DNA of 64,000 nt from a bacterium (GCA_965221165.1 CBDCRP010000003.1:512001-576000); one strand, 5' to 3'; positions 1 through 64,000 are shown, numbered from the stretch's first letter. The notes: generated from the sequence alone by a model not told the origin. A program made the numbers and translations.

Positions 1-160
1 GGGAGCCGTCGTCTCTGCGGATGGGAATTTCGACTTTCATTTCACGGAAGGGAGTCTTGAGGAGAAGGCGCATTTCATCATCCAGATCGATGAATTCCGC
101 CGCTTGGTCGAACTGCGCGCCCGCGGTTTCGAATACACTGACTCGCTCGTCTTGCGACAT
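1..160 (-). CDS. Glu/Leu/Phe/Val dehydrogenase (glutamate dehydrogenase-like), N-terminal part, runs off the window
   Basis: Manual translation from ATG at 160: MSQDERVSVFETAGAQFDQAAEFIDLDDEMRLLLKTPFREMKVEIPIRRDDGS, typical of the GdhA N-terminus. Not in the ORF track. Confidence 0.8.
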   Translation of the reverse strand, partial: MSQDERVSVFETAGAQFDQAAEFIDLDDEMRLLLKTPFREMKVEIPIRRDDGS

Positions 161-236
161 ATCGTCCCCTCAAAAATTTTCCAAAGGATAGAACGCAAGC
201 GGCTTGGCGAGAGAATCTAAACCCGACCCCGGGGGG

Positions 237-470
237 TTAGTGGCACGAACACATACCTCCGCAGCCGCCCCCGCCGGCCGGGTATCCACCACCAAAAGCC
301 GACGTCGACGCCGCCGCGCCGGAAGAGGATTTGGCGAACACGGAAAGTTTTTTGTGCACTTTCCCCGACCCGCATTCGGGGCATTCCACCAGATCGATGG
401 CTTGCGCGGATGGAACGATCTTCTCGAAATCTTTTTCACAGCTTCCGCAAAGAAATTCATACATCGGCAT
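237..470 (-). CDS. FmdB-family zinc-ribbon protein
   Basis: MPMYEFLCGSC...CPECGS...K-LS motif and a GGGCGGMCSCH tail. Confidence 0.85.
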   Translation of the reverse strand: MPMYEFLCGSCEKDFEKIVPSAQAIDLVECPECGSGKVHKKLSVFAKSSSGAAASTSAFGGGYPAGGGGCGGMCSCH

Positions 471-493
471 GACTGTTCTACCCTCCCGGAGGA

Positions 494-1144
494 TCAGCGC
501 ATTTCATTCGCCCGGCGCCAGTCCGCCAAAAATTTCTCCAGCCCGATATCGGTCAATGGATGCTTGAGAAGCTGCGCAATCACCTGAAAGGGCACCGTTG
601 CGACGTCCGCTCCCATTTTCGCGGCTTCGAGCAAATGGATAGGCGTTCTGATGCTCGCCACCAATACCTCGGTGGCGTAATCGTAGTTCTCGAAAATCTG
701 CACGATGTCCCGCACAATCTCCATGCCCGGGTTCGAGATGTCGTCCAGCCGGCCCACGAAGGGACTCACGAACGAAGCCCCCGCCTTGGCCGCCAGCATC
801 GCCTGGACGGGGCTGAAGATGAGCGTGACGTTCGTGTTGATGTTCTCCTCGCGCATGGCCTTGACGGCGCGCAGGCCCTCGACGCCCACCGGAACCTTCA
901 CGACGACGTTCTCGTGGATGGCGGCCAACTCGCGGCCCTCTTCGACCATCTCCTTCGACTCCGTGGCGATGACCTCCGCGCTCACCGGCCCGTCGACCAC
1001 CTCGCATATCTCCTTGATTCTCGTGTGGTGGTCCGCGCCTTCCTTTGCTATCAGCGAGGGATTCGTCGTCACGCCGTCCAGAATGCCGGTGGATGCCGCT
1101 TCCCTGATTTCTTCCACGTTCGCCGTATCGATGAAAATCTTCAT
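494..1144 (-). CDS. tal: Transaldolase / fructose-6-phosphate aldolase (TalC/MipB family)
   Basis: [21 protein letters not shown] (Schiff-base Lys), SPFVGRLDD; 216 aa. Confidence 0.93.
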
Positions 1145-1201
1145 GTTCTCTCCCGACGGATGTGTTGATACCCCCCACGGGGTCGTGCCCCGCCTCTTCG
1201 A

Positions 1202-1229
1202 AGATTACGCCACTGCGCCCAAATGTCAA
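1202..1229 (-). promoter_or_regulatory. Possible sigma70 promoter for tal
   Basis: Minus strand TTGACA-N16-TAATCT about 60 nt upstream of the start. Confidence 0.45.
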
Positions 1230-1265
1230 CACGGGGAGTATGGGTCGGTTTCGGCTGAAATCGCC

Positions 1266-1354
1266 ATAACCCGCCTGAAATCAACATGTTGAATTTTCAT
1301 TTTTTTCAGATATTTTCAGAATTTTTCACCTTTTTTCACTTATTTTCAGATATT
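1266..1354. repeat. IHF-consensus site followed by 10-bp-periodic T-tract repeats (copy A)
   Basis: AATCAACATGTTG (1279-1291) fits WATCAANNNNTTR. It is followed by ttttttcaga/tattttcaga/atttttcacc/ttttttcact/tattttcaga. Shares a 22-mer with 47799-47820. Confidence 0.7.
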
Positions 1355-1419
1355 CCCTTCGCCCCGAACGAGGCGCAGGCGGCGGGAAGCGGGGTTGCCG
1401 GATCGGCGAATGGATGACG

Positions 1420-2463
1420 CTACAGGAAACCCATTTCCGCGCAGTACGCCAGGAATACGGAACCCGCGTACCCGGCATAAGTCTCCTGGTCTAATATCGT
1501 GTGCTGAAGGTTCCTGCCGCGTACCACATTCTTCATCGGTTTAGCGTAACTACTGTCATAAAACTTGAATCCGGTCTCGCACATATATAGATGACCGGAT
1601 TTATTGTCCACCAACACGTCATGCGCGTAGAATCCCGGGCCCAGGGCGCGTCCGATACGATTACCCAGCGCATGAAGTTGTTCCAAGCGCGGCGCAACCA
1701 GATTTCTATACAGGTGTTCCAGAAGTTCAGAATTTTTCGGGGTATCCTTGTTGTGCACCGATGGGTCGTTTTCTTCGACGTCTCGAGCGCGAACATATAT
1801 CTGCAGCGTGCGTGTGCCGATACAAACCAGCCTCACACATGTAAAATAGACGGAGTCCTCGAACGGGACCCTGGTGTCGATAAATTCCGCATTGTAGCGG
1901 CCATCATCTATTTCCTCGAATTTTTCGACGACAAAGGCATTCTCTGCAGAACCAACTCTTGCGTTGCTGAATATCTTCTTGCCTTCATCCATCTTCAGGC
2001 TCGGCATCCTTATGCCTTGCCGGGACAATGTTTCGTTCGCCTTCCGCTTGTCTCTAATAATGCCGGCGGTTCGATGAGAATTGAAAACTGCGTTTGCTTT
2101 CTTCAGTATATCTTCCGGAATATCGTATTCATCAAGCTCGTCATATAATTCATGAATGAGACTAATCAGAACCGTCGGCACTCCTTCGGAAATTTGAAGC
2201 TCGTGCCTCAAACCCTTGAAGTCGATTATGCACGACGTTGCAATTCCGCATTGTCCCAAAAGTCTGCAAAACGGCGGAAAAAAAAGATTCGGCTGCGCCT
2301 TTCCGCGATTCTTCAATGCATGAGCGCTTAATGCGCAAATGATGACTTTGCCCCTGACTTTCGCGGGCTGAAATCGTCGAATCGGCAAATTTTTCTTCCA
2401 ATGCCTGTTTCTGTAATTTTTGGGGAAAAAGCGAAGAAAGCTATGCTCGATTGTCGTCAACAT
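1420..2463 (-). CDS. Hypothetical protein, possible degenerate ATP-grasp fold; lower GC than flanks
   Basis: 347-aa ORF; IRDKRKANETL..GIRMP and FYAHDVLVD...LYMCETG resemble ATP-grasp motifs. Confidence 0.55.
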   Translation of the reverse strand: MLTTIEHSFLRFFPKNYRNRHWKKNLPIRRFQPAKVRGKVIICALSAHALKNRGKAQPNLFFPPFCRLLGQCGIATSCIIDFKGLRHELQISEGVPTVLISLIHELYDELDEYDIPEDILKKANAVFNSHRTAGIIRDKRKANETLSRQGIRMPSLKMDEGKKIFSNARVGSAENAFVVEKFEEIDDGRYNAEFIDTRVPFEDSVYFTCVRLVCIGTRTLQIYVRARDVEENDPSVHNKDTPKNSELLEHLYRNLVAPRLEQLHALGNRIGRALGPGFYAHDVLVDNKSGHLYMCETGFKFYDSSYAKPMKNVVRGRNLQHTILDQETYAGYAGSVFLAYCAEMGFL

Positions 2464-2566
2464 GGTATTTTATGACCCATAGCGAAAATGGCGGGCAAAG
2501 ACGAGGCGAGAAGCCGGCCTAGGCTAGCGAAATTTACAGCCCTGCGCAACAATCGACGGAAACAAG

Positions 2567-3649
2567 ATGGTGATGACATCCAAGGCGCTGACGCGGGCGC
2601 TCGCATCCCTCCGGTGCGCTCATAACGATCTGCGGATTATAGCGGGCGATCATGTCAACCCGTCGGGTTTCACCCTGCTGGCAATCCTGAGAAACGAGAT
2701 GTATTTCCTGCCGGATTTCCTCGCCCACTACCGCAGGCTCGGGGTCGAAAGGTTCGTTTTTCTGAACGATCGCTCGGATGACGGGTCTTCCGAATATCTC
2801 CTGGAACAGCCGGATGCCGTCGTTGTGGAGAGCGCCAGGACCTATGGGGAGAAGATCGAGATGCCTCCTTCGTTGGCGCGACGCTTCAAGGATCCCCAAA
2901 TACTTCTTCTCTGGCGGTCCATGCTTCACGAGATGTTCGCCCGGGACCGATGGGCGCTGCAGGTCGATCTGGACGAATTCGTCCACCTCCCCGAGGGAAT
3001 GACCTTCCAGGACCTTGTTGCGCGTTTGGAAAAACAGAGCGCGCGCGCAGTGTGGGGCGTCATGCTGGACGTCTATCCCAAGGATATCGCGGAACTGGTC
3101 GTTCAGAAGGGTTCGCCGCGCCTCGATATGTCCAGGACCTGGTATTTCGATGGAGAAAGGCACTTGCGGCTGCGGTGGGGACAGGGACCCAAAATCGTTC
3201 ATCCGGGGGCCCGCGCAAGGCTCTACCGGGCGTATGGCGTCGACTGGCTGAATCCTGAATCCGGAGTCTCGATGTGGAAGGTATACAGGGAATGGCTGCG
3301 GAAAGTTTTTTTCAGCCACAAACTGCCGAAATACAACTCTCTGGTGAAACCGACACTCCTGAAATGGAAGGACGACAACTCCTTCACTTCCTCGCACCAA
3401 ACCAATCTGCCGGCATCAACGAATTATCTTCTTCCGATCCGGCACTTCCGCTTCGCCGGGTCGCTGTACGGGAAGGTGCAGACGGGGATTCGCGAAAAAT
3501 CCTACCATCGCGGCTCCTTCGATCATCGCCTCCTCTCGGAATTGCTGCGCACAATGGAGGAGCGCAACGGCTCCTTTCTCTACCCGAAATCGAGACCGAT
3601 CGAGTCTTTCGAAGATCTCGCCGGGACCCAAAACGCGTTCGGCCTGTGA
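2567..3649 (+). CDS. Glycosyltransferase family 2-like protein (Glyco_tranf_2_4 type)
   Basis: ILRNE..FLPDFLAHYRRLGV, NDRSDDGS, WALQVDLDEF (DxD motif). Confidence 0.8.
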   Translation: MVMTSKALTRALASLRCAHNDLRIIAGDHVNPSGFTLLAILRNEMYFLPDFLAHYRRLGVERFVFLNDRSDDGSSEYLLEQPDAVVVESARTYGEKIEMPPSLARRFKDPQILLLWRSMLHEMFARDRWALQVDLDEFVHLPEGMTFQDLVARLEKQSARAVWGVMLDVYPKDIAELVVQKGSPRLDMSRTWYFDGERHLRLRWGQGPKIVHPGARARLYRAYGVDWLNPESGVSMWKVYREWLRKVFFSHKLPKYNSLVKPTLLKWKDDNSFTSSHQTNLPASTNYLLPIRHFRFAGSLYGKVQTGIREKSYHRGSFDHRLLSELLRTMEERNGSFLYPKSRPIESFEDLAGTQNAFGL

Positions 3650-3740
3650 GTCTCCGTGCCGGTTCAAGCTCAAACACCGGATGCGCGCTGCGGAAAAATG
3701 GACAATCGAAGCAACATGGCGCTGCATCTCCTGTCGATGG

Positions 3741-3816
3741 GGTCAGGCTTTCCCGAGGAGGGTCAAATCCGACCGAGGAGGGAGGATTTGCGTAGGGTCA
3801 GACATATATGTCTGCC
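3741..3816 (+). repeat. Repeat cluster: GGTCA-hairpin units plus a GTAG-type REP
   Basis: ggtca-aatcc-gaccgaggaggga-ggatt-tgcg (3761-3792), then gtagggtcagacatatatgtctgcc (3792-3816). Confidence 0.75.
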
Positions 3817-3880
3817 ACCTGCGTGTCCGCCCGCAGGGTTTTCGTGGTGAGTCGGGCGAGCAAGACCGATGGACTACGCC

Positions 3881-4231
3881 CTAATCCTCCTCCAGATGGC
3901 GGGGCAGGTCCATCGCATCGTGCAGCAGACGAAGCACATCGATCAGAAACGGCTCGCTTTCACCCCCGACGCGGTAGAGTACGAAATGCCGGCCCTTTCT
4001 TCCTCCTCTGGCGACGTGAAGCGTCATCAGCCCCTCTGCGATGTCGCCGCGTTCCCTTGCTCCGGCGATATCCGGCCCTTCTCCTAACGCCTCGATGGCT
4101 CCGCTCAAGGTGTCGGCGTAGATGCGCGCCTGTGTCTCACCGAATCGCTCGGAGGTCCAGCGCAGGATGTTCTGGAAATCGGTTTCGGCAGATGTCGTCA
4201 GTCTGACCCGCCAGCGGCGGCGATCCGCCAC
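3881..4231 (-). CDS. parE: Type II toxin, ParE/RelE family
   Basis: VRLTTSAETDFQNILRWTSERFGETQARIY...RHFVLYR...VLRLLHDAMDLPRHL. Confidence 0.88.
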   Translation of the reverse strand: MADRRRWRVRLTTSAETDFQNILRWTSERFGETQARIYADTLSGAIEALGEGPDIAGARERGDIAEGLMTLHVARGGRKGRHFVLYRVGGESEPFLIDVLRLLHDAMDLPRHLEED

Positions 4232-4234
4232 CCC

Positions 4235-4525
4235 TTATGCCTCGGCCTCGGCAGCGGGGCCGGCAATAGCATCCTCGGCAATGTTCGAGAGATGTCGGCG
4301 AAGCGATTCCGACGTATCGAAGGAGCGGAATCGGCCCTTCTCGATATCGGCGACACCCCGGGCTGCGGCCTCGCGCAGGGTCTCCACCCTGTCTTCGTGC
4401 TCTTCGAGCAGCCGCAATCCGGCGCGCACCACGTCGCTGGCCGAGTTGTAGCGGCCCGACGAAACCCGCTCGTCGATGAACCCCATGAAATGATCCCCGA
4501 GTGAAACCGATGTATTGCGCGGCAT
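4235..4525 (-). CDS. parD: Type II antitoxin, ParD (ribbon-helix-helix)
   Basis: MPRNTSVSLGDHFMGFIDERVSSGRYNSASDVVRAGLRLLEE; start moved to ATG at 4525; directly upstream of parE. Confidence 0.9.
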   Translation of the reverse strand: MPRNTSVSLGDHFMGFIDERVSSGRYNSASDVVRAGLRLLEEHEDRVETLREAAARGVADIEKGRFRSFDTSESLRRHLSNIAEDAIAGPAAEAEA

Positions 4526-4588
4526 GGCGATACCTCCTTCCCGCGCACTATACCAAAAATTGGTATTCATGCAAAGGGGTCGGTGGGA

Positions 4589-4960
4589 GGTCATTTCCGA
4601 CCGATGAGGGAGGAAATGCCGACTGAAGAGGGTCAGGCTTTCCCGAGGAGGGGAAGCCTGCGTTTGCCGACCGAGGAGGGAGGAACTGCGTAGTGGCGGC
4701 CCCGCCTCCGCCCGCTTTTGTATGGCCGCTCCCGTCATTCCGGCAAATGCCGGTGGCAACCGCAGGTTGAGCAGGCGGACGGGAAACGCATCTATTCTGG
4801 TCCCGGATAAAAGCAATCCGGGATGACGAACAAAAACAAAATAGGGGGACACAGGGGTCTGCCCCTACGGTTCATTTCGATTTGCAGGCCCCTGTAGGGG
4901 CGGTTCGCGAACGGTGGGACAGCCCCGAGGAGGGTGGCAGACATATATGTCTGCCCCTAC
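4589..4960. repeat. Composite REP cluster (GGTCA hairpins, CGTC-type and GTAG-type REPs)
   Basis: Hairpins at 4589-4620 and 4631-4662; cgtcattccggcaaatgccgg at 4733-4753; GTAG/CTAC-tagged palindromes at 4844-4868, from 4894 and at 4936-4960. Confidence 0.75.
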
Positions 4961-5039
4961 GAAACCACCACGCCTCCCGCATTGGTTGGAATCGCAAACC
5001 CTCCACATCGGTCGGGTTCCCCCCTACCCCCCACCCAAC

Positions 5040-5761
5040 CTACGATACGCCTCCGTCCCCCATAAACGAAGAACCGGACTTGACGCCCTCTACCGGCGTT
5101 TTGCCCTCGATATCTCTCGCGGCGGGGTCGGCCCCGGAGTCGAGAAGGGCTTCGACGACTTCGAGGAGGACTTTGTCTTTCGCCGCCGCGTAGTGAAGCG
5201 TGGTGCGCCCGCGCTTGTCGCGCACGTCGGGGTCTGCGCCCGCCGCGAGCAGGGCCTTCACGATGGCGGGGGCCTTGCTGCGCATCCCCGCCCAGTGAAG
5301 GGGAGCGAGACCTCTTCTGTCCGGCGTGTTCACCCGGGCGCCCCCCCGCACACAGTATCTCCACGTTGGTCCCGGTTCTTTTGAAGGCCGTCGCCGCATG
5401 AAGGGGCGTCCATCCGAATATGCCCTGCGCGTTGGGGTCGGCCCCGGCGGCGAGGAGCGCTTCGAGGATCTCGGGAACCTCGCTGAACGCCGCCGCCGAG
5501 TGGAGCGGCGTCCGCTCCCCTTGCGTCGCGCGCGTTCGGGTCGGCCCCGGCCCGCGTCAGGACGGCTATCACCGCCGGGTCTTCGGCGTGGCGCGCCGCC
5601 CAGTGCAGGGGCGTCCACCCGTTCTTGTCGCGCGCATCTATTTCGGCTCCGGCTTCGAGCAGGCTCTCGAACGCTCCCGCGTCCTCGCCCAACACCGCAT
5701 GGTGCAGGGGAGTTGCTCCGTCTTCACCGCGCGCGTTCGGGTCGGTCGATCCACTCGCCAT
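5040..5761 (-). pseudogene. Ankyrin-repeat protein split by two +1 frameshifts (about 239 aa if corrected)
   Basis: Repeated G.TPLH.A...LL.AGADPNA motifs run across three frames. The shifts are at a C4 run (5517-5520) and a C7 run (5341-5347). Confidence 0.8.
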
Positions 5762-5882
5762 CCCGTTTCTCCTGTTTTGAGGATGCCCGTTCACACGCAT
5801 CCGGTTTCCCGGTTTTCATGCGGCGGCTATCCCCGTCTCCCCTCGTTTCTCTTGGAACTTTATGCGAACGGATCGACAGGCC

Positions 5883-6146
5883 CTAACTCTCCGCCCCGGG
5901 CGGGCCGCCTCTTTCGGCGAATTTCTCGGCGCACGAGGTGCTGCAGAACGAATGCCTGCCGCCGCCCGCGCGCTTCGTAATACCCATGCGGGAGGGGAAA
6001 AACGTCTCGCACTCGGGGCAATTCAGCATCTCGTCGTCCAGGGCGTCTTGCGTTTCCCGGTTTTTTTGCGTCATGCCGCTGATCAAACTGCGAATAAGGT
6101 AGTATATCCCCCAGGACAACGCCAGATAAAATATGAATCGAAACAT
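5883..6146 (-). CDS. Small membrane-anchored zinc-binding protein (PP0621/TRASH-like)
   Basis: N-terminal transmembrane segment, then EMLNCPECETFFP...FCSTSC. Confidence 0.7.
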   Translation of the reverse strand: MFRFIFYLALSWGIYYLIRSLISGMTQKNRETQDALDDEMLNCPECETFFPSRMGITKRAGGGRHSFCSTSCAEKFAERGGPPGAES

Positions 6147-6219
6147 GAGCGGGGCCTCATGAGGTGCGGCGAGAATCGGACACCGCTACTCTACACCCTG
6201 AACCGCCGGATGAAAAACT

Positions 6220-9472
<3,253 letters not shown>

Positions 9473-9605
9473 GAATCAGGCCACCCGTTGGAAAAAGGAA
9501 AATACATGGGCCGTTTGAAAGTTTTTTCGGGGAAAGCGTTTTCCCGCGCTTTTTAATTTCCGGGCTTTCTGCAAGGAATCAAGACTCTTTTTCTCGCTCA
9601 CTCTC

Positions 9606-10697
9606 TTAATCCCCTACGCAGAAGCTGAAAAACGCATCGAAAAGCGCGCCCGCGTCGTGCGGGCCGGGGCAGGCCTCGGGGTGATACTGCACGCTGAACA
9701 CCTTGGGGGAGTCCGACCTCAAGCCCTCGCAAGTGCTGTCGTTCAGGGAGGAATGCGTGACGGCCACGTCCGCCGGCAGGCTTTCGGGGTCCACGGCGAA
9801 CGAGTGGTTTTGCGAGGTGATGTCCACCTTTTTCGTGCTCAAATCCTGGACGGGATGGTTCGCCCCGTGGTGGCCGAATTTGAGCTTGTACGTCCTGCCG
9901 CCCAGGGCCTGCGCCAGAATCTGGTGCCCCAGGCAGATGCCCACCAGGGGAACCCGGCCCATGATGTGTTTTACGTTTTCGACGACGTAGCCGAGCGCCG
10001 CCGGGTCCCCCGGACCGTTCGAGAGGAAAACGGCCGCGGGTTTTCTCGCCAGCACGCTCTCGGCGGTTTCAGTAGCGGGCACGATTTCGAGATCGAACCG
10101 CTCCCCGAGTTCGCGAAAAATGTTGTCCTTCGCCCCCAGATCGTAGGCCACGCAAAGCGGGCGGCCTTTCCTCTCGCCCCAGGCGTGCGCGGCGGCGCAG
10201 GTGACGTCGCGCACCATGTCGCGCCCGTCCAGCCCCGGACTCGCCTTGGCGCGGGCGATGAGGTTTTTTTCGTCCAGATCCGTGGAGGAGAGTATCGCCC
10301 GCAAGGCGCCCGCCTCTCTGATGTGGCGCGTGAGCGCGCGGGTATCGACGCCCTCGATGCCGGGAACCCCCTGTTTTTTGAGATAAGAATCCAGGTCCTC
10401 GTTCGCCCGGAAATTGCTGTGGCGCCTGCACACCTCCTTCACGATGAATGCCTCGACCCAGGCGCGGCGGGATTCCTCATCGCCGGGGATGACGCCGTAG
10501 TTCCCGATGTGGGGGTACGTCATCACCACCATCTGGCCTCGGTAGGAGGGGTCGGTGAGCACTTCCTGGTAGCCCGTCATCGCCGTGTTGAAGACGAGTT
10601 CACCTTCGGCGTCCGAATCCGCCCCGAAACTCACGCCCCGGAAGATTCTGCCGTCTTCCAGGGCCAGGAGCGCCGGTTTTATTTTTCGACCTTTCAC
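9606..10697 (-). CDS. carA: Carbamoyl-phosphate synthase small subunit
   Basis: GELVFNTAMTGYQEVLTDPSY, LSNGPGDP, GICLGHQ, QYHPEA. Confidence 0.96.
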   Translation of the reverse strand: MKGRKIKPALLALEDGRIFRGVSFGADSDAEGELVFNTAMTGYQEVLTDPSYRGQMVVMTYPHIGNYGVIPGDEESRRAWVEAFIVKEVCRRHSNFRANEDLDSYLKKQGVPGIEGVDTRALTRHIREAGALRAILSSTDLDEKNLIARAKASPGLDGRDMVRDVTCAAAHAWGERKGRPLCVAYDLGAKDNIFRELGERFDLEIVPATETAESVLARKPAAVFLSNGPGDPAALGYVVENVKHIMGRVPLVGICLGHQILAQALGGRTYKLKFGHHGANHPVQDLSTKKVDITSQNHSFAVDPESLPADVAVTHSSLNDSTCEGLRSDSPKVFSVQYHPEACPGPHDAGALFDAFFSFCVGD

Positions 10698-11999
10698 GGG
10701 ACGAGCGCCTCCTTCGCCGAGATCTTCATTTCACCCGCAAGCCTGCTCATCCGCAGGTTCCCGGCAACGACCGTGGCCACGGCGCAGCCCTTGAGCTTCC
10801 AGCCGGCGAAAGGAGTGTTCCTGCCGTTGCTCTCGAAAGTGTCGGGGTCGACTGTGATTTCGCGTTCGGGGTCTAAAATCGTCACGTCTCCCGGAGCGCC
10901 TTCTTTCAGCGTGCCGTAGGGCAGGCCCAGCACCTCGCACGGAGCCGCCGTGAATTTCGCGATCATCTCGGACAGCGTGAGCACGCCCCCGCCCACCAGC
11001 CTGTCCAGCGCCAGGGACACGGCCGTCTCCAGACCCACGACCCCGAACGGCACGGCGTCGAACTCCCGCTGGGTTTCCGCCTCGTAATGCGGCGCGTGGT
11101 CCGAGGCGATGGCGGATATCGTGCCGTCCTTAAGGCCTTCTAAGAGCGCTTGCCTGTTCGCCTCATCACGCAGCGGCGGCGCCATCTTGGCGGATGAGTC
11201 GAAGTCCTGAATCACCTCGTCGGTCAGGGAGAAATGGTGCGGCGTCACCTCCGCCGTCACGCGAACCCCCCGCGCGCGCGCCTGACGCACCAGGTCCACC
11301 GCGCCTGCGGAGGATATATGCAGAATGTGGAGCCTGCCTCCCGTCAGTTCCGCGAGGCGGATGTCCCGATAGACGCAGATGTCCTCGCTCGCCGCCGGGT
11401 TCCCCGCCAGGCCGAGCAGGGTGGACATCGCCCCCTCGTTCATCACCTTGCCGCCCGAGAGCGTCATATCCTCTGCGTGATCGAGCACGCTCACACCGAG
11501 CATTCCGGCGTACTCGAGGGCTGCGCGCATCAAGGCGGCCGTCTTGACGGGCACGCCGTCGTCGCTGAAGGCCACGGCGCCCGCCTCTATCTGCTCGGCC
11601 ATCTCGCTCAGTTCCTCACCCTCGAGGCCCACCGACACCGAGCCGATGGGGAACACGCGGCACGAACCCACCTCGCGCGCGCGCTTCAGGATGCGCTCGG
11701 TAATGGAACTCGTATCGTTGACCGGGTCGGTATTCGCCATGCACGCCACGCCGGTGAAACCGCCCGCGGCGGCGGCGCGGGTGCCGGTTTCGATGTCTTC
11801 CTTGTATTCCTGCCCCGGTTCCCTGAAATGGACGTGCATGTCGATGAACCCGGGCGCAACGACGAGCCCCGCCGCGTCGATGATTTCATCCCCGCCGCGC
11901 GGTAATATGTTCTTTTTTCTGTGCGCGATTTTTCCCTCTTCAATCAGGATATCGCATTTCTCATCGACCCCGTCGGAAGGGTCGATGAGGCGTCCTCCC

Positions 12000-12016
<17 letters not shown>
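10694..12016 (-). CDS. pyrC: Dihydroorotase (multifunctional-complex type)
   Basis: [29 protein letters not shown]; start moved to ATG at 12016. Confidence 0.94.
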
Positions 12017-13031
<1,015 letters not shown>

Positions 13032-13058
13032 ATCCTTCCCCCCGTAGCGCCTGGGTTT

Positions 13059-13583
13059 CTATGAGCGTTTGAAAACGGCGTCCTGGCCGTCGGTTTCCTC
13101 CAGATGCACCCGGACCTCCTCCGGATGGGCCGTCTCGATGTTCTTCCCCACGAAATCGGCGCGAATGGGGAGTTCCCGTCCCCCCCTGTCCACCAAAATG
13201 GCGAGCCGCACCCTGCGGGGCCGGCCGAAGTTGACGAGCGCGGCCAGGGCGGCCCGCGCCGTCCGGCCCGTGTAGAGCACGTCATCGACCAAAACGACGT
13301 CCTTACCCTCGCAAGAAAACGGCAAGTCCGTTTTCTTGAGACCGGTTTTCACGCCGCCGCCCTGGTTCAGGTCGTCGCGGTAGAGCGTGACGTCGAGCGC
13401 GCCCACCAGCGGACGCACGCCCACCAGAGACTGAAGCTCCCCGGCCAGTCTTTCCGCCAAGGGCACGCCCCTCGTGCGAATACCGATGAACACCAGATCC
13501 GATAGATCCGCCGTGCGCTCCAGTATTTCGTGCGAGAGACGCCTCAAGGTGCGCCTTAACTGCTCGGCATCGAGTTGTTTCAT
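13059..13583 (-). CDS. pyrR: Pyrimidine operon attenuation protein / UPRTase
   Basis: RRLSHEILER, GIRTRG, TLYRDD, VVLVDDVLYTGRT, RELPIRADFVGKN. Confidence 0.93.
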   Translation of the reverse strand: MKQLDAEQLRRTLRRLSHEILERTADLSDLVFIGIRTRGVPLAERLAGELQSLVGVRPLVGALDVTLYRDDLNQGGGVKTGLKKTDLPFSCEGKDVVLVDDVLYTGRTARAALAALVNFGRPRRVRLAILVDRGGRELPIRADFVGKNIETAHPEEVRVHLEETDGQDAVFKRS

Positions 13584-13632
13584 CGTCAAGGCAAAATCCG
13601 ATGTTCGGGCGGCCCGGTATCAAAAAAGACAC

Positions 13633-13665
13633 AAAAAAAACTCCATGCCCAAGGGGCATGGAGTT
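13633..13665 (-). terminator. Intrinsic terminator of the pyr attenuator
   Basis: Perfect 12-bp stem AACTCCATGCCC/GGGCATGGAGTT running into a U8 tract on the minus strand, upstream of pyrR. Confidence 0.88.
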
Positions 13666-13705
13666 CGGAGAACAGACGAGAAGATGGCAAGCATCCGCGC
13701 TTCCT

Positions 13706-13736
13706 CCTTCGCCGCCTCACGGGACGACATTAAAGG
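13706..13736 (-). promoter_or_regulatory. PyrR binding-loop RNA element
   Basis: Minus strand CCUUUAA-UGUC-GUCCCGUGAGGC-GGCG-AAGG matches the CUUUAA...RUCCNGNGAGGY...AAG pattern. Confidence 0.85.
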
Positions 13737-13834
13737 GGAATTTCTATGTCACCACATTATTTCCACCCGGCGAAGAGCCGGCCGGGCTATTTCCTGAAAA
13801 TTAGCAGTCTTTCCGTGAAAGAGCAAGAGGGAAT

Positions 13835-14149
13835 TCACGCGCGCTTCAAAAAATCCATCGGAGCGTTCGAGGGGCGTTCCTCCTCATCGGGGACGTGAGG
13901 CGATTCCTCGATAATCTCGAACAGCCCGGAGGCGTCTTTTTTCGGTAAATGGCGCTCCGACTCCCCCAGGACGCGGATTCGCAGGGTCTTGTTCTCGAGC
14001 CGCAGCCTCAGCACGTCTCCCACTTCTACTCGAGAGGAGGCTTTGGCCGCTTTCCCCTCGATATCAACGGCCCCCCCATCCGCCAGGCTCTTGGCTACCG
14101 GCCTGCGCTTCACCAGGCGGCTATAGCGCAAAAACTGATCCAGGCGCAT
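13835..14149 (-). CDS. S4-domain RNA-binding protein (Hsp15/YabO-like)
   Basis: MRLDQFLRYSRLVKRRPVAK...KASSRVEVGDVL. Confidence 0.85.
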   Translation of the reverse strand: MRLDQFLRYSRLVKRRPVAKSLADGGAVDIEGKAAKASSRVEVGDVLRLRLENKTLRIRVLGESERHLPKKDASGLFEIIEESPHVPDEEERPSNAPMDFLKRA

Positions 14150-14159
14150 CTTCACACCA

Positions 14160-15650
14160 TCATTGGGTGATTTCCTTGGGGTCCGCCACGATGCTGCGCG
14201 TCCTCTGCACCTCCACCTCGAACTCGAGCCGCGCGGCTTTCGTATCCGTATCGAATGCGAATGTCTTCGCTTTGTCTTTTTGCTCTTTGCCCCCACCTTC
14301 GGCCTGGAGCGAAAACGCCTTGATCATGTCCGCGAAACTGATTTTGCCGATATACGAATCGGGGAACAGATATACATATTTGAACAAATAGATATTCGCC
14401 GAAGGATCGGGATTGATGAACAATCGCTGCCCCGCTTCCAGTGTCCCGATATCGTCCCTGCCCACACCGGACTCGGCGTTCACCTTCACTTTATCCGATT
14501 TCCAGCGGGGCTTTTCCCGCTTCGAGCCATACGCCCACAGGATTCTTCCCTGTCCGAACAAACCCTTGCTCTCCTGGAGCTTGATCCCGACCAGCCTGAA
14601 AGTGACCTGTTCACGAACATTCTTGAAAACGGAAGACAAACCACTGGGCGAAGCGCCGGGGTCGTAGCTGATTTCCAGAAAAGCGGCTCTCTTGAGTTCC
14701 GCCATCCATTCGCGGCGTCTCTTGGTGAATTTTTCCGCGAAGAGCTTGTTGCGGATTTTGCCCGCCACCTGATCGAGGGTAATCAATTTCCCCGGCTTCA
14801 CCTCATCGACGTGGACGATGTGAAAGCCCACCCTCGTTCTCGTCGGCTTGCTCGTCTCGCCCTTCGCCGTCGAAAAAATGAGTTGCTCCAGTTCCGGGAA
14901 AATCTCGCCTTTCTTCACGGCGCCCAACGATCCGCCACGGCTTCTGGCGGGACCTTCGGAATATTTTTCAGCCATTTGGGAAAAATCAGCACCGGGCTTC
15001 ACAGCCTGCTCGTATGCAAGGGCCGCCCTTTTGCGCTGCGCTTCGATATCCGCAGGGGAAGCCCCCTTGTTCACGGGAAAGAAAATCTGCCGCACTACCC
15101 GGCTCTCGGCCTCCCGGTAATCATCGGAATGCGTATCGTAATAATCCGCAATTTCCTGCTCACCCACCGAAACGCGCGAGCCGACTTCAATGCCCTCCAC
15201 TCTCCGCGCCAACAGCCTCTTGCGAAGTTCACTGCGATATTTGGCGAGAGTTATGCCCTGCGTCGACAAATAAGCGCGCAATTGGGCCGTCGTCGATTTA
15301 TTCTCGCGAAGTATGCCCGCAATTGCGTTTTCAACTTCGTTTTTATCAACGCCCACCCCGAGAGCAGCGGCCCGCTTCAGAATGAGCTTGTTCCCGATCA
15401 TGGCGTCGAGCGCCTCGAGCTCCAACTCGCGAATTCGCCGATTCAGTCGATCTCCCTTGTAGGTTCTCTTCAACTTGTCGACATTCGGCTTCACCAAATC
15501 CTGAAGCTCGGAAAGCATGATGATTTCATTGTCGACCTTCGCGACGATTCTCTCGATCGTCACCGCGGCGGACATCGCCAATGCGGGTGCGCCCAGCAGA
15601 GCGCAAAACGCAATCGTCAAAACACAAAAACGCTTAGCCTGATACGACAT
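14160..15650 (-). CDS. SurA-like parvulin PPIase/chaperone with a long C-terminal extension
   Basis: Signal peptide, ERIVAKVDNEII (SurA N-terminal domain), FSQMAEKYSEGP..GGSLG, GFHIV. Confidence 0.85.
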   Translation of the reverse strand: MSYQAKRFCVLTIAFCALLGAPALAMSAAVTIERIVAKVDNEIIMLSELQDLVKPNVDKLKRTYKGDRLNRRIRELELEALDAMIGNKLILKRAAALGVGVDKNEVENAIAGILRENKSTTAQLRAYLSTQGITLAKYRSELRKRLLARRVEGIEVGSRVSVGEQEIADYYDTHSDDYREAESRVVRQIFFPVNKGASPADIEAQRKRAALAYEQAVKPGADFSQMAEKYSEGPARSRGGSLGAVKKGEIFPELEQLIFSTAKGETSKPTRTRVGFHIVHVDEVKPGKLITLDQVAGKIRNKLFAEKFTKRRREWMAELKRAAFLEISYDPGASPSGLSSVFKNVREQVTFRLVGIKLQESKGLFGQGRILWAYGSKREKPRWKSDKVKVNAESGVGRDDIGTLEAGQRLFINPDPSANIYLFKYVYLFPDSYIGKISFADMIKAFSLQAEGGGKEQKDKAKTFAFDTDTKAARLEFEVEVQRTRSIVADPKEITQ

Positions 15651-16620
15651 TTTCAAGATTTTCCCAATAGTATTTAACTTTAGCATTTCGCTTCAGTTCC
15701 CCGAGCCAGTTCTCGAGCCGCGCTCTTCCCTTATCAATCAACAATTGCTTCCTGATGCTGTCCCGTACGGACGCCAGTGTTTTCTGAAACGGCAACCTCC
15801 GCTCGGGAACCTCGAGCAAATGGAAGCCTGATGGACTTCTGACGACCCGGCTCACCTCATCCAACTTCAAAGATTCAACCACATTCTCGATGTTTTCGGG
15901 TAGCTGCCCTCTCTCGAAATAACCCAAATCGCCACCCACGTCACGCTCGGGACCGATGGAATGTTTTCGCGCAAGGGCCGCGAATGATTCCCCGTCCAGG
16001 ACGCGCTTCCTCAACCGAGAAGCCATTTTAGACGAAGAGACGACGATTTGGCGAACCCGCCAGCGTCGCCTGACCCGGAATTTCTCCTTGTTGCGGGTGT
16101 AGTAATCTTTTATCTCGGAGTCGGAGACATGCAACTTCGAATACACTTCCTTTTCCAGCAGCAGTTCAATCTCGAGCGTCTCGCGCATTGTTTTCAACCA
16201 CAACTCCTCGTCGATTCCCTCTTCTTTCATCAAAGCGCTCAAATCCTGCCCGTCATACTGGCGGCGAACGAATTCGACGAAACGCCTTACCTTCCCCTCG
16301 CTCACATATTCGCCCACCTCACGGAAACGCTGAAGCAAGAGGCGTCTCTCCACGAGCTGCTCCACCAGTATCTTGGGTATGAATTTTTCGGCCTTGCCCG
16401 AAACCTGCTGCTTGCCGCGCGCCATGAAATGCGCACGCACGTCCCCGCGGGTAATCGGCTCGCCGTTCACGCGCGCCACCAGGGCGTCTTTTTTCTCGCT
16501 TCGCGTCTCAAGCGAAGAATCACAACCAGCCAGGATGAACGGCAACACCGAACAAATGCACGCCCACCGGGCTCGGCCGCCTCGAATCAGAAGCCGCGCG
16601 CTCCTCTCATTTTTCATCAT
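15634..16620 (-). CDS. PrsA/PpiC-type parvulin PPIase lipoprotein
   Basis: LAGC lipobox, VARVNGEPIT, FAALARKHSIGP..GGDLG, GFHLL. Confidence 0.87.
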   Translation of the reverse strand: MMKNERSARLLIRGGRARWACICSVLPFILAGCDSSLETRSEKKDALVARVNGEPITRGDVRAHFMARGKQQVSGKAEKFIPKILVEQLVERRLLLQRFREVGEYVSEGKVRRFVEFVRRQYDGQDLSALMKEEGIDEELWLKTMRETLEIELLLEKEVYSKLHVSDSEIKDYYTRNKEKFRVRRRWRVRQIVVSSSKMASRLRKRVLDGESFAALARKHSIGPERDVGGDLGYFERGQLPENIENVVESLKLDEVSRVVRSPSGFHLLEVPERRLPFQKTLASVRDSIRKQLLIDKGRARLENWLGELKRNAKVKYYWENLENVVSG

Positions 16621-16626
16621 GAGAGC

Positions 16627-19600
16627 CTATGCCTCTTCCGCCGCCAACTCGCCTTCGGAAACCTTGCATACCTCCAAAGCATCAAGGACTTCGACGAGAA
16701 AGTCAAAATCCTCCGGCCAGCGCCCGCTGATGCTCGCTCGAAAAGCGTGGGTGTCGGTGAACACCATCCCCGGCATATCGAGAAAAGCGACCGTCAATTC
16801 GTAGTCCCCCGGGAAAATCTCCAGATGCGCCTCCTTGCCGCGAAGGTGGAGAGACTTGATTCCGCAAAGGCGGGCGCGCAACCGGATTTCCCCCAATTGC
16901 AGAAGGTGGAGAGCACGAACCGGCATTTCTCCGTATTTATCCTTGAGTTCCACGCCCAGTTCCCTCAATTCGCCCGGCATCCCGGCCGATGCGATTCGGC
17001 GGTATACGTCCAGGCGCTCGGCCTGGGCCGGAATCCAGGAAGGCGGCAGCGTGCCCGCCACCGGCGCTACTATCTCGGGTTCATGGCGATCGACCGTCTC
17101 GCCCTTCGTCTCCTGAACAACCTCCTCCAGCAGGCGGCAATACATGTCGAACCCCACGGCCGAGATTTGCCCCGATTGGCGATGCCCCAGCAAATGCCCG
17201 GCGCCGCGAATTTCCAGATCGCGCATGGCCAGCTTGAAGCCGCCTCCCAGTTCGCTCAATTCCTCCAGGGCCTGGAGCCGCTCTCTCGCCTGCCTCGTCA
17301 GGGAGCCTGCGCCGGAGACCAAAAGGTATGCGTGCGCCTGAAACCTGTCGCGCCCCACCCGGCCGCGCAACTGGTATAACTGCGCCATGCCGAACATATC
17401 CGCCCGATTGATCATAATCGTGTTCACCGAGGGAATGTCGAGGCCGCTTTCGATGATCGTGGTGCAGAGCAGAACATCGGCCCGCCGGGTCACGAACTGC
17501 TCCATCACCTCTTCGAGATCTCTTTCCCTCATCTGGCCGTGGCCCACGAGAATTCGCGCGTCGGGCGCCAATTTTTGCAGGAGCCGCCGCATGGCGGGGA
17601 GGCTCCTCACCCGGTTGTGCACGAAAAACACCTGCCCGCCCCGGTCGATTTCCTTGGTGATGGCGTCTTTGATGAGTTTTTCGCTGAAGCGGGATATATA
17701 CGTGCGCGGCGCGACCCGGTGGCGCGGGGGCGTTTCGATGACGCTCAAGTCACGCGTGCCGGAGAGCGCCATCTGCAAGGTTCTGGGAATGGGCGTTGCG
17801 GTCAAGGTCAGTACATCCACGTTGACGCGAATTTTTTTGATCTTCTCCTTGTGGGAAACGCCGAAACGATGTTCTTCGTCGATTACCAAAAGGCCCAAAT
17901 CCCGAAACGACACGTCTTTTTGCAGCAGCCGATGGGTGCCGATGACTATGTCCACACGCCCGAGTGAGAGGCCTTCCAGCACGCCACCCTGCTCTTTTTT
18001 GCTTCTGAAACGAGACAGCATCTCCACATGAACCGGCAGCGATTCGAAACGCTTCCCGAAGGTGTCCCGATGCTGGTGGGCCAGCAGCGTCGTCGGCACG
18101 ATGACGGCGACTTGCTTGCCCGCAGAAATCGCCCTGGCGGCGGCCCGGAGCGCCACTTCGGTCTTTCCGTACCCGACATCCCCGCAGATGAGGCGATCCA
18201 TCGGCCGGGAATGCTCCATATCCGCCAGCACGGCGCGAATGGCTTGCTCCTGATCGGGTGTTTCCTCGAACCCGAAGCCGGCGGATATTTCATGGTCGAA
18301 TCCGCCCTCCGCTGAAAAAGCGTGTCCCTCGGCGGCGCTTCGCTCCGAATAGAGGCGCACCAGGTCGCGAGCGATCCCCCGGAGCGATTTCTTGACGTTA
18401 TTCTTCGTCTTCGTCCAGCGATTCCCCCCCAGTTTGTCCAGGGGCGGCGCGGAGCCCACTCCGCGATATTTGTGGATGCGGTCGACGTCGTCCATCGGAA
18501 CGTAGAGCTTGTCGCTGCCCGCATACTGGAGGGTGAGAAATTCATTTTCCCCGTCGCGATGCTCGATGACGCGCGTGCCCATGTAGCGGCCTACGCCGTG
18601 CTCCACGTGCACCACCAGGTCCTTTTCGCTCAAATCCTCAAAACCCTCGCCGGGCTTCGACTGGGGCAGACGGCGGGAATCCCCGCCCAAGGCGCCGACC
18701 AGCAAATCCTGCGCGCGAAAGAAAACCCTCTTCTCCCCGGGCAGCCGGAAGCTGGTGCTGAGCCTGCCCTCCACCAGAACGACGTCGTACCGCGCGTCTA
18801 TGAGAGAAACGCCTTGCGACAAAATTTCCACGCCCACTTCATGCTCGCGCAACAATGCCTGTATCCTCAGGGCGAGGGTCTTCTCCTCCGCCACGATGAC
18901 GACGCTTTCATCTTCCCGGCGCCATGCGCGAAGCTGGTCCACAAACGCCTCCACCCGCCCACGGAAGGGATTGATGTTTTCCGAGCGCAAGACCCCCTGG
19001 GGCTTCAAGTCTTCTTCGGGACTCGCGGCGTCCAGCCCCAGGGAATCGAATTCGAGGCGCGGCCAGATGGAGAGTTCCTCGCGAATTTCCTCGGGCGCGA
19101 GCCATAAACGCTCGGGCGCAAAGGAGACGAGGCCCCGCTCGGGCGCAAGACGCGCCTCCTCGTTCACTTCATCCCACAACTTCTCCATCGCTTCGCCCAG
19201 ATTTTCCGCTTCGCTCAAAACCCAGAGCGCATTCCCCGGCGCCACGTCGAACAACGTCGTCATCTCGGACAAGAACATGGGCGCGAGACCTTCCATGCCC
19301 GAAAAATGCCTGTCCGCATCCAGGTATTCGAGAAGACGTTCCACTCTTTGGCTCGTCTCGGGTTCGGTCATCTTTGAAAGAGCGCGCCGCCCCCTCTCCA
19401 CCTCTTCGGGCGAGAGAACAATCTCTTTGGATGGAAAAACGTCCAGGCTTTGGAGCGAGTCCAGATTCCGCTGTGTCTGGGGATGAAAATGCCGCAGGGA
19501 ATCAAGTTCGTCTCCGCGAAACTCCAGGCGGGTCGGATATGCGTTCTGGGGAGAGAAAAAATCCACAATGCCGCCTCGCACCGCATATTCTCCGGGGGAT

Positions 19601-20091
19601 TCGACCAGCGACCTCCTTAGATACATCAACGATTCGAGCGAGCCCATGAACGCATCCCGCTCCATCGCCATCCCCTCGCTCAACCGAATCATGGCGTCGT
19701 TCAGACGTTCGGGCGGAGGGATTCTCGTCCCCATCGCCGCCAGGCTCGTCAGTACGACACCCCGCTCCCCGCTACGCAAAAGTCGCAGCGCGGACATTCT
19801 TTCGCCGACGACCTCACTGGATGGAGACAACCGGGAAAAGGGATACGCATCCCATGCCGGGAACCCCGGCACCGGCAAATCCCGCGCACCCGAAGCGCCG
19901 AGGAGGAGCTTCATGTTCGCCTCAATCATCTCGAGGCGGCGCTGCTCCACTTCGACGAAGACAACGGGCCCGGGGTGTTCGCGCGCGATCCGCACCAGCC
20001 ACCAGGCGATTGACGCTTCGCTCGCGCCTCGCAAGTGGACTCGTTTGTTCCCATCGAAGCCCCGAAGTGACAAAAAGGATTCATTCATCAT
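16627..20091 (-). CDS. mfd: Transcription-repair coupling factor
   Basis: VVHVEHGVGRY, MDRLICGDVGYGKTEVA, IDEEHRFGV, QLRGRVGR, RDLEIRGAG; start moved to ATG at 20091. Confidence 0.96.
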   Translation of the reverse strand: MMNESFLSLRGFDGNKRVHLRGASEASIAWWLVRIAREHPGPVVFVEVEQRRLEMIEANMKLLLGASGARDLPVPGFPAWDAYPFSRLSPSSEVVGERMSALRLLRSGERGVVLTSLAAMGTRIPPPERLNDAMIRLSEGMAMERDAFMGSLESLMYLRRSLVESPGEYAVRGGIVDFFSPQNAYPTRLEFRGDELDSLRHFHPQTQRNLDSLQSLDVFPSKEIVLSPEEVERGRRALSKMTEPETSQRVERLLEYLDADRHFSGMEGLAPMFLSEMTTLFDVAPGNALWVLSEAENLGEAMEKLWDEVNEEARLAPERGLVSFAPERLWLAPEEIREELSIWPRLEFDSLGLDAASPEEDLKPQGVLRSENINPFRGRVEAFVDQLRAWRREDESVVIVAEEKTLALRIQALLREHEVGVEILSQGVSLIDARYDVVLVEGRLSTSFRLPGEKRVFFRAQDLLVGALGGDSRRLPQSKPGEGFEDLSEKDLVVHVEHGVGRYMGTRVIEHRDGENEFLTLQYAGSDKLYVPMDDVDRIHKYRGVGSAPPLDKLGGNRWTKTKNNVKKSLRGIARDLVRLYSERSAAEGHAFSAEGGFDHEISAGFGFEETPDQEQAIRAVLADMEHSRPMDRLICGDVGYGKTEVALRAAARAISAGKQVAVIVPTTLLAHQHRDTFGKRFESLPVHVEMLSRFRSKKEQGGVLEGLSLGRVDIVIGTHRLLQKDVSFRDLGLLVIDEEHRFGVSHKEKIKKIRVNVDVLTLTATPIPRTLQMALSGTRDLSVIETPPRHRVAPRTYISRFSEKLIKDAITKEIDRGGQVFFVHNRVRSLPAMRRLLQKLAPDARILVGHGQMRERDLEEVMEQFVTRRADVLLCTTIIESGLDIPSVNTIMINRADMFGMAQLYQLRGRVGRDRFQAHAYLLVSGAGSLTRQARERLQALEELSELGGGFKLAMRDLEIRGAGHLLGHRQSGQISAVGFDMYCRLLEEVVQETKGETVDRHEPEIVAPVAGTLPPSWIPAQAERLDVYRRIASAGMPGELRELGVELKDKYGEMPVRALHLLQLGEIRLRARLCGIKSLHLRGKEAHLEIFPGDYELTVAFLDMPGMVFTDTHAFRASISGRWPEDFDFLVEVLDALEVCKVSEGELAAEEA

Positions 20092-20180
20092 GTGAGATTT
20101 CGGATTTCGAATCGAAGCGCACGAGAAAATGAAATGAGTTGGAGCATCCCGTATAACATAAAAACTTTCAGAAGAAGCCC

Positions 20181-21446
20181 TTAATTCAGATACTTCTTGG
20201 TGATAATGAAGTCCCTGAGCACGTTGGAAGAATTCTTGGGCAACTCGACCTCCGAGCCGTTCAGGGACATCTGTGTTCCCGATACGTTCCCCACGGTGAC
20301 GACGAATTTTTCCGACGCCTTCCAGTTCCTTTCCTTGCCCGCCAACAAAAGTAACTCTTCGGTATTTTTCGCATCGACCACGATTCGCAGCCACGTGTCT
20401 TCTGTCGCAAAAATCTTGAGCGTCAACGGAATACTCGCAGGGGCGGGCGGGGCGGGAGCGGGGGTCGCCGGGGTCTGCTCTCCTTGCGGCGCCGCGCCGA
20501 CATTCGGTGCGGTGTTGCGGGCGACCTTGTCTGCGGCTGGAGCACTCGCTTGCGCCGAGGGGTTCTCTGAAACCGGCGGAGTCTCTTGAGCCGCGGTGTT
20601 TCCCCGGGCCGGGGCGCTTTGTGGACCCTGCGCGCTTTCTTGAACCGGGGCACTCCCTTGCGGCGGGCTCGGCGGAGCCTCTTGAACCACGGGGCCCTGT
20701 TGGGCCGGAGGGCTCCCCTCGGCTACAGGATTCTCCTGCACCGGGGCGCTCGCCTGCACCGGAGGCTTCTCCGCAGCCGGAGAAAGCATTTCCTCCTTGT
20801 CTGAAGCCGAAGGTTCTTTCAAGTTCGCCGTCGAGGCGGGAGGACGCTCCGGCTCGGTGACCTTCTTCTCGACAGCGTCCGCTTCTTTCCGTGTTCCACC
20901 TTCATTTTTCGCTTCTTCGTTCACGGCATTGGGTTGAGGGGGCGTCTCCGCCACGGGCGCAACCGCAGATTTTATTCTACCGACAATCGATTCAATCGGA
21001 ACAAGTTCCTTCGTTCTTCCTTTCATGAACCAGAGAAGCCCGCCGCCGGCGAAAAGAAAAACCAGCACGAAAATAAAGGTTGCGGCAGATGAGAATCGGT
21101 TCGTCTGGGGAGGAGGGCTGAAAATGGTTCGGGGTTTCTGCTCTAACTCATGGTCTCCCGGTTGCAGTACACCCGTAGTTTCCCGTTTATAGCTCTCGAC
21201 CACGGCCTTGCTGTCCACGCCAACCGTATCCGCAAAGGCGCGGACGAAACCCAGACCGACCGGGCCTGTCGGCAACCTGTCGAAATCGCCGCTTTCGATA
21301 CTTTCCAGATAGTATGTTCGGATTCGCGTATGCTCGGAGACCGAACGCAGGGGTATCTCTTTTTCCTCGCGCGCACGACGCAGGAAGGGTCCTACACCCT
21401 CTTTTTCTATTCTCGTCATCAATCTCGGGTCGATATTTTCCATCAT
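20181..21446 (-). CDS. rodZ: RodZ-like protein (HTH, transmembrane segment, Pro-rich linker, DUF4115)
   Basis: GPFLRRAREEK..LESIESGDF..LP, one TM helix, C-terminal TWLRIVVD...VGN. Confidence 0.82.
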   Translation of the reverse strand: MMENIDPRLMTRIEKEGVGPFLRRAREEKEIPLRSVSEHTRIRTYYLESIESGDFDRLPTGPVGLGFVRAFADTVGVDSKAVVESYKRETTGVLQPGDHELEQKPRTIFSPPPQTNRFSSAATFIFVLVFLFAGGGLLWFMKGRTKELVPIESIVGRIKSAVAPVAETPPQPNAVNEEAKNEGGTRKEADAVEKKVTEPERPPASTANLKEPSASDKEEMLSPAAEKPPVQASAPVQENPVAEGSPPAQQGPVVQEAPPSPPQGSAPVQESAQGPQSAPARGNTAAQETPPVSENPSAQASAPAADKVARNTAPNVGAAPQGEQTPATPAPAPPAPASIPLTLKIFATEDTWLRIVVDAKNTEELLLLAGKERNWKASEKFVVTVGNVSGTQMSLNGSEVELPKNSSNVLRDFIITKKYLN

Positions 21447-21601
21447 GCGCCTCACTTCGCAAAAATCCAACAAAAACGACCCGAATCATGAGAAATCACT
21501 CTATTCATAATAGGTTCGAAAGTCAATGTTGGAAAAGCGGGAACCGCCTCTTGCGCCGCCCGTACAAAACCGCAAACGGCGAATGAGGCATCGATTGATT
21601 T

Positions 21602-22471
21602 TTACGAAATAATGGAGAGAATCAAGGGCGTTACATGGCAGATACTCGGATTCGCGACGTCTGCGAACAGGGTGTTCGCACCTTTGCCGTAGAGCACTAT
21701 GGGGACGGGGTTCGTCGTGTGAGCGGATGTTTCCATGTCTTCCACATTCCCGTGGTCACTGCTGAGAATGAACGTATCCTCATCCGGGTCTATATGCCGC
21801 AAGGCGGCCCGCAAGAAGCGGTTCAAACCCGCCAAAACCTCAAAGGCATCCTCAAGGGTTCCGCGGTGTCCGACGTGATCCGTCTGAAAAAACTCATAGA
21901 CCAGCAAATCCTTCGTCCGCGCCATTCCCCCGAGGCGGGCGCCCGCCTCCTCGGCGTCGAGCCTCGCCACATCATGGCCCTGCCCGGCGATTATCTCGTT
22001 CGTGTAGTCGCGATAAACTGCCCTGCCCTCGATGAGGTCCTCGAGGCGATTCAGCGGAATTCCCGCGCTCTCGGCCATCACCGTGCTCACCGAACGTCTG
22101 CGGTTTCTGCCGCGCCTGAAAAAAGGAGGGGTATAGGCGTTGGCGAATCCGACGACGGCGCCCTTCTCGCGGGCGCGCCTGAGGAGGCCGTTTCGAGAGA
22201 CGATCCGGCGCAACTGCGTATTCGGCAGGCCCTGGAGATGCTTCCCCACCGCTTTGGGCGCATTTACGCCCGTGAACAAAGAGGCGCCGCCCGTCGCGCT
22301 CTGGGGGATACCCTCGACGCCGAGGCGGGCATCCGCCTCGATGAGCCGGAAGCCCGGCGCTTCGCCTCCGCACAAAAGCCCCAGCGGAGGCTCCCCCACG
22401 CGGGAGAGCGGATTGCCCGGCGCAGGCTGAGCGACCCCCAGGCCATCCACGAACACGAAAAGAACGGACAT
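21602..22471 (-). CDS. Metalloenzyme-superfamily protein (phosphoglycerate mutase / alkaline phosphatase-like)
   Basis: FVDGLG, PQSATG, TDHVGH, SSDHGNVE, HTTNPVP. Confidence 0.8.
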   Translation of the reverse strand: MSVLFVFVDGLGVAQPAPGNPLSRVGEPPLGLLCGGEAPGFRLIEADARLGVEGIPQSATGGASLFTGVNAPKAVGKHLQGLPNTQLRRIVSRNGLLRRAREKGAVVGFANAYTPPFFRRGRNRRRSVSTVMAESAGIPLNRLEDLIEGRAVYRDYTNEIIAGQGHDVARLDAEEAGARLGGMARTKDLLVYEFFQTDHVGHRGTLEDAFEVLAGLNRFLRAALRHIDPDEDTFILSSDHGNVEDMETSAHTTNPVPIVLYGKGANTLFADVANPSICHVTPLILSIIS

Positions 22472-22472
22472 G

Positions 22473-23492
22473 CTATAGCGTTCTTCCGCTGGCCTCTGCG
22501 AACACCTTGAGCTCCTCGATCAGGGCGGCGAACTTCTCTGGTTTGAGGGATTGCGGGCCGTCGCTCATCGCCTTCTCGGGCTCGGGGTGCATTTCGAGCA
22601 TCAGGCCGTCCGCCCCGACCGCCACGGCCGCCTTCGCCAGGGGCGCGACGAATCTCCAGGCGCCCGCCGCGTGGCTCGGGTCCACCACGACCGGCAAATG
22701 CGTCTGTTCCTTGAGCACGGGCACGGCGCTGATGTCCAGCGTGTTGCGCGTGGCCGTCTCGAAGGTGCGTATCCCCCTTTCGCACAGCACGACGTTCGGG
22801 TTCCCCTGGCTCATGACGTATTCGGCCGACATCAAGAACTCTTCTACCGTCGTGGACATGCCGCGCTTCAGGAAAATGGTCTTGTCGGTCTTGCCGACTT
22901 TTTTCAGCAAGGAGAAGTTCTGCACGTTGCGCGCGCCGATTTGCAACACGTCCGCATATTCGCAGCACACCTCGATGTCTTCTGAATCCATGACCTCCGT
23001 CTGGATGGGAAGCCCCGTCTTCTCGCGCGCCTCGGCAAGGAGCTTCAAGCCGTCTTCCGCCATGCCCTGGAAGCTGTACGGCGAGGTGCGCGGCTTATAG
23101 GCGCCGCCCCTCAGGACGTGGCCGCCGCCCGCCCGTACCACTTCGGCGGATTCCATAATCTGCTCCCTGTTCTCCACGGAGCAGGGCCCGCCGATGATAA
23201 TGATCTGCTCACCGCCGATTTCCACCCCCTCGCCCATCGGCAACTGGCTGCGCTCTGGCCTGCCCTCCGAGCTCGCCAGTTTGAAGGGCTTGAGAATGGG
23301 CATCGCGCTTTCCACTCCATTCAAAGAAACAAGCGACTCCAGCATGTATTTCCCCCGTTCATCCCCGATGGCCCCGATCACCGTACGCTCCACCCCTTTG
23401 ATGACGTGCTCCTGGTAGCCGAGTTCATTGATCCTTGCGATGGCTTTTCCTATCTCTTCATCCGTTGCGCCCAGCTTCATCACGATAATCAA
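22473..23492 (-). CDS. aroF: DAHP synthase type I-beta with N-terminal regulatory domain
   Basis: [42 protein letters not shown]. Confidence 0.94.
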
Positions 23493-23534
23493 AACAAATC
23501 TCCTTTTTCCCTCTCGGAATTTCAGTTGTTTCTC

Positions 23535-23567
23535 AAAAAAAATCGCCGTGAGGCTGTCCCACGGCGA
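23535..23567 (-). terminator. Attenuator terminator upstream of aroF
   Basis: 8-bp stem TCGCCGTG/CACGGCGA followed by U8 on the minus strand. Confidence 0.82.
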
Positions 23568-23621
23568 ATGTTTCTCTATTGTCCGTGGCGACCGGGCCGT
23601 CCACCCGCCCGCCGTAGGTTT

Positions 23622-23699
23622 TTACATCACGGCGCGCGGACGGACGGTGATAAAACCGAAAAAGCAATATCCCTCAAAAAATCTTCTCATCGTCCGCAT
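23622..23699 (-). CDS. Phe/Tyr-rich leader peptide (pheL-like)
   Basis: Manual translation MRTMRRFFEGYCFFGFITVRPRAVM* (5 Phe, 1 Tyr); GAGG upstream; second possible ATG at 23690. Confidence 0.78.
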   Translation of the reverse strand: MRTMRRFFEGYCFFGFITVRPRAVM

Positions 23700-23818
23700 C
23701 TTGCTCGCCTCTGGAATTTCAAAAAATGCATCTGTCTGGAAAAAGCGCCTTAAGATAATCCCGCAAGCCTATAAGAGTCAACCCCTTGGCCGCGGAAATT
23801 TTCAGGTTCTTTCGACTT

Positions 23819-24973
23819 TCACGCCACTTCGGTGAGCTTGCGCCGTCCCGCCCCCGATGGCCTGAGCAGCCGGCCGCCCAGAACCACGTGCGTCGCCTCG
23901 AGCATCTGGTTTCCCTTGCGACGCGCCCCCAGGGAGTCCTCGAAAACGAACCTGCCCTCGCGCATCCGGAACACGGCCACGTCGCCCCTGGCGCCTTTTT
24001 TGAGCGTTCCCACCTTTCCTTTCAGGCCAATCCACTCGGCCGCCGTCTGTGTACTGAGCCGCACCACTTCCGCAAGGGGGAAGCCCAGAGCCAGAAACTT
24101 GCTCATGAGGCTTGGGAAATCATACACCGGACCATGGATGCAGTGCGTATGGAGGTCGGTGCTCAGATTCCCCGGCATCAGGCCCTGCGCCATGGCGCGC
24201 TCCATAATCTCGAAGCTGAAGCTCGAGCGCCCATGCGCCACGTCGAGCAGAACGCCGGAATCCCGCGCCTCCCACACCGCGCGGCGCACCCGTCCCCGTG
24301 TGTCGAGTATGTTCTCCCGCCTGCCGTGAAACGCGTGCGTAAGCACGTCCCCCGCGCGGAGGCGCTTCAAAATGCTCGGCAAAGAAGACGGCGTGTTCCC
24401 CACGTGCGCCATAAGCGGTACTTTCAGGAACTCCGATGCTTCGAGCGCCGCGTCCAGGGGTCTCATGCCGCTACGCTCCACCACGTCGTCGCTCAGGCGC
24501 ACCTTCATGCCGATGAGGTATTTCCGGTGCTTCTGGTAGCACGCCACGGCCCTGTCCACGCGCAGCGCGCGCATGTCGATGTTCTCGCCCAGGCCGTCGA
24601 TCAGGAGCCCGCCTTCCGAGATGTTCAGGTAAGCGCGCACCGTCGGACGGGCTTTATCGAGAAACCACTCCTGAAAACTCGGGTACGTCTGCGCTCCGGC
24701 GCTGCCCGTATCCACCGCCGTCGTCACGCCGCGCGAGAGCATGGTGGCCTCCAGGTTCACGCCGTAGTGCGTAAAACCCTCATAAAAATGGCAGTGGAGG
24801 TCGACCAGACCGGGGGTGACGATTTTTCCCCTGGCGTTCAGCGTCCGCCTGCCCCCCGGCTCGATGTGGGGGGCCACCCGCCTCACGCGGCCGCGCGCGA
24901 TTTCGACGTCCATCGTCCCTTCCAGACTCTGTGAGGGATCGACCACATACCCGCCGCGTATGACGAGGTCCAT
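23819..24973 (-). CDS. Amidohydrolase/deacetylase-family metallohydrolase (dihydroorotase-like)
   Basis: PGLVDLHCH, GVTTAVDTGSAG, GMKVRLS, LTHAFHG, DVAHG, STDLH; ATG at 24973. Confidence 0.85.
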   Translation of the reverse strand: MDLVIRGGYVVDPSQSLEGTMDVEIARGRVRRVAPHIEPGGRRTLNARGKIVTPGLVDLHCHFYEGFTHYGVNLEATMLSRGVTTAVDTGSAGAQTYPSFQEWFLDKARPTVRAYLNISEGGLLIDGLGENIDMRALRVDRAVACYQKHRKYLIGMKVRLSDDVVERSGMRPLDAALEASEFLKVPLMAHVGNTPSSLPSILKRLRAGDVLTHAFHGRRENILDTRGRVRRAVWEARDSGVLLDVAHGRSSFSFEIMERAMAQGLMPGNLSTDLHTHCIHGPVYDFPSLMSKFLALGFPLAEVVRLSTQTAAEWIGLKGKVGTLKKGARGDVAVFRMREGRFVFEDSLGARRKGNQMLEATHVVLGGRLLRPSGAGRRKLTEVA

Positions 24974-25150
24974 GCGGAAAACTCCTTCGACGAAACGGGG
25001 CGCACGCCGTAAATATGGACGAGCGCCGGAGCGGTCAAAAAGCGGATTTGGACCATTATTCCCCCCGAAGCGTTGACATGCAATCGCCGCGGGGCGCTCA
25101 AGCGATGGGCCGGATAAATGAATCATTCAGAGGGGATGTAACAAGGAAAA

Positions 25151-25180
25151 TTGACAAAGTTAAAGTGATCTATTTATATT
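25151..25180 (+). promoter_or_regulatory. Possible sigma70 promoter of the TA pair
   Basis: TTGACA-N18-TATATT. Confidence 0.45.
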
Positions 25181-25212
25181 GCGAACATAGTTGCACATAC
25201 TGGAGAAGAGAA

Positions 25213-25392
25213 ATGGGGCGAAATACAGCGAAAAATCTTGAAGATGTCGCTTATGATGAAGTAGCGAAGGAACTTGAAGATGCCGTTGACGCCAAAATAG
25301 CCGAGAAAATTCTAAGCGATATTCAAGAAGGCCGTGAAAAACTCATATCAGGACAAGAATTAACCGAGACCCTTGATCGCATTATCAAATAG
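25213..25392 (+). CDS. Putative antitoxin (short, acidic)
   Basis: 59 aa, ELEDAVDAKIAEKILSDIQEGREKLIS; stop overlaps the toxin start; low GC. Confidence 0.7.
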   Translation: MGRNTAKNLEDVAYDEVAKELEDAVDAKIAEKILSDIQEGREKLISGQELTETLDRIIK

Positions 25393-25652
25393 TGAATCCG
25401 TACGAAATCATATATACGGAGAGAGCCCTACATGCTCTCGAAAAACTGCCAACCAAAAAACTAAAGCGGCAAATAACGAACAAGATCGATAAATTGGTGG
25501 ACAGCGAGGCGCAAGGAGGAATAAGAGTCCGCGGGATTTCGAGCAATGTTTACCGGATAAGATCGGGTGATTATCGAATTCTGTATACCATTGATCGGGA
25601 TTTCAAAATCAACATTCTCGACATCGGGCACCGAAAAGACATCTCCCGTTAA
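25392..25652 (+). CDS. relE: RelE/StbE-family toxin
   Basis: YEIIYTERA...YRIRSGDYRILY...IGHRKDI. Confidence 0.85.
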   Translation: MNPYEIIYTERALHALEKLPTKKLKRQITNKIDKLVDSEAQGGIRVRGISSNVYRIRSGDYRILYTIDRDFKINILDIGHRKDISR

Positions 25653-25774
25653 GATATGTTCTTCAATCGAATTATTTTGCCCCGATTCCATAACTAGCTC
25701 ATCCTGGATTCATAAGGCGTCTATCAATTTGCGTATCTCATTCCCATCCAAAACCAAACCGCTGGAGCCATGAA

Positions 25775-26947
25775 ATGAGCCTGCAAACGGAATCCACGCT
25801 GCAATTCGACCTCGACGAAACGCAAAAGATGCTTCGCCAGACGGTCCGCGAACTCTCGGAGCGCTACATCGCCCCGCGCGCCGCCGACATCGACGAGAAC
25901 GAGGAATACCCCGAAGACATCTACCAACTGCAAAAAGACCACGGCCTGCTCGGCATCTTCTTCCCCGAGGAATACTCAGGCGGCGGGATGGGCTTTCTGG
26001 GCGGCTGCATCGCCATCGAGGAGATCGCGCGCGTCTGCTCGAATTCTCCTCTTTTCATCGTGCTCAACATGCTCTCGAGCCGCGTCATCGACTTGAGCGG
26101 TACGCAGGAGCAGAAAAACCACTACATGACGGGCCTCGCCAAAGGCGAGTTGAGAGGCTCCTACGCCCTTACCGAACCTCACGCGGGCTCAGACGCCGGC
26201 AACATCCGAACGCGCGCCGTCAAGGAGGGCGACGAATGGGTCATTAACGGCACCAAGTGCTTCTGCACGGGGCCCGACAAGGCGGACTTCATCACCGTCG
26301 CCGCCAAGACCGACCCCCACGCGGGAACGCGCGGGATCACCTACTACATCATGCCCACCGACACGCCGGGCTTCAGCATCGCCAAGCACGAGCGCAAGAT
26401 GGGGATGCGGGGCATTGCAACCTGCATGCTGAATCTCGACAACGTGGCCGTCCCGCTCGAGAACCAGGTGGGTGAGTTGAACCAGGGTTTCAAGACCGCG
26501 ATGGTAGGCTTCAATCAGATGCGGCCCGCCATCGGCTCGCGCGCGGTGGGTCTGGCCCAGGGCTGTCTCGACTACGCGGCCAACTACGCCAAGGAGCGCG
26601 AGGCGTTTGGAAAGCCCATCGCCCAGCACCAGGCCGTGCAGTTCATACTCGCCGACATGTTCATGGACATCGAGGCGGCGCGGCTGCTCGTCTACCGCGC
26701 GGCGGCCATGGTGGATGCGGGGCAAATCGGCAAGGAGAACGCCAGGTATTTCTCGACGGCCAAGACCTATGCGGCCGACATGGCGATGAAGTGCGCGATA
26801 GACGGCATCCAGGTCCTGGGCGGGGCGGGCTACATGAAGGACCACCCGCTCGAACGATTCATGCGCGACGCCAAGCAGATCCAGATAGTCGAGGGAACGA
26901 GCCAGATACAGCGGATGATCATCGCCCGGAACCTGCTCGACCTCTAG
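25775..26947 (+). CDS. Acyl-CoA dehydrogenase (1)
   Basis: ALTEPHAGSD, INGTKCF, KMGMRG, QVLGGAGY, IVEGTSQIQR. Confidence 0.93.
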   Translation: MSLQTESTLQFDLDETQKMLRQTVRELSERYIAPRAADIDENEEYPEDIYQLQKDHGLLGIFFPEEYSGGGMGFLGGCIAIEEIARVCSNSPLFIVLNMLSSRVIDLSGTQEQKNHYMTGLAKGELRGSYALTEPHAGSDAGNIRTRAVKEGDEWVINGTKCFCTGPDKADFITVAAKTDPHAGTRGITYYIMPTDTPGFSIAKHERKMGMRGIATCMLNLDNVAVPLENQVGELNQGFKTAMVGFNQMRPAIGSRAVGLAQGCLDYAANYAKEREAFGKPIAQHQAVQFILADMFMDIEAARLLVYRAAAMVDAGQIGKENARYFSTAKTYAADMAMKCAIDGIQVLGGAGYMKDHPLERFMRDAKQIQIVEGTSQIQRMIIARNLLDL

Positions 26948-26959
26948 GAGCGCGCGGAG

Positions 26960-28126
26960 GTGACTGGAAAGCCAGGCTCTCAAGGCGCGTTCGAACTTAG
27001 CGAAGCCCAGCGTATGCTGGGCGAGACGGTGTATGAGCTGAGCCGACGCCACATCGCGCCGCGCGCCGCCGAAATCGATGAGAACGACGAATATCCCGAA
27101 GACGTCTTCGAGCTTCTGAAATCACACGACCTGCTCGGCCTCTATGTTCCCGAAGCCTATGGCGGGGCGGGGCTCGGCATCCTGGAAACTTGCGTCGCCA
27201 TCGAGCAGATGGCGCGGTTTTGCTCGAACTCTCCCCTATTCTTCTCCGTCCACCTGCTCGCCACGCGGCCCGTCGCCGGCGGCGGAAGCGAGGCGCAGAA
27301 AAACCGCTATCTTGCCGGCGTCGCCCGGGGCGAGTTGCGGCCCGCCTTCTCGCTCACCGAGCCGCACGCGGGTTCTGACGCCGCGAACATATCGACGAGG
27401 GCGGTCAAGGATGGGGATTCGTGGGTGATCAACGGCCATAAATGCTACTGCACGGGTTCGAGCGTGGCTGATTTCATCACCGTGGCGGCGAAGACGGAAC
27501 CTGATAAGGGGGCGAGGGGCATATCTTTTTTCATCGTTCCCAGGGGCGAGTTCCGCGTGGGCCGCCATGAGCGGAAGATGGGGATGCGGGGCATCCCGAC
27601 GTGTGAGATTTTCCTCGAAAAGGCGCGCGTTCCCTTGGAAAACATGATCGGCGAGCCGGGCCTTGGCTTCAAGACCGCCATGCTCGGCTTCAACCAGGCG
27701 CGGCCCGCCATCGGCGCGCGGGGCGTGGGCCTTGCGCAGGGGTGCCTCGATTACGCATCCGGGTACGCAAAGGAACGCGAGGCTTTTGGAAAACCCATCG
27801 CCCAGCACCAAGCCGTTCAATTCATGCTCGCCGACATGTTCATGGAAACCGAGGCGGCCCGTCTGCTCGTTTACCGCGCCGCCTCGATGGTGGATAATGG
27901 CGACTACCAAAAAGAACATGTGCATTTCATTTGCGCCGCGAAATGCTACGCCACCGACGTGGCCATGAAGGCCGCCGTGGACGGCGTTCAGGTCTTGGGC
28001 GGCGCGGGCTACATGAAAGACCATCCGCTCGAGCGGTTCATGAGAGACGCCAAGCAACTGCAAATCATCGAGGGAACCAACCAGATTCAGCGGATGGTCA
28101 TCGCCCAGAATTTATTAAGTTTATAG
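26960..28126 (+). CDS. Acyl-CoA dehydrogenase (2), close paralog of (1)
   Basis: SLTEPHAGSD, KMGMRG, QVLGGAGY, IIEGTNQIQR. Confidence 0.93.
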   Translation: MTGKPGSQGAFELSEAQRMLGETVYELSRRHIAPRAAEIDENDEYPEDVFELLKSHDLLGLYVPEAYGGAGLGILETCVAIEQMARFCSNSPLFFSVHLLATRPVAGGGSEAQKNRYLAGVARGELRPAFSLTEPHAGSDAANISTRAVKDGDSWVINGHKCYCTGSSVADFITVAAKTEPDKGARGISFFIVPRGEFRVGRHERKMGMRGIPTCEIFLEKARVPLENMIGEPGLGFKTAMLGFNQARPAIGARGVGLAQGCLDYASGYAKEREAFGKPIAQHQAVQFMLADMFMETEAARLLVYRAASMVDNGDYQKEHVHFICAAKCYATDVAMKAAVDGVQVLGGAGYMKDHPLERFMRDAKQLQIIEGTNQIQRMVIAQNLLSL

Positions 28127-28154
28127 TTCAAGTTCCCCATTACGGAGATTCGAG

Positions 28155-28763
28155 ATGAGCCAGATGATTGAAATCGTAAAACCCACCTCCTTCGTTCGCG
28201 CGGGCGACCACCCCCTGGCGGAGCGCCCCGAAGACCTGGGGGGACTCCGAATCGGCTTTTTCCACAACAACAAGCCCAACGCCGACGTTTTGCTGGAGCG
28301 AATCGAGGAGCTTTTCTCCCAACAAGACGAAACGCTGCGCTTTATCCGCTGGGGAAAGCCGAACCCGACCCTGCCGGAGGATCGCCTCGAAGAATTCCGC
28401 GAACAGGTGGACGTGGCCGTCTGCGCGGTGGGCGACTGAGGGAGTTGCACGTCATGGAGTATCCATGACTCGGTGGAGATGGAAAAGGCAGGCGTTCCGA
28501 CGGCCACGTTCTGCTCCAGTGAATTTTCGGCCCTGGGCGCGAACGAGAGAACGGCTTTGGGGATGCCCGGCCTTCCGATAGTCGTCGTGGCGCATCCGGT
28601 GGGGGGAATCGCGCCCGAAAAAGCGCGCGCTCTGGGAGACGGCGCGATGGAGGAGGTGCGGCGCATCCTCACGAGCGATGCCGAATCGCTCCGAAAGGAA
28701 TACCGGGAACGCGAATACGTCCCGCCCCGAAAGACGGTGCGCCACAAGGCGCTCTTCACATAG
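28155..28763 (+). CDS. UGSC-family selenoprotein, 202 aa, Sec at UGA 28437-28439
   Basis: ORFs 28155-28439 and 28473-28763 are in one frame: ...AVGD-UGA-GSCTSWSIHDSVEMEKAGVPT. This gives a UxxC motif, and a SECIS-like hairpin follows. Confidence 0.88.
28451..28469 (+). promoter_or_regulatory. Bacterial SECIS-like hairpin
   Basis: GTCATGGA-GTA-TCCATGAC, a perfect 8-bp stem after an 11-nt spacer from the UGA, with G in the loop. Confidence 0.8.
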
Positions 28764-28776
28764 GCGGGCCTACAAT

Positions 28777-29853
28777 ATGAACGACCACTCTCAGGAAAAT
28801 CTTGCACTTGAAAGCGAGCGCGTAAAGGTTCGCAACACGCCCGAGGCGCTCGCGCGCCTGCTCGAAGCGCGGGGATGGGGAGACGGCCTGCCCGTCGTCG
28901 CCCCTACGCCCGAGCGCGTCGCCCGAATGGTGGAGGGCGCAGGCCTGGCCCCTGATGCGGAAATCGGCCTCATGCCGCCCCGCCAGGGAGTCATCACCAT
29001 GGAGGCCCTCGCCGTGAACGCCGTGATGGCCGGCTGCCTTCCGGCGTACATGCCCGTTCTGGTGGCCGCGGTCCGGGCGGTGCTGGCGCCCGAGTTCTCG
29101 CTCCACGCGATTCAGGCGACGACCCACCCGGTGGCGCCTCTCATCATCGTGAACGGCCCGGTGGTGGAGGAAATAGGCTTGAACGCCGAATATGGATGCT
29201 TCGCCCCCGGCAACCGGGCGAACGCGACGATAGGCCGCGCGTTGCGCCTGGCGCTTTTGAACATCGGGGGCGCGAGCCCCGGCGTTCTGGATCGCGCCAC
29301 GCAAGGATCCCCTGCGAAATACGCGTTCTGCATCGCCGAGAACGAGGCGGCCTCCCCCTGGGAGCCGCTGCACGTAGAGCGCGGTTTTGCGCCCGAGGAG
29401 AGCGCGGTGACGCTGGTTGGCTGCGAGGGACCCCACAACGTCAACGATCACGTGAGCCACACGGCGGAGGGGATTCTCGCCACCGCCGCCGATACGATGT
29501 CCATCATGGGGAGCAACAATTTCTATCTGCGCGGAGAACCCGTTCTCGCGCTCGGCCCCGAGCACGCGGCGACCATCGCGGGGGACGGCCACACGAAAGC
29601 GGACGTGAAGCGGAGAATCGTCGAACTCGCCCGCAAGCCCGTGCGCCGGCTAAAGCTCGGCGCCATGTGGGGTATGCAGACCTGGGGCGAGGAGATAGCC
29701 AAAAACGAAGGCGATGATGATTTCGAGATTCCGCTTCTCGACGGGCCCCAAGACTTACTCCTCATCGTCACTGGCGGGGCCGGCAAGCACTCGTGCTACC
29801 TGCCCACCTTCGGCCCCACGCGCTCGGTGACCCGGCGGATCGAAAACGGCTGA
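28777..29853 (+). CDS. Conserved hypothetical protein typically paired with UGSC proteins
   Basis: GWGDGLPVVAPT, AVNAVMAGCLP, NRANATIGRA, ENE..SPWEPLHVERGF, GGAGKHS; 13-nt gap after the UGSC gene. Confidence 0.8.
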   Translation: MNDHSQENLALESERVKVRNTPEALARLLEARGWGDGLPVVAPTPERVARMVEGAGLAPDAEIGLMPPRQGVITMEALAVNAVMAGCLPAYMPVLVAAVRAVLAPEFSLHAIQATTHPVAPLIIVNGPVVEEIGLNAEYGCFAPGNRANATIGRALRLALLNIGGASPGVLDRATQGSPAKYAFCIAENEAASPWEPLHVERGFAPEESAVTLVGCEGPHNVNDHVSHTAEGILATAADTMSIMGSNNFYLRGEPVLALGPEHAATIAGDGHTKADVKRRIVELARKPVRRLKLGAMWGMQTWGEEIAKNEGDDDFEIPLLDGPQDLLLIVTGGAGKHSCYLPTFGPTRSVTRRIENG

Positions 29854-29893
29854 GAACAGAAGGGATTGTAATTCCCTGCCTTTCGTTTTTGCT

Positions 29894-30120
29894 CGTCATT
29901 CCGCAGTGTTTTCATGCGGAATCCAGCGACTTTGCTTTTCGCTTTCGCCTTTCGTGGTCAAACTCGACCGAAGAAGGAGGTATTGTTCCGACTGGAGAGG
30001 AGAAAATACCGCCATGTCGTCCTTCCCATCGGCTCTGGATTCCGGCATGCGCCGGAATGAAGGCGTTCTATGATCAGTGCTTCCCTTATCGGTCGGAGCA
30101 ATCCCTCTCCCGTCGGAACA
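29894..30120. repeat. REP cluster (CGTC-type inverted pair with degenerate GGTCA hairpins)
   Basis: cgtcattccgc...gcggaatccag at 29894-29926; ctggattccggcatgcgccggaatga at 30035-30060; ggtca-aactc-gaccgaagaagga from 29956. Confidence 0.7.
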
Positions 30121-30220
30121 ATCCACCCGTTTGCGTTGCCTCGTGTTCGACCCCGTGCTAGATTTTCGTTTCTAGGAAAGACGAGTATTCTTTTCTGATG
30201 AGATGCGAGAGGGAGAACCC

Positions 30221-30622
30221 ATGGGAAAACAACAAATTAACTCGGAGAAGGTAAAGCCGGTCGGCGCGTATTCCACGGGCTGGAAGGTATCGGACGGGCA
30301 TCTCATCATGCTGGCGGGACAGGTGGCGACCGACCTGGACGGAAACACGGTCGGGGGGGACGACATCAAGGCCCAGGCCCGGCAGGTGTACGAGAACATC
30401 AAAGCCGCGCTCGAGGCGGCGGGAGCGGGGATGGAGGACGTCATCCGCCTGACCGTCTACCTCACCGATCATGCGAATTTTCCGGGCAGCATGGAGGTGC
30501 GGCAAACCTATTTCAACGAACCGTATCCGGCGAGCACGCTTCTGATTGTGAGCGGCCTGGCGAAGTCCGAATGGCTCATCGAAATCGACGCGATCGCCTT
30601 CGTGGAAGACGAGAGCCCATGA
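30221..30622 (+). CDS. RidA/YjgF-family protein
   Basis: PVGAYS, LAGQVA, QARQVYENI, PYPAST, LIEIDAIA. Confidence 0.88.
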   Translation: MGKQQINSEKVKPVGAYSTGWKVSDGHLIMLAGQVATDLDGNTVGGDDIKAQARQVYENIKAALEAAGAGMEDVIRLTVYLTDHANFPGSMEVRQTYFNEPYPASTLLIVSGLAKSEWLIEIDAIAFVEDESP

Positions 30623-31473
30623 GGAGCCCGAGAACCATCGCCGAAGCGCTCGTGGTCGTCAAGGGAGGCGGCGACCTCGCCACCGGCGTGGCGCACCGCT
30701 TACACCGCGCGGGCTTTCCGGTCATGATCACCGAGATCGAGAACCCCACCATGGTCAGGCGCACCGTCTCCTTCGCCGAGTGTCTCTATGCGGATGCGTG
30801 GCATGTGGAGGGTGTAACCTCCATGCGGGCGGACGGCGAAACGCCTGCGGAGAAAGCAGCGAACGCGCGCGCCATCCTGGAAGCAGGTTCGATTCCGGTG
30901 ATGGTGGACCCGCGCGCCGAAACGATTCCCCTCGTTCAGCCCGCCGCTTTGGTCGATGCGATTCTGGCCAAGCGGAACCTCGGCACGCGCATGTCCGACG
31001 CCGAGGTCGTGGTCGGCCTGGGGCCCGGCTTCACCGCGGGCCTGGATTGCCACGCCGTCATCGAGACCTCCCGGGGACACGACCTGGGGCGGGTGATTCT
31101 GGAGGGCGCCGCGAAACCGAACACCGGCGTTCCCGGCCCCATCGGCGGCTACACGACCGAGCGGCTGCTGCGCGCGCCCCAGGCCGGCGTATTCACCTCC
31201 ATCGCCCGGATCGGCGACGCCGTGAGAGCGGGAGAAACCCTCGCCCGTGTGGACGGGGCGGAGGTCACCTCCGCCATCGACGGCGTTTTGCGCGGCCTCC
31301 TGAGGGACGGGGTCGAGGTGAGCGCGGGCTTCAAGGTGGGAGACGTCGACCCGAGGGCCGAGCCCGCCCACTGCCACACGATATCCGATAAATCGCGCGC
31401 CATCGGCGGCGGCGCGCTCGAGGCCATCATGATGTTCCTGTTCGGCGTTTCAGCCATGGAGTATGTGAATTGA
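30619..31473 (+). CDS. yqeB: Selenium-dependent molybdenum cofactor biosynthesis protein YqeB (EF2563 type)
   Basis: VVVKGGGDLATGVAHRL, VRRTVSFAE, VDAILAKRNLGT, GLGPGF, ETSRGHDLG, KVGDVDPR, ISDKSRAIGGG; ATGA overlap with ridA. Confidence 0.92.
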   Translation: MRSPRTIAEALVVVKGGGDLATGVAHRLHRAGFPVMITEIENPTMVRRTVSFAECLYADAWHVEGVTSMRADGETPAEKAANARAILEAGSIPVMVDPRAETIPLVQPAALVDAILAKRNLGTRMSDAEVVVGLGPGFTAGLDCHAVIETSRGHDLGRVILEGAAKPNTGVPGPIGGYTTERLLRAPQAGVFTSIARIGDAVRAGETLARVDGAEVTSAIDGVLRGLLRDGVEVSAGFKVGDVDPRAEPAHCHTISDKSRAIGGGALEAIMMFLFGVSAMEYVN

Positions 31474-32354
31474 GCACTGAAATCTTGACGGAAACGGTGG
31501 AAAACGGCGCCTACCGCATCGGGCGCAGCAACATTCCGATCAACGAAGCGAACGGGAACTCCTTCGTTCCCCCCGCGCAGTTCTATCTGGCCGCGGGCGA
31601 TGCGCTCGAGCGCACCGCGTGGGCGGTGAGCCGGAACCTGCCCGTTCTCCTCGTGGGGGAAACCGGCGTCGGCAAGACGCTCTCGGTGCGCCACCTGGCC
31701 CACATGACCAACAACGGCTTCAGGCGCGTGAACCTGAACGGCATGACCACGGTCGATGAATTCGTGGGCAAGCTGATGATCAACGAACAGGGCACCTACT
31801 GGGTGAACGGCATTCTGGTCGACGCCATGCAATCGGGCGATTGGCTGCTCATCGACGAGATCAACGCGTGCCTGCCCGAAATCGCCTTTTGCCTGCACAG
31901 CCTGCTCGACGACGACCGCATGATCGTCTTGTCGGAATACGACGGCCGCATCGTCAAGCCCCATCCGAACTTCAGGCTTTTCGCCAGCATGAACCCCCAT
32001 GAGGACCGCAGGTACGGCGGCACCAAGCCCCTGAACGAGGCGCTTCTGGATCGCTTTCCGGTCACCGTGAAAATGGACTACCTGCCCTTCGAGGCGGAAG
32101 TCGAGGTCATCATGCAGCAGAGCGGAAACCACGACGAAGAGTTGATCAAGCGCATGGTGCGCGTGGGCCACGACGTGCGCGAGGCCATGAAGAACGAAAA
32201 GGTGTTCTGCACGTTCAGCACCCGGCGCCTCATAGACTGGGCGCGAATGGCCGGGCAGTTCGACCCCATGGAAGCCGCCGTCTCGACCATCTTCAGCAAA
32301 GTGAATTCTTTCGACGCCAAGGTGCTCGAGGATATCGTAGACAACCACTTCTAG
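31470..32354 (+). CDS. CbbQ/NirQ/NorQ (MoxR-clade) AAA+ ATPase
   Basis: Walker A GETGVGKT, Walker B LLIDEIN, HPNFRLFASMNP, LNEALLDRF, STRRL; TTG start overlaps the yqeB stop. Confidence 0.88.
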   Translation: MSTEILTETVENGAYRIGRSNIPINEANGNSFVPPAQFYLAAGDALERTAWAVSRNLPVLLVGETGVGKTLSVRHLAHMTNNGFRRVNLNGMTTVDEFVGKLMINEQGTYWVNGILVDAMQSGDWLLIDEINACLPEIAFCLHSLLDDDRMIVLSEYDGRIVKPHPNFRLFASMNPHEDRRYGGTKPLNEALLDRFPVTVKMDYLPFEAEVEVIMQQSGNHDEELIKRMVRVGHDVREAMKNEKVFCTFSTRRLIDWARMAGQFDPMEAAVSTIFSKVNSFDAKVLEDIVDNHF

Positions 32355-32368
32355 CCGGGAGATGAGGC

Positions 32369-34138
32369 ATGGAGCGCCGACGCGCTCGGCTCGAAGCGCT
32401 GGCGCAGGTCACCGCGCACGATTACGACCTCGCCCTGAGCTTCGGCCCCAAGGCGAAGAACGGGGAAGACGCCATTCACGTCGAAGACCCCGAACAAACC
32501 CTCGCGCGCCTGGGCGGCGGGTTGAACGACGAGCACGTCCTCAGATACCAGAAGGGCATGACGCTCATCGAGGTGGCCCATAAAATCCAGGGGACGTTCC
32601 GCTGGGCGGGCCGCGCCGCGCTCGCGAACCGCGAAAGGCCGGGCCTTTTCCATATATGGCACACGCTCGAGGACGCGCGGTGCGAAAACCGCCTCGCGGA
32701 ATCACTGCCCGGCACCAAGAAGAATTTCAGGGCCTTCATCCGTCCGGCCATCGAAGCCGCCGAGCGCAACCACGCGCACGGGGAACTCCCCCTGTTTTTG
32801 CAGATCCAGTGGGGAATCTACCTCGCGGGGGTCGGGCAGACGCCCGGCGTCCCCTCCTCACGGCCCGGAGATCTCCCCGCGGCCTGGTTCGACCCGGCCG
32901 TCGTCCAGATTTTTCACAGGCTCATCCCGCTGATAGATCGCGCCTGCTCGGCCAGTGACCCGAAAACCGCCTTCGATTGCGCAAACGAGATTTACGACGC
33001 CATCCAGCGCTATCTCACCGAAGAACAGCTCACCCGGATGAACGAGCAGGAAGAACTCTCCGACGTTCCCGAAGAAATTCTCCAGAAAATGGAGAATCAG
33101 AACATGGAGGGAGATGAAGACGAATCGCTCGAACTGCTGCACCCCGAAGCCCTCGATGAAATCGATGACGAGGAAGGGGAGCAGATAGAACTCACGCCGG
33201 AGGAACTCGCGGCCCTGGGACACTGGGCTTCGCCCTGGTTCGAGCTCGAGGGGAACAAAAAAGAGATCCACCCCACCGCAGATCATCCCGACGAGCGGAC
33301 CATCGTATTGCCGCCCGAGGGCAAGGCCGAGGAATACGCGGCGATCATGGACAGGGCGGGCAGCGCCATCAAGGTGCTGGTGTGGAAGCTCATGCAAATC
33401 ATCCAGGAGAGAACCTATACCCGTTTCAGCGGCTCGCATCGCTCCGGCAAGCTGAACCTCCCCAAACTCTGGAAACAGCGGCTGGGGAAATTCCATCTTT
33501 TCCACCGAAAAGAAGAACCCGACAAGCTCGACGTCTGCTTCACGCTGCTCGTGGACGAAAGCGGCAGCATGAACCGCGAGTCGAAATACATGGCCGCGAG
33601 AGAGGCGACCATATTCTTCGCCGAAGCGCTCGATCGTCTCGACGTGCCCTTCGAGGTCATAGGCTACTCCACCGAGAGTTCCGAAGCCGCCATGGCGGCG
33701 GCCCTCGGCCACATCCCCGCGTTCAAGTTCCGCCACATCCGGCACTCTCCGCTGCAACACCGCGTCTACAAGGGATTCGAGGATAATTTCCCCCAGGTCA
33801 AGAACCGGCTCGTCAACATCTATCCCCGCTTCAACAACTGGGACGAGGAACACCTCCTGTTCGCCTATCGAAGGCTCATACAGCGGCCCGAGGAGGAGAA
33901 AATCATCATCATCACATCGGACGGCCAGCCCAACGGGGACGCCACCCATCTCGTGAGCACGGTGAACCGGCTGCAAAAGCTCGGCGTCCGCGTCATCGGC
34001 GTCGGCGTGGTGGACCCCTTCGTGGAGCAAATCTACCCCAACCACATCGTGGTGCAGGACCTTTCTCAGCTTTCCACCGAACTCGTGAACATCCTCCGGC
34101 GCGAACTGCTCGGCGGAGTCGAGGCCCGCACTTGGTAG
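32369..34138 (+). CDS. vWA-domain partner of the AAA+ ATPase (NorD/CbbO/CobT-like)
   Basis: LEDARCE, acidic linker, MIDAS LLVDESGSM, SDGQP, VIGVGV. Confidence 0.85.
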   Translation: MERRRARLEALAQVTAHDYDLALSFGPKAKNGEDAIHVEDPEQTLARLGGGLNDEHVLRYQKGMTLIEVAHKIQGTFRWAGRAALANRERPGLFHIWHTLEDARCENRLAESLPGTKKNFRAFIRPAIEAAERNHAHGELPLFLQIQWGIYLAGVGQTPGVPSSRPGDLPAAWFDPAVVQIFHRLIPLIDRACSASDPKTAFDCANEIYDAIQRYLTEEQLTRMNEQEELSDVPEEILQKMENQNMEGDEDESLELLHPEALDEIDDEEGEQIELTPEELAALGHWASPWFELEGNKKEIHPTADHPDERTIVLPPEGKAEEYAAIMDRAGSAIKVLVWKLMQIIQERTYTRFSGSHRSGKLNLPKLWKQRLGKFHLFHRKEEPDKLDVCFTLLVDESGSMNRESKYMAAREATIFFAEALDRLDVPFEVIGYSTESSEAAMAAALGHIPAFKFRHIRHSPLQHRVYKGFEDNFPQVKNRLVNIYPRFNNWDEEHLLFAYRRLIQRPEEEKIIIITSDGQPNGDATHLVSTVNRLQKLGVRVIGVGVVDPFVEQIYPNHIVVQDLSQLSTELVNILRRELLGGVEARTW

Positions 34139-34959
34139 CGGGAGACGGCATCGTTCGCTCCCTCGGCATCAAACCGGGGCAAAGCGTCGCGGCGGTCGGC
34201 GGAGGCGGCAAAACGAGCCTTCTGACGGGCATCGCAAAATGCTTCCACGCGCAAAACGGGAAGTCTGCAATTCTCACGACGACCACCAAGATTTTCGCGC
34301 CGCTCCCCGAGGAGGGGCTTCAACTGGTTCTGGGCGATATCGAGACGCTCTCGGAAAACCTCCGCCCCTACATGGACGCCTGCGGAATCTCCTGGTTCGC
34401 CCGCAGCCGCGAGGGGAAGACGCCGGTTCCGGGCCGGGAGAACGAGCAACGCATGAAACTAGGCGGCTTCGCGCCCACAGAAATCGCCCGCCTCAAGCTG
34501 GGCGATGGCCTCACCCTCATCGAGGCGGACGGGGCGCGAAGACTGCCCATCAAGGCGCCGGGTCCAGATGAACCCGTATTGCCCGGAGGTCTCGACGCCG
34601 TATTGGGCGTCTTGGGTGTAGACGCTCTGGGCGCGCCCCTGGGTGAGGCGCACGTCTTTCGGCCCGAGTTGTTCGGGCGAATATGCGGTCTGAAAGCCGG
34701 TGAGGAGATAACGGCGGAAGCCATAGGGAGATTGTGCGCGCATCCCGAAGGTCTTTTTCACAAGACGGAAGCCGGCGCGCGCAAGTGGATCGTCGTGAAC
34801 AAGGCCGATTTGGAAACTTCGGTGGAAAAATTGGAAAAAACGGCCTATACTATATGGGAACTGGCTGGGAAACCCCATGGTCCGGCGGACGGCATTCTCT
34901 TCACGTCTTGTCTGAATGGCGAATGTGAAGTATTCATGCGGATCATACCGGATGTGTAA
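34132..34959 (+). CDS. yqeC: Selenium cofactor biosynthesis protein YqeC
   Basis: VGGGGKTSL, LTTTTKI, LIEADGARRLPIKAP..EPVLP, HPEGLF, VVNKAD. Confidence 0.9.
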   Translation: MVAGDGIVRSLGIKPGQSVAAVGGGGKTSLLTGIAKCFHAQNGKSAILTTTTKIFAPLPEEGLQLVLGDIETLSENLRPYMDACGISWFARSREGKTPVPGRENEQRMKLGGFAPTEIARLKLGDGLTLIEADGARRLPIKAPGPDEPVLPGGLDAVLGVLGVDALGAPLGEAHVFRPELFGRICGLKAGEEITAEAIGRLCAHPEGLFHKTEAGARKWIVVNKADLETSVEKLEKTAYTIWELAGKPHGPADGILFTSCLNGECEVFMRIIPDV

Positions 34960-34990
34960 CTACTGCAATTCCACGTAAGCGGAGCGGGAA

Positions 34991-36136
34991 ATGAGCAAGG
35001 ACGTATTCAAGGAGATGACCAGGCTGAAGGAAGACGGCCAGAGCGGCGCGCTCGCCACCGTCGTGGCCCGCAAGGGGTCTGCGCCCATGAGCGGCGATGC
35101 GAAGATGCTCGTGCGCGAGGACGGCAGCACGGAAGGCACCGTCGGGGGCGGCTGTCTCGAGGCGGAAGTCTGGGAAACCGCGATGAGCGTCCTCGAAACG
35201 GGAGAACCCGAAAAACTCACCTTCGACCTCACCCAGCAGGAAGCGGAAGACAGCGGACATATCTGCGGCGGCGTCGTGGAGATACTGGTGGAACCGTTCC
35301 AGGCGTTTCAGGAAGAGTTGCTCGGGGAGATCAACCGAATCAGGAACCAGGGCGGCAGCGCGGCGCTGGCGACCATCGTTCAGCCGGGCGAACTCGATAT
35401 CCCGACGCCCGAGGCCAGAAAAATGCTCTTCCGGCGCGACGGCAGCTCCGTAGGCGAAATTCCCAACTACTCGACGGAAATCTGGGCGGAGAGCACGCAA
35501 ATCATCCGCCAGGGCAGCCCCACGCTCTTGCAGTTCAACAGAGACGCTGCGCGCGCGGGCGGCAAAAGGTCCACGCTCGAGGGGGCTACCGAAATCTTCG
35601 TCGAACCCATATCCGGCCAGCCGCTCGTCTATATCTTCGGCGGCGGTCACGTGTCTTTCTGCGTCGCGCAGGCGGCCTACCTCGGCGGCTTCCGGGTCGC
35701 GATCGTCGAAGACAGGCCCTCGTTCGCGAACAAGGAACGCTTCCCGATGGCGGAGTCGTTCTTCGTGGGAGAATTTCCCGAGATTTTCGAGAAAATTCCG
35801 GTCGACGAGTCGGACTACCTCGCCATCATCACCCGGGGCCACTCGAACGACGAGGTCGTCCTCGAATGGGCGATGAAGACGCCCGCGCGCTACATCGGGA
35901 TGATTGGCTCCAAAAGCAAGGTGCTGCTCACCTATCGCCACCTTCAGGACAGGGGCTACGAGCGAGGCGAACTCATCGGGCGCGTTCATGCGCCCATAGG
36001 TCTCGACATCGGCGCCGATACGCCGGGAGAGATCGGGGTCGCCATCGTCGCCGAACTCATCCGCCACCGCCGCCGGGGCGTGGCCGAGGGCGAGGGCACG
36101 GGCAGCAAAAGGGTGCAACTCAGAAGAAAATCCTAG
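34991..36136 (+). CDS. xdhC: XdhC/CoxF-family Mo-cofactor insertion chaperone
   Basis: LATVV..KGSAP, GTVGGGCLEA, ICGG, IFGGGHV, YIGMIGS, HAPIGLDIGADTPGEI. Confidence 0.9.
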   Translation: MSKDVFKEMTRLKEDGQSGALATVVARKGSAPMSGDAKMLVREDGSTEGTVGGGCLEAEVWETAMSVLETGEPEKLTFDLTQQEAEDSGHICGGVVEILVEPFQAFQEELLGEINRIRNQGGSAALATIVQPGELDIPTPEARKMLFRRDGSSVGEIPNYSTEIWAESTQIIRQGSPTLLQFNRDAARAGGKRSTLEGATEIFVEPISGQPLVYIFGGGHVSFCVAQAAYLGGFRVAIVEDRPSFANKERFPMAESFFVGEFPEIFEKIPVDESDYLAIITRGHSNDEVVLEWAMKTPARYIGMIGSKSKVLLTYRHLQDRGYERGELIGRVHAPIGLDIGADTPGEIGVAIVAELIRHRRRGVAEGEGTGSKRVQLRRKS

Positions 36137-36217
36137 AACGTCCAGCCGCAAACGGCCCGCGCGAGGGGGCCGCATTCCACTATACCCAGGACCCGAAGCG
36201 AGTGCATCCCAGGGATC

Positions 36218-36973
36218 ATGGGTTATCTCCGCAGGCTCATCGGCGCAGCGACGGATTTCCTCATCCCCCCGAAGTGCCTTTTGTGTTCGGCTTCCATGCA
36301 AATCGGCGACCCCCATGCGATATGCGCCCCTTGTACGGACGCTTTCGAGCGTTTCGAACCGCCTTGGTGTCCCAGGTGCGGCGACCCCTTCCGCTCCCAA
36401 GCCACCCTCGCCCACTCCCCGGCCCACGTTTGCGCGGATTGCCTGGAAAATACCCACCATTACGACATGGCCCGCGCCATCGGCGCGTATGAAGGCTCGC
36501 TGCGAGAATCTATCCACCTCTTCAAATTCCAGGGTTTCACAAAACTGGCGCGTGAGTTCGCTCCCCATCTCGCCGAACTCGCGACGGACGAATTAGGTGC
36601 GGATGAAGACGCCCGAAATGTGCTCCTGACGCACGTGCCCATCGACCCAGCCCGCTGGAGAACCAGAGGCTTCGATCAAGCGATGCTGCTCGCACTCAGG
36701 ACGGCGGAGCACCTGGGCGTGCCCCACGCGGATTGCCTCGAGCGCGCGAAGGCGACCCGCTCGCAAACGGGATTATCGGCGAGAGAGCGGCACCGGAACA
36801 TGCGGGGCGTCTTCCGGGTTCGCTCCAAGGGTAAGCGCCGAGATATTGAGGCGGCCACGTGCATACTCGTCGACGACGTCGTCACGACCGGCGCGACCGC
36901 CTCGGCCTGCGCGAGAGAGCTCAAAAAAGCGGGCGCCGAAGCCGTGCACCTGCTCACCATATGTCGCTCATGA
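36218..36973 (+). CDS. comF: ComF-family protein
   Basis: Double zinc ribbon (CxxC x4), RGFDQA, QTGLS..ERHRNMRGVF, LVDDVVTTGAT. Confidence 0.9.
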   Translation: MGYLRRLIGAATDFLIPPKCLLCSASMQIGDPHAICAPCTDAFERFEPPWCPRCGDPFRSQATLAHSPAHVCADCLENTHHYDMARAIGAYEGSLRESIHLFKFQGFTKLAREFAPHLAELATDELGADEDARNVLLTHVPIDPARWRTRGFDQAMLLALRTAEHLGVPHADCLERAKATRSQTGLSARERHRNMRGVFRVRSKGKRRDIEAATCILVDDVVTTGATASACARELKKAGAEAVHLLTICRS

Positions 36974-37067
36974 GGGGTTTGAGGCTTTCCGTGGAAGGAG
37001 AATATATTATTCAATGATAAATTCATGAAAAATAAGTAGAACTCTAGGTAACAATGAGGGGTAGAAA

Positions 37068-37889
37068 ATGCAAGATCAGTACATAGGTGATGTAGGGGAT
37101 TTCGGCAAATATGGTTTACTCCGCGCTATCACACAACCTAACATCACGGAGACAGGCAGATCAGAAGCCTTGAGTCTCGGCGTCGTCTGGTACCGACATC
37201 CCGACGAGCAAAGCAAAAACGATGGAAGCAAAATTAATTATCTCGACACTTCAAAGCGTGACAGCTTTCGGGTGTGTGACCCTGAACTATATGATTGCCT
37301 AGCAAAGATCGTAAGATATGATCCCCGTACCAAGACAGCTAAGGGTCGCAGAGCGATATCGAGAATCGGGAATAGCAAGATACTCGGTCCAAAAACCCGT
37401 TTTGGGGGCAAGAGATGTCCAAGTGGAGACCCCGTTGCTCGGGAAAAATGGCACAGAGAAACATTGAAAACTATGAAGAGATGCGACTTAGTATTCCTAG
37501 ATCCGGATAATGGCCTGAAATGCGACCAACAGTTTGTCAGTGGAAAACATGCGTATCTTGCGGAGGTGCTGGGCTTTGTTTGTCAAGGAAATGCCGTAAT
37601 TTTCTACCATCATCCGGGCCGGATAAAAAATACTACTCCTGACAAGTCTTCGCACGACACGCAAATTGAAAACCTCGCGAAATATCTTGCTCGCAAACTG
37701 AATAGCAATCATCATGTGTCAGCTTTCCGCTATCGAAGAGGCACTTCTCGAGCATTTTTCGTCATTTGGCCCACAGATCGGCATGAGATATTCAAGTCCC
37801 GTATACAGGCGGTGGGAGATGGGCTATGGGGTAAGGCAAACCATTTTGAACTTACTGTGCCTTCTCTCCGTGGGAAAAAGCGCAAATAG
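37068..37889 (+). CDS. Conserved hypothetical protein (MQDQYIGDVGDFGKYGLLR type), low GC
   Basis: 273-aa ORF with an RBS; DLVFLDPDNG motif; composition differs from flanks. Confidence 0.7.
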   Translation: MQDQYIGDVGDFGKYGLLRAITQPNITETGRSEALSLGVVWYRHPDEQSKNDGSKINYLDTSKRDSFRVCDPELYDCLAKIVRYDPRTKTAKGRRAISRIGNSKILGPKTRFGGKRCPSGDPVAREKWHRETLKTMKRCDLVFLDPDNGLKCDQQFVSGKHAYLAEVLGFVCQGNAVIFYHHPGRIKNTTPDKSSHDTQIENLAKYLARKLNSNHHVSAFRYRRGTSRAFFVIWPTDRHEIFKSRIQAVGDGLWGKANHFELTVPSLRGKKRK

Positions 37890-37909
37890 TAACGGAGGCG
37901 CAGAGAGTT

Positions 37910-37935
37910 GGGCGGACACACGGTTCCGCCCCTAC
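37910..37935 (-). repeat. GTAG-type REP
   Basis: gggcggacacacggttccgcccctac. Confidence 0.7.
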
Positions 37936-38447
37936 GAACGAAACTCGCCTCCCCTGCTTCCGCCGTTCACGACCATCCGCGCCGCGAGGATGAGGGCATC
38001 CACCATGCTGGAGGGGTCGGCGATGCCGCGTCCGGCGATGGGGTAGCCCGTCCCGTGCTCGACCGAGGTCCTGATGATGGGCAGGCCCAGCGTCACGTTG
38101 ACGCCGCGAACGCTGCGAACCCGAAAGCCGACTGCCAGTATCATCGGTAAGGCGTAATGGTGTATACGGTATTCCTTGCCATCCGAGGCAGTTATTAAAA
38201 AATCCTTAACAACTGAATTTTTATCTAACTCTCTTTCTTTCAATATGTTGGATATATGGATACTGATATTCGCCTTGGAGGTGGCAAAAAGTTCGGCGAG
38301 TTGACTTTGATTCAACCAGATAGTGCCGTCATGGGTGTAAAGCCCCACGGCAATTTGACCATCCGGAGTGTTGTAGATGATTATGTCCTGCTTATCCAAG
38401 ACTACCTCCAAAATTGGAATTCTCATTCCCTCAGATCTGTATATCAC
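37932..38447 (-). pseudogene. Truncated RhuM-family gene fused in frame to a duplicated pdxA 3' end
   Basis: [56 protein letters not shown] is the RhuM N-terminus. It continues into [18 protein letters not shown] from PdxA. Confidence 0.8.
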
Positions 38448-38754
38448 CCATCCCGAAAAATGCGTAGTGAAACACCCGCATCTCCCAACATTCGCAATGA
38501 GCTTCGCTCTGACCCATGCGCTATTTTCATTGAGGCTGCATTTGAGTTCTCGCCGCTAGCCCGAGCAGAAGTCGGACTTTTCTGACAAAGATTTTATTTT
38601 TTATCTATTCACGACCATCCGCGCCGCGAGGAGGAGCGCGTCCACCATGCTGGAGGGGTCGGCGATGCCGCGTCCGGCGATGGGGTAGCCCGTCCCGTGC
38701 TCGACCGAGGTCCTGATGATGGGCAGGCCCAGCGTCACGTTGACGCCGCGAACG
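37966..38754. repeat. 147-bp direct repeat (37966-38112 and 38608-38754)
   Basis: Aligned by eye: 3 mismatches in 147 bp, offset 642. Confidence 0.9.
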
Positions 38755-39629
38755 GCCCCCTGCCCTTGTGAGTCGAAGCGAAAACACATTAATTTTCCCG
38801 GAATATGGCCCTGATCATGATACATGGCCACCACACCAGAGTAGTAGCCGCCGCGCAGCTTGCCGAAAATCGTGTCGGGCGATTCAGGCCCGTGCGCGTC
38901 GACGCCCATCTCCCTTAGGTCCGCGACCGCGGGCGCGATTTCCTCCACTTCCTCCCTGCCGAACAGCCCGGCCTCGCCCGCATGGGGATTGAGACCCGCC
39001 ACGCCGATTCTGGGTTGCTTGCGGTCCAGAAGGCGCAGGGCATCGTCCAGAACGCGCGCCACGTATACGATTCTTTTTCTCTTGACGCGCCTGAGCGCCA
39101 CCCTCAAAGGACAATGGGTGGAGAGGTGCGCGATGCGAATCTTGCGGTGCGCCAGCATCATAACGGGCCGCCCCTTCCCGCACAGGGCGGCGAGCATTTC
39201 GGTATGTCCCGGGTAGTCATACCCCCCGGCCTGTAAGGATTCCTTGTTTATCGGCGCGGTGGCGACGGCGTCCGCCCGGCCTGAGCGCGCCATCGAGACG
39301 GCCTTTTCGATGTACTGGCCGGACGCTGCGCCCAATTCGGAGAGAACTTTTCCGAAAACGCGGTGCCCGGAAGCCACGTTCTTGAGATCAACCACGGGCG
39401 TGATATCCGACCCATGATATCGCGCAAGCGCTCCTTCGTCCTTGACCCGTTCCAGCCGGGCCGGAATCTTCATCCTCCGCGCGTGTTTCCTCAAAACGGC
39501 CATATCGCCGACGATGAGGGGCACGCATTTTTTCTGGACGCTCTCCACCCGGGCGGCCTTGAGGCAAACCTCGGGTCCCACTCCCGCCGGGTCTCCCATG
39601 GTCATTGCGATTACGGGTCGTCGTTTCAA
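38601..39629 (-). CDS. pdxA: 4-hydroxythreonine-4-phosphate dehydrogenase family
   Basis: [44 protein letters not shown]; likely TTG start at 39629. Confidence 0.92.
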   Translation of the reverse strand: MKRRPVIAMTMGDPAGVGPEVCLKAARVESVQKKCVPLIVGDMAVLRKHARRMKIPARLERVKDEGALARYHGSDITPVVDLKNVASGHRVFGKVLSELGAASGQYIEKAVSMARSGRADAVATAPINKESLQAGGYDYPGHTEMLAALCGKGRPVMMLAHRKIRIAHLSTHCPLRVALRRVKRKRIVYVARVLDDALRLLDRKQPRIGVAGLNPHAGEAGLFGREEVEEIAPAVADLREMGVDAHGPESPDTIFGKLRGGYYSGVVAMYHDQGHIPGKLMCFRFDSQGQGAVRGVNVTLGLPIIRTSVEHGTGYPIAGRGIADPSSMVDALLLAARMVVNR

Positions 39630-39842
39630 TACGGATTCCTTTTTTCTCTCCGCGCCGGATAAGGGAAAATATCGTCCCGCCTGAAAAAGCCCGGGCGATA
39701 TCGACCGCACAACATTATCATATCCGCGCCATCTTCGATTCGAGAGAATATTTTCCGGGAACTCTTGACTTTGGCAATGCGCGACACAGAAGATGGGTCT
39801 CTTAATATAAAGAATATGAAATTACCATCGAGAGGCAAATCC

Positions 39843-40352
39843 TTGAGCGAAAAAGGCGCGAGCGCAAGTAAAACAGTTGCGAAACTCCATGAACTCGGCT
39901 TCACGCACGTTCTCATGATTCCGGACAGCGAGAGCCGGCTCCTGTACGAAACCCTGGGAAACGACCCGAAAATCGACCTGATCACCCCCTGCCGGGAGGG
40001 AGAATCGGTCGCCATCGCAGCCGGGCTCTGGACGGGTGGCCGGAAACCACTGCTCGTGATTCAGAACACGGGGCTGATGGAGGCGGGAGACTCCTTAAGA
40101 GGCTGTGGAGCAGGCCCCAAGGTGCCCCTGCGCATGATGGTCGGCTGGCGGGGATACGGCGGAGCGATGGCCGGCAAGTCCCCGATTGATTCGGCCTATA
40201 CCTTCACGGAACCGCTGCTCCAGGCGTGGAGAATCCCGACCTGGCGGCTCATGTCGGATGACGATCTGGGAACACTCGAACTGATGGACCAAACGGCGTC
40301 AGCCACTTCTTATCCGGCGGCCGTGATCACCGGCTACGCATTCCAACCTTAA
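39843..40352 (+). CDS. Sulfopyruvate/phosphonopyruvate decarboxylase alpha-like subunit (ComD-like)
   Basis: IPDS, REGESVAIAAG, IQNTG, VGWRG; start uncertain (39816 or 39843). Confidence 0.78.
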   Translation: MSEKGASASKTVAKLHELGFTHVLMIPDSESRLLYETLGNDPKIDLITPCREGESVAIAAGLWTGGRKPLLVIQNTGLMEAGDSLRGCGAGPKVPLRMMVGWRGYGGAMAGKSPIDSAYTFTEPLLQAWRIPTWRLMSDDDLGTLELMDQTASATSYPAAVITGYAFQP

Positions 40353-40365
40353 AGGGCGGGGCATC

Positions 40366-40950
40366 TTGATTGAGCGCATGGAATTGTTCCGGGCCTTGGC
40401 GGAGCAAAGAACAGATGAAATCGTGGTGATGACCATGACTGCCACCCTGCAGTGGCCGCTGGTCTCTGAGAGTGAGCTTGATTTCGATTTCCTGGCGTTC
40501 GGCATGGGACACGCGGCCGACTTCGGCCTGGGGCTCGCCATCGCCCGGCCCGAGCGAAAAACCATCGTCTGGAAGGGGGATGGGGGCATGCTGATGAGCC
40601 TGGGCTCGCTGGTGACGCTGGCCCGGTATGCGCCTGAAAACCTGGTTGTTTTCCTGCTCGAAAACAGGAGCTACGAGATGGTGGGCGGGCAAGAACTCCC
40701 GCCCCGGGCCGATTTCATCGAACTGGCGCTCGCCGCCGGATTCGAGGGCGGCGGCGCAACGGCAAAAGGCAAAGTGGCGCGTATCGATTCTCTCGAGACG
40801 TTTCGGGAAACACTGCCGCAGATTCTCACCGAGGCGGGCCCTCATTTCATCGTATTGCCGATCACGAACAAGGAAAAACTTCCGCCCGTCAACCATTCCG
40901 ATCATGCGGGCAGGATTCAAACCCTCAGAAAGGCGCTGAGCGTCTCGTAA
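40366..40950 (+). CDS. ThDP-binding decarboxylase beta-like subunit (ComE-like)
   Basis: GMGHA..FGLGLA, GDGGMLMSLGSL..ENRSYEMVGGQ (GDG...N ThDP motif). Confidence 0.8.
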   Translation: MIERMELFRALAEQRTDEIVVMTMTATLQWPLVSESELDFDFLAFGMGHAADFGLGLAIARPERKTIVWKGDGGMLMSLGSLVTLARYAPENLVVFLLENRSYEMVGGQELPPRADFIELALAAGFEGGGATAKGKVARIDSLETFRETLPQILTEAGPHFIVLPITNKEKLPPVNHSDHAGRIQTLRKALSVS

Positions 40951-40969
40951 GAAAAGAGACGAAAGAGCG

Positions 40970-41671
40970 TCACTTATTAACGAATATCCCTTCCAGTTCT
41001 TCGAGTGAGGAAATTTCCGCGTCTATCTCGTGTGGAACGCGCTCTTTTTTCTGAGCAAAGCGATTGACCCATACGACGCGATAGCCAAAATACGATGCTC
41101 CCGCGACGTCCCAGCCATTCGAGGAGAAAAAGCAGATTCTATCGGCCGGAACGCGAAGCCGATCGACCGCCAGTTGGTAGACCGTTGGGTGTACCTTGAA
41201 TATCCCTACGCTCTCTACGGATAAAATCTCTTCGAGATATTCCTCGATTCCGGCATTTTTCACCGCGCTGCCCAGCATTTCGGGAGAACCATTGGAGAGA
41301 ATCGCCGCCCGCACCCCATTTTCCTTGAGATTTTTGAGCACGCTTTTCACTTCAGGATATGCGCTCAATTGCTTGTAGAGCATCATCAGTTCTTCGCGAA
41401 GCCCCGGATTTCTCATTCCCAGGGTATCCAGCGCAAAATCGAGCGCATCGCCCGTCACCTGCCAAAAATCGGCATGGGAGCCCATCAGGCTTCTCAGCCA
41501 CGTGTATTCAATCTGCTTCGTGCGCCAAAGCGAGGAGAGCGCCTGCCACTGATCGCCCAAGTCAGATTGCTTTTCCACCGCGGCCGCCGTTACGTCGAAC
41601 AACGTGCCGTAGGCATCGAACAAACACAGGTCAATTTCATGATCATTGAGCAGGAGCATCTCTGCGCTCAC
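40970..41671 (-). CDS. Haloacid dehalogenase type II
   Basis: FDAYGTLFDV, WRTKQIEYTW, LSNG, FKVHP..Y, SSNGWD. Confidence 0.9.
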   Translation of the reverse strand: MSAEMLLLNDHEIDLCLFDAYGTLFDVTAAAVEKQSDLGDQWQALSSLWRTKQIEYTWLRSLMGSHADFWQVTGDALDFALDTLGMRNPGLREELMMLYKQLSAYPEVKSVLKNLKENGVRAAILSNGSPEMLGSAVKNAGIEEYLEEILSVESVGIFKVHPTVYQLAVDRLRVPADRICFFSSNGWDVAGASYFGYRVVWVNRFAQKKERVPHEIDAEISSLEELEGIFVNK

Positions 41672-41696
41672 CTCATCAGAATACGACCATATCGCT

Positions 41697-42671
41697 CTAG
41701 GGAACCAGGTTTACCTTACCCAAAAACTTTCCGCTCAGAAGAAGTTCGTGAGATTCATTCGCCTTCTCCACGGGAAGTTCCCGCCCAATATGGGGTTTGA
41801 TGGCTCCTTTTTCAAGCAAAGGGTTCAGGCGCCTCAAAATGCCCGGGACGAGAGGATTCAAATTTCCCGAAGAAAGCGCCAGAATCCTCGCATCCCGACC
41901 CATGGCCGCCGGCAAGGGGATCGTCACCTCCGGCCCTTTGCCCGTTCCCGTTCCAACGATGACGATCCGGCCATTGACGGCGTTGAGCCTTAAATCAGCA
42001 AGCAAATTATCACAACCAACGGTTTCAACGACGACCTCGACGCCTCTCCCGGAAGTCAGTTCCATCACACGTTCGGGCACGTCTTCTTCTCTGTAGTTGA
42101 TGGCCGCCTCGGCGCCGGCCGCAAGACAAAAATCCGCCTTTTCCTTCGAGCTTACCGTCGCAAACACCCGGCAGCCTATCGTGCGGGCAAGCTGGATGGC
42201 CAGATAGCCCACACCACCCGCTCCGCCTTGTACGAGCACGCAATCGCCGGGAGCCGCTTCTCCCTTCACCACCAAAGCGTTCCAGGCCGTGAGGAGGGGT
42301 ATGGGCAGTGCGGCTCCTTCCGCAACAGACATCGAATCCGGCAGCTTTCCCGTCGAGCCTGCGGGCAGCAGCCCTTTTTCGGCATATGCGCCCGTGGAAG
42401 CACGGCCCCATACCCGATCGCCCGGCGCAAACGCCTCGACGCCCTCGCCAACTGCTTCTACTTCGCCTGCGACGTCCGTGCCGCACGTATAGGGCAGAGT
42501 CATCGCTTTGGCGCGCGGATGATTTCCCGAGCGTATTGCGACTTCCAGAGGATTCACGCCCGCAGCCGCTATGCGCACCAGCATTTCGCCCGGCCCGGGC
42601 GTCGGCTCTTCCACATCTTCCGACACCATCGGATGCTCGAGCCCGAACCGCGTCACTCGTACAGCTTTTAT
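41697..42671 (-). CDS. NADPH:quinone oxidoreductase (zeta-crystallin/MDR family), apparent ATA start
   Basis: GVNPLE, LVQGGAGGVG, GRGVEVVVE, GKVNL; AAGGAG-N6-ATA AAA GCT GTA CGA matches the paralog's MKAVRV. Confidence 0.88.
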   Translation of the reverse strand: MKAVRVTRFGLEHPMVSEDVEEPTPGPGEMLVRIAAAGVNPLEVAIRSGNHPRAKAMTLPYTCGTDVAGEVEAVGEGVEAFAPGDRVWGRASTGAYAEKGLLPAGSTGKLPDSMSVAEGAALPIPLLTAWNALVVKGEAAPGDCVLVQGGAGGVGYLAIQLARTIGCRVFATVSSKEKADFCLAAGAEAAINYREEDVPERVMELTSGRGVEVVVETVGCDNLLADLRLNAVNGRIVIVGTGTGKGPEVTIPLPAAMGRDARILALSSGNLNPLVPGILRRLNPLLEKGAIKPHIGRELPVEKANESHELLLSGKFLGKVNLVP

Positions 42672-42700
42672 CTCATTCTCCTTTCGCGCCCAATCTACAT

Positions 42701-43675
42701 TCAGGGGGTCAAGACGACTTTGCCCAAAAACTGACCCTCCAGAACATAATCATGCGCTTCGTTCGCATCCTCGAAACTCGACGTTTTATCGACGTTGACT
42801 CGGAACGCGCTCTCGCGCAGCAAAGGCGTGAAGCGGCGCACCAACTCCGGCATTTTCGGAAACAGGTTCACCACGGCCAATCCCAGCACCACGGCGTCTT
42901 TGGTCATGACGGCCGGAACCCGAAATTCCGCACCCGGGCCTTTCCCGGTACCCGTACCGATGACGATAATTTTTCCGTCCACGCGGATGGCGTCTAAATC
43001 CTTATCGAAATTATCGCAGGCGCAAAGCTCGACGACGACGTCGACGCCGCGTCCACCCGTGAGTTCCATGCAACGCTCGGCAAAATCTTCTTCGCGGTAA
43101 TTGATCGTCTCATCCGCGCCCATCTCCTTGCAGAATTTCGCCTTCTTATCGGAGCTCACCGTCGCGAAAACCCGGCACCCCAGGCGCTTGGCGAGTTGAA
43201 CCGCCGCCATTCCGACGCCTCCCGCACCGCCTTGAATCAGCACCGTCTCGCCCGGGCCCGCCTGCGCCTTTATGACGAGCGCGTTCCAGGCCGTATAGAA
43301 CGCCACCGTGATGCACGCCCCCTCTTCATAAGAGTAAGACTCGGACAATTCCGCCGTCGCATCCGCTACGAGCCGTACATTCTCGGCGTAGCTTCCGCCC
43401 ATGGCGCGGCCATACACACGCTGCCCGATCCGCCATCCCTCCACGCCATCTCCCAAAGCGACAATTTCTCCCGCCGCCTCGGCTCCTGGCACATAAGGCG
43501 GCGTAACCAGCTTGGCATAAGGGTGTTTAGCCGCCCTTATGGCCAAATCCACCGGGTTCACGCCTACGGCGCCTGCTTTTATCAGCACTTCTCCGGGTTG
43601 TGGCTTCGCGTCTTCCACGTCATCCACCCGCATGGGAACATCCATATTGAATTCATGTACGCGCACTGCTTTCAT
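42701..43675 (-). CDS. NADPH:quinone oxidoreductase, tandem paralog
   Basis: MKAVRV, GVNPVD, LIQGGAGGVG, GKVVL. Confidence 0.9.
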   Translation of the reverse strand: MKAVRVHEFNMDVPMRVDDVEDAKPQPGEVLIKAGAVGVNPVDLAIRAAKHPYAKLVTPPYVPGAEAAGEIVALGDGVEGWRIGQRVYGRAMGGSYAENVRLVADATAELSESYSYEEGACITVAFYTAWNALVIKAQAGPGETVLIQGGAGGVGMAAVQLAKRLGCRVFATVSSDKKAKFCKEMGADETINYREEDFAERCMELTGGRGVDVVVELCACDNFDKDLDAIRVDGKIIVIGTGTGKGPGAEFRVPAVMTKDAVVLGLAVVNLFPKMPELVRRFTPLLRESAFRVNVDKTSSFEDANEAHDYVLEGQFLGKVVLTP

Positions 43676-43768
43676 CGGAATTTTCACTCCTCGGTTTGGG
43701 GAACCAACTTAAAATATCGGGTAGCGAAAAGGGTTCGGCCCATATCTCATAGAGGCATACGGCAAAAC

Positions 43769-44623
43769 CTAATAATCCTGCGACCAGTTGTTACGGCGCT
43801 TCTCGCCCGCATCGCACGGTGGGGCCATTCTGGATATTAAACCAGGGGTTCGTTTCGTGTCCCGCACTTCATGCGCCTGAAACGGCTTTTGCGGCGCCGG
43901 CGAGCCGACAATCTCCAGGATCAGCTTTCTCCTGATGGCGCGTCCGAAAGACCTGAAATCATTTGCGACCACCAGGAAAGAACGCCTGCCCCCGATAACG
44001 CATTTTCTATAGTATAAATCCAAATTCGGCATCGGCATTCTTCCCCAGGGGCTCGGCCGGTTATTCATGATCGGAAGGCCGTTTATCGTCACCCCCGCCC
44101 GTATAGCCTTTTCCCGCGCCGTGGTCACGTAATCTCCGCTGTTGTTCGGCCCATCGCCGGAAATATCGATGACGCGACGCTCACTCGTGAATCCGTTGTC
44201 CCCGAACATCGGCAGGGCGAATTCTATCGCGCCGCTGATTGATGTGTAGGGCCCCACCCCCACGGGTTTTTCAGAGAGCAGGGAGGCGAACTCCTCGGCG
44301 CTCGCTTTATCATGAACTTGCCTCCAGCCCACTACGCTTTGCTGAAAATCGAATCCGGCCCATTCCATATAGGTAACCGCAATGCGCTTGTACCGTCCGG
44401 ATTGGATGGCTTGCAAAACAGACGGGGAGCGAAAGGCGTTCACATATCCCATCCGCTGGAGCTTTCCCTCTTCTTCATCCACACTTCCGGAAACATCGAC
44501 GGCCAGGACGAGTTCCAAATCCACGCTGACTTCAGCAGACCATGCGAAACCCGCATGCAGAGGAATCGCCAAGGTGGTCATCAGGACCACCAACCCAATT
44601 CGCATGGACGGATAGCTCAACAC
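43769..44623 (-). CDS. DUF1194 (vWA-like) exported protein
   Basis: Signal peptide, VDLELVLAVDVSGSVD, RVIDISGDGPNN, INGLPI, CVIGG, AIRRKLILEI. Confidence 0.87.
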   Translation of the reverse strand: MLSYPSMRIGLVVLMTTLAIPLHAGFAWSAEVSVDLELVLAVDVSGSVDEEEGKLQRMGYVNAFRSPSVLQAIQSGRYKRIAVTYMEWAGFDFQQSVVGWRQVHDKASAEEFASLLSEKPVGVGPYTSISGAIEFALPMFGDNGFTSERRVIDISGDGPNNSGDYVTTAREKAIRAGVTINGLPIMNNRPSPWGRMPMPNLDLYYRKCVIGGRRSFLVVANDFRSFGRAIRRKLILEIVGSPAPQKPFQAHEVRDTKRTPGLISRMAPPCDAGEKRRNNWSQDY

Positions 44624-44662
44624 TTCTCCCGACTTTTCGGGTTTTCGTAAATCATCGGAGAA

Positions 44663-45679
44663 TCATTTCTTTTCCAAAACACCAGACGCGGATTCTAATT
44701 CCAGGCGAATCTGTTCAATCAAAGAAGCATACATGTAGTTTTCGGTGAACAATTCCTCGGTTTCCTCCTTCACTTCCTTGTGATTGCCCAAGGCATAGTC
44801 ACAACGAGCAATCCGCCACTCCGAAAACTGCCGATACAGTTTCAAAATGTCACTTTTGGGCCGATTCAATCGCGACTTCAATTTTACGTATTCCGCCCGC
44901 GCGCGAGGATAATCATCTGTCAAAAAAAAGCTTTCCGCATATGCAATGTCGTACAAGAGATTCTTCGGATAGCGCGCACGCAGGAACTCGACATCTTTTC
45001 TCGCCTGTCGGAATTTTTCCGCCCGGTATAGCGCCCATATAAGAGCTAACCGCGCCGAGTTGGAAATCCAGCCATGTCCATCGACCGCGCGGCGCAGATA
45101 GGTTCTGCCCAATTCGCTCGTATCGCCTATGAGAAACCGGAACATTCTGACCCAGCTTTCGGTGCTTCCCCTGATATGATAAATCCCCAGCCCGTAGTAG
45201 GCGTCATGGAGTTTCGGATCCAGTTCGACCGCTTTTTCCAGGTATTTCTGCATAGAACCGGCCCGCAAGAACGCGGAGAAATAGCTGCTATTATCAAGGG
45301 CGTCAACAATCCGCATGCCTTCCGTCAGACCGGCAATGAGAAGCGCTCTTGTGTCTTTTGGGTTTTCGTTCAACAAATCCTTGGCGAGGGAGAGTGCTTT
45401 ATCGGCATTTTTCCGCCAGTTCTGACGATAGACCTTGCGTTGTATATGCCCTTTCAGGATATGAAAAACAGACGCCTTGAAAAAATACCCCTCCGGGCGC
45501 TGCGGCGATGATGTTGTAATACGAGTAAATGTATTCAGCGCGGCCGAATAATCGCCGGCGGCAACTTGCTCAAGTCCAATATCGGCCGATTTCTCATCCA
45601 GAGGCGCACCATAAGATACATTCGCCGGCGCCAGGAGAATAACGAAAAAAACAAATGCTCTCATATAATGGCGAATCAT
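44663..45679 (-). CDS. Exported TPR-like helical repeat protein
   Basis: Signal peptide, LEKAVELDPKLHDAYYGLG; GGAGG before ATG at 45679. Confidence 0.72.
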   Translation of the reverse strand: MIRHYMRAFVFFVILLAPANVSYGAPLDEKSADIGLEQVAAGDYSAALNTFTRITTSSPQRPEGYFFKASVFHILKGHIQRKVYRQNWRKNADKALSLAKDLLNENPKDTRALLIAGLTEGMRIVDALDNSSYFSAFLRAGSMQKYLEKAVELDPKLHDAYYGLGIYHIRGSTESWVRMFRFLIGDTSELGRTYLRRAVDGHGWISNSARLALIWALYRAEKFRQARKDVEFLRARYPKNLLYDIAYAESFFLTDDYPRARAEYVKLKSRLNRPKSDILKLYRQFSEWRIARCDYALGNHKEVKEETEELFTENYMYASLIEQIRLELESASGVLEKK

Positions 45680-45818
45680 CGATCCTCCAATGGACAAGAC
45701 CCCGGCGACCGTATCCAAAATGGGGCGAGCGTCTCCATCAACCACGGTTTGCCCGCGCTCAGGATTAGGCCTATCGTAGTATCGATGATTAGGATATTTC
45801 AACCATGGCGAGTTGATA

Positions 45819-47144
45819 ATGTCGAGTATAAAGCCTCCGAAAGCGGCGATTCAGATTATCCAAACCCTACAGAACCTGGGGTACAGAGCGCTTCTTGCGG
45901 GAGGATGCGTGCGGGACGCCCTTCTGGGCAATGAACCGAAAGACTGGGATATCGCCACGGATGCAACGCCGGAAATCGTGCAGGGCTGTTTCGAGAAAAC
46001 CATCGCGGTGGGAGCGCAGTTCGGTGTGGTGCTCGTACAGGTGGGTGGCCATGAGTTTGAAGTTGCCCAATTCCGGGAAGATGGCGCCTATAACGACGGG
46101 AGACGTCCCGGTTCGGTTCTCCCCTCCGATGAAAAGGGAGATGCGAGGCGGCGCGATTTTACGATCAACGGGATGTTTTATGACGTATCGGAAGACCGGG
46201 TACTCGATTATGTCGACGGCCTGCGTGATATAGACAACAAAATCATCCGGGCCATCGGTGAGCCGAACCTGAGGTTCGGGGAAGATCATTTGCGAATGAT
46301 GCGAGCGGTGCGTTTCGCGGCGAGGTTCGGTTTCACCCTCGAGGCGGGGACTGCCTCCGCCATCGAAGCCAATGCAAGTCACATCGAGAAGATAAGCGCG
46401 GAGAGGATTCGCGAGGAACTCACGATGATGCTGATTCAAAAGAATTCCGACCGCGCTTTCTCCATGCTCGATTCTCTGGGGCTCCTGAAACACGTACTGC
46501 CCGAAATCGCCGCCATGAAGGGGGTGGCGCAACCGCCGGAATTTCACCCCGAAGGGGATGTATGGGAACATGTCCTCCGCATATTGCACATCAAGCGTTC
46601 CACTTCGCCGGTGCTCTCCTGGGGCGTATTGCTTCATGATGTCGGAAAACCCGCCACGTATACGGAAACCGACAGAATCCGCTTCAACGGACACGACAAG
46701 ATGGGTGCGGCGATGAGCCTCGACATTTGCGAGAGGCTTCGCATGTCGAGAGCGCGTGCATCGAGAATCCGGGAGTTGGTCGCCAACCACATGCGTTTCA
46801 TGCACGTGGAAAAAATGAGGGACAGCCGCTTGAAGCGATTCTTGCGCGAACCTTATTTCGAGGAATTGCTGGAACTCCACCGCATCGATTGCCTCGCCAG
46901 CCACGGGAATTTAAGGACCTATGAATTCTGCACCGAAAAACTCCGTGAGCTTCAAGAGGAATCCCTCCGCCCGCCGCGCTTGATCGATGGTCACGAACTC
47001 ATGAAAATGGGCTATCCGCCGGGTCCGAAGCTGGGAGAAATTCTCGTTGCGATCGAAGATGAGCAACTCGAAGGGCGCATTTCCACGACGGAGCAGGCCA
47101 AGAGCTTCGCAAGGCGAAACTTCCCCATTCCGAAAAATGATTGA
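45819..47144 (+). CDS. cca: CCA tRNA nucleotidyltransferase with HD domain
   Basis: GGCVRDALLG..KDWDIAT, RRDFTING, EDHLRMMRAVRF, HPEGDVWEH, LHDVGK. Confidence 0.9.
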   Translation: MSSIKPPKAAIQIIQTLQNLGYRALLAGGCVRDALLGNEPKDWDIATDATPEIVQGCFEKTIAVGAQFGVVLVQVGGHEFEVAQFREDGAYNDGRRPGSVLPSDEKGDARRRDFTINGMFYDVSEDRVLDYVDGLRDIDNKIIRAIGEPNLRFGEDHLRMMRAVRFAARFGFTLEAGTASAIEANASHIEKISAERIREELTMMLIQKNSDRAFSMLDSLGLLKHVLPEIAAMKGVAQPPEFHPEGDVWEHVLRILHIKRSTSPVLSWGVLLHDVGKPATYTETDRIRFNGHDKMGAAMSLDICERLRMSRARASRIRELVANHMRFMHVEKMRDSRLKRFLREPYFEELLELHRIDCLASHGNLRTYEFCTEKLRELQEESLRPPRLIDGHELMKMGYPPGPKLGEILVAIEDEQLEGRISTTEQAKSFARRNFPIPKND

Positions 47145-47210
47145 TTGATCCGCCCAACCATAAGCACTAGGATGCGGTGAATCGGTTTCCGACAACTCCG
47201 GGTATCCTCC

Positions 47211-47744
47211 ATGTCTGCAATATCCATCATGACGGCGCAAGAGCTTGAATTATCGCTGAAAAGAATCGCCTCCGAGATGATGGAGGCATGCGCTGCGGAT
47301 AAGAACATCGCCTTGGTCGGGGTGCTCACCCGGGGAGAACCGCTGGCCAGACGGCTCAAGCAGCATATCGAAGAACTCGAAAACATTGCCCCCCCTCTCG
47401 GCGCGCTCGACATCGGGGTTCACCGGGACGATGCGGGACACCCCACGGAAGGACGCGGTTTCGAACCCACCCTCATTGATTTCGACATGACGGATCGCCA
47501 GGTCTTTCTGGTCGACGACGTGTTTTTCACGGGCAGGACCGTGCGCGCGGCCCTGGACGCCATGATGGAGATGGGGCGGCCCAGGAAAATCTGGCTCGCC
47601 GCCCTGATCGACCGGGGACACAGGGAGCTTCCGTTCCGGCCCGACTTCATCGGCAAGAACGTGCCCACCTCCCTTCAGGAGCACATCCAGGTCCGGATGC
47701 GGGAGGTGGATGGCGAGGACGGCGTGTGGCTCCTGAAAAAATAA
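47211..47744 (+). CDS. pyrR: Second PyrR-family phosphoribosyltransferase
   Basis: GVLTRG, HRDD, LVDDVFFTGRT, IDRGHRELPFRPDFIGKNVPT. Confidence 0.88.
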   Translation: MSAISIMTAQELELSLKRIASEMMEACAADKNIALVGVLTRGEPLARRLKQHIEELENIAPPLGALDIGVHRDDAGHPTEGRGFEPTLIDFDMTDRQVFLVDDVFFTGRTVRAALDAMMEMGRPRKIWLAALIDRGHRELPFRPDFIGKNVPTSLQEHIQVRMREVDGEDGVWLLKK

Positions 47745-47770
47745 CCTCTCCTCAAAGGTGAAAATTCTCT

Positions 47771-47865
47771 ATAACCACATATATATCAATAAGTTAAATT
47801 TTCACTTATTTTCAGATATTTTCCCCTTTTTTCCCCCTTTTTTCCCCCTTTTTTTCAGATATTTC
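47771..47865. repeat. IHF-consensus site followed by phased T-tracts (copy B)
   Basis: TATCAATAAGTTA at 47784-47796; T-tracts at 10-11 bp period; 22-mer identical to 1333-1354. Confidence 0.7.
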
Positions 47866-47898
47866 GGATGGCCTCGACGCACCGGCTCGCGGCGCGAT

Positions 47899-48093
47899 TC
47901 ACGGACGTTGCGGGACTTGGGCGCCCCCGCATGCGGGTTCTTTTGGCGTGGGGGGTGGTGACGCGGACTCTCTCCCGCTCCTGGGCGCTGCGGCCGCCGC
48001 GCTGGATGGAACGCGGTGAACCGATGCGGCGGCCTTTGCGACGCTCCCATGCCCGGCCACTTCCTTGAAGATATCGAGCCCAACCAGATTCAT
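47899..48093 (-). pseudogene. LysR-family regulator remnant (partial HTH only)
   Basis: MNLVGLDIFKEVAGHGSVAKAAASVHRVPSS then loss of similarity; divergent from the NMO gene. Confidence 0.65.
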
Positions 48094-48370
48094 CTTGCGC
48101 GACCCCCGAAGACTCGTGACGATTGCGTCCTCCGTATTTCACTTTTCAAGAATATGAAGAAACCCTATACTCGGGACATGGAGAGCCCGGGCCCAAGTCG
48201 CGGGGAGCGCAGCGAAAACCGTCCCTTCACGGCGCGTCGCCCCGGCCGCCTGGCGCCCTGCGGCGCACCGGAAGGACGTGTCTTCGTGGCCTCGGCCCCG
48301 CTGCCGGTTCGAGGAGCGTCGACCGGAATCAGGCCCTGCATCACACACCCGGCGCCTATGAGGACTCGCG

Positions 48371-49489
48371 ATGTCATCTTCTGATCACGCTCTCGGGGAT
48401 ACCTGGCCGGACCGGAGACTGCTCGATCTGGCCGGCGTCGAGCGGCCGCTGATTCAGGCGCCCATGGCGGGCTCCAGCGGTTCCGCCATGGCGATCGCGG
48501 TCTGCGAGGCTGGAGGGCTCGGTTCGCTGCCCTGCGCGATGCTCGACGTCGCCGCCGCGCGCGCGGAGATCGGGGTCATCCAGGAACGCACGACGCGGCC
48601 GTTGAACGTCAATTTCTTCTGTCACCCGACTCCCGGGCCCGATCCCGATCGCGAAGCGGGGTGGAAGGCGCGACTGGCCGCCTACTATGTCGAACTCGGC
48701 CTGGATCCCACCGGCGCCGCCCCGGCTGCGAGTCGGACCCCGTTTGACGACGGGATGTGTGAGGTCGTCGAAGACCTCGAGCCCGAAGTCGTCAGCTTTC
48801 ACTTCGGGCTTCCGGAGAAGACGCTCCTTCGCCGCGTGAAGGCGGCCGGATGCGCGGTGCTGAGCTCCGCGACGACGGTGGAAGAAGCTCGCTGGCTCGA
48901 GGACCACGGTTGCGACGCAATAATCGCCCAGGGTTACGAGGCGGGGGGGCACCGCGGGATGTTTCTCACCGATGATCTCGCGACGCAGGTGGGCACGCTC
49001 GCGCTGGTCCCGCAGGTCGTGGACGCGGTCCGTGTGCCGGTGATTGCCGCCGGCGGCATCGCCGATGGGCGCGGTATCGCCGCGGCGCTCGTCCTGGGCG
49101 CGTCGGCCGCTCAAATCGGCACCGCCTACCTGTTCACGCCGGAGTCCCTGATTTCCGATCTGCACCGAACCGCCCTGGGCCGATCACGCGACTACCCGAC
49201 GGCGCTGACGAACGTCTTCTCCGGCCGGCCGGCGCGTGGCCTGATGAATCGAATCGTGGAAGAGGTCGGGCCCATGTCCGGCGAAGCCCCGGCGTTTCCG
49301 ACGGCCGGCGGCGCCCTCGCCCCGTTGAGGTCGAAAGCCGAGGCCGCGGGCGTTTCCGACTTCTCCCCCCTCTGGGCCGGGCAGGCCGTGGGACTGGGTC
49401 GCAGACTCGGCGCCGGCGATCTGACGCGCGAACTGGCCGCCGGCGCGCAGCGGGTACTCGGCTCGCTATCCCCGGGAAGACGGTGCTGA
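48371..49489 (+). CDS. Nitronate monooxygenase (2-nitropropane dioxygenase) family
   Basis: IQAPMAG, VSFHFGLP, AQGYEAGGHRG, IAAGGIADGRG, LWAGQ. Confidence 0.92.
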   Translation: MSSSDHALGDTWPDRRLLDLAGVERPLIQAPMAGSSGSAMAIAVCEAGGLGSLPCAMLDVAAARAEIGVIQERTTRPLNVNFFCHPTPGPDPDREAGWKARLAAYYVELGLDPTGAAPAASRTPFDDGMCEVVEDLEPEVVSFHFGLPEKTLLRRVKAAGCAVLSSATTVEEARWLEDHGCDAIIAQGYEAGGHRGMFLTDDLATQVGTLALVPQVVDAVRVPVIAAGGIADGRGIAAALVLGASAAQIGTAYLFTPESLISDLHRTALGRSRDYPTALTNVFSGRPARGLMNRIVEEVGPMSGEAPAFPTAGGALAPLRSKAEAAGVSDFSPLWAGQAVGLGRRLGAGDLTRELAAGAQRVLGSLSPGRRC

Positions 49490-49752
49490 CCACGCTGGAC
49501 CGGCGCACGGCTCAACCTTGGCCGGCTGCAAGTGCAGGCGCGGCCGACGGCATCAAGTCGACCGGGGTTCCAGCCGCGCGAGATTTAACGAAGCGCCCAC
49601 AGCACACCTCGGAACGACTGCCAAAACCACTGGAAATGACTGCCCGGACCGATCGCGATCGCCGCCTGTGCGGTCGTAATCAGCCTCTCGGTGTGGATTG
49701 CCGGGTGGTGGCTCGCTCGGGGGCGCACATAAACGCCCCCTCGCGGAATCAT

Positions 49753-49784
49753 CGCAATCCCTCCCTCATCAGTCGGGATTGACC
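49753..49784 (-). repeat. GGTCA-hairpin repeat unit
   Basis: Minus strand ggtca-atccc-gactgatgaggga-gggat-tgcg. Confidence 0.75.
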
Positions 49785-49912
49785 CCGTTTTTCTCCCTAC
49801 CCCCGCATCCCCCACTTATTGTAAGATGCACCCTCCCGGCCAGTGGGACCGAGTGGTTTTCCGGCCCGGAACTCCATTCTCCCGTCGGCCTTGATAATGG
49901 GAGATACCGCCG

Positions 49913-50881
49913 ATGGCCCCCTCTCCCGAACTACCGGAGCGCCTTCTCGTCGCCGTGGGTGGCAACGCGACCCATCCGCCCGAAATCAGGGGCACGGCCG
50001 AAGAACAGGCCGCCATCGCCGAGGCGACGGGCCGCTCGCTCCTTCCCCTCATGAGGCTTGGCAACGAACTCATCGTCACGCACGGAAACGGCCCGGTCGT
50101 GGGAAAAATCCTGATGCGCCAGGCGATCTCGAGCGAGCAGGTGACCCCCATGACGCTCGACATCTGCGTCGCGCACAGCCAGGGGGGAATCGCCTATCTG
50201 CTCATGCAGGCGTTCGAAAACGCGCTGCGCCGGGCGGGCGACCCGCGCCACGTGGTCTGCCTCCTGACCCAGGTCGAAGTCGACCCCGGCGATCCGGCCT
50301 TCGGTGCGCCGACGAAGTTCGTGGGCTACACCTACACCGAAGATGAAGCCAGGCGATACGAACGCGAGATGGGCTGGACGATGCGAGAAGACTCCGGGCG
50401 CGGCTGGCGGCACGTGGTCGCCTCCCCGAAACCAAAGCACATCGTGGACATCTCGCTCATCCAGACCATAGCGCAAAGCGGCGCCGTGGTTATCGCAGGA
50501 GGAGGCGGGGGCATTCCCGTCGTGCGCGAGGCCGACGGCGCGCGCCGGGGGCTCGCTGCCGTCATCGACAAGGATTTGACTTCCGCGCTCATGGCGAACG
50601 TCTTGAAGATAGAGACCATGATGATCCTCACCGCCGTGCCCAGGGTGGCTATCCACTTCGGGACGCCGCAGCAGCGCGAACTGGAGCGGGTTTCGCTCTC
50701 TGAAATCAAAGAGTACCACGCCCAGGGCCACTTCCCGCCCGGCAGCATGGGCCCCAAGATAGAGGCGGCGGTTCGCTTTCTCGAAGGGGGCGGGGAGCGG
50801 GTCCATATCGCCGCTCTGGAGGACGCCGTCCCCGCCCTGCTCGGCGAGGCGGGAACCTGTATTTATAAGGATGAGGGGTGA
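49913..50881 (+). CDS. arcC: Carbamate kinase
   Basis: VAVGGNA, THGNGP, PTKFVG, VASP.P, GGGGIPV, VIDKDL, GSMGPKIEA. Confidence 0.94.
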   Translation: MAPSPELPERLLVAVGGNATHPPEIRGTAEEQAAIAEATGRSLLPLMRLGNELIVTHGNGPVVGKILMRQAISSEQVTPMTLDICVAHSQGGIAYLLMQAFENALRRAGDPRHVVCLLTQVEVDPGDPAFGAPTKFVGYTYTEDEARRYEREMGWTMREDSGRGWRHVVASPKPKHIVDISLIQTIAQSGAVVIAGGGGGIPVVREADGARRGLAAVIDKDLTSALMANVLKIETMMILTAVPRVAIHFGTPQQRELERVSLSEIKEYHAQGHFPPGSMGPKIEAAVRFLEGGGERVHIAALEDAVPALLGEAGTCIYKDEG

Positions 50882-50918
50882 CCCTCAGAGAGAGTGGAAG
50901 AGAGAGGAATTGCTCTCC

Positions 50919-51019
50919 GTAGGGGCGGACCTGCGTGTCCGCCCTTTGCGAGCGCCCATGAAGCCACCGCGCCATCGGGCCGAATTGAAAATCGGGCGGA
51001 CACGCAGGTCCGCCCCTAC
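50919..51019. repeat. REPIN-like inverted pair of GTAG REPs
   Basis: gtaggggcggacctgcgtgtccgccc (50919-50944) and its exact reverse complement (50994-51019). Confidence 0.88.
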
Positions 51020-51179
51020 GCCACTTCGAAAACCGCAACCGCTCATCATAAATCGGTATTCACCCCCCACCGGCGCGCCTTTGGACACGCGCTGCGAAGG
51101 GGTGCTACGTTTTTTCCCATAACGATTCCGGTTTCCATCCGCGCGCAAGGGCGCGCACGAGGCGAAAGGGGGTTTGGAC

Positions 51180-52283
51180 ATGCAGGCCGATCTGTTCCGC
51201 GTGGCGATGGATTCACCAGACGACATATCCGGCGTGGTCGCTCTCGTCGAGGAGGGAAAATGCCGCCCCGAAGAAATCGTCGGCATCATGGGGAAAACCG
51301 AGGGAAACGGCTGCGTGAACGATTTTTCCCGGGGATTCAGCAATTTCGTTCTGCTCGATTATTTCTCAAAGGCGATGGGAAAAGCGCGAGAAAAGGTGGA
51401 AGAACAGATCGCCCTCATCATGTCCGGCGGAACCGAGGGGGTCATGTGTCCCCATTTTTCGGTGTTCACCAAGTCCGCGAGCGGGCCGGGAGACGGAAGC
51501 GCAAAGCGCCTCGCCGTCGCCTCGGGCCATACGGCGGACTTTTTGCCGGAAGAAATGGGCAGGATGCCCCAGGTCCACGCGACGGCGGATCTCATCCGGC
51601 AATTGATGGAAGAGGCGCAAATCGATAGTGCTGCGGATCTGCATTTCGTGCAGGTGAAGTGCCCGCTCTTGACCGGAGATCGCATGGCGGACGCCTTTAG
51701 GCGCGGAAAGACGGTCTGCACCGAGGACACGTATAAGTCGATGGGGTACTCGCGCGGCGCCTCGGCGCTGGGCGTGGCTCTGGCGGCCGGCGAGGTGGAA
51801 GAGAGCCTCTTGAGCGACGACGTGGTTTGTAAGGACTGGTCCCTGCAATCGGGAGTCGCCTCGACTTCTGCGGGAATCGAACTGATGTGCAACGAGGCGA
51901 TGGTCATCGGCAACAGCGCGGCCTGGGGCGGAGAACTCGTCGTCGGCCACGGCGTCATGCAGGACGCCATCGACCGCGACGCGGTTCGAGACGCCATCGT
52001 GAACGCCGGGATTTCATTCGACTGGGCGCTCTCGCCCGAGGAACGCGCGCGAATCGTCAACGTATTCGCCAAATGCGAGGCCTCCCCCGACGGCCTGGTG
52101 CGGGGCCGCAGGCACACGATGCTCGACGATTCGGACATCAACAACACGCGCCACGCCCGCTCGGTGGTGAACGCCGTGGTCTCCTCGGTCGTCGGCGACA
52201 CGATGATGTACGTCTCGGGTGGTGCTGAGCACCAGGGCCCTCCCGGCGGCGGGCCCGTCGCGGCGGTCGTCCGGGCGGAGTAG
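51180..52283 (+). CDS. atzD: Cyanuric acid amidohydrolase / ring-opening amidohydrolase (AtzD/barbiturase family)
   Basis: GKTEGNGCVNDFSRG, MSGGTEG, VQVKCPLL, SMGYSRGASALG, STSAG, YVSGGAEHQGP (cyanuric-acid-hydrolase-like rather than barbiturase-like). Confidence 0.88.
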   Translation: MQADLFRVAMDSPDDISGVVALVEEGKCRPEEIVGIMGKTEGNGCVNDFSRGFSNFVLLDYFSKAMGKAREKVEEQIALIMSGGTEGVMCPHFSVFTKSASGPGDGSAKRLAVASGHTADFLPEEMGRMPQVHATADLIRQLMEEAQIDSAADLHFVQVKCPLLTGDRMADAFRRGKTVCTEDTYKSMGYSRGASALGVALAAGEVEESLLSDDVVCKDWSLQSGVASTSAGIELMCNEAMVIGNSAAWGGELVVGHGVMQDAIDRDAVRDAIVNAGISFDWALSPEERARIVNVFAKCEASPDGLVRGRRHTMLDDSDINNTRHARSVVNAVVSSVVGDTMMYVSGGAEHQGPPGGGPVAAVVRAE

Positions 52284-52463
52284 CGCATCTACATCACTGC
52301 GCTCGAAGTCGCCGTCCCCATCCTCCGCGGCGATACGGGCGCCTGTATTTATAAGGTCAAACACGATTGATGAATGAGTGTTTGCCGACCGAGGCGGGAG
52401 AAAAATCACTCCCCCCTTTTTTATAATCACTCTCCTCTTCTCGCTCGGGTTTGACGGTTTTGA

Positions 52464-52721
52464 CGTCATTCCGGTGTCAGACCCGACCAATGCGGGAGGG
52501 TTTGCGGAATCCATTGGTTTTGCCTTTGTTTTTTATTTCCTCATTGATTCCCGCGAATAACAGGGGGATGAAGATCCAAAGCATTGTCTTTCGGCTCGGC
52601 TCTGGATTCCGGCATGCGCCGGAATGACGGCGGTGGTGAATTCCGACCGAGGAGAGAGGTTATGCGAATCGTTGATTTCCTCATCTGTAAGCAATCGCTC
52701 CCTCTTCGGTCGCGATTGACC
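52464..52721. repeat. REP cluster (CGTC-type plus an inverted pair of GGTCA hairpins)
   Basis: ctggattccggcatgcgccggaatgacg at 52602-52629; hairpin units at 52635-52666 (+) and 52690-52721 (-). Confidence 0.75.
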
Positions 52722-52725
52722 TCGC

Positions 52726-53802
52726 TTATCCCGCCGATAAGTTGCGCCTGGCTTGTACGAACACCACCGTGAGCACGATGATGGCCTGAAAGACGAACAC
52801 CGCGGCGCCCGGCAGTCCGATGCTGCGCTGCAGTGAATCGGAACCCGAGACCAGCACGGCGAACACCGCGGCGGCTATCGTCACCCCCAGCGGGTTGTTG
52901 CGCCCGATGACCGCGATCAGGATGGCCATCGCGCCGTAGTTGGGCGCGCCCTCCGCCCCGCTGATCCCCAGAAGAAGGCTCTGGTGGAATCCCGAGACCT
53001 CGATGGCCCCGGCCAGACCCGAGAGCGCGCCGCAGGTCGGCATGATGATCAGGGTGATGCGCGCGACGTTGATTCCCCCAAAACGCGCGGCCCGGGGGTT
53101 GTCCCCCACCGCGCGGATCTCATACCCGACGATGGTGCGCGTCATCAAGAAATACATGCCGAGAGCCGCCGCCAGCGCGATGATGAAGCCGAAGTGCGCG
53201 CCCGATTTCGGCATGACCTGGGGCAACACGGAAGCGTCGGGGATCGGGAGCGAGATGGCTTCTCCCGCCAGGGGGTCGTTCCAGGGGCCGTTGGCGAGGT
53301 AATCCACCAGATAGAGCGCTACGAAGTTCAGCATCACCGTCACGAAAATCTCGCTCACCCGGAAGCGCACGCGCAGGATTCCGGGAATGAATCCCCAGAA
53401 CCACCCGCCCAGAATGCCGCCCAGCATCCCGAGCGGAACGAATATCGGCCAGGGCAGGTTCAAACCTTCTAAAGCAAAGGCCGTGCCCGTCATGCCGATC
53501 GCGCCCGCGTATATCTGCCCGTCCACGCCGATGTTGAAGTGGCCCCCCCGCATCCCGAAGGCGACCGCGAGCGAGGCGAGCAGAAGCGGGCAGAATTTGT
53601 TCAAGGTCTGAGCGAATCCGCCCCACGTGCCGAGCGAGGAGCGCAAAACGGTCCCGAGCGCGACGAGCACGTCCCCGCCGAAGGCGACGATGAAGATTGC
53701 GCCGCACGCCAGGGCCAGTATAGCCGCCGTCGAGTAGGTGATCGCGATTTCAATGGCCGCTTTTTTCTTCTCGCTCACACTCGCCGCGCTTAAACTCGCC
53801 AT
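52726..53802 (-). CDS. ABC transporter permease (nucleoside/purine, BPD_transp_2 type)
   Basis: FNIGVDGQ, SEIFVTVMLNF, GYEIRAVGDNPRAA. Confidence 0.88.
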   Translation of the reverse strand: MASLSAASVSEKKKAAIEIAITYSTAAILALACGAIFIVAFGGDVLVALGTVLRSSLGTWGGFAQTLNKFCPLLLASLAVAFGMRGGHFNIGVDGQIYAGAIGMTGTAFALEGLNLPWPIFVPLGMLGGILGGWFWGFIPGILRVRFRVSEIFVTVMLNFVALYLVDYLANGPWNDPLAGEAISLPIPDASVLPQVMPKSGAHFGFIIALAAALGMYFLMTRTIVGYEIRAVGDNPRAARFGGINVARITLIIMPTCGALSGLAGAIEVSGFHQSLLLGISGAEGAPNYGAMAILIAVIGRNNPLGVTIAAAVFAVLVSGSDSLQRSIGLPGAAVFVFQAIIVLTVVFVQARRNLSAG

Positions 53803-53803
53803 T

Positions 53804-55354
53804 TTAAGAACCCGCCCCCTGTTTGTGGCCCGCCATGAGGGCGCCTATCTGGTAGATGTCGTACTCGGGGCCGTCAAAAGCGCCTGAAATCTCCCCCGCA
53901 TAGATCACGACGATGCGGTCGCTCATGAGGCGAAGCTCGTCCAGGTCTTCTGATATCAGCAACACCCCGGCTCCGCCCGCGCGAAGCTCCCGCAGTCGGC
54001 CGTGGACGAACGATGCGGCCATGACGTCGAGACCGCGCGTGGGGTTGTTGGCGATCATCACCTTTCCGCCGGTCTTGTGGGCGAGCATGACCGAGCGCGC
54101 CACGATGGTCTTCTGGATGTTTCCGCCCGAGAGATGCGCGGCGGGCACGTGCTCGTTTCGAGCCAGGATGTTGAATTCCGCGATGGCGTTTCTGCCCATC
54201 TCATGGACGGCCTCGCGCTCGAATATTCCGCGCCGCTTGAAGATGTGCGGGTGCAGGCCGAGCACGAAATTCTCCGCAAGGCTCAGGCCCGGCAGAATCC
54301 CCTCCTCGATCCTGTCCTGCGGCAGGAGGCTCATCCCCCGCGCGATGCGCCCCGACACCGAAAGGTTCGATACTTCCTCGCCGTCGATGTGGACCTCGCC
54401 CTCTTCTATTTCGATGAGCCCGGCCAGGGCTTCCGCCAGTTCCTTCTGGCCGTTTCCCGAGATGCCCGCCATGCCGACGATGAGCCCCCGGGGGACGTCG
54501 AAGGCGACGTCCTTGAGAGGAACCCCCCACTTCGCCGAGGTGCGCACCCCCTGGACGGACAAAGCGGGATGTCCCTCCCGGGCCGCCGAGGGTCCGGTCG
54601 GCCGCTCGCCCTCGGGAGGCATGCCGCGCTCGCCCATCATCATCTGGACGAGTCTTTCGCGGGTGGCCTCTTCGCGGGGGATCGTGTCGATCTTCAGCCC
54701 GCCCCGGAAGACGGTGATCCGGTCGCAGTTGTCCAGAACTTCTTGGATTTTGTGCGTGATGAAGACGACCGTCAGACCCTCCTTGGCGAAGGACTTCAAG
54801 ATGGAGAACAGGCCGTCCACCTCGTGGGGGGTTAGCATGGTCGTCGGCTCGTCCAGAATCAGGATGTCCGCGCCGTGATACAGCGCCTTCAGGATTTCGA
54901 CCTTCTGCTGAATCCCGGCGGGAAGGGTTTTCACCTGCTCATCGAGCGGGATGGAGAGGCCGTAATTCGCCGCAAGCTCCTCCACGGAACTGCGCCGGGC
55001 GTCCACGTCGAGCTTCCAGCGCGAGCCCTCTTGTCCGAGCAGAATGTTCTCGAGCGCGGTGAAATTGCCGATCAACTCCACGTGCTGGTGAACCATCCCG
55101 ACGCCGACCGCGATCGCATCCTGGGGCGAGCGGATCTCCACCTCGCGCCCTTCGATCGCAATCTGTCCATCGTCCATGCGGTAGAGGCCGCTCAGGATGT
55201 TCATGAGCGTGGTCTTGCCCGCGCCGTTCTCTCCCAGGAGGGAGTGGATCTCCCCCCTGGCGGCCTCGAAGTCCACCGCGTCGAGGGCGCGGACTTCCCC
55301 GAAGGATTTGCTGACGCCGTACATCTCGACGCGGGAATTCATTTTTTCCGTCAT
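53804..55354 (-). CDS. ABC transporter ATP-binding protein (tandem domains)
   Basis: GENGAGKTT, ILDEPT, LSGGNIQK, PTRGLD, ISEDLDE. Confidence 0.92.
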   Translation of the reverse strand: MTEKMNSRVEMYGVSKSFGEVRALDAVDFEAARGEIHSLLGENGAGKTTLMNILSGLYRMDDGQIAIEGREVEIRSPQDAIAVGVGMVHQHVELIGNFTALENILLGQEGSRWKLDVDARRSSVEELAANYGLSIPLDEQVKTLPAGIQQKVEILKALYHGADILILDEPTTMLTPHEVDGLFSILKSFAKEGLTVVFITHKIQEVLDNCDRITVFRGGLKIDTIPREEATRERLVQMMMGERGMPPEGERPTGPSAAREGHPALSVQGVRTSAKWGVPLKDVAFDVPRGLIVGMAGISGNGQKELAEALAGLIEIEEGEVHIDGEEVSNLSVSGRIARGMSLLPQDRIEEGILPGLSLAENFVLGLHPHIFKRRGIFEREAVHEMGRNAIAEFNILARNEHVPAAHLSGGNIQKTIVARSVMLAHKTGGKVMIANNPTRGLDVMAASFVHGRLRELRAGGAGVLLISEDLDELRLMSDRIVVIYAGEISGAFDGPEYDIYQIGALMAGHKQGAGS

Positions 55355-55418
55355 AACGCCTTCCGTTCGGAGCGCCCCCACCCTCGCTCGCAAGTCCGGG
55401 AGGGGGCGCTCACATCTT

Positions 55419-56420
55419 CTATTTCGCCAACATGACCTTTTTCATCACGAGCCGGGGCTTGATAGCTCCGTTGCGCACCTTTTCATACGTCTCTTTGGTT
55501 CTCTTCATGGCCTCGGCGGATACGTTCCCCAGCGAACCGAGCTCGAAGCCGTTCCCCGAGCGCATGGCGACGTATCCCCCGGGGGATCCTTTCAGGATTC
55601 CTTCCATGACCTGCCGGTAGGGAGGCCGGAAGTCGATGATCAGCGTGCCCGCGAAATGCTTGGGCGCCTTGTCCGTCTTGTCGGTGTAGAACGTGGTGAT
55701 CAGCACCTTGCGCTTCGCCTTCTTGGCGGCCTCTGCCACCCCGTACACGCCCAGGTTCACCATGTTGATGATGAAGTCCACGCCGCCTGCGATCATGGCG
55801 TCGGCGGTCTGGCGCGCCTTGACCGGATCGTTCTGGTTTCCGGTGAAGGCGTAGGAGAGCTTCGCCTTTGGGTTGGTCGCCTTGAGGGCGTCCGAGATGG
55901 TGTTGATGGAAGCCTTGAAATCCGGAAGCGGGATTCCCACGATGACGCTCACCTTGTTCGTCTTCGTGGCGAGGCCGGCAAGCACGCCGAAGGGATAGAA
56001 GGCCTCGAAATAGTGGCGGTGAATGTTCCAGACGTTTCCGGGAACCTTGAACTTGCCCGAACTCTCCATGACGAAAGTCACTTCGGGGAATTTCGGCGCC
56101 AGCTTCTGCACGAGCCGGACGTATTGTCCGCCGTGGAAACCGATGATGGTGAAGCCCGAGGAGATGTACTCGCGCGCCACCCGCTCGGCGTCCGCCGGGG
56201 AGATGCGCTCGGAGTAGGAGGTTTCGATCTTGAACCTCTTCTTGATGTCCTGGGCGACCTCATAGCCCCGGAAGTTGTAGTCCGCATCCTCGATGGGTCC
56301 GGGCAGGATGACGGCGAACTTGTGGGCCTTCGCGGCGAGCGCCGGGACGGCCAGGGTCAGGGATAGGGCCGCGAGCGCGGCGGCGGCGAAGAACAATCGG
56401 CGTGTCCATTTGGTTTTCAT
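55419..56420 (-). CDS. BMP-family substrate-binding protein
   Basis: Signal peptide, ILPGPIEDADYN, ATKTNKV, AMIAGGVDFI; GGAG before ATG at 56420. Confidence 0.82.
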   Translation of the reverse strand: MKTKWTRRLFFAAAALAALSLTLAVPALAAKAHKFAVILPGPIEDADYNFRGYEVAQDIKKRFKIETSYSERISPADAERVAREYISSGFTIIGFHGGQYVRLVQKLAPKFPEVTFVMESSGKFKVPGNVWNIHRHYFEAFYPFGVLAGLATKTNKVSVIVGIPLPDFKASINTISDALKATNPKAKLSYAFTGNQNDPVKARQTADAMIAGGVDFIINMVNLGVYGVAEAAKKAKRKVLITTFYTDKTDKAPKHFAGTLIIDFRPPYRQVMEGILKGSPGGYVAMRSGNGFELGSLGNVSAEAMKRTKETYEKVRNGAIKPRLVMKKVMLAK

Positions 56421-56466
56421 TTCACACTCCTCCTTGATGAGAAAGCACATTATCCCGGGCGCGGGC

Positions 56467-57408
56467 TCAATCCCGGGTTTCACGGTCGTAAGGCCTCGTA
56501 AGCGCGCGGGGGCTCTCGGCGCCCCGCGCGACCTGGACCAGAACAATCATGGCGAACACGTACGGCAGCATCAGCAAAAACTGCGGCGGAATGATTTTGG
56601 CGAACTGCGGCAGGGCGTTCACCTTGAACTGAAAGGCGTCCACGTAGGCGAAGAGCAGCGCGCCGACGAACGACCATACCGGAACCCACCGCCCGAATAT
56701 CACCAGCATCAGGGCGAGCCACCCCCTTCCGTTCACGATGTTGTCCGTGAACGAGCCCGAGATCACGAGCGGCAGGTATGCCCCCGCCACGCCCAGAAAA
56801 AGTCCGCCCACCGCGCACGCGCCGTAGCGCATGCGGGCGACGTCGATCCCCACCGTGTCCGCCGCGCGCGGGTTTTCCCCGCAGGCGCGCAGCCTCAGGC
56901 CCAGCGGCGTCTTGAAGAGGAAAAAACTCACCGCCGCTACCAGGAAATAGGACATGTAGACGAGTCCGTTCTGCGCGAAGAAAATCTCGCCGATGTAGGG
57001 GATTGCGCCCAGAAGCGGGATTTTTATCTCTTGTAATGTCGGCACCTGGGGGATGGATTGCACGACGCCCACCGCCAGCCGGTAGATGGTGGGCGATACC
57101 CCCAGTCCCAGGACGAATATTCCCAGCCCGATGACGATCTGGTTCGCGCGCAGTGTGATGGAGAAATACGCCAGAAGCAACGTCAGCACGCTCCCCGAGA
57201 GCGCCGCGACCATGCAGCCGATGACCGCGCTGCCCGAGTAGTAGGTGAGCAGAAAGCCCGTCACCGAGCCGAGCGTCACGATGCCCTCGATGCCGACGTT
57301 CAGAATCCCCGAGCGTTCGATGATTGTCTCGCCCAGGCACGCGATGATGAGCGGCGCCATCATGAGCATAGTGAGCTGGAAAAGGGATATATCGAACAAA
57401 AGGGACAA
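56467..57408 (-). CDS. ABC transporter permease
   Basis: GETIIERSGILNVGIEG, GLRLRACGENP, GRGWLAL, LPYV; start approximate. Confidence 0.88.
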   Translation of the reverse strand: MSLLFDISLFQLTMLMMAPLIIACLGETIIERSGILNVGIEGIVTLGSVTGFLLTYYSGSAVIGCMVAALSGSVLTLLLAYFSITLRANQIVIGLGIFVLGLGVSPTIYRLAVGVVQSIPQVPTLQEIKIPLLGAIPYIGEIFFAQNGLVYMSYFLVAAVSFFLFKTPLGLRLRACGENPRAADTVGIDVARMRYGACAVGGLFLGVAGAYLPLVISGSFTDNIVNGRGWLALMLVIFGRWVPVWSFVGALLFAYVDAFQFKVNALPQFAKIIPPQFLLMLPYVFAMIVLVQVARGAESPRALTRPYDRETRD

Positions 57409-57770
57409 GAAGGCGTACTCCCCGCAGTGGTATGAAAATGTGAACACTCGTCTCCGCGCGCCGCTTCCCGGGAGACGGGGCATATTGTCCTTGTGGCTTG
57501 GCGGTCAGTATGCCTCATGTATTTCTCAAATTCAAAATACCGCCTTTATGTTTCCGGCGTGTAACGCGGATTTTTCCTTTCCAATTTTTCATTCCGTTCC
57601 CTCTAATCAGCCTCGGCGCGCCGTCCGCCGCGTTGCGTTCGCGATGAAGGCGGATGCGTTGCCCGCCGCGTTCGGTTCATACATAATGCGCCCATTGCAC
57701 ACGCTTCCCTATGAACCGACTGCCAAGATGGAGATCGTTTCTTTTCTTCGTCCAAAAGGAGACCTCCGAA

Positions 57771-58487
57771 ATGGAATTGATCGATCTGAGCATGGAAATA
57801 TACCGGGACATGCCGATTTACCCGGACCTGCCCGGCCCCTCTCTCACCGTCGATGAAGACTGGGACACCGTGGCCCGGCGCACGGGCTCGATCAACTACG
57901 GCGCCCCCATCGTGACGAACCACTGCGTCATCTTCATGAGCGACCACACCGGAACGCACATCGACTCTCCCTGGCACAACAACCCCGAGGGCTTCACGAC
58001 TGAGCGCATCCCGATAGAATGGTGCATGTCGGACGGCGTGGTTCTCGATTTCACCGACAAGGAGGCGGGCTACGCGATCACGGCGGCGGACCTGGAAGGC
58101 GCGCTCCGGAAGATCGACTACACGCTCAAGCCTTTGGACATCGTGCTCATCCGCACCGACGCGAGCGTGGACTGGCAGACGAACCCCGACTACACGATGA
58201 ACCAGCCCGGCATGAGCGCCGAGGCGACCCACTACCTCATCGACAACGGCATACGCGTGATGGGGATCGACGCGAGCGGCTGGGACGTTCCGATCTGGAA
58301 GATGCACGAGACGCGCAGCTACTGGGAAGCCCACCGGGTCATGCTCGAGAAGGACTACTGCCACATGGAGAACATGGTGAACTTGAACCTGATCCCCAAG
58401 TCCCACGGGTTCAAGCTCTCGGTGCTGCCCATCAAGTTCCGAGGCATGTCGGGCTCCCCCATTCGCGCGGTGGCGATCATCGAGTAG
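57771..58487 (+). CDS. Cyclase-family (kynurenine formamidase-like) metallohydrolase
   Basis: LIDLS, HTGTHIDSPWH (HxGTHxDxPxH), MGID, HMEN, GSPIRAVA. Confidence 0.9.
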   Translation: MELIDLSMEIYRDMPIYPDLPGPSLTVDEDWDTVARRTGSINYGAPIVTNHCVIFMSDHTGTHIDSPWHNNPEGFTTERIPIEWCMSDGVVLDFTDKEAGYAITAADLEGALRKIDYTLKPLDIVLIRTDASVDWQTNPDYTMNQPGMSAEATHYLIDNGIRVMGIDASGWDVPIWKMHETRSYWEAHRVMLEKDYCHMENMVNLNLIPKSHGFKLSVLPIKFRGMSGSPIRAVAIIE

Positions 58488-58512
58488 CCCTCGGGCAACT
58501 GGAGCGAGTGAA

Positions 58513-60069
58513 ATGGCGCTGGCCGTCCGCGTCCTGGCAGGCGCGTACCACGATTCGGTGAAGCTCATGCGCATCAGCGCCTCCGCGTGCGAAAGGCCGG
58601 GGGTCCGGAGGGCGGTGGCCCTCATGGGCACGCCGATGAATCTGGAGCAACTCGCATCGAGCGGCCTGTTGGCGGAAGAAGCGAAAGGCGCCGGCCCGAA
58701 CGACCTCGTCCTCGCCGTGGAGGCGGATGGCGCAAGCGCGGCGCAAAAAGAACTCACCATTATGGAAGCGGCGCTCACAGCCCCCCGCACGGGCGCGGGA
58801 GCGGGCGCGTTCGCGAACCTCTCGGCGCCCACTCTGGATGCCGCGCTCGACAATGACCCTCTCATCAACCTGGCGCTTTTCTCGATTCCGGGCGCAAGCG
58901 TGCGCCGCGAGGCGGAGCGCGCGCTCAAAAAAGGTCTCCACTGCCTCATCTTCAGCGACAACGTGACTGTTGAAGACGAGGTGGCGCTCAAGCGCATGGG
59001 GCGCGAGCGGGGTCTGCTCGTCATGGGTCCCGACTGCGGCACGGCGCACATAGGCGGCGTGGGCCTCGGGTTTTGCAACGTCATGCGCCCCGGCGGAATC
59101 GGGATCGCGGGCGCGGCGGGAACGGGGATTCAGGAAGCCATGGCCGCCATCGACGCAAGCGGCGGCGGAATCTCCTGCGCGCTCGGGACTGGCGGGCGCG
59201 ACGTGTCGGACGCGGTCGGTGGGCTCGCCATGATCCAGGCTATTGAAACTCTTAGCGAAGATACGGCGACGGAAGTTCTCCTCGTTCTCGGGAAACCGCC
59301 CGAGGCCGCCGCGATGGAAAAAGTGTTGGAGACGACTGCGCGAAGCGCAAAGCCCGCCGTCATTCACTTCGTCGGAGGCCGGAGCGAGGATGTCCGCAAA
59401 CATCCCGGTCTTCACGCGGCCGATTCGCTGGCCGCGGCGGGAAGGCTCGCGGCATCTCTGAGTGAAGGGCGCATCGACGCAGCAGCTCCTGAAATCGACT
59501 CTGAAACGAGAGAAAGAATCGCCGAATGGAATCGCGCGCGCGCGCAGGGGCGGAGATTCCTGCGCGGCGTCTACACGGGCGGAACGCTGTGCGCCGAGGC
59601 GCAGGCGCTCATCGGAAGAACCGTGGCGGGGATTCGCTCCAACGCGCCCCTCGATAAAGCGGGCGGCAAGATGGCCGACCCCATGAAATCACAAGGCCAT
59701 GCGGTCGTGGATATGGGGGATGACCTCTTCACGCGGGGAAAACCCCATCCCATGATCGAGCCTGCGCCGAGGAACACGAGACTCCTTCAGGAAGCCGAAG
59801 ACCCCGAGACGGCGGTGGTGCTCCTAGACTTGGTACTGGGGTTGGGCGCGCATGATAACCCGGCGGAAGAGGCGGCGGGAGCGATCGAGAGTGCGCGAGA
59901 ATCGAGTCCCGGCGTCTTGTTCATCGGCTCCGTCACGGGGACGGAGGGCGACCCGCAGGGTTTGGAGGCCCAGCGCGTCCGGCTGGCCGAGGCCGGAGCC
60001 TTGGTGGCTGATACCCACGCCGGGGCGTGTCTGGCCGCCGCCGCCGCACTCGAGGAGCTTGTCGAGTGA
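58513..60069 (+). CDS. fdrA: FdrA (AllF-like), succinyl-CoA synthetase-related protein
   Basis: YHDSVKLM, MGTPMN, IFSDNV, MGPDCGT, GTGIQE, GGTLCAEA, DMGDD..T.GKPHPMI. Confidence 0.9.
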   Translation: MALAVRVLAGAYHDSVKLMRISASACERPGVRRAVALMGTPMNLEQLASSGLLAEEAKGAGPNDLVLAVEADGASAAQKELTIMEAALTAPRTGAGAGAFANLSAPTLDAALDNDPLINLALFSIPGASVRREAERALKKGLHCLIFSDNVTVEDEVALKRMGRERGLLVMGPDCGTAHIGGVGLGFCNVMRPGGIGIAGAAGTGIQEAMAAIDASGGGISCALGTGGRDVSDAVGGLAMIQAIETLSEDTATEVLLVLGKPPEAAAMEKVLETTARSAKPAVIHFVGGRSEDVRKHPGLHAADSLAAAGRLAASLSEGRIDAAAPEIDSETRERIAEWNRARAQGRRFLRGVYTGGTLCAEAQALIGRTVAGIRSNAPLDKAGGKMADPMKSQGHAVVDMGDDLFTRGKPHPMIEPAPRNTRLLQEAEDPETAVVLLDLVLGLGAHDNPAEEAAGAIESARESSPGVLFIGSVTGTEGDPQGLEAQRVRLAEAGALVADTHAGACLAAAAALEELVE

Positions 60070-61484
60070 ACCCGAAAAAACTGCTGGAGGGCGTTCGCGT
60101 TGCGAACATCGGAGTGGAGTTGTTCGCGGAAAGCCTCGTTTCGCAGAATGCGCCCGTTGTGCAGGTGGACTGGCGTCCCCCCGCCGGAGGAGACCCGGAC
60201 ATGATCGAACATCTCGACCGGCTGAGCGTTTGCGATGCGGCCAACGATGCCGCGATAGAGCGCCTTCAGGCCGCAAGGCCCGTGTGGGCGGATATAGGCG
60301 TCGCCATCGAGGAGGTACCCGGCATGGGAGAGCGAACCCTCCTGCACTCAGGGCCTCCCATCACCTGGGAGAGAATGTCCGGCCCCCTGCGCGGCGCGAT
60401 GATAGGGGCGGCCCTCTTGGAGGGCTGGGCGAACGATGCGGACGCGGCGGAAAGACTCTGCGCGAGCGGAGAAATCGCTTTTGAGCCCTGCCACCACCAT
60501 TCGGCGGTGGGGCCGATGGCGGGCGTGGTGTCGCCCTCGATGCCCGTGAGCGTCATCGAAAACCGCGCGGCCTCTGAACTCGGGGGCGGCAACAGGGCCT
60601 ATTGCACCTTGAACGAGGGCTTGGGCAAGGTGCTGCGCTACGGCGCGTATTCGCCCGACGTGCTGGCGCGCCTCCGCTGGATGGCGGACGAACTGGCCCC
60701 CGCCCTGCGCGCGGCGCTGCGAGCGACCCCCGAGGGACTCGACGTCAAGAACGTCATCGCGCGCGCCCTGCACATGGGCGATGAGGCGCACAACCGGAAC
60801 CACGCGGCGACCTCCACGGTGGCCCGCGCCCTCATGCCCTACCTCGCGGATTCTGTGAGCGATACGAAGGTGATCTCCCGCGTGGCGGAATTTTTCGCCG
60901 GAAACGATCATTTTTTTCTGAATCTGGCGATGCCAGCCGCCAAGGCGAGCCTCGACACCATGCCGGGGATCGAGGGCTGCTCTTTGGTCTACGCCATGTC
61001 GCGCAACGGAACGGATTTCGGCATCAGAGTGGGCGGCCTGGGAGACGCTTGGTTCACCGCGCCAGCGAAGCACCCGGTCGGCCTGTTCTTCCCGGGCTAT
61101 TCCCAGGAAGACGCAAATCCCGACATCGGCGATTCGGCCATCATGGAGACCTTGGGCGTCGGCGGATTCGCGATGGCCGCAGCGCCCGCCATCGTCGAGT
61201 TCGTGGGAGGCTCGACCGCCGAGGCCTTTCAGGCGACGAACGAGATGTACGGAATCACCTGGGCGAGGAGCCGCGACTATACCCTCCCCGTATTCGATTT
61301 CGCGGGCGTCCCGACCGGAATCGACGTCCGCAAGGTGATCGAGACGGGCATATACCCCAACATCAACACCGGAATCGCCCACCGCGATCCAGGCGTAGGA
61401 CAGATAGGCGCGGGCGTTCTGCGCGCGCCCGAGGAGCCGTTTCAAAAGGCCTTCGAAGCCCTCGCCGAGAAGATGGGCAGGTAG
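60066..61484 (+). CDS. DUF1116 protein (YlbE/AllG-like)
   Basis: QVDWRPPAGG, LLHSGPP, VGPMAG, LHMGDEAHNRN, SRNG, PDIGDSAI.ET, INTGIAH; GTGA overlap with fdrA. Confidence 0.9.
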   Translation: MNPKKLLEGVRVANIGVELFAESLVSQNAPVVQVDWRPPAGGDPDMIEHLDRLSVCDAANDAAIERLQAARPVWADIGVAIEEVPGMGERTLLHSGPPITWERMSGPLRGAMIGAALLEGWANDADAAERLCASGEIAFEPCHHHSAVGPMAGVVSPSMPVSVIENRAASELGGGNRAYCTLNEGLGKVLRYGAYSPDVLARLRWMADELAPALRAALRATPEGLDVKNVIARALHMGDEAHNRNHAATSTVARALMPYLADSVSDTKVISRVAEFFAGNDHFFLNLAMPAAKASLDTMPGIEGCSLVYAMSRNGTDFGIRVGGLGDAWFTAPAKHPVGLFFPGYSQEDANPDIGDSAIMETLGVGGFAMAAAPAIVEFVGGSTAEAFQATNEMYGITWARSRDYTLPVFDFAGVPTGIDVRKVIETGIYPNINTGIAHRDPGVGQIGAGVLRAPEEPFQKAFEALAEKMGR

Positions 61485-61853
61485 TAGGGACGGACCCCTT
61501 CTCCGGGTTGTTCCACAGGTCGAGACTTGTCCTTACGGTGAGAGAGCAATAGAGTTGTCATTCCGATATCATTTCCCACCGTCATTCCGGCGAATGCCGG
61601 AATCCAGCGACTTTGCCTTTTGTTTTTCACCGTCATTTCCAACCAATGACGGAGAAAAGGGAATGCCGTAATATCTTCATCTTATCGGTTCTGGTCAACC
61701 TTTCGGTTGCCACCAGCATGCGCCGGAATGACGAGCAAAGGCGAAGATCGCTCCCCCCCTTGCGGGTCAAATCCTCCCTCTTCGGGGTTGTTGAACAGCC
61801 CCGAGAAGGGAGGGTTTGCAATGGGTTTGTAGGGTCAGACATATAGGTCTGCC
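61484..61853. repeat. REP cluster (CGTC pair, hairpin-family pair, GTAG REP)
   Basis: cgtcattccggcgaatgccggaatccag at 61580-61607; 61716-61733; inverted pair at 61768-61819; gtagggtcagacatataggtctgcc at 61829-61853. Confidence 0.75.
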
Positions 61854-61958
61854 ACTCCCCGTGGTTGTCCCTCCCCGGGCGGACGCGAACCGGACAGGCA
61901 CGGGGCCTTTCTCTACGCAATACCCGCCATCCCCATCTGCTTCCCCCCATCGCCTAGC

Positions 61959-61987
61959 TTGACAGGGAACGGCCCGAGCCATACGAT
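61959..61987 (+). promoter_or_regulatory. sigma70-type promoter for the Liv-type ABC operon
   Basis: TTGACA-N17-TACGAT. Confidence 0.65.
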
Positions 61988-62157
61988 TTCTCTAACTTCA
62001 CAATACAGAACCGGATTCGAGAAAGCTTCCTGCACGAAACCAGGAGGCGCTTGTGATGGATTCACCCTCTCTCCTGCGAAGGCCGTCCTCTCGAAATCCG
62101 TCCGCGCGGTCCGCGGGCGGCAAGCCGTCTTCCACATCGAGTCCAGGGATAAATCGC

Positions 62158-62195
62158 AGCGCCCCGGCGGATTACCGTCCGGGCGCTTTTCTTTT
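62158..62195 (+). terminator. Terminator-like hairpin inside the 5' leader
   Basis: AGCGCCC...GGGCGCT stem with inner pairing, followed by TTTCTTTT. Confidence 0.55.
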
Positions 62196-62261
62196 CAAAG
62201 GGGGCCGCAGCGCCCGAAGCCTTCCTCCGGCGATGCGGACCCTTCATTTGGAGGAACAAGA

Positions 62262-63479
62262 ATGAGCGCACGCATGAAACGAGGATTCGCTATTTTTGTG
62301 GGATTGGCGTTCGCCTTGGGCGTCGTTCTTTCGGTCGCGCCCGCCCAGGCGGCGAAGAAGCCGGTCGTCATCGGGGTGGCCATCGCACTCTCAGGAAAAG
62401 TTTCCAAATCCGGGAAACTCACCCTTCGCGGATATGAGATGTGGCAGCGCGAAGTCAACGCGCGAGGCGGGCTGCTCGGCCGCAAGGTGGTGCTCAAGGT
62501 CTACGACGATGAGAGCAACCCCACCACCGGGGCGAAGCTCATCGAACGCCTCATCAACCGCGACAAGGCGGAAATCATCTTCGGCCCGTTCAGCAGTCCG
62601 GTCACCTACGCGACGAGCACCGTCACCGAGAAATACAAGTATCCCATGATCGCAGGCGGCTCGAGCAGTTCCAAGCCGTTCTCCCGGGGCTACAAGTATC
62701 TCTTCCAGGTGATGCGGGTGAACAACGACGCGCTTCTCGGCAACCTCTCCCTCTTGAAGGAAAAGGGCGCCAAGACCATCGCGGTCATCCACTCGGCGAG
62801 CATCTACCCGTCCTCTCTCGCCAAAGGGGTCGTGAAGCTAGGCAAGAAGCTCGGCTTCAAGGTGCTTTCGGTGGACAAGTATCCCCCGAAGACGACGGAC
62901 TTCACCTCGCTCCTCCTCAAGGCGAAGGGGATGAACCCCGACGTGCTCTGCCTGTTCGGCTACTACCCCGACGGGCTGGCCATTTCCAAGCAGGCCAAGG
63001 AGCTGGACGTCAACCCCCGCCACTTGAACGTCATGCTGGGAGCCTCTTATGAAGAGTACGGCTCGAAGAAGGGCGTGGGCCTGGATTCGAATTACGTGAG
63101 CGGCTACACGGGCTGGGAGCCGTTCATGAACACGCCGGGCAACAAGGCGTTCGTGAAGAGATATTTCGATGAGTACAAGGACGACCGCTTCATGGACTCG
63201 CACGTCACCTACGGCTACATCGTCGGCCAGGTGATGGAAAAGGCGGTGAACAAGGTCGGCTCGTTCAATCGGGATAGAATCCGCGACGCGATCGCCGCGA
63301 TGAAGTTCGACAGCCTCATGCCGGGAGAGTTCCGGGTGGACCCGAAGTCCGGCATGCAGATCGGACACGAGTGGGCGGCCTTCCAGTGGCAAAACGGCAA
63401 AAAGGTCATCGTATGGCCGAAGAACGTCGCCACGGGTGAATTCGTCTACCCGACGCCCAAGTGGAGAGCAAGGAACTAG
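62262..63479 (+). CDS. Branched-chain amino acid-type ABC substrate-binding protein
   Basis: Signal peptide, VNARGGLLGRKV.L.VYDDESNP, IFGPFSS, QWQNGK..IVWP. Confidence 0.9.
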   Translation: MSARMKRGFAIFVGLAFALGVVLSVAPAQAAKKPVVIGVAIALSGKVSKSGKLTLRGYEMWQREVNARGGLLGRKVVLKVYDDESNPTTGAKLIERLINRDKAEIIFGPFSSPVTYATSTVTEKYKYPMIAGGSSSSKPFSRGYKYLFQVMRVNNDALLGNLSLLKEKGAKTIAVIHSASIYPSSLAKGVVKLGKKLGFKVLSVDKYPPKTTDFTSLLLKAKGMNPDVLCLFGYYPDGLAISKQAKELDVNPRHLNVMLGASYEEYGSKKGVGLDSNYVSGYTGWEPFMNTPGNKAFVKRYFDEYKDDRFMDSHVTYGYIVGQVMEKAVNKVGSFNRDRIRDAIAAMKFDSLMPGEFRVDPKSGMQIGHEWAAFQWQNGKKVIVWPKNVATGEFVYPTPKWRARN

Positions 63480-63614
63480 CCTCTTCCCGGAACGAAAAGC
63501 GGAGAGAAGAAACGGTTTCAAGGCGGCGGTTCCGCCTTCCGCTCCGAAGCGGGGGGCGGGCGCCGCCGCCCGGAGGAGCCGCGCCGAATACAAGGGGGAA
63601 CGTGCGCCGTGAGC

Positions 63615-64000
63615 ATGGAAATAATGCCGCTAATGTTCACGCAAGCCGTCATCAGCGGCATACTGATGGGCGCGGTCTACGCCCTTCTGGCCTTGGGCCT
63701 CACGATGATCTTCGGCGTCATGCACGTCATCAACATCGCCCACGGCGAGATGCTCATGCTGGGTGCCTATGTGAGCTTCTGGCTCTTTCACCATTTCGGC
63801 TTGAGTCCCCTGCTCTCCATCGTCTTCGCCGCCCCGCTCATGTTCGCCGTCGGGGCGCTTCTCGAAAAGGGCATCATCGAAAGGGTCGTCGAGGACATCG
63901 AGACGAACTCTCTCCTCGTCACCTTCGGCATCTCCATCTGCATCGTGAACATCGCGATATGGCTGTGGACCACCGATTTCAAGGCCATCCCCTACCTCTC
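63615..64000 (+). CDS. LivH-type ABC permease, partial
   Basis: Manual translation: QAVISGILMGAVYALLALGLTMIFGVMHVINIAHGEMLMLGAY. Confidence 0.88.
   Translation, partial: MEIMPLMFTQAVISGILMGAVYALLALGLTMIFGVMHVINIAHGEMLMLGAYVSFWLFHHFGLSPLLSIVFAAPLMFAVGALLEKGIIERVVEDIETNSLLVTFGISICIVNIAIWLWTTDFKAIPYL

Follow-up and report, generated by a model that had tools for sequence, protein, structure and literature searches.

The locus at positions 30221 to 36136 of the window (the whole stretch of 64,000 nt of bacterial DNA that was analysed) raises the question of what an AAA+ ATPase and a VWA protein, encoded between yqeB and yqeC, are doing among genes for the maturation of molybdenum hydroxylases. 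A sequence-only reading of this DNA had answered that the pair forms a CoxDEF-like, ATP-driven machine that opens a molybdenum hydroxylase in order to install a selenium ligand. The gene layout described there, ridA-yqeB-AAA-vWA-yqeC-xdhC on one strand with overlaps and short gaps, was confirmed from the gene calls and the DNA. The first gene of the operon, which like every gene placed by coordinates below lies on the + strand, encodes a RidA/YjgF-family protein (30221..30622, in an ORF that opens at 30203; PF01042, 99 bits). Its stop codon overlaps the start codon of yqeB (30619..31473; TIGR03309, 360.5 bits, cut-off 220) in an ATGA at 30619-30622. The TTG start (31470) of the gene for a CobS-like AAA+ ATPase (31470..32354; AAA_5, 101 bits; CbbQ_C, 38.5 bits) overlaps the yqeB TGA stop at 31471-31473, and an alternative in-frame TTG start lies at 31485. 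After 14 nt (32355-32368) follows the gene for a CobT-like VWA/MIDAS adaptor (32369..34138; CobT_C, 67 bits; VWA, 29 bits), whose TAG stop (34136-34138) is overlapped by the TTG start, at 34132, of yqeC (34132..34959; TIGR03172, 154.5 bits, cut-off 73.05; PF19842, 113.6 bits). A gap of 31 nt (34960-34990) precedes the gene for an XdhC-family Mo-cofactor insertion chaperone (34991..36136; XdhC_CoxI, 95 bits; XdhC_C, 123 bits). No + strand terminator-like site was found within the operon in a consensus scan, which is weak evidence, as that scan returned 11 sites against 11.5 expected. Among the ORFs scanned in the window there is no client for the AAA/vWA motor and, as had been stated, no selD, mocA or target-enzyme gene.

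The genes that flank the pair were considered individually. Both YqeB and YqeC score above curated cut-offs and, as judged from these profile matches, are markers of the selenium-dependent molybdenum-hydroxylase trait. YqeB is the single match to the TIGR03309 profile in its genome; its AF2 model (pLDDT 89.5) combines a Rossmann-like N-terminal part with a BCCP-like barrel, and an alignment of 15 sequences shows its Cys252 to be invariant. YqeC carries a P-loop-like AVGGGGKT in the region of its N-terminus, and a second copy of yqeC, unlinked to the operon, is present in the genome. The XdhC protein (NF045664, 306 bits, under the cut-off of 350) is the sole PF02625 match genome-wide, in agreement with tblastn. 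RidA (TIGR00004, 85.8 bits, under the cut-off of 106) is the variable first gene and the least conserved member of the operon. It had been suggested that it could scavenge aminoacrylate, a proposal that found no support: RidA is kept in only 24 of the 32 related loci that extend far enough to show it, and at least 12 RidA-like places occur elsewhere in the genome. Downstream of the operon, a gene for a ComF/GntX-like phosphoribosyltransferase with a double zinc ribbon (36218..36973; DZR_2 and Pribosyltran domains) is a conserved neighbour, found in 28/31 related loci at a median gap of 77 nt; its membership of the system is uncertain.

It was of interest to determine the family to which the ATPase and the adaptor belong. 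The ATPase has an intact Walker A motif (GETGVGKT at residue 63) and Walker B motif (WLLIDE at residue 125), and when compared with solved single-module relatives it scored 96 bits with CobS, 81 with NorQ, 79 with CbbQ and 44 with a MoxR-type protein. The adaptor is built of a helical N-terminal domain, an acidic disordered linker and a VWA domain; the MIDAS motif of this last domain, DESGS (residue 396), is invariant in 29 sequences. Its profile matched solved CobT with 106 bits, and hhalign to a CobT-annotated protein (one carrying PF06213 and CobT_C) gave a probability of 99.8% over 513 columns, the N-terminal domain included. The AF2 model of the adaptor (pLDDT 77.8) retrieved midasin and NorD MIDAS domains in Foldseek. 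With these motifs intact and their genes adjacent, the two proteins display the features of a MoxR-class AAA+/VWA pair, and by sequence comparison the pair is CobS/CobT-like. In a phylogenetic tree, the branches that carry the reference sequences are 4-10 changes per site long; those within the pair's own compact subclade (AAA proteins at least 63% identical) do not exceed 0.35. More distant CobST-like pairs were found on a Caballeronia plasmid and in an archaeal locus adjoining HEPN/nucleotidyltransferase genes; because these sit in unrelated contexts, the CobST-like family as a whole is not tied to molybdenum.

The neighbourhood was surveyed in 37 related loci from one phylum, each count being given over those loci whose contig leaves room for the gene. 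It is apparent that the neighbours are kept throughout (YqeB, 32/32; AAA, 32/32; YqeC, 35/35; XdhC, 33/33), with median spacings along the loci of -4, 14, -7 and 31 nt. The operon arrangement is beyond chance, and the pair is a fixed member of it, as the sequence-only reading had held. The 37 loci are not independent, however, because members of one phylum are kin. Of 51 genomes from the phylum, 48 have the vWA gene, representing 14 of 15 genera, and 46 have selD. Two 95%-complete genomes of the phylum without the AAA/vWA pair also lack YqeB and any MoCoBD_1 match, whereas their sister genomes have 65 and 68 MoCoBD_1 matches. In a sister family (five loci), only yqeB-AAA-vWA remain together; yqeC is present yet unlinked in 4/4 genomes tested: two have it on the contig of yqeB, at distances of approximately 600 kb and 367 kb, and two have it on a separate contig.

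The same compact subclade was also found in the Chloroflexota. There, 23 loci were informative, having sequence upstream of AAA, and 22 of them place the pair after a split molybdenum-hydroxylase operon. In these 22, a hydroxylase large-subunit gene precedes AAA on the same strand, the spacing between the hydroxylase and AAA matches being less than 350 nt in 19 loci and 1.6-2.5 kb in three. The remaining locus, L066, has 1,149 nt of upstream sequence, in which no hydroxylase gene was seen. Where the contigs reach, the complete FAD/2Fe-2S/split-large-subunit set is present, and in 13 of 26 loci an XdhC gene follows at a distance of 6-7 kb. The one enzyme that was compared, from locus L080, has as its closest solved relative the nicotinate dehydrogenase of Eubacterium barkeri (233 bits with NdhL and 218 with NdhM; next best, 164 and 156) and a large subunit split in the same way. 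The available text of 10.1101/2025.04.24.650524 terms that dehydrogenase selenium-dependent. Linkage of the pair to genes of the molybdenum hydroxylases is thereby observed in two phyla, and its nearest relatives are linked either to yqeB/yqeC/xdhC or to the structural genes. Conservation within the first phylum and the Chloroflexota context count as roughly one observation each, the phylum loci being kin.

The genome that contains the window encodes 11 xanthine-oxidase-family enzymes (MoCoBD_1 matches), with 30-42% identity to the Chloroflexota enzyme and none a clear orthologue of it, but only one XdhC and one YqeB, both from this operon. It also has selD (329.8 bits, with one in-frame TGA). 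The co-occurrence of the pair with selD and molybdenum hydroxylases, and the linkage of its homologues to yqeB/yqeC/xdhC, on both of which the sequence-only reading depended, were thus found.

Taken together, a role for the AAA/vWA pair in molybdenum-hydroxylase maturation is well supported. The reading preferred here, with a probability of roughly 0.62, is that the xanthine-oxidase-family molybdenum hydroxylases of this genome are matured centrally by the products of this operon, which include an ATP-driven motor dedicated to the purpose. The CobS-like AAA+ protein would probably assemble into a hexameric ring, and part of the VWA/MIDAS region of the CobT-like adaptor would enter it, with the client gripped between the N-terminal and VWA domains of the adaptor. 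On the model of CobST with its client CobN, and of NorQD with nitric oxide reductase, the motor would then hydrolyse ATP to deform the client, for which we infer that a folded molybdenum-hydroxylase large subunit, perhaps together with XdhC, is the likeliest candidate. Such deformation might allow the insertion or completion of the cofactor, whose labile ligand is sulfur or selenium. It tells against this reading that, to our knowledge, most organisms mature xanthine-oxidase-family enzymes without a motor of this kind. The presence of an ATP motor and its adaptor among maturation genes suggests an energy-requiring step that has not been described.

Whether that step is specific to selenium is a more doubtful matter. 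It is possible, though we hold it only tentatively, that the motor works by way of YqeB, and perhaps also of YqeC, in placing labile selenium on the molybdenum of selenium-dependent hydroxylases, with selenophosphate from SelD as the source. The position of yqeB points in this direction, since it immediately precedes the ATPase gene in 32/32 phylum loci with room and adjoins the pair in 5/5 sister-family loci, even where yqeC (4/4 genomes tested) has become unlinked. So do the kinship of the L080 enzyme to selenium-dependent nicotinate dehydrogenase, with its shared large-subunit split, and the occurrence of selD in 5/5 Chloroflexota genomes tested as well as in the 46/51 phylum genomes. YqeB scored above its cut-off in 22 of 25 pair-bearing Chloroflexota genomes, with one further fragment, compared with 117/201 genomes sampled from the class as a whole; this enrichment (88% vs 58%) is modest, however, and lies among kin. 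Against the proposal, while yqeB occurs in 117 of the 201 sampled Anaerolineae genomes, the pair occurs in only one, the centre genome itself, and we know of no AAA/vWA pair in E. coli or in the clostridia that have the selenium trait. Inspection of two Chloroflexota genomes placed yqeB and a yqeC::mocA fusion next to another hydroxylase, away from the pair, and two of seven further pair-bearing Chloroflexota genomes, of uncertain completeness, show no YqeB. Nor is such a pair mentioned in the available text of PMC11448449, 10.1101/2025.04.24.650524 or PMC2276186. It also counts against a selenium-specific role that, according to the available text of 10.1101/2025.04.24.650524, selenium dependence is not readable from hydroxylase sequence. 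A speculative form of this proposal is that the motor pries open a folded hydroxylase of the nicotinate-dehydrogenase type so that YqeB, with its invariant Cys252, can pass selenophosphate-derived selenium to the molybdenum centre. If true, a chelatase-like machine would have been re-used for a non-metal ligand, and the missing energy-requiring step in the biogenesis of the labile-selenium cofactor would have been found.

A machine for repair or reactivation, re-opening hydroxylases that have lost their ligand or bound an inhibitor in the manner of the Rubisco activase CbbQ/CbbO, seems improbable. In its favour, the terminal sulfur or selenium ligand of molybdenum hydroxylases is known to be labile; the ATPase has a CbbQ_C domain and its 79 bits with solved CbbQ; and the 11 to 68 such enzymes per genome of the phylum would favour a shared service machine. 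The siting of the pair among the assembly factors XdhC, YqeB and YqeC nevertheless fits assembly at least equally well, and the genomic data do not separate the two. Lower still must be rated the idea, already disfavoured, that the pair is a true or alternative metal chelatase motor (for cobalt, or for copper as in CO dehydrogenase) or merely a functionally unlinked neighbour. CobS and CobT are indeed its closest named families, but no match to CobN/ChlH (PF02514) was obtained in this 96%-complete genome, and the CobS and CobT equivalog scores fall far under their cut-offs. The start/stop overlaps, the conserved gene order, the linkage with hydroxylases that recurs in a second phylum and the joint absence of pair and hydroxylases all argue against this idea.

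The proposed maturation motor was compared with known systems. CobS and CobT are the best-scoring named families for the ATPase and the adaptor, respectively, and the adaptor shares with CobT its N-terminal domain, acidic linker and VWA/MIDAS domain; a hexameric ring beneath a client-clamping adaptor is presumed by analogy. In the available text of a preprint (10.64898/2026.07.21.739949), the CobN client is held between the two CobT domains, above the CobS hexamer. The present proteins differ in scoring far below the equivalogs (TIGR01650, 87.5 against a cut-off of 558.55; TIGR01651, 54.7 against 759.05), in the degenerate form (IEVAH) of the HExxH-like consensus of the N-terminal domain, and in residing in a genome without CobN, next to genes for molybdenum enzymes rather than cobalamin. 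NorQ/NorD and CbbQ/CbbO resemble the pair in the AAA_5 plus CbbQ_C build, and the VWA fold is similar to the MIDAS domains of NorD and midasin, but the client and the N-terminal domain of the adaptor differ. A finger of NorD inserts into the NorQ pore and drives metal insertion, according to the available text of PMC13036017.

With the SDMH accessory set (YqeB, YqeC, YgfJ/MocA and SelD), the locus shares YqeB and YqeC above cut-offs and selD in the genome, and its association of XdhC with YqeB recalls the fused XdhC/YqeB forms described in the available text of Haft and Self (PMC2276186) and of PMC2997495. As far as its available text extends, the published set includes neither an ATPase nor a VWA protein: the word 'ATPase' is absent from that of PMC2276186, and PMC11448449 contains none of the terms 'AAA', 'ATPase' and 'von Willebrand'. 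In agreement with the sequence-only reading, which knew of no described yqeB-AAA-vWA-yqeC arrangement, no published description was found.

The Cox proteins were tried as direct relatives and rejected. Against pHCG3 CoxD, the ATPase gave 29 bits, with 26% identity and 23% gaps; the adaptor had no PF05762 match (E <= 0.001) and a BLASTP E value of 0.076 with CoxE. CoxE itself scores 288 bits with PF05762, and CoxD has no CbbQ_C domain. 'CoxDEF-like' therefore does not hold as family membership, the pair being CobS/CobT-like, and is retained as an analogy only. No copper-type partner is evident here, and in the window the structural genes are not adjacent to the pair, although XdhC is in the operon. 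In Afipia (Oligotropha) carboxidovorans, an AAA+ ATPase (CoxD) and a VWA protein (CoxE) are likewise encoded together with a member of the XdhC family (CoxF), and the set serves a xanthine-oxidase-family enzyme, acting in post-translational cluster assembly in CO dehydrogenase according to the available texts of PMC4240915, PMC3471820 and PMC2997495. In the Chloroflexota, the pair trails the structural genes of its hydroxylase just as coxDEF trail coxMSL.

The window's operon is genuine and conserved. It lies on the + strand and encodes RidA (30221–30622; gene call), YqeB (30619–31473; TIGR03309, 360.5 bits, cut-off 220), an AAA+ ATPase (31470–32354; AAA_5, 101 bits, and CbbQ_C, 38.5 bits), a VWA protein of 589 residues, here termed the adaptor (32369–34138; CobT_C, 67 bits), YqeC (34132–34959; TIGR03172, 154.5 bits, cut-off 73) and XdhC (34991–36136; gene call). 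A ComF/GntX-like gene follows on the same strand (36218–36973); we know of no link between such genes and molybdenum enzymes. The junctions described in the sequence-only reading were all recovered (ATGA at 30619–30622, TTG/TGA at 31470–31473 and TTG...TAG at 34132–34138), as were its gaps of 14 and 31 nt. The catalytic motifs of the ATPase are intact (Walker A GETGVGKT, Walker B WLLIDE), as is the MIDAS motif of the adaptor (DESGS), and YqeC carries AVGGGGKT. A consensus scan of the + strand placed no terminator-like site within the operon and one shortly 5′ of ridA (29861–29877), which is weak evidence because the site counts were not above expectation. No molybdenum-cofactor riboswitch was found 5′ of the operon; Rfam gave a single match over the window, a PyrR binding-site RNA (13631–13740, − strand; 55.7 bits, gathering score 54), situated upstream of a pyrR-like gene and genes for pyrimidine and carbamoyl-phosphate synthesis.

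Among 8000 candidates scored, 63 adaptor relatives were obtained at E ≤0.001. A scan of species-representative genomes yielded 193 stretches encoding an adaptor relative, and the best 80 of the 193 were grouped. They comprise 37 loci with 53–97% adaptor identity, five with 42–47%, 26 Chloroflexota loci with approximately 33–50% in the best segment, one archaeal locus (24%), one fragment, and 10 Firmicutes-type loci in which the similarity is confined to the VWA domain. Neighbours were counted for the 37 closest loci, using as denominators those whose contig has room. YqeB and the AAA protein were each present in 32/32, YqeC in 35/35, XdhC in 33/33, ComF, directly 3′ of xdhC, in 28/31 and RidA in 24/32, and the median spacings over the 37 loci were −4, 14, −7 and 31 nt. 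The linkage that the sequence-only reading had proposed to survey was thus found, with yqeB, yqeC and xdhC beside the ATPase–adaptor pair wherever the contig of these loci allows.

The adaptor is present in 48 of the 51 genomes, and 14 of the 15 genera, surveyed from the window's phylum. Because these genomes are kin, their conservation is most reasonably taken as a single arrangement, ancient and stable. selD was found in 46 of the 51. One of the three genomes without the adaptor is 67% complete and still shows 11 hydroxylase matches and part of YqeB; the remaining two belong to one genus, are 95% complete (2 and 6 contigs), and have neither YqeB nor any match to MoCoBD_1, the large-subunit domain, while selD is kept. 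Sister genomes have 68 and 65 MoCoBD_1 matches (G227 and G233, of 3.7 and 5.1 Mb, from the class of the window's genome), an extreme expansion of xanthine-oxidase-family enzymes. At five loci of a sister family, only yqeB, the AAA gene and the vWA gene are still together. In all four genomes tested from that family yqeC is present and unlinked: in two the distance to yqeB along one contig is 367 and approximately 600 kb, and in two the genes are on separate contigs. Two of the five loci have genes for an FAD subunit and a hydroxylase large subunit approximately 3.5–4.7 kb downstream.

Directly upstream of ridA are a gene for a UGSC-family selenoprotein (28155–28763, +; in-frame TGA at 28437–28439; NF041046, 142 bits, cut-off 125) and, 3′ of it, a gene whose 358-residue product has no family match (28777–29853, +). 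These two genes precede the operon only in closer relatives (17 loci). By tblastn, the window's own genome contains seven UGSC-like sequences and 13 copies of the 358-residue gene, some of which adjoin hydroxylase genes (e.g. contig C3, 2027590–2034900). On the other side, the product of an ORF at 37932–38447 (−) is a RhuM-like N-terminal piece continued by the C-terminal approximately 45 residues of PdxA; it adjoins a full pdxA (38601–39710) and looks like a gene remnant. Approximately 14 kb downstream of the operon, a cluster resembling one for N-heterocycle breakdown (49913–61484) encodes a carbamate kinase-like protein, an AtzD/TrzD ring-opening amidohydrolase (492 bits), a BMP-family ABC transporter, an FdrA-like CoA-ligase-domain protein and AllG (314 bits).

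The relationships of the pair were determined from both of its members. Compared with solved structures, multi-module midasins aside, the ATPase scored highest against CobS (96 bits), followed by NorQ (81), CbbQ (79) and a MoxR-type protein (44). A profile of 29 adaptor sequences was closest to CobT (106 bits, C-terminal part only), and an hhalign comparison with a plasmid protein having Pfam CobT and CobT_C domains extended over 513 columns at 99.8% probability, covering the N-terminal domain, including its LEDxR motif. The AF2 model of the adaptor (pLDDT 77.8) has a helical N-terminal domain (1–230), a disordered acidic linker (243–294) and a VWA domain (389–581). Foldseek matches to the full model were limited to the MIDAS domains of midasin and NorD, so that the N-terminal domain is placed by hhalign. 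Within that domain, residues 66–72 have the HExxH-like family consensus TLHExAH, which in the window protein reads IEVAH; H71, the second His, does not vary among the 29 sequences. In the available text of the CobSTN preprint, the CobT N-terminal domain is termed an M48C domain (10.64898/2026.07.21.739949).

Judged by these comparisons, the pair is CobS/CobT-like, and 'CoxDEF-like', as the sequence-only reading had it, is therefore an analogy. Against the proteins of plasmid pHCG3, the window ATPase scored only 29 bits with CoxD and the adaptor had no significant match to CoxE; CoxE is a PF05762 protein (288 bits), and the adaptor is without a PF05762 match. CobS and CobT proper were also considered and rejected (equivalog scores of 87.5 vs 558 and 54.7 vs 759, respectively). 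The proposed ATPase phylogeny was computed with CoxD, NorQ and two CobS-like proteins from plasmids as references, and no bona fide CobS. It supports a compact subclade (branches ≤0.35) distant from every reference (branches of 4–10 changes per site); its placements are unreliable, the position of CoxD being due to long-branch attraction. When 1.84 billion representatives were searched with the ATPase, midasin-like giants dominated, and only one single-module representative (76% identical) was among the 150 matches listed; no new lineage was therefore added.

The window's assembly (3.69 Mb) is 96% complete with 8.5% contamination. The sequence-only reading had named a genome without selD or molybdenum hydroxylases as an argument against it; that argument fails, because the genome has selD, with one in-frame TGA, and 11 xanthine-oxidase-family large subunits. 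It also has one copy of YqeB, two of YqeC, one XdhC-family gene, which is that of the operon, and MobA/MocA-like genes, one of which adjoins a hydroxylase. No CobN or ChlH was found in this 96% complete genome. Of two other AAA_5-like places, the one inspected is accompanied by DUF58 and BatA/VWA genes and no hydroxylases. The second yqeC (locus L102, 7094–9033; C3:1667094–1669033) is preceded by a gene for an iron alcohol dehydrogenase and followed by one for an M20-family peptidase. An AIRS-like gene near this yqeC adjoins a thiamine monophosphate synthase (TMP-TENI) gene and is presumably ThiL-like rather than SelD-like. Haft and Self, in the text available, include an M20 peptidase gene, ygeY, among those accompanying the selenium trait (PMC2276186).

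The Chloroflexota loci provide a second, independent context for the pair. There the ATPase is still 63–74% identical, and the adaptor has diverged. A molybdenum hydroxylase large-subunit gene lies upstream of the ATPase gene, on the same strand, in 22 of the 23 loci with upstream sequence; three further loci, whose sequence starts within the adaptor gene, carry no information on this point. The exception, L066, has no hydroxylase gene within its 1,149 nt of upstream sequence. The distance between the hydroxylase and ATPase matches is less than 350 nt in 19 of the 22 and 1.6–2.5 kb in the other three, and an XdhC gene occurs 6–7 kb downstream in 13 of the 26 loci. Where the contig extends, the upstream set consists of an FAD subunit, a 2Fe–2S subunit and a large subunit in two genes. 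Selenocysteine at the in-frame stop of the large subunit was rejected, because the position of the stop within the linker varies and a Met follows; the large subunit is genuinely encoded by two genes, as it is in nicotinate dehydrogenase, an enzyme with a terminal Mo=Se. At one of these loci, L080, the two halves are nearest to NdhL and NdhM of the Eubacterium barkeri nicotinate dehydrogenase (233 and 218 bits), by a wide margin over the next-best entry (164 and 156 bits), and the large subunits of the two enzymes are split alike. The E. barkeri enzyme is called selenium-dependent in the text available from one preprint (10.1101/2025.04.24.650524). No orthologue of the Chloroflexota enzyme stands out in the window's own genome.

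More distant pairs are situated otherwise: the archaeal pair adjoins HEPN/nucleotidyltransferase genes, and that of a Caballeronia plasmid (L108) has an unrelated context. The molybdenum link is therefore a property of this subclade, not of all CobST-like pairs. L108 and L111, a Stutzerimonas plasmid locus, both encode a CobS-like ATPase and a VWA protein without CobN nearby, one of them with a DUF3150 gene in between. A tblastn search of plasmids with the window ATPase matched 3915 records at <60% identity.

It remains to be considered whether the pair serves the maturation of these hydroxylases in general or a step specific to selenium. YqeB was above the cut-off in 25 of the 26 pair-bearing genomes tested first, including 17 of 18 Chloroflexota, the 18th having a fragment, and in five of seven further pair-bearing Chloroflexota (22 of 25 in all); it was not in the pair-bearing archaeon. 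selD was present in all five Chloroflexota genomes tested. Against a background of 117 YqeB-positive genomes in 201 sampled from the same class, the enrichment in pair-bearing Chloroflexota is real but modest, and among kin. The same sample argues against a selenium-specific role, since the adaptor was found in only one of the 201, the centre genome itself, and the yqeB-bearing genomes are thus mostly without the pair. Moreover, inspection of two Chloroflexota genomes showed yqeB and a yqeC::mocA fusion away from the pair (on separate contigs in one, approximately 930 kb apart in the other), accompanied by their own XdhC, an FAD/2Fe–2S subunit, a DUF6909 protein and a different, unsplit hydroxylase. 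In Chloroflexota the pair thus goes with one particular enzyme operon, and in the window's phylum with the general maturation operon; what the two contexts share is the molybdenum hydroxylase, with XdhC nearby in each. A selenium-specific step is possible, though less likely than not; action of the pair in the maturation of xanthine-oxidase-family hydroxylases is well supported.

At two Chloroflexota loci, L105 (9052–11294) and L106 (9450–11716), YqeB is followed by a fusion of YqeC with a MobA/MocA-like nucleotidyltransferase. A hydroxylase adjoins them at both loci, and at L105 so does a DUF6909 protein (724 bits). Through this fusion, YqeC is linked to the dinucleotide step in making the cofactor.

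For the route by which labile selenium or terminal sulfur reaches the buried molybdenum centre, a motor located between yqeB and yqeC, and also behind a nicotinate-dehydrogenase-type enzyme in another phylum, offers a concrete set of parts for co-expression, and ATPase mutants could trap the client. It may also help to explain how one XdhC suffices for 11 to 68 xanthine-oxidase-family enzymes per genome. The terms 'ATPase', 'AAA' and 'von Willebrand' are absent from the main text of the trait papers searched. YqeB and 'AAA+' occur together in PMC2997495, in separate contexts, and in a paper whose available text concerns sigma-54 regulons; another search gave no YqeB among the papers listed. 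YqeB and YqeC are described as having no known domains and no clear mechanism in the available text of a 2024 study of C. difficile (PMC11448449).

The predicted model of YqeB contains a Rossmann-like domain and a BCCP-like barrel, with an invariant Cys252, and YqeB is a plausible candidate for a chalcogen carrier. As described in the text available, six CobS subunits form the base of CobSTN with one CobT on top, and CobN, the client, is clasped between CobT's N-terminal and C-terminal domains, near the MIDAS site (10.64898/2026.07.21.739949); in NorQD, the VWA domain extends a finger into the NorQ pore, and metal insertion is made possible by force acting on a NorD linker (PMC13036017). By analogy, the pair would be built in the same way. 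Its client would be the folded hydroxylase large subunit, possibly together with XdhC, and the step driven would be the insertion of the cofactor or its completion with the labile ligand. To this mechanism we assign a probability of about 0.6. The pair belongs with the AAA+/VWA pairs that finish metalloenzyme active sites, and would widen the clients of CobS/CobT-type motors beyond CobN.

Follow-up and report, generated by a model that had tools for sequence, protein, structure and literature searches.

A chromosomal gene cluster that may conserve ATP from cyanuric acid through an AtzD-type hydrolase, FdrA/AllG and carbamate kinase

The 64-kb stretch of bacterial DNA analyzed here (the window, C3:512001-576000) carries genes for a carbamate kinase and an AtzD-type ring-opening hydrolase, then a BMP-type importer, and then a cyclase-fdrA-DUF1116 array. 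A route through carbamoyl phosphate to ATP is not part of the textbook hydrolytic pathways for cyanuric acid. Does the cluster encode such a route? The initial annotation had named this gene set from the sequence, and family-model scores place all of its members within 49913-61484:

49913-50881, + strand: carbamate kinase (arcC/allK type); NF009007 315.4 bits against a cut-off of 266, TIGR00746 334.7 against 358.25
51174-52283, + strand: AtzD/TrzD cyanuric acid hydrolase-type ring-opening amidohydrolase; NF052395 521.5 against 360, PF09663 492
52726-53802, - strand: ABC importer permease 2; PF02653 128.2 bits
53804-55393, - strand: ABC importer ATPase with two cassettes; PF00005 in two stretches, 149.1 bits
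55419-56546, - strand: BMP/PnrA-like substrate-binding protein (Bmp); PF02608 104.7 bits
56467-57483, - strand: ABC importer permease 1; PF02653 103.9 bits
57771-58487 (corrected start; ORF 57711-58487), + strand: cyclase-family metal hydrolase, 238 aa; PF04199 131 bits against 23.1
58513-60069, + strand: FdrA/AllF-type subunit; NF004760 444.2 against 433
60027-61484, + strand: DUF1116/AllG-type subunit; PF06545 314 bits against 27

The enzymes of the window cluster

The window AtzD is predicted from its family membership to be a cyanuric acid amidohydrolase (EC 3.5.2.15). Along with the cyanuric acid hydrolase equivalog NF052395 it passes TIGR02714 (513.2 against a cut-off of 153.1). By bit score against solved structures it is nearer to the characterized cyanurate hydrolases, with TrzD (5t13, 489.7) the best match followed by the Moorella enzyme (6bum, 455.2) and AtzD (4bvq, 389), than to barbiturase (5hwe, 268.4). 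Cyanuric acid hydrolases have three Ser-Lys dyads with partner Arg residues (PMC6557486). In an alignment that includes the Moorella cyanuric acid hydrolase (CAH), K41, S84, K162, S232, K300, S348, R53, R194 and R326 are all invariant, as is the SGGAEHQGP metal loop (S348-P356); the residues were equated with the published dyads by sequence motif, with a numbering offset of 1-5 (PMC6557486). The genome also encodes a second AtzD paralogue. Since the AtzD family includes barbiturases, the window enzyme could instead open barbiturate or a related pyrimidine-derived ureide, with a product such as ureidomalonate then being phosphorolyzed. PyrR is encoded near the window cluster, and elsewhere uracil phosphoribosyltransferase, cytosine-deaminase-like amidohydrolases and nucleobase permeases are found near such clusters. 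However, the equivalog match, the preference for TrzD over barbiturase, the position of the window AtzD on the tree alongside clades containing the Moorella CAH, and a plasmid homologue that is TrzD itself (see below) make this highly unlikely.

The BMP-type ABC system may import the pathway substrate. The nearest solved relative of Bmp is AtzT (6pi5, E 4.2e-20), a periplasmic binding protein for atrazine that comes from an atrazine plasmid. Permease 2 is kept in 13 of 15 loci from close relatives. The start codon of Bmp is uncertain because its ORF overlaps the neighboring gene by 80 bases.

The PF04199 cyclase family is of the kynurenine formamidase and isatin hydrolase type. We place the start of the window cyclase at the ATG at 57771 (MELIDL...) and not at the ORF start at 57711, because two relatives have in-frame stops upstream and the solved homologues align from this position. 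Its HxGTHxDxPxH metal-binding motif aligns with that of 8hmo. At 89-98% identity across 13 relatives, it is better conserved than any other protein in the cluster. Assignment to the arylformamidase equivalog was ruled out (TIGR03035 60.1 against a cut-off of 223.05).

The carbamate kinase gene shares its strand with FdrA and lies 7.6 kb upstream of it, and tblastn of the genome found a single copy. As carAB lies elsewhere within the 64-kb window, the role of this kinase is likely catabolic. A search of the genome for arginine deiminase (arcA) found none. All 14 family relatives that carry a window-type AtzD also have carbamate kinase, and in four other genera its gene adjoins AllG or AllH.

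Among solved structures, the window FdrA matches E. coli FdrA (3dmy, 253.9 bits) and the window AllG matches 3clq (417.2 bits over residues 70-480). The window AllG begins with ~66 residues that are the counterpart of the C-terminal end of E. coli FdrA, with residues 14-66 matching 3dmy residues 421-473 and NF004760 positions 504-554. Two extra copies of FdrA and one of AllG are present in the genome. In E. coli, AllF, AllG and AllH with the carbamate kinase AllK form the oxamic transcarbamylase system (PMC11326118); according to the Discussion of that paper the activity needs three genes, and the substrates it gives for this enzyme, the only characterized one of its type, are oxalurate and oxamate. 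The initial annotation had seen no DUF2877 (AllH) gene, which holds for the window (no PF11392 match) but not for the organism: a single AllH gene lies 175 kb away at C3:749176-750120 (- strand), beside a PanE/ApbA gene. AllH is likewise single and unlinked in family relatives, being kept in 24 of the 24 searched.

Hydrolytic and allantoin-route genes in the genome

The annotation had further noted that genes for biuret hydrolase, an AtzE/AtzF amidase and urease are absent from the window, and had named a full hydrolytic biuH/atzEF route in the genome as evidence that would refute its proposal. None of the 14 amidase-signature places, none of the four isochorismatase places and no urease-alpha place falls within the window, and the searches of the genome did not find the full hydrolytic route. 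None of the four isochorismatase-family genes in the genome reaches the BiuH cut-off (NF050097, best 116.6 against 370), and none of the 12 amidases scanned against NCBIfam, out of 14 amidase places, reaches that for AtzE (best 409.2 against 461). The near-AtzE amidase is encoded between BON-domain and SHMT genes. No PF00449 match for urease alpha was found in the genome. As the assembly is 96.34% complete with 8.47% contamination, these absences are not proof.

One amidase ORF, C2:449406-450785, resembles allophanate hydrolase (642.5 against 487 and 596.4 against 511.05, with the match confined to the amidase portion of the models). It lies on another contig among unrelated genes and is unlinked to the cluster. 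Given this gene and the 13 further amidase-signature places, the near-AtzE amidase among them, a hydrolytic finish of cyanurate breakdown is possible in this genome.

For the allantoin route, the best genomic matches to allantoinase (318 against a cut-off of 357.85) and AllC (289.7 against 597.75) fall below the family thresholds. Six Ldh_2 genes are also present; they are uninformative on an allantoin-to-oxalurate context.

Recurrence of the gene pairing in relatives, metagenomes and plasmids

The window cluster is chromosomal, with flanks conserved among the loci of close relatives. Of 15 such loci, FdrA is found in 11, AllG in 10 and cyclase in 12. FdrA and/or AllG also share a locus with AtzD in 8/80 metagenome AtzD loci; AllH is directly upstream of FdrA in four of these eight, and carbamate kinase is present in three. 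On the AtzD tree the linked loci are spread over at least five clades, one of which holds the characterized Moorella CAH. In two large AtzD clades, on the other hand, FdrA or AllG is found in none of the 31 loci having at least 5 kb of flank, and the link is thus clade-restricted. Some AtzD genes of these two clades are near AtzE-like or isochorismatase genes. In a sister family, AtzD does not adjoin AllG-carbamate kinase.

Two relatives bear on what the module consumes. G013 has the carbamate kinase, importer, cyclase, FdrA and AllG genes with only 284 bp in place of AtzD, and in G009, where the module is also present, neither AtzD nor carbamate kinase was found. With one close relative keeping the rest of the cluster but no AtzD, the carbamoyl-transfer module may act on a linear ureide brought into the cell, biuret for instance. 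Under this scenario the importer, cyclase, FdrA/AllG and carbamate kinase would form a core for biuret, triuret or another N-carbamoyl compound, and AtzD would be an optional feeder and not the main source of substrate. The clusters described for comammox Nitrospira and ammonia-oxidizing archaea, where biuH/trtA is beside allFGHK and bmpA-nupABC without atzD (PMC12625717), are consistent with this. We nonetheless consider it rather unlikely, as 14 of the searched family relatives and five further clades have AtzD inside the cluster, and on plasmid pSR8 trzD is tightly packed between its partners. It also overlaps the cyanurate route that we prefer and is not exclusive of it.

pSR8, from Aminobacter sp. 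SR38, encodes on one strand fdrA, DUF1116, an AtzD-family protein, arcC, an amidohydrolase, a BMP protein, ABC components and DUF2877. The AtzD-family protein can be taken as TrzD itself (810.3 bits over residues 1-370 against the crystallized TrzD, 5t13), and its gene is separated from DUF1116 and arcC by gaps of only 30 and 16 bases. No amidase-signature gene and no isochorismatase gene was found on pSR8. Atrazine or cyanuric acid served as the nitrogen source for growth of SR38, and its trzD lies on this same 197-kb pSR8 contig (PMC8407692, 10.1101/581041). In Citrobacter freundii, pE51_002 has an IS26-flanked cassette of AtzD, permease, DUF2877, fdrA, DUF1116 and arcC. Identities to the window proteins for pSR8 and the Enterobacterales cassette, respectively, are 62% and 55% for AtzD, 51% and 50% for AllG, and 46% and 45% for carbamate kinase. 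Among plasmid matches, 44 of the best 48 for AtzD are also among the 60 listed for AllG. The pSR8 and IS26 cassette records are annotated without a functional description.

The linkage of the two sub-clusters, whose absence elsewhere the annotation had named as another refuting observation, is therefore seen beyond the window, in 11 of 15 close loci, in 8 of the 80 metagenome loci with AtzD and on plasmids. The earlier proposal that AtzD, FdrA/DUF1116 and carbamate kinase act as one functional unit is supported by their joint recurrence in at least five AtzD clades and on plasmids of cultured cyanurate users, one of which encodes the biochemically characterized TrzD. This also bears on the reading that FdrA/AllG is a true oxamate carbamoyltransferase for purine-derived oxalurate, beside a hydrolytic cyanurate gene only through common nitrogen scavenging. 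The family membership of FdrA and AllG, the use of oxalurate by the only characterized member (PMC11326118), and the published view of allFGHK beside biuret genes as serving oxalurate use (PMC12625717) are all in its favor. However, the genomic matches to allantoinase and allantoate amidohydrolase all stay below their cut-offs, AtzD/TrzD is joined to these genes at the operon level in several clades and on plasmids, and on the atrazine plasmid pSR8 nothing else is a candidate for the reactions that follow TrzD. We find this reading distinctly unlikely.

A proposed phosphorolytic route and its known counterparts

Our preferred reading is that the cluster is probably an island for the catabolism of cyanuric acid and the linear compounds formed from it (for example biuret-type ureides), where a cyanurate-derived N-carbamoyl intermediate would be phosphorolyzed to carbamoyl phosphate and carbamate kinase would then form ATP. 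The BMP-type system would import the substrate, and AtzD, by its family, would open the cyanurate ring to carboxybiuret. In the weakest step of the scheme, the cyclase-family hydrolase may convert biuret or a related compound to allophanate by deamination. By analogy with oxalurate, FdrA/AllG, probably with the unlinked AllH, would move the terminal carbamoyl of allophanate or carboxybiuret to phosphate, and carbamate kinase, as expected of its family, would use the carbamoyl phosphate to make ATP, releasing ammonia and CO2. In sum, each ring would give up its three nitrogens as ammonia with no need for urease, and one or two ATP would be gained. Counting against the carbamoyl-transfer step are the oxalurate and oxamate substrates of the E. 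coli enzyme and the remote position of AllH, and the relatives with the module but no AtzD and the clade-restricted linkage weigh against the scheme as a whole. Our literature search found no paper describing a phosphorolytic cyanurate route.

More tentatively, such a route may be widespread and partly mobile beside the hydrolytic ones. AtzD/TrzD would open the ring, AllF/AllG(/AllH)-type proteins would act as an allophanate or carboxybiuret carbamoyltransferase, and carbamate kinase would harvest ATP. The intermediate amidohydrolase could then be interchangeable between lineages, with the cyclase recruited in this lineage as a biuret (or allophanate) hydrolase of a new type.

Like the window, pSR8 of Aminobacter (Chelatobacter) sp. 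SR38 and the Enterobacterales IS26 cassettes combine FdrA, DUF1116, AtzD/TrzD and carbamate kinase, and pSR8 shares the BMP-type ABC importer. They differ in carrying DUF2877 in the array, which the window cluster lacks, and in being mobile whereas the window cluster is chromosomal with conserved flanks. The place of the cyclase is taken by an enzyme of the amidohydrolase superfamily on pSR8 and by a nucleobase permease in the Enterobacterales cassette.

The E. coli AllFGH and AllK system resembles the window in its FdrA/AllF and DUF1116/AllG subunits, which score above family cut-offs in the window, in their proximity to carbamate kinase in a urease-negative organism, and in the proposed chemistry of N-acyl-urea plus phosphate to carbamoyl phosphate. 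Unlike in E. coli, the window cluster lacks AllH, the genome has no allantoin-route genes above cut-off, and the module is accompanied by genes for a cyanuric acid hydrolase, a cyclase and the BMP importer. In addition, the ~50 residues that end FdrA in E. coli are found in the window at the N-terminus of AllG.

The hydrolytic cyanurate pathways, AtzD-AtzEGH-AtzF in Pseudomonas sp. ADP and AtzD/TrzD-BiuH-AtzF in Rhizobium (PMC6219798, PMC5806882), likewise begin with a cyanuric acid hydrolase, and AtzT is the nearest solved relative of the window Bmp. In place of BiuH, AtzE and urease, none of which was found in the genome, the window has FdrA/AllG, carbamate kinase and the cyclase. The comammox and archaeal clusters also put biuret-type ureide genes beside AllFGH, carbamate kinase and a BMP-type ABC importer. 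As described in PMC12625717 those clusters are without atzD, and its authors read allFGHK there as oxalurate use and not as biuret or cyanurate breakdown, whereas the window cluster includes AtzD.

Genes of the island and their surroundings

All the genes that the initial annotation had named between 49913 and 61484 were recovered there by ORF listing and family scans; for the cyclase the start was set with relatives and solved homologues.

Genes of the island in the window
49913-50881, plus strand: carbamate kinase
51174-52283, plus strand: AtzD-family ring-opening amidohydrolase
52726-57483, minus strand: BMP-type ABC importer, four genes
ORF from 57711, true start ATG 57771, plus strand: cyclase-family hydrolase
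58513-60069, plus strand: FdrA
60027-61484, plus strand: DUF1116/AllG

With 521.5 bits (cut-off 360), the AtzD protein passes the NCBI equivalog model for cyanuric acid amidohydrolase. Its score is 489.7 bits against the crystallised TrzD of Acidovorax citrulli (5t13; PMC5366886), 455.2 against the Moorella cyanuric acid hydrolase (CAH) and 268.4 against barbiturase. An alignment with 15 homologues, Moorella CAH included, shows no variation in the Lys, Ser and Arg columns or in the metal loop; these residues were paired by motif with the published Ser-Lys dyads (PMC6557486).

The cyclase, FdrA and AllG genes form a tightly packed trio on the plus strand. Translation of the cyclase was placed at 57771 because two relatives have in-frame stops 5' of that codon and because alignments to solved homologues begin there. 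AllG opens with ~66 residues that correspond to the C-terminal segment of E. coli FdrA, which argues that the FdrA/AllG subunit boundary is shifted compared with E. coli; such a shift would fit a physical FdrA-AllG complex. The segment (NF004760 504-554; 3dmy 421-473) is encoded at 60027-60230 on the plus strand; it starts right after the FdrA stop codon, in a different frame. FdrA and AllG are of similar size in distant loci from the metagenome scan, L046 and L052 among them.

The remainder of the window holds housekeeping genes, among them a minus-strand pyrimidine biosynthesis operon at 6191-13589 (PyrR-like, pyrB, pyrC-like, carA and carB). Since the organism has its own carbamoyl phosphate synthetase in carA and carB, the carbamate kinase of the island is likely catabolic. 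A second PyrR gene (47211-47744, plus strand) lies directly upstream of the island, a position kept in relatives. On the other side, a Peripla_BP_6 gene (61959-63479), followed by two LivH/M-type permeases and a DHDPS-family gene, was considered as an island member and set aside, as there was no sign of membership. Elsewhere in the window, a UGSC-family frame (PF24696; 28155-28763, plus strand) is interrupted by an in-frame TGA at 28437-28439; taken as selenocysteine, this codon gives ...VGD-U-GSC..., likely marking a selenoprotein of a known family.

Relatives and the rest of the genome

Scanning genomes with AtzD gave 16 loci, 15 of them at 85-93% identity. These 15 carry the importer in 13 cases, the cyclase in 12, FdrA in 11 and AllG in 10, and the missing genes trace to short contigs, early locus ends or one 3.8-kb insertion. 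In a gene survey of 41 genomes including the window's own, an AtzD-family gene, AllG and a single AllH (DUF2877) were each present in all 24 family relatives, and AllH was near the island in none of the 24. Carbamate kinase accompanies the window-type AtzD in all 14 relatives that have this type: no more than 2 kb from it in ten, about 15 kb away beyond AllG in two, 705 kb away in one and on another contig, adjoining AllG, in one. Three cases count against a strict link. One relative (G013) has the kinase, importer, cyclase, FdrA and AllG without AtzD; in another (G009) the module is present and neither AtzD nor the kinase was found; and in sister family f4 AtzD is separate from an AllG-kinase pair. 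In other genera the kinase directly adjoins AllH (G024) or AllG (G023, G029, G030 and G032). Cyclase identity across 13 relatives is 89-98%, compared with 72-84% for FdrA in 11 close relatives. In two loci of a lower-GC sub-lineage (L035:10038-14015 and L038:11469-15386), the ABC importer is separated from the cyclase by a gene for a fused hydantoinase A/B (oxoprolinase-type) protein of 1305-1325 aa.

The assembly (3.69 Mb in 3 contigs, 96.34% complete, 8.47% contamination) encodes one DUF2877/AllH gene, 175 kb from the island and adjoining a PanE/ApbA gene. Its product aligns over its full length with the DUF2877 protein of pSR8, the trzD plasmid of Aminobacter sp. SR38 (25% identity, E 2e-18). 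The genome has a single carbamate kinase, about fifteen cyclase paralogues, a second AllG adjoining a cytosine-deaminase-like amidohydrolase, and three FdrA paralogues, two of them paired with amidases. These two pairs (G000:C3:30333-33401 and G000:C2:76662-79740) are paralogous and lack AllG, and may put the FdrA scaffold to another use.

A full hydrolytic biuH/atzEF route, which the initial annotation held would speak against its proposal, was not found in the genome, where none of the four isochorismatases reaches the BiuH cut-off and none of the amidases at the 12 places scanned, of 14 in the genome, reaches those for AtzE. Searches of the genome likewise found no urease alpha, no arginine deiminase and no allantoinase or allantoate amidohydrolase reaching cut-off. 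A second AtzD paralogue (G000:C2:310812-311918; locus L118:9812-10918), 42% identical and kept in most genus members, was considered and set aside; it sits in an unrelated context, its neighbours being Amidohydro_1, RidA, amine oxidase and another cyclase, and not BiuH, AtzE or AtzF. One amidase on another contig does pass both allophanate hydrolase cut-offs, its coverage being of the amidase part of the models only, and the last step may be hydrolytic in this organism.

Linkage of AtzD to FdrA and AllG in other bacteria

A metagenome scan with an AtzD alignment gave 80 loci at 49-84% identity, eight of which hold FdrA and/or AllG (L039, L040, L044, L045, L046, L047, L049 and L052). AllH lies directly upstream of FdrA in four of the eight (L045, L046, L049 and L052) and carbamate kinase is present in three; one of them, L045, reads AllH-FdrA-AllG-AtzD-YdcZ-kinase-BMP on a single strand. 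Three of the linked loci have BiuH-like isochorismatases that fall short of the equivalog cut-off, and three have cytosine-deaminase-like amidohydrolases. In a quick maximum-likelihood tree of 105 AtzD rows, the linked genes fall in at least five clades: with Moorella CAH, with a Tepidimicrobium sequence, with a Chloroflexi sequence, in a metagenomic clade and in the window's own. Well-supported branches force at least six changes of linkage label. Two large clades (50 and 13 rows) contribute 31 loci whose flank reaches 5 kb or more; none of these has FdrA or AllG, and several carry AtzE-like or isochorismatase genes instead.

The cyclase was found in only one of the 80 metagenome loci, L038, which groups with L035 within the window's own AtzD clade, and among plasmid-borne cyclases the closest, from Thermomicrobium roseum (47.9%), has neither FdrA nor AllG in its neighbourhood. 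In the window, the cyclase takes the place directly upstream of FdrA that AllH has in L045, L046, L049 and L052. A role of the cyclase as a stand-in for AllH was not adopted, as AllH is kept in every family relative and other lineages hold unrelated hydrolases in the cluster alongside AllH.

The linkage extends to cultured bacteria. In a plasmid collection, an AtzD homologue was present in 132 records and an AllG homologue in 182; 44 of the best 48 of the 132 AtzD rows were also among the 60 of the 182 AllG rows listed, with the genes 0.05-5.3 kb apart. On pSR8 the order, on one strand, is hypothetical-fdrA-DUF1116-ring-opening amidohydrolase-arcC-amidohydrolase-BMP-ABC ATPase-two permeases-DUF2877. 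The ring-opening amidohydrolase scores 810.3 bits to TrzD (5t13) over residues 1-370, and pSR8 has no amidase-signature or isochorismatase gene. Aminobacter sp. SR38 is described as growing on atrazine as sole nitrogen source, with trzD on this 197-kb contig (PMC8407692), and each strain of its consortium, SR38 included, as cultured with either atrazine or cyanuric acid supplying the nitrogen (preprint 10.1101/581041). In Citrobacter freundii, pE51_002 carries hypothetical-AtzD-NCS2 permease-DUF2877-fdrA-DUF1116-arcC-LysR between IS26 copies, its AtzD being Moorella-like (583.7 bits to 6bum, the Moorella CAH structure).

Such an AtzD-DUF2877-fdrA-DUF1116-arcC cassette between IS26 copies was seen on large conjugative Enterobacterales plasmids (L137; NZ_CP042536.1 106458-116536), with more than 40 plasmid records among the matches listed, many with clinical or plumbing sources according to the records. 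A protein of 410-455 aa without a Pfam family adjoins AtzD or FdrA in seven loci of different lineages (L136:7843-9207, L137:8459-9694, L044, L045, L046, L049 and L052). The copies are 31-55% identical to one another, with a weak DcuC-like match, and are probably membrane transporters; tblastn found none in the window's genome.

A possible phosphorolytic end to cyanuric acid breakdown

The product of cyanuric acid hydrolase is carboxybiuret, and loss of CO2 from it gives biuret (PMC5366886). AllFGH is described as interconverting oxalurate and phosphate with oxamate and carbamoyl phosphate, AllK being a catabolic carbamate kinase (PMC11326118). Allophanate and carboxybiuret appear to share the terminal N-carbamoyl-amide of oxalurate. 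FdrA/AllG, probably together with the distal AllH, would move the carbamoyl group of one of these compounds to phosphate, and carbamate kinase would then yield ATP from the carbamoyl phosphate. The extra hydrolase varies by lineage, being a BiuH-like isochorismatase, a cytosine-deaminase-like amidohydrolase or, here, the cyclase; this variation would suit one shared task, such as conversion of biuret to allophanate, which is the weakest step of the model. AtzT, the nearest solved relative of the importer's binding protein, bound guanine and 2-hydroxyatrazine (PMC6834077).

What we observed directly is the gene families, how they are linked and the absence of the enzymes that usually act downstream. 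The ATP-conserving cyanurate route put forward in the initial annotation stands in part: linkage and missing enzymes speak for it, but the phosphorolysis itself is a step we infer, and a hydrolytic last step is possible. Given the above, we lean modestly towards a phosphorolytic cyanurate or biuret route.

The breakdown of triazine herbicides and of melamine converges on cyanuric acid, which is also mass-produced as a chlorine stabiliser. If the phosphorolytic reading is true, it would supply an ending that conserves energy and needs no urease, and with it a reason for strict anaerobes such as Moorella to keep cyanuric acid hydrolase; the newly identified AllFGH enzyme class would gain a second physiological substrate, and the genes adjoining the well-studied TrzD would be read differently. 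Cyanurate- or biuret-type compounds would then be a candidate nitrogen source for this uncultured marine-type lineage. Aminobacter sp. SR38, cultured, cyanurate-growing and with the whole set on one plasmid, offers a testable strain.

In the library searched, the papers listed for trzD make no mention of carbamate kinase, fdrA, DUF1116 or DUF2877, and a search pairing cyanuric acid hydrolase with carbamate kinase found only PMC12625717, whose supplements on allFGHK lay outside the search. In that paper no atzD was found in its genomes, and allFGHK adjoining biuH/trtA is taken as oxalurate use. The lower cyanuric acid pathway is purely hydrolytic in the published accounts at hand. Cyanuric acid hydrolase and the carbamoyltransferase/kinase module are each already known; what is undescribed is the hydrolase and the module joined as a cyanurate route, together with the unlinked AllH and the cyclase.
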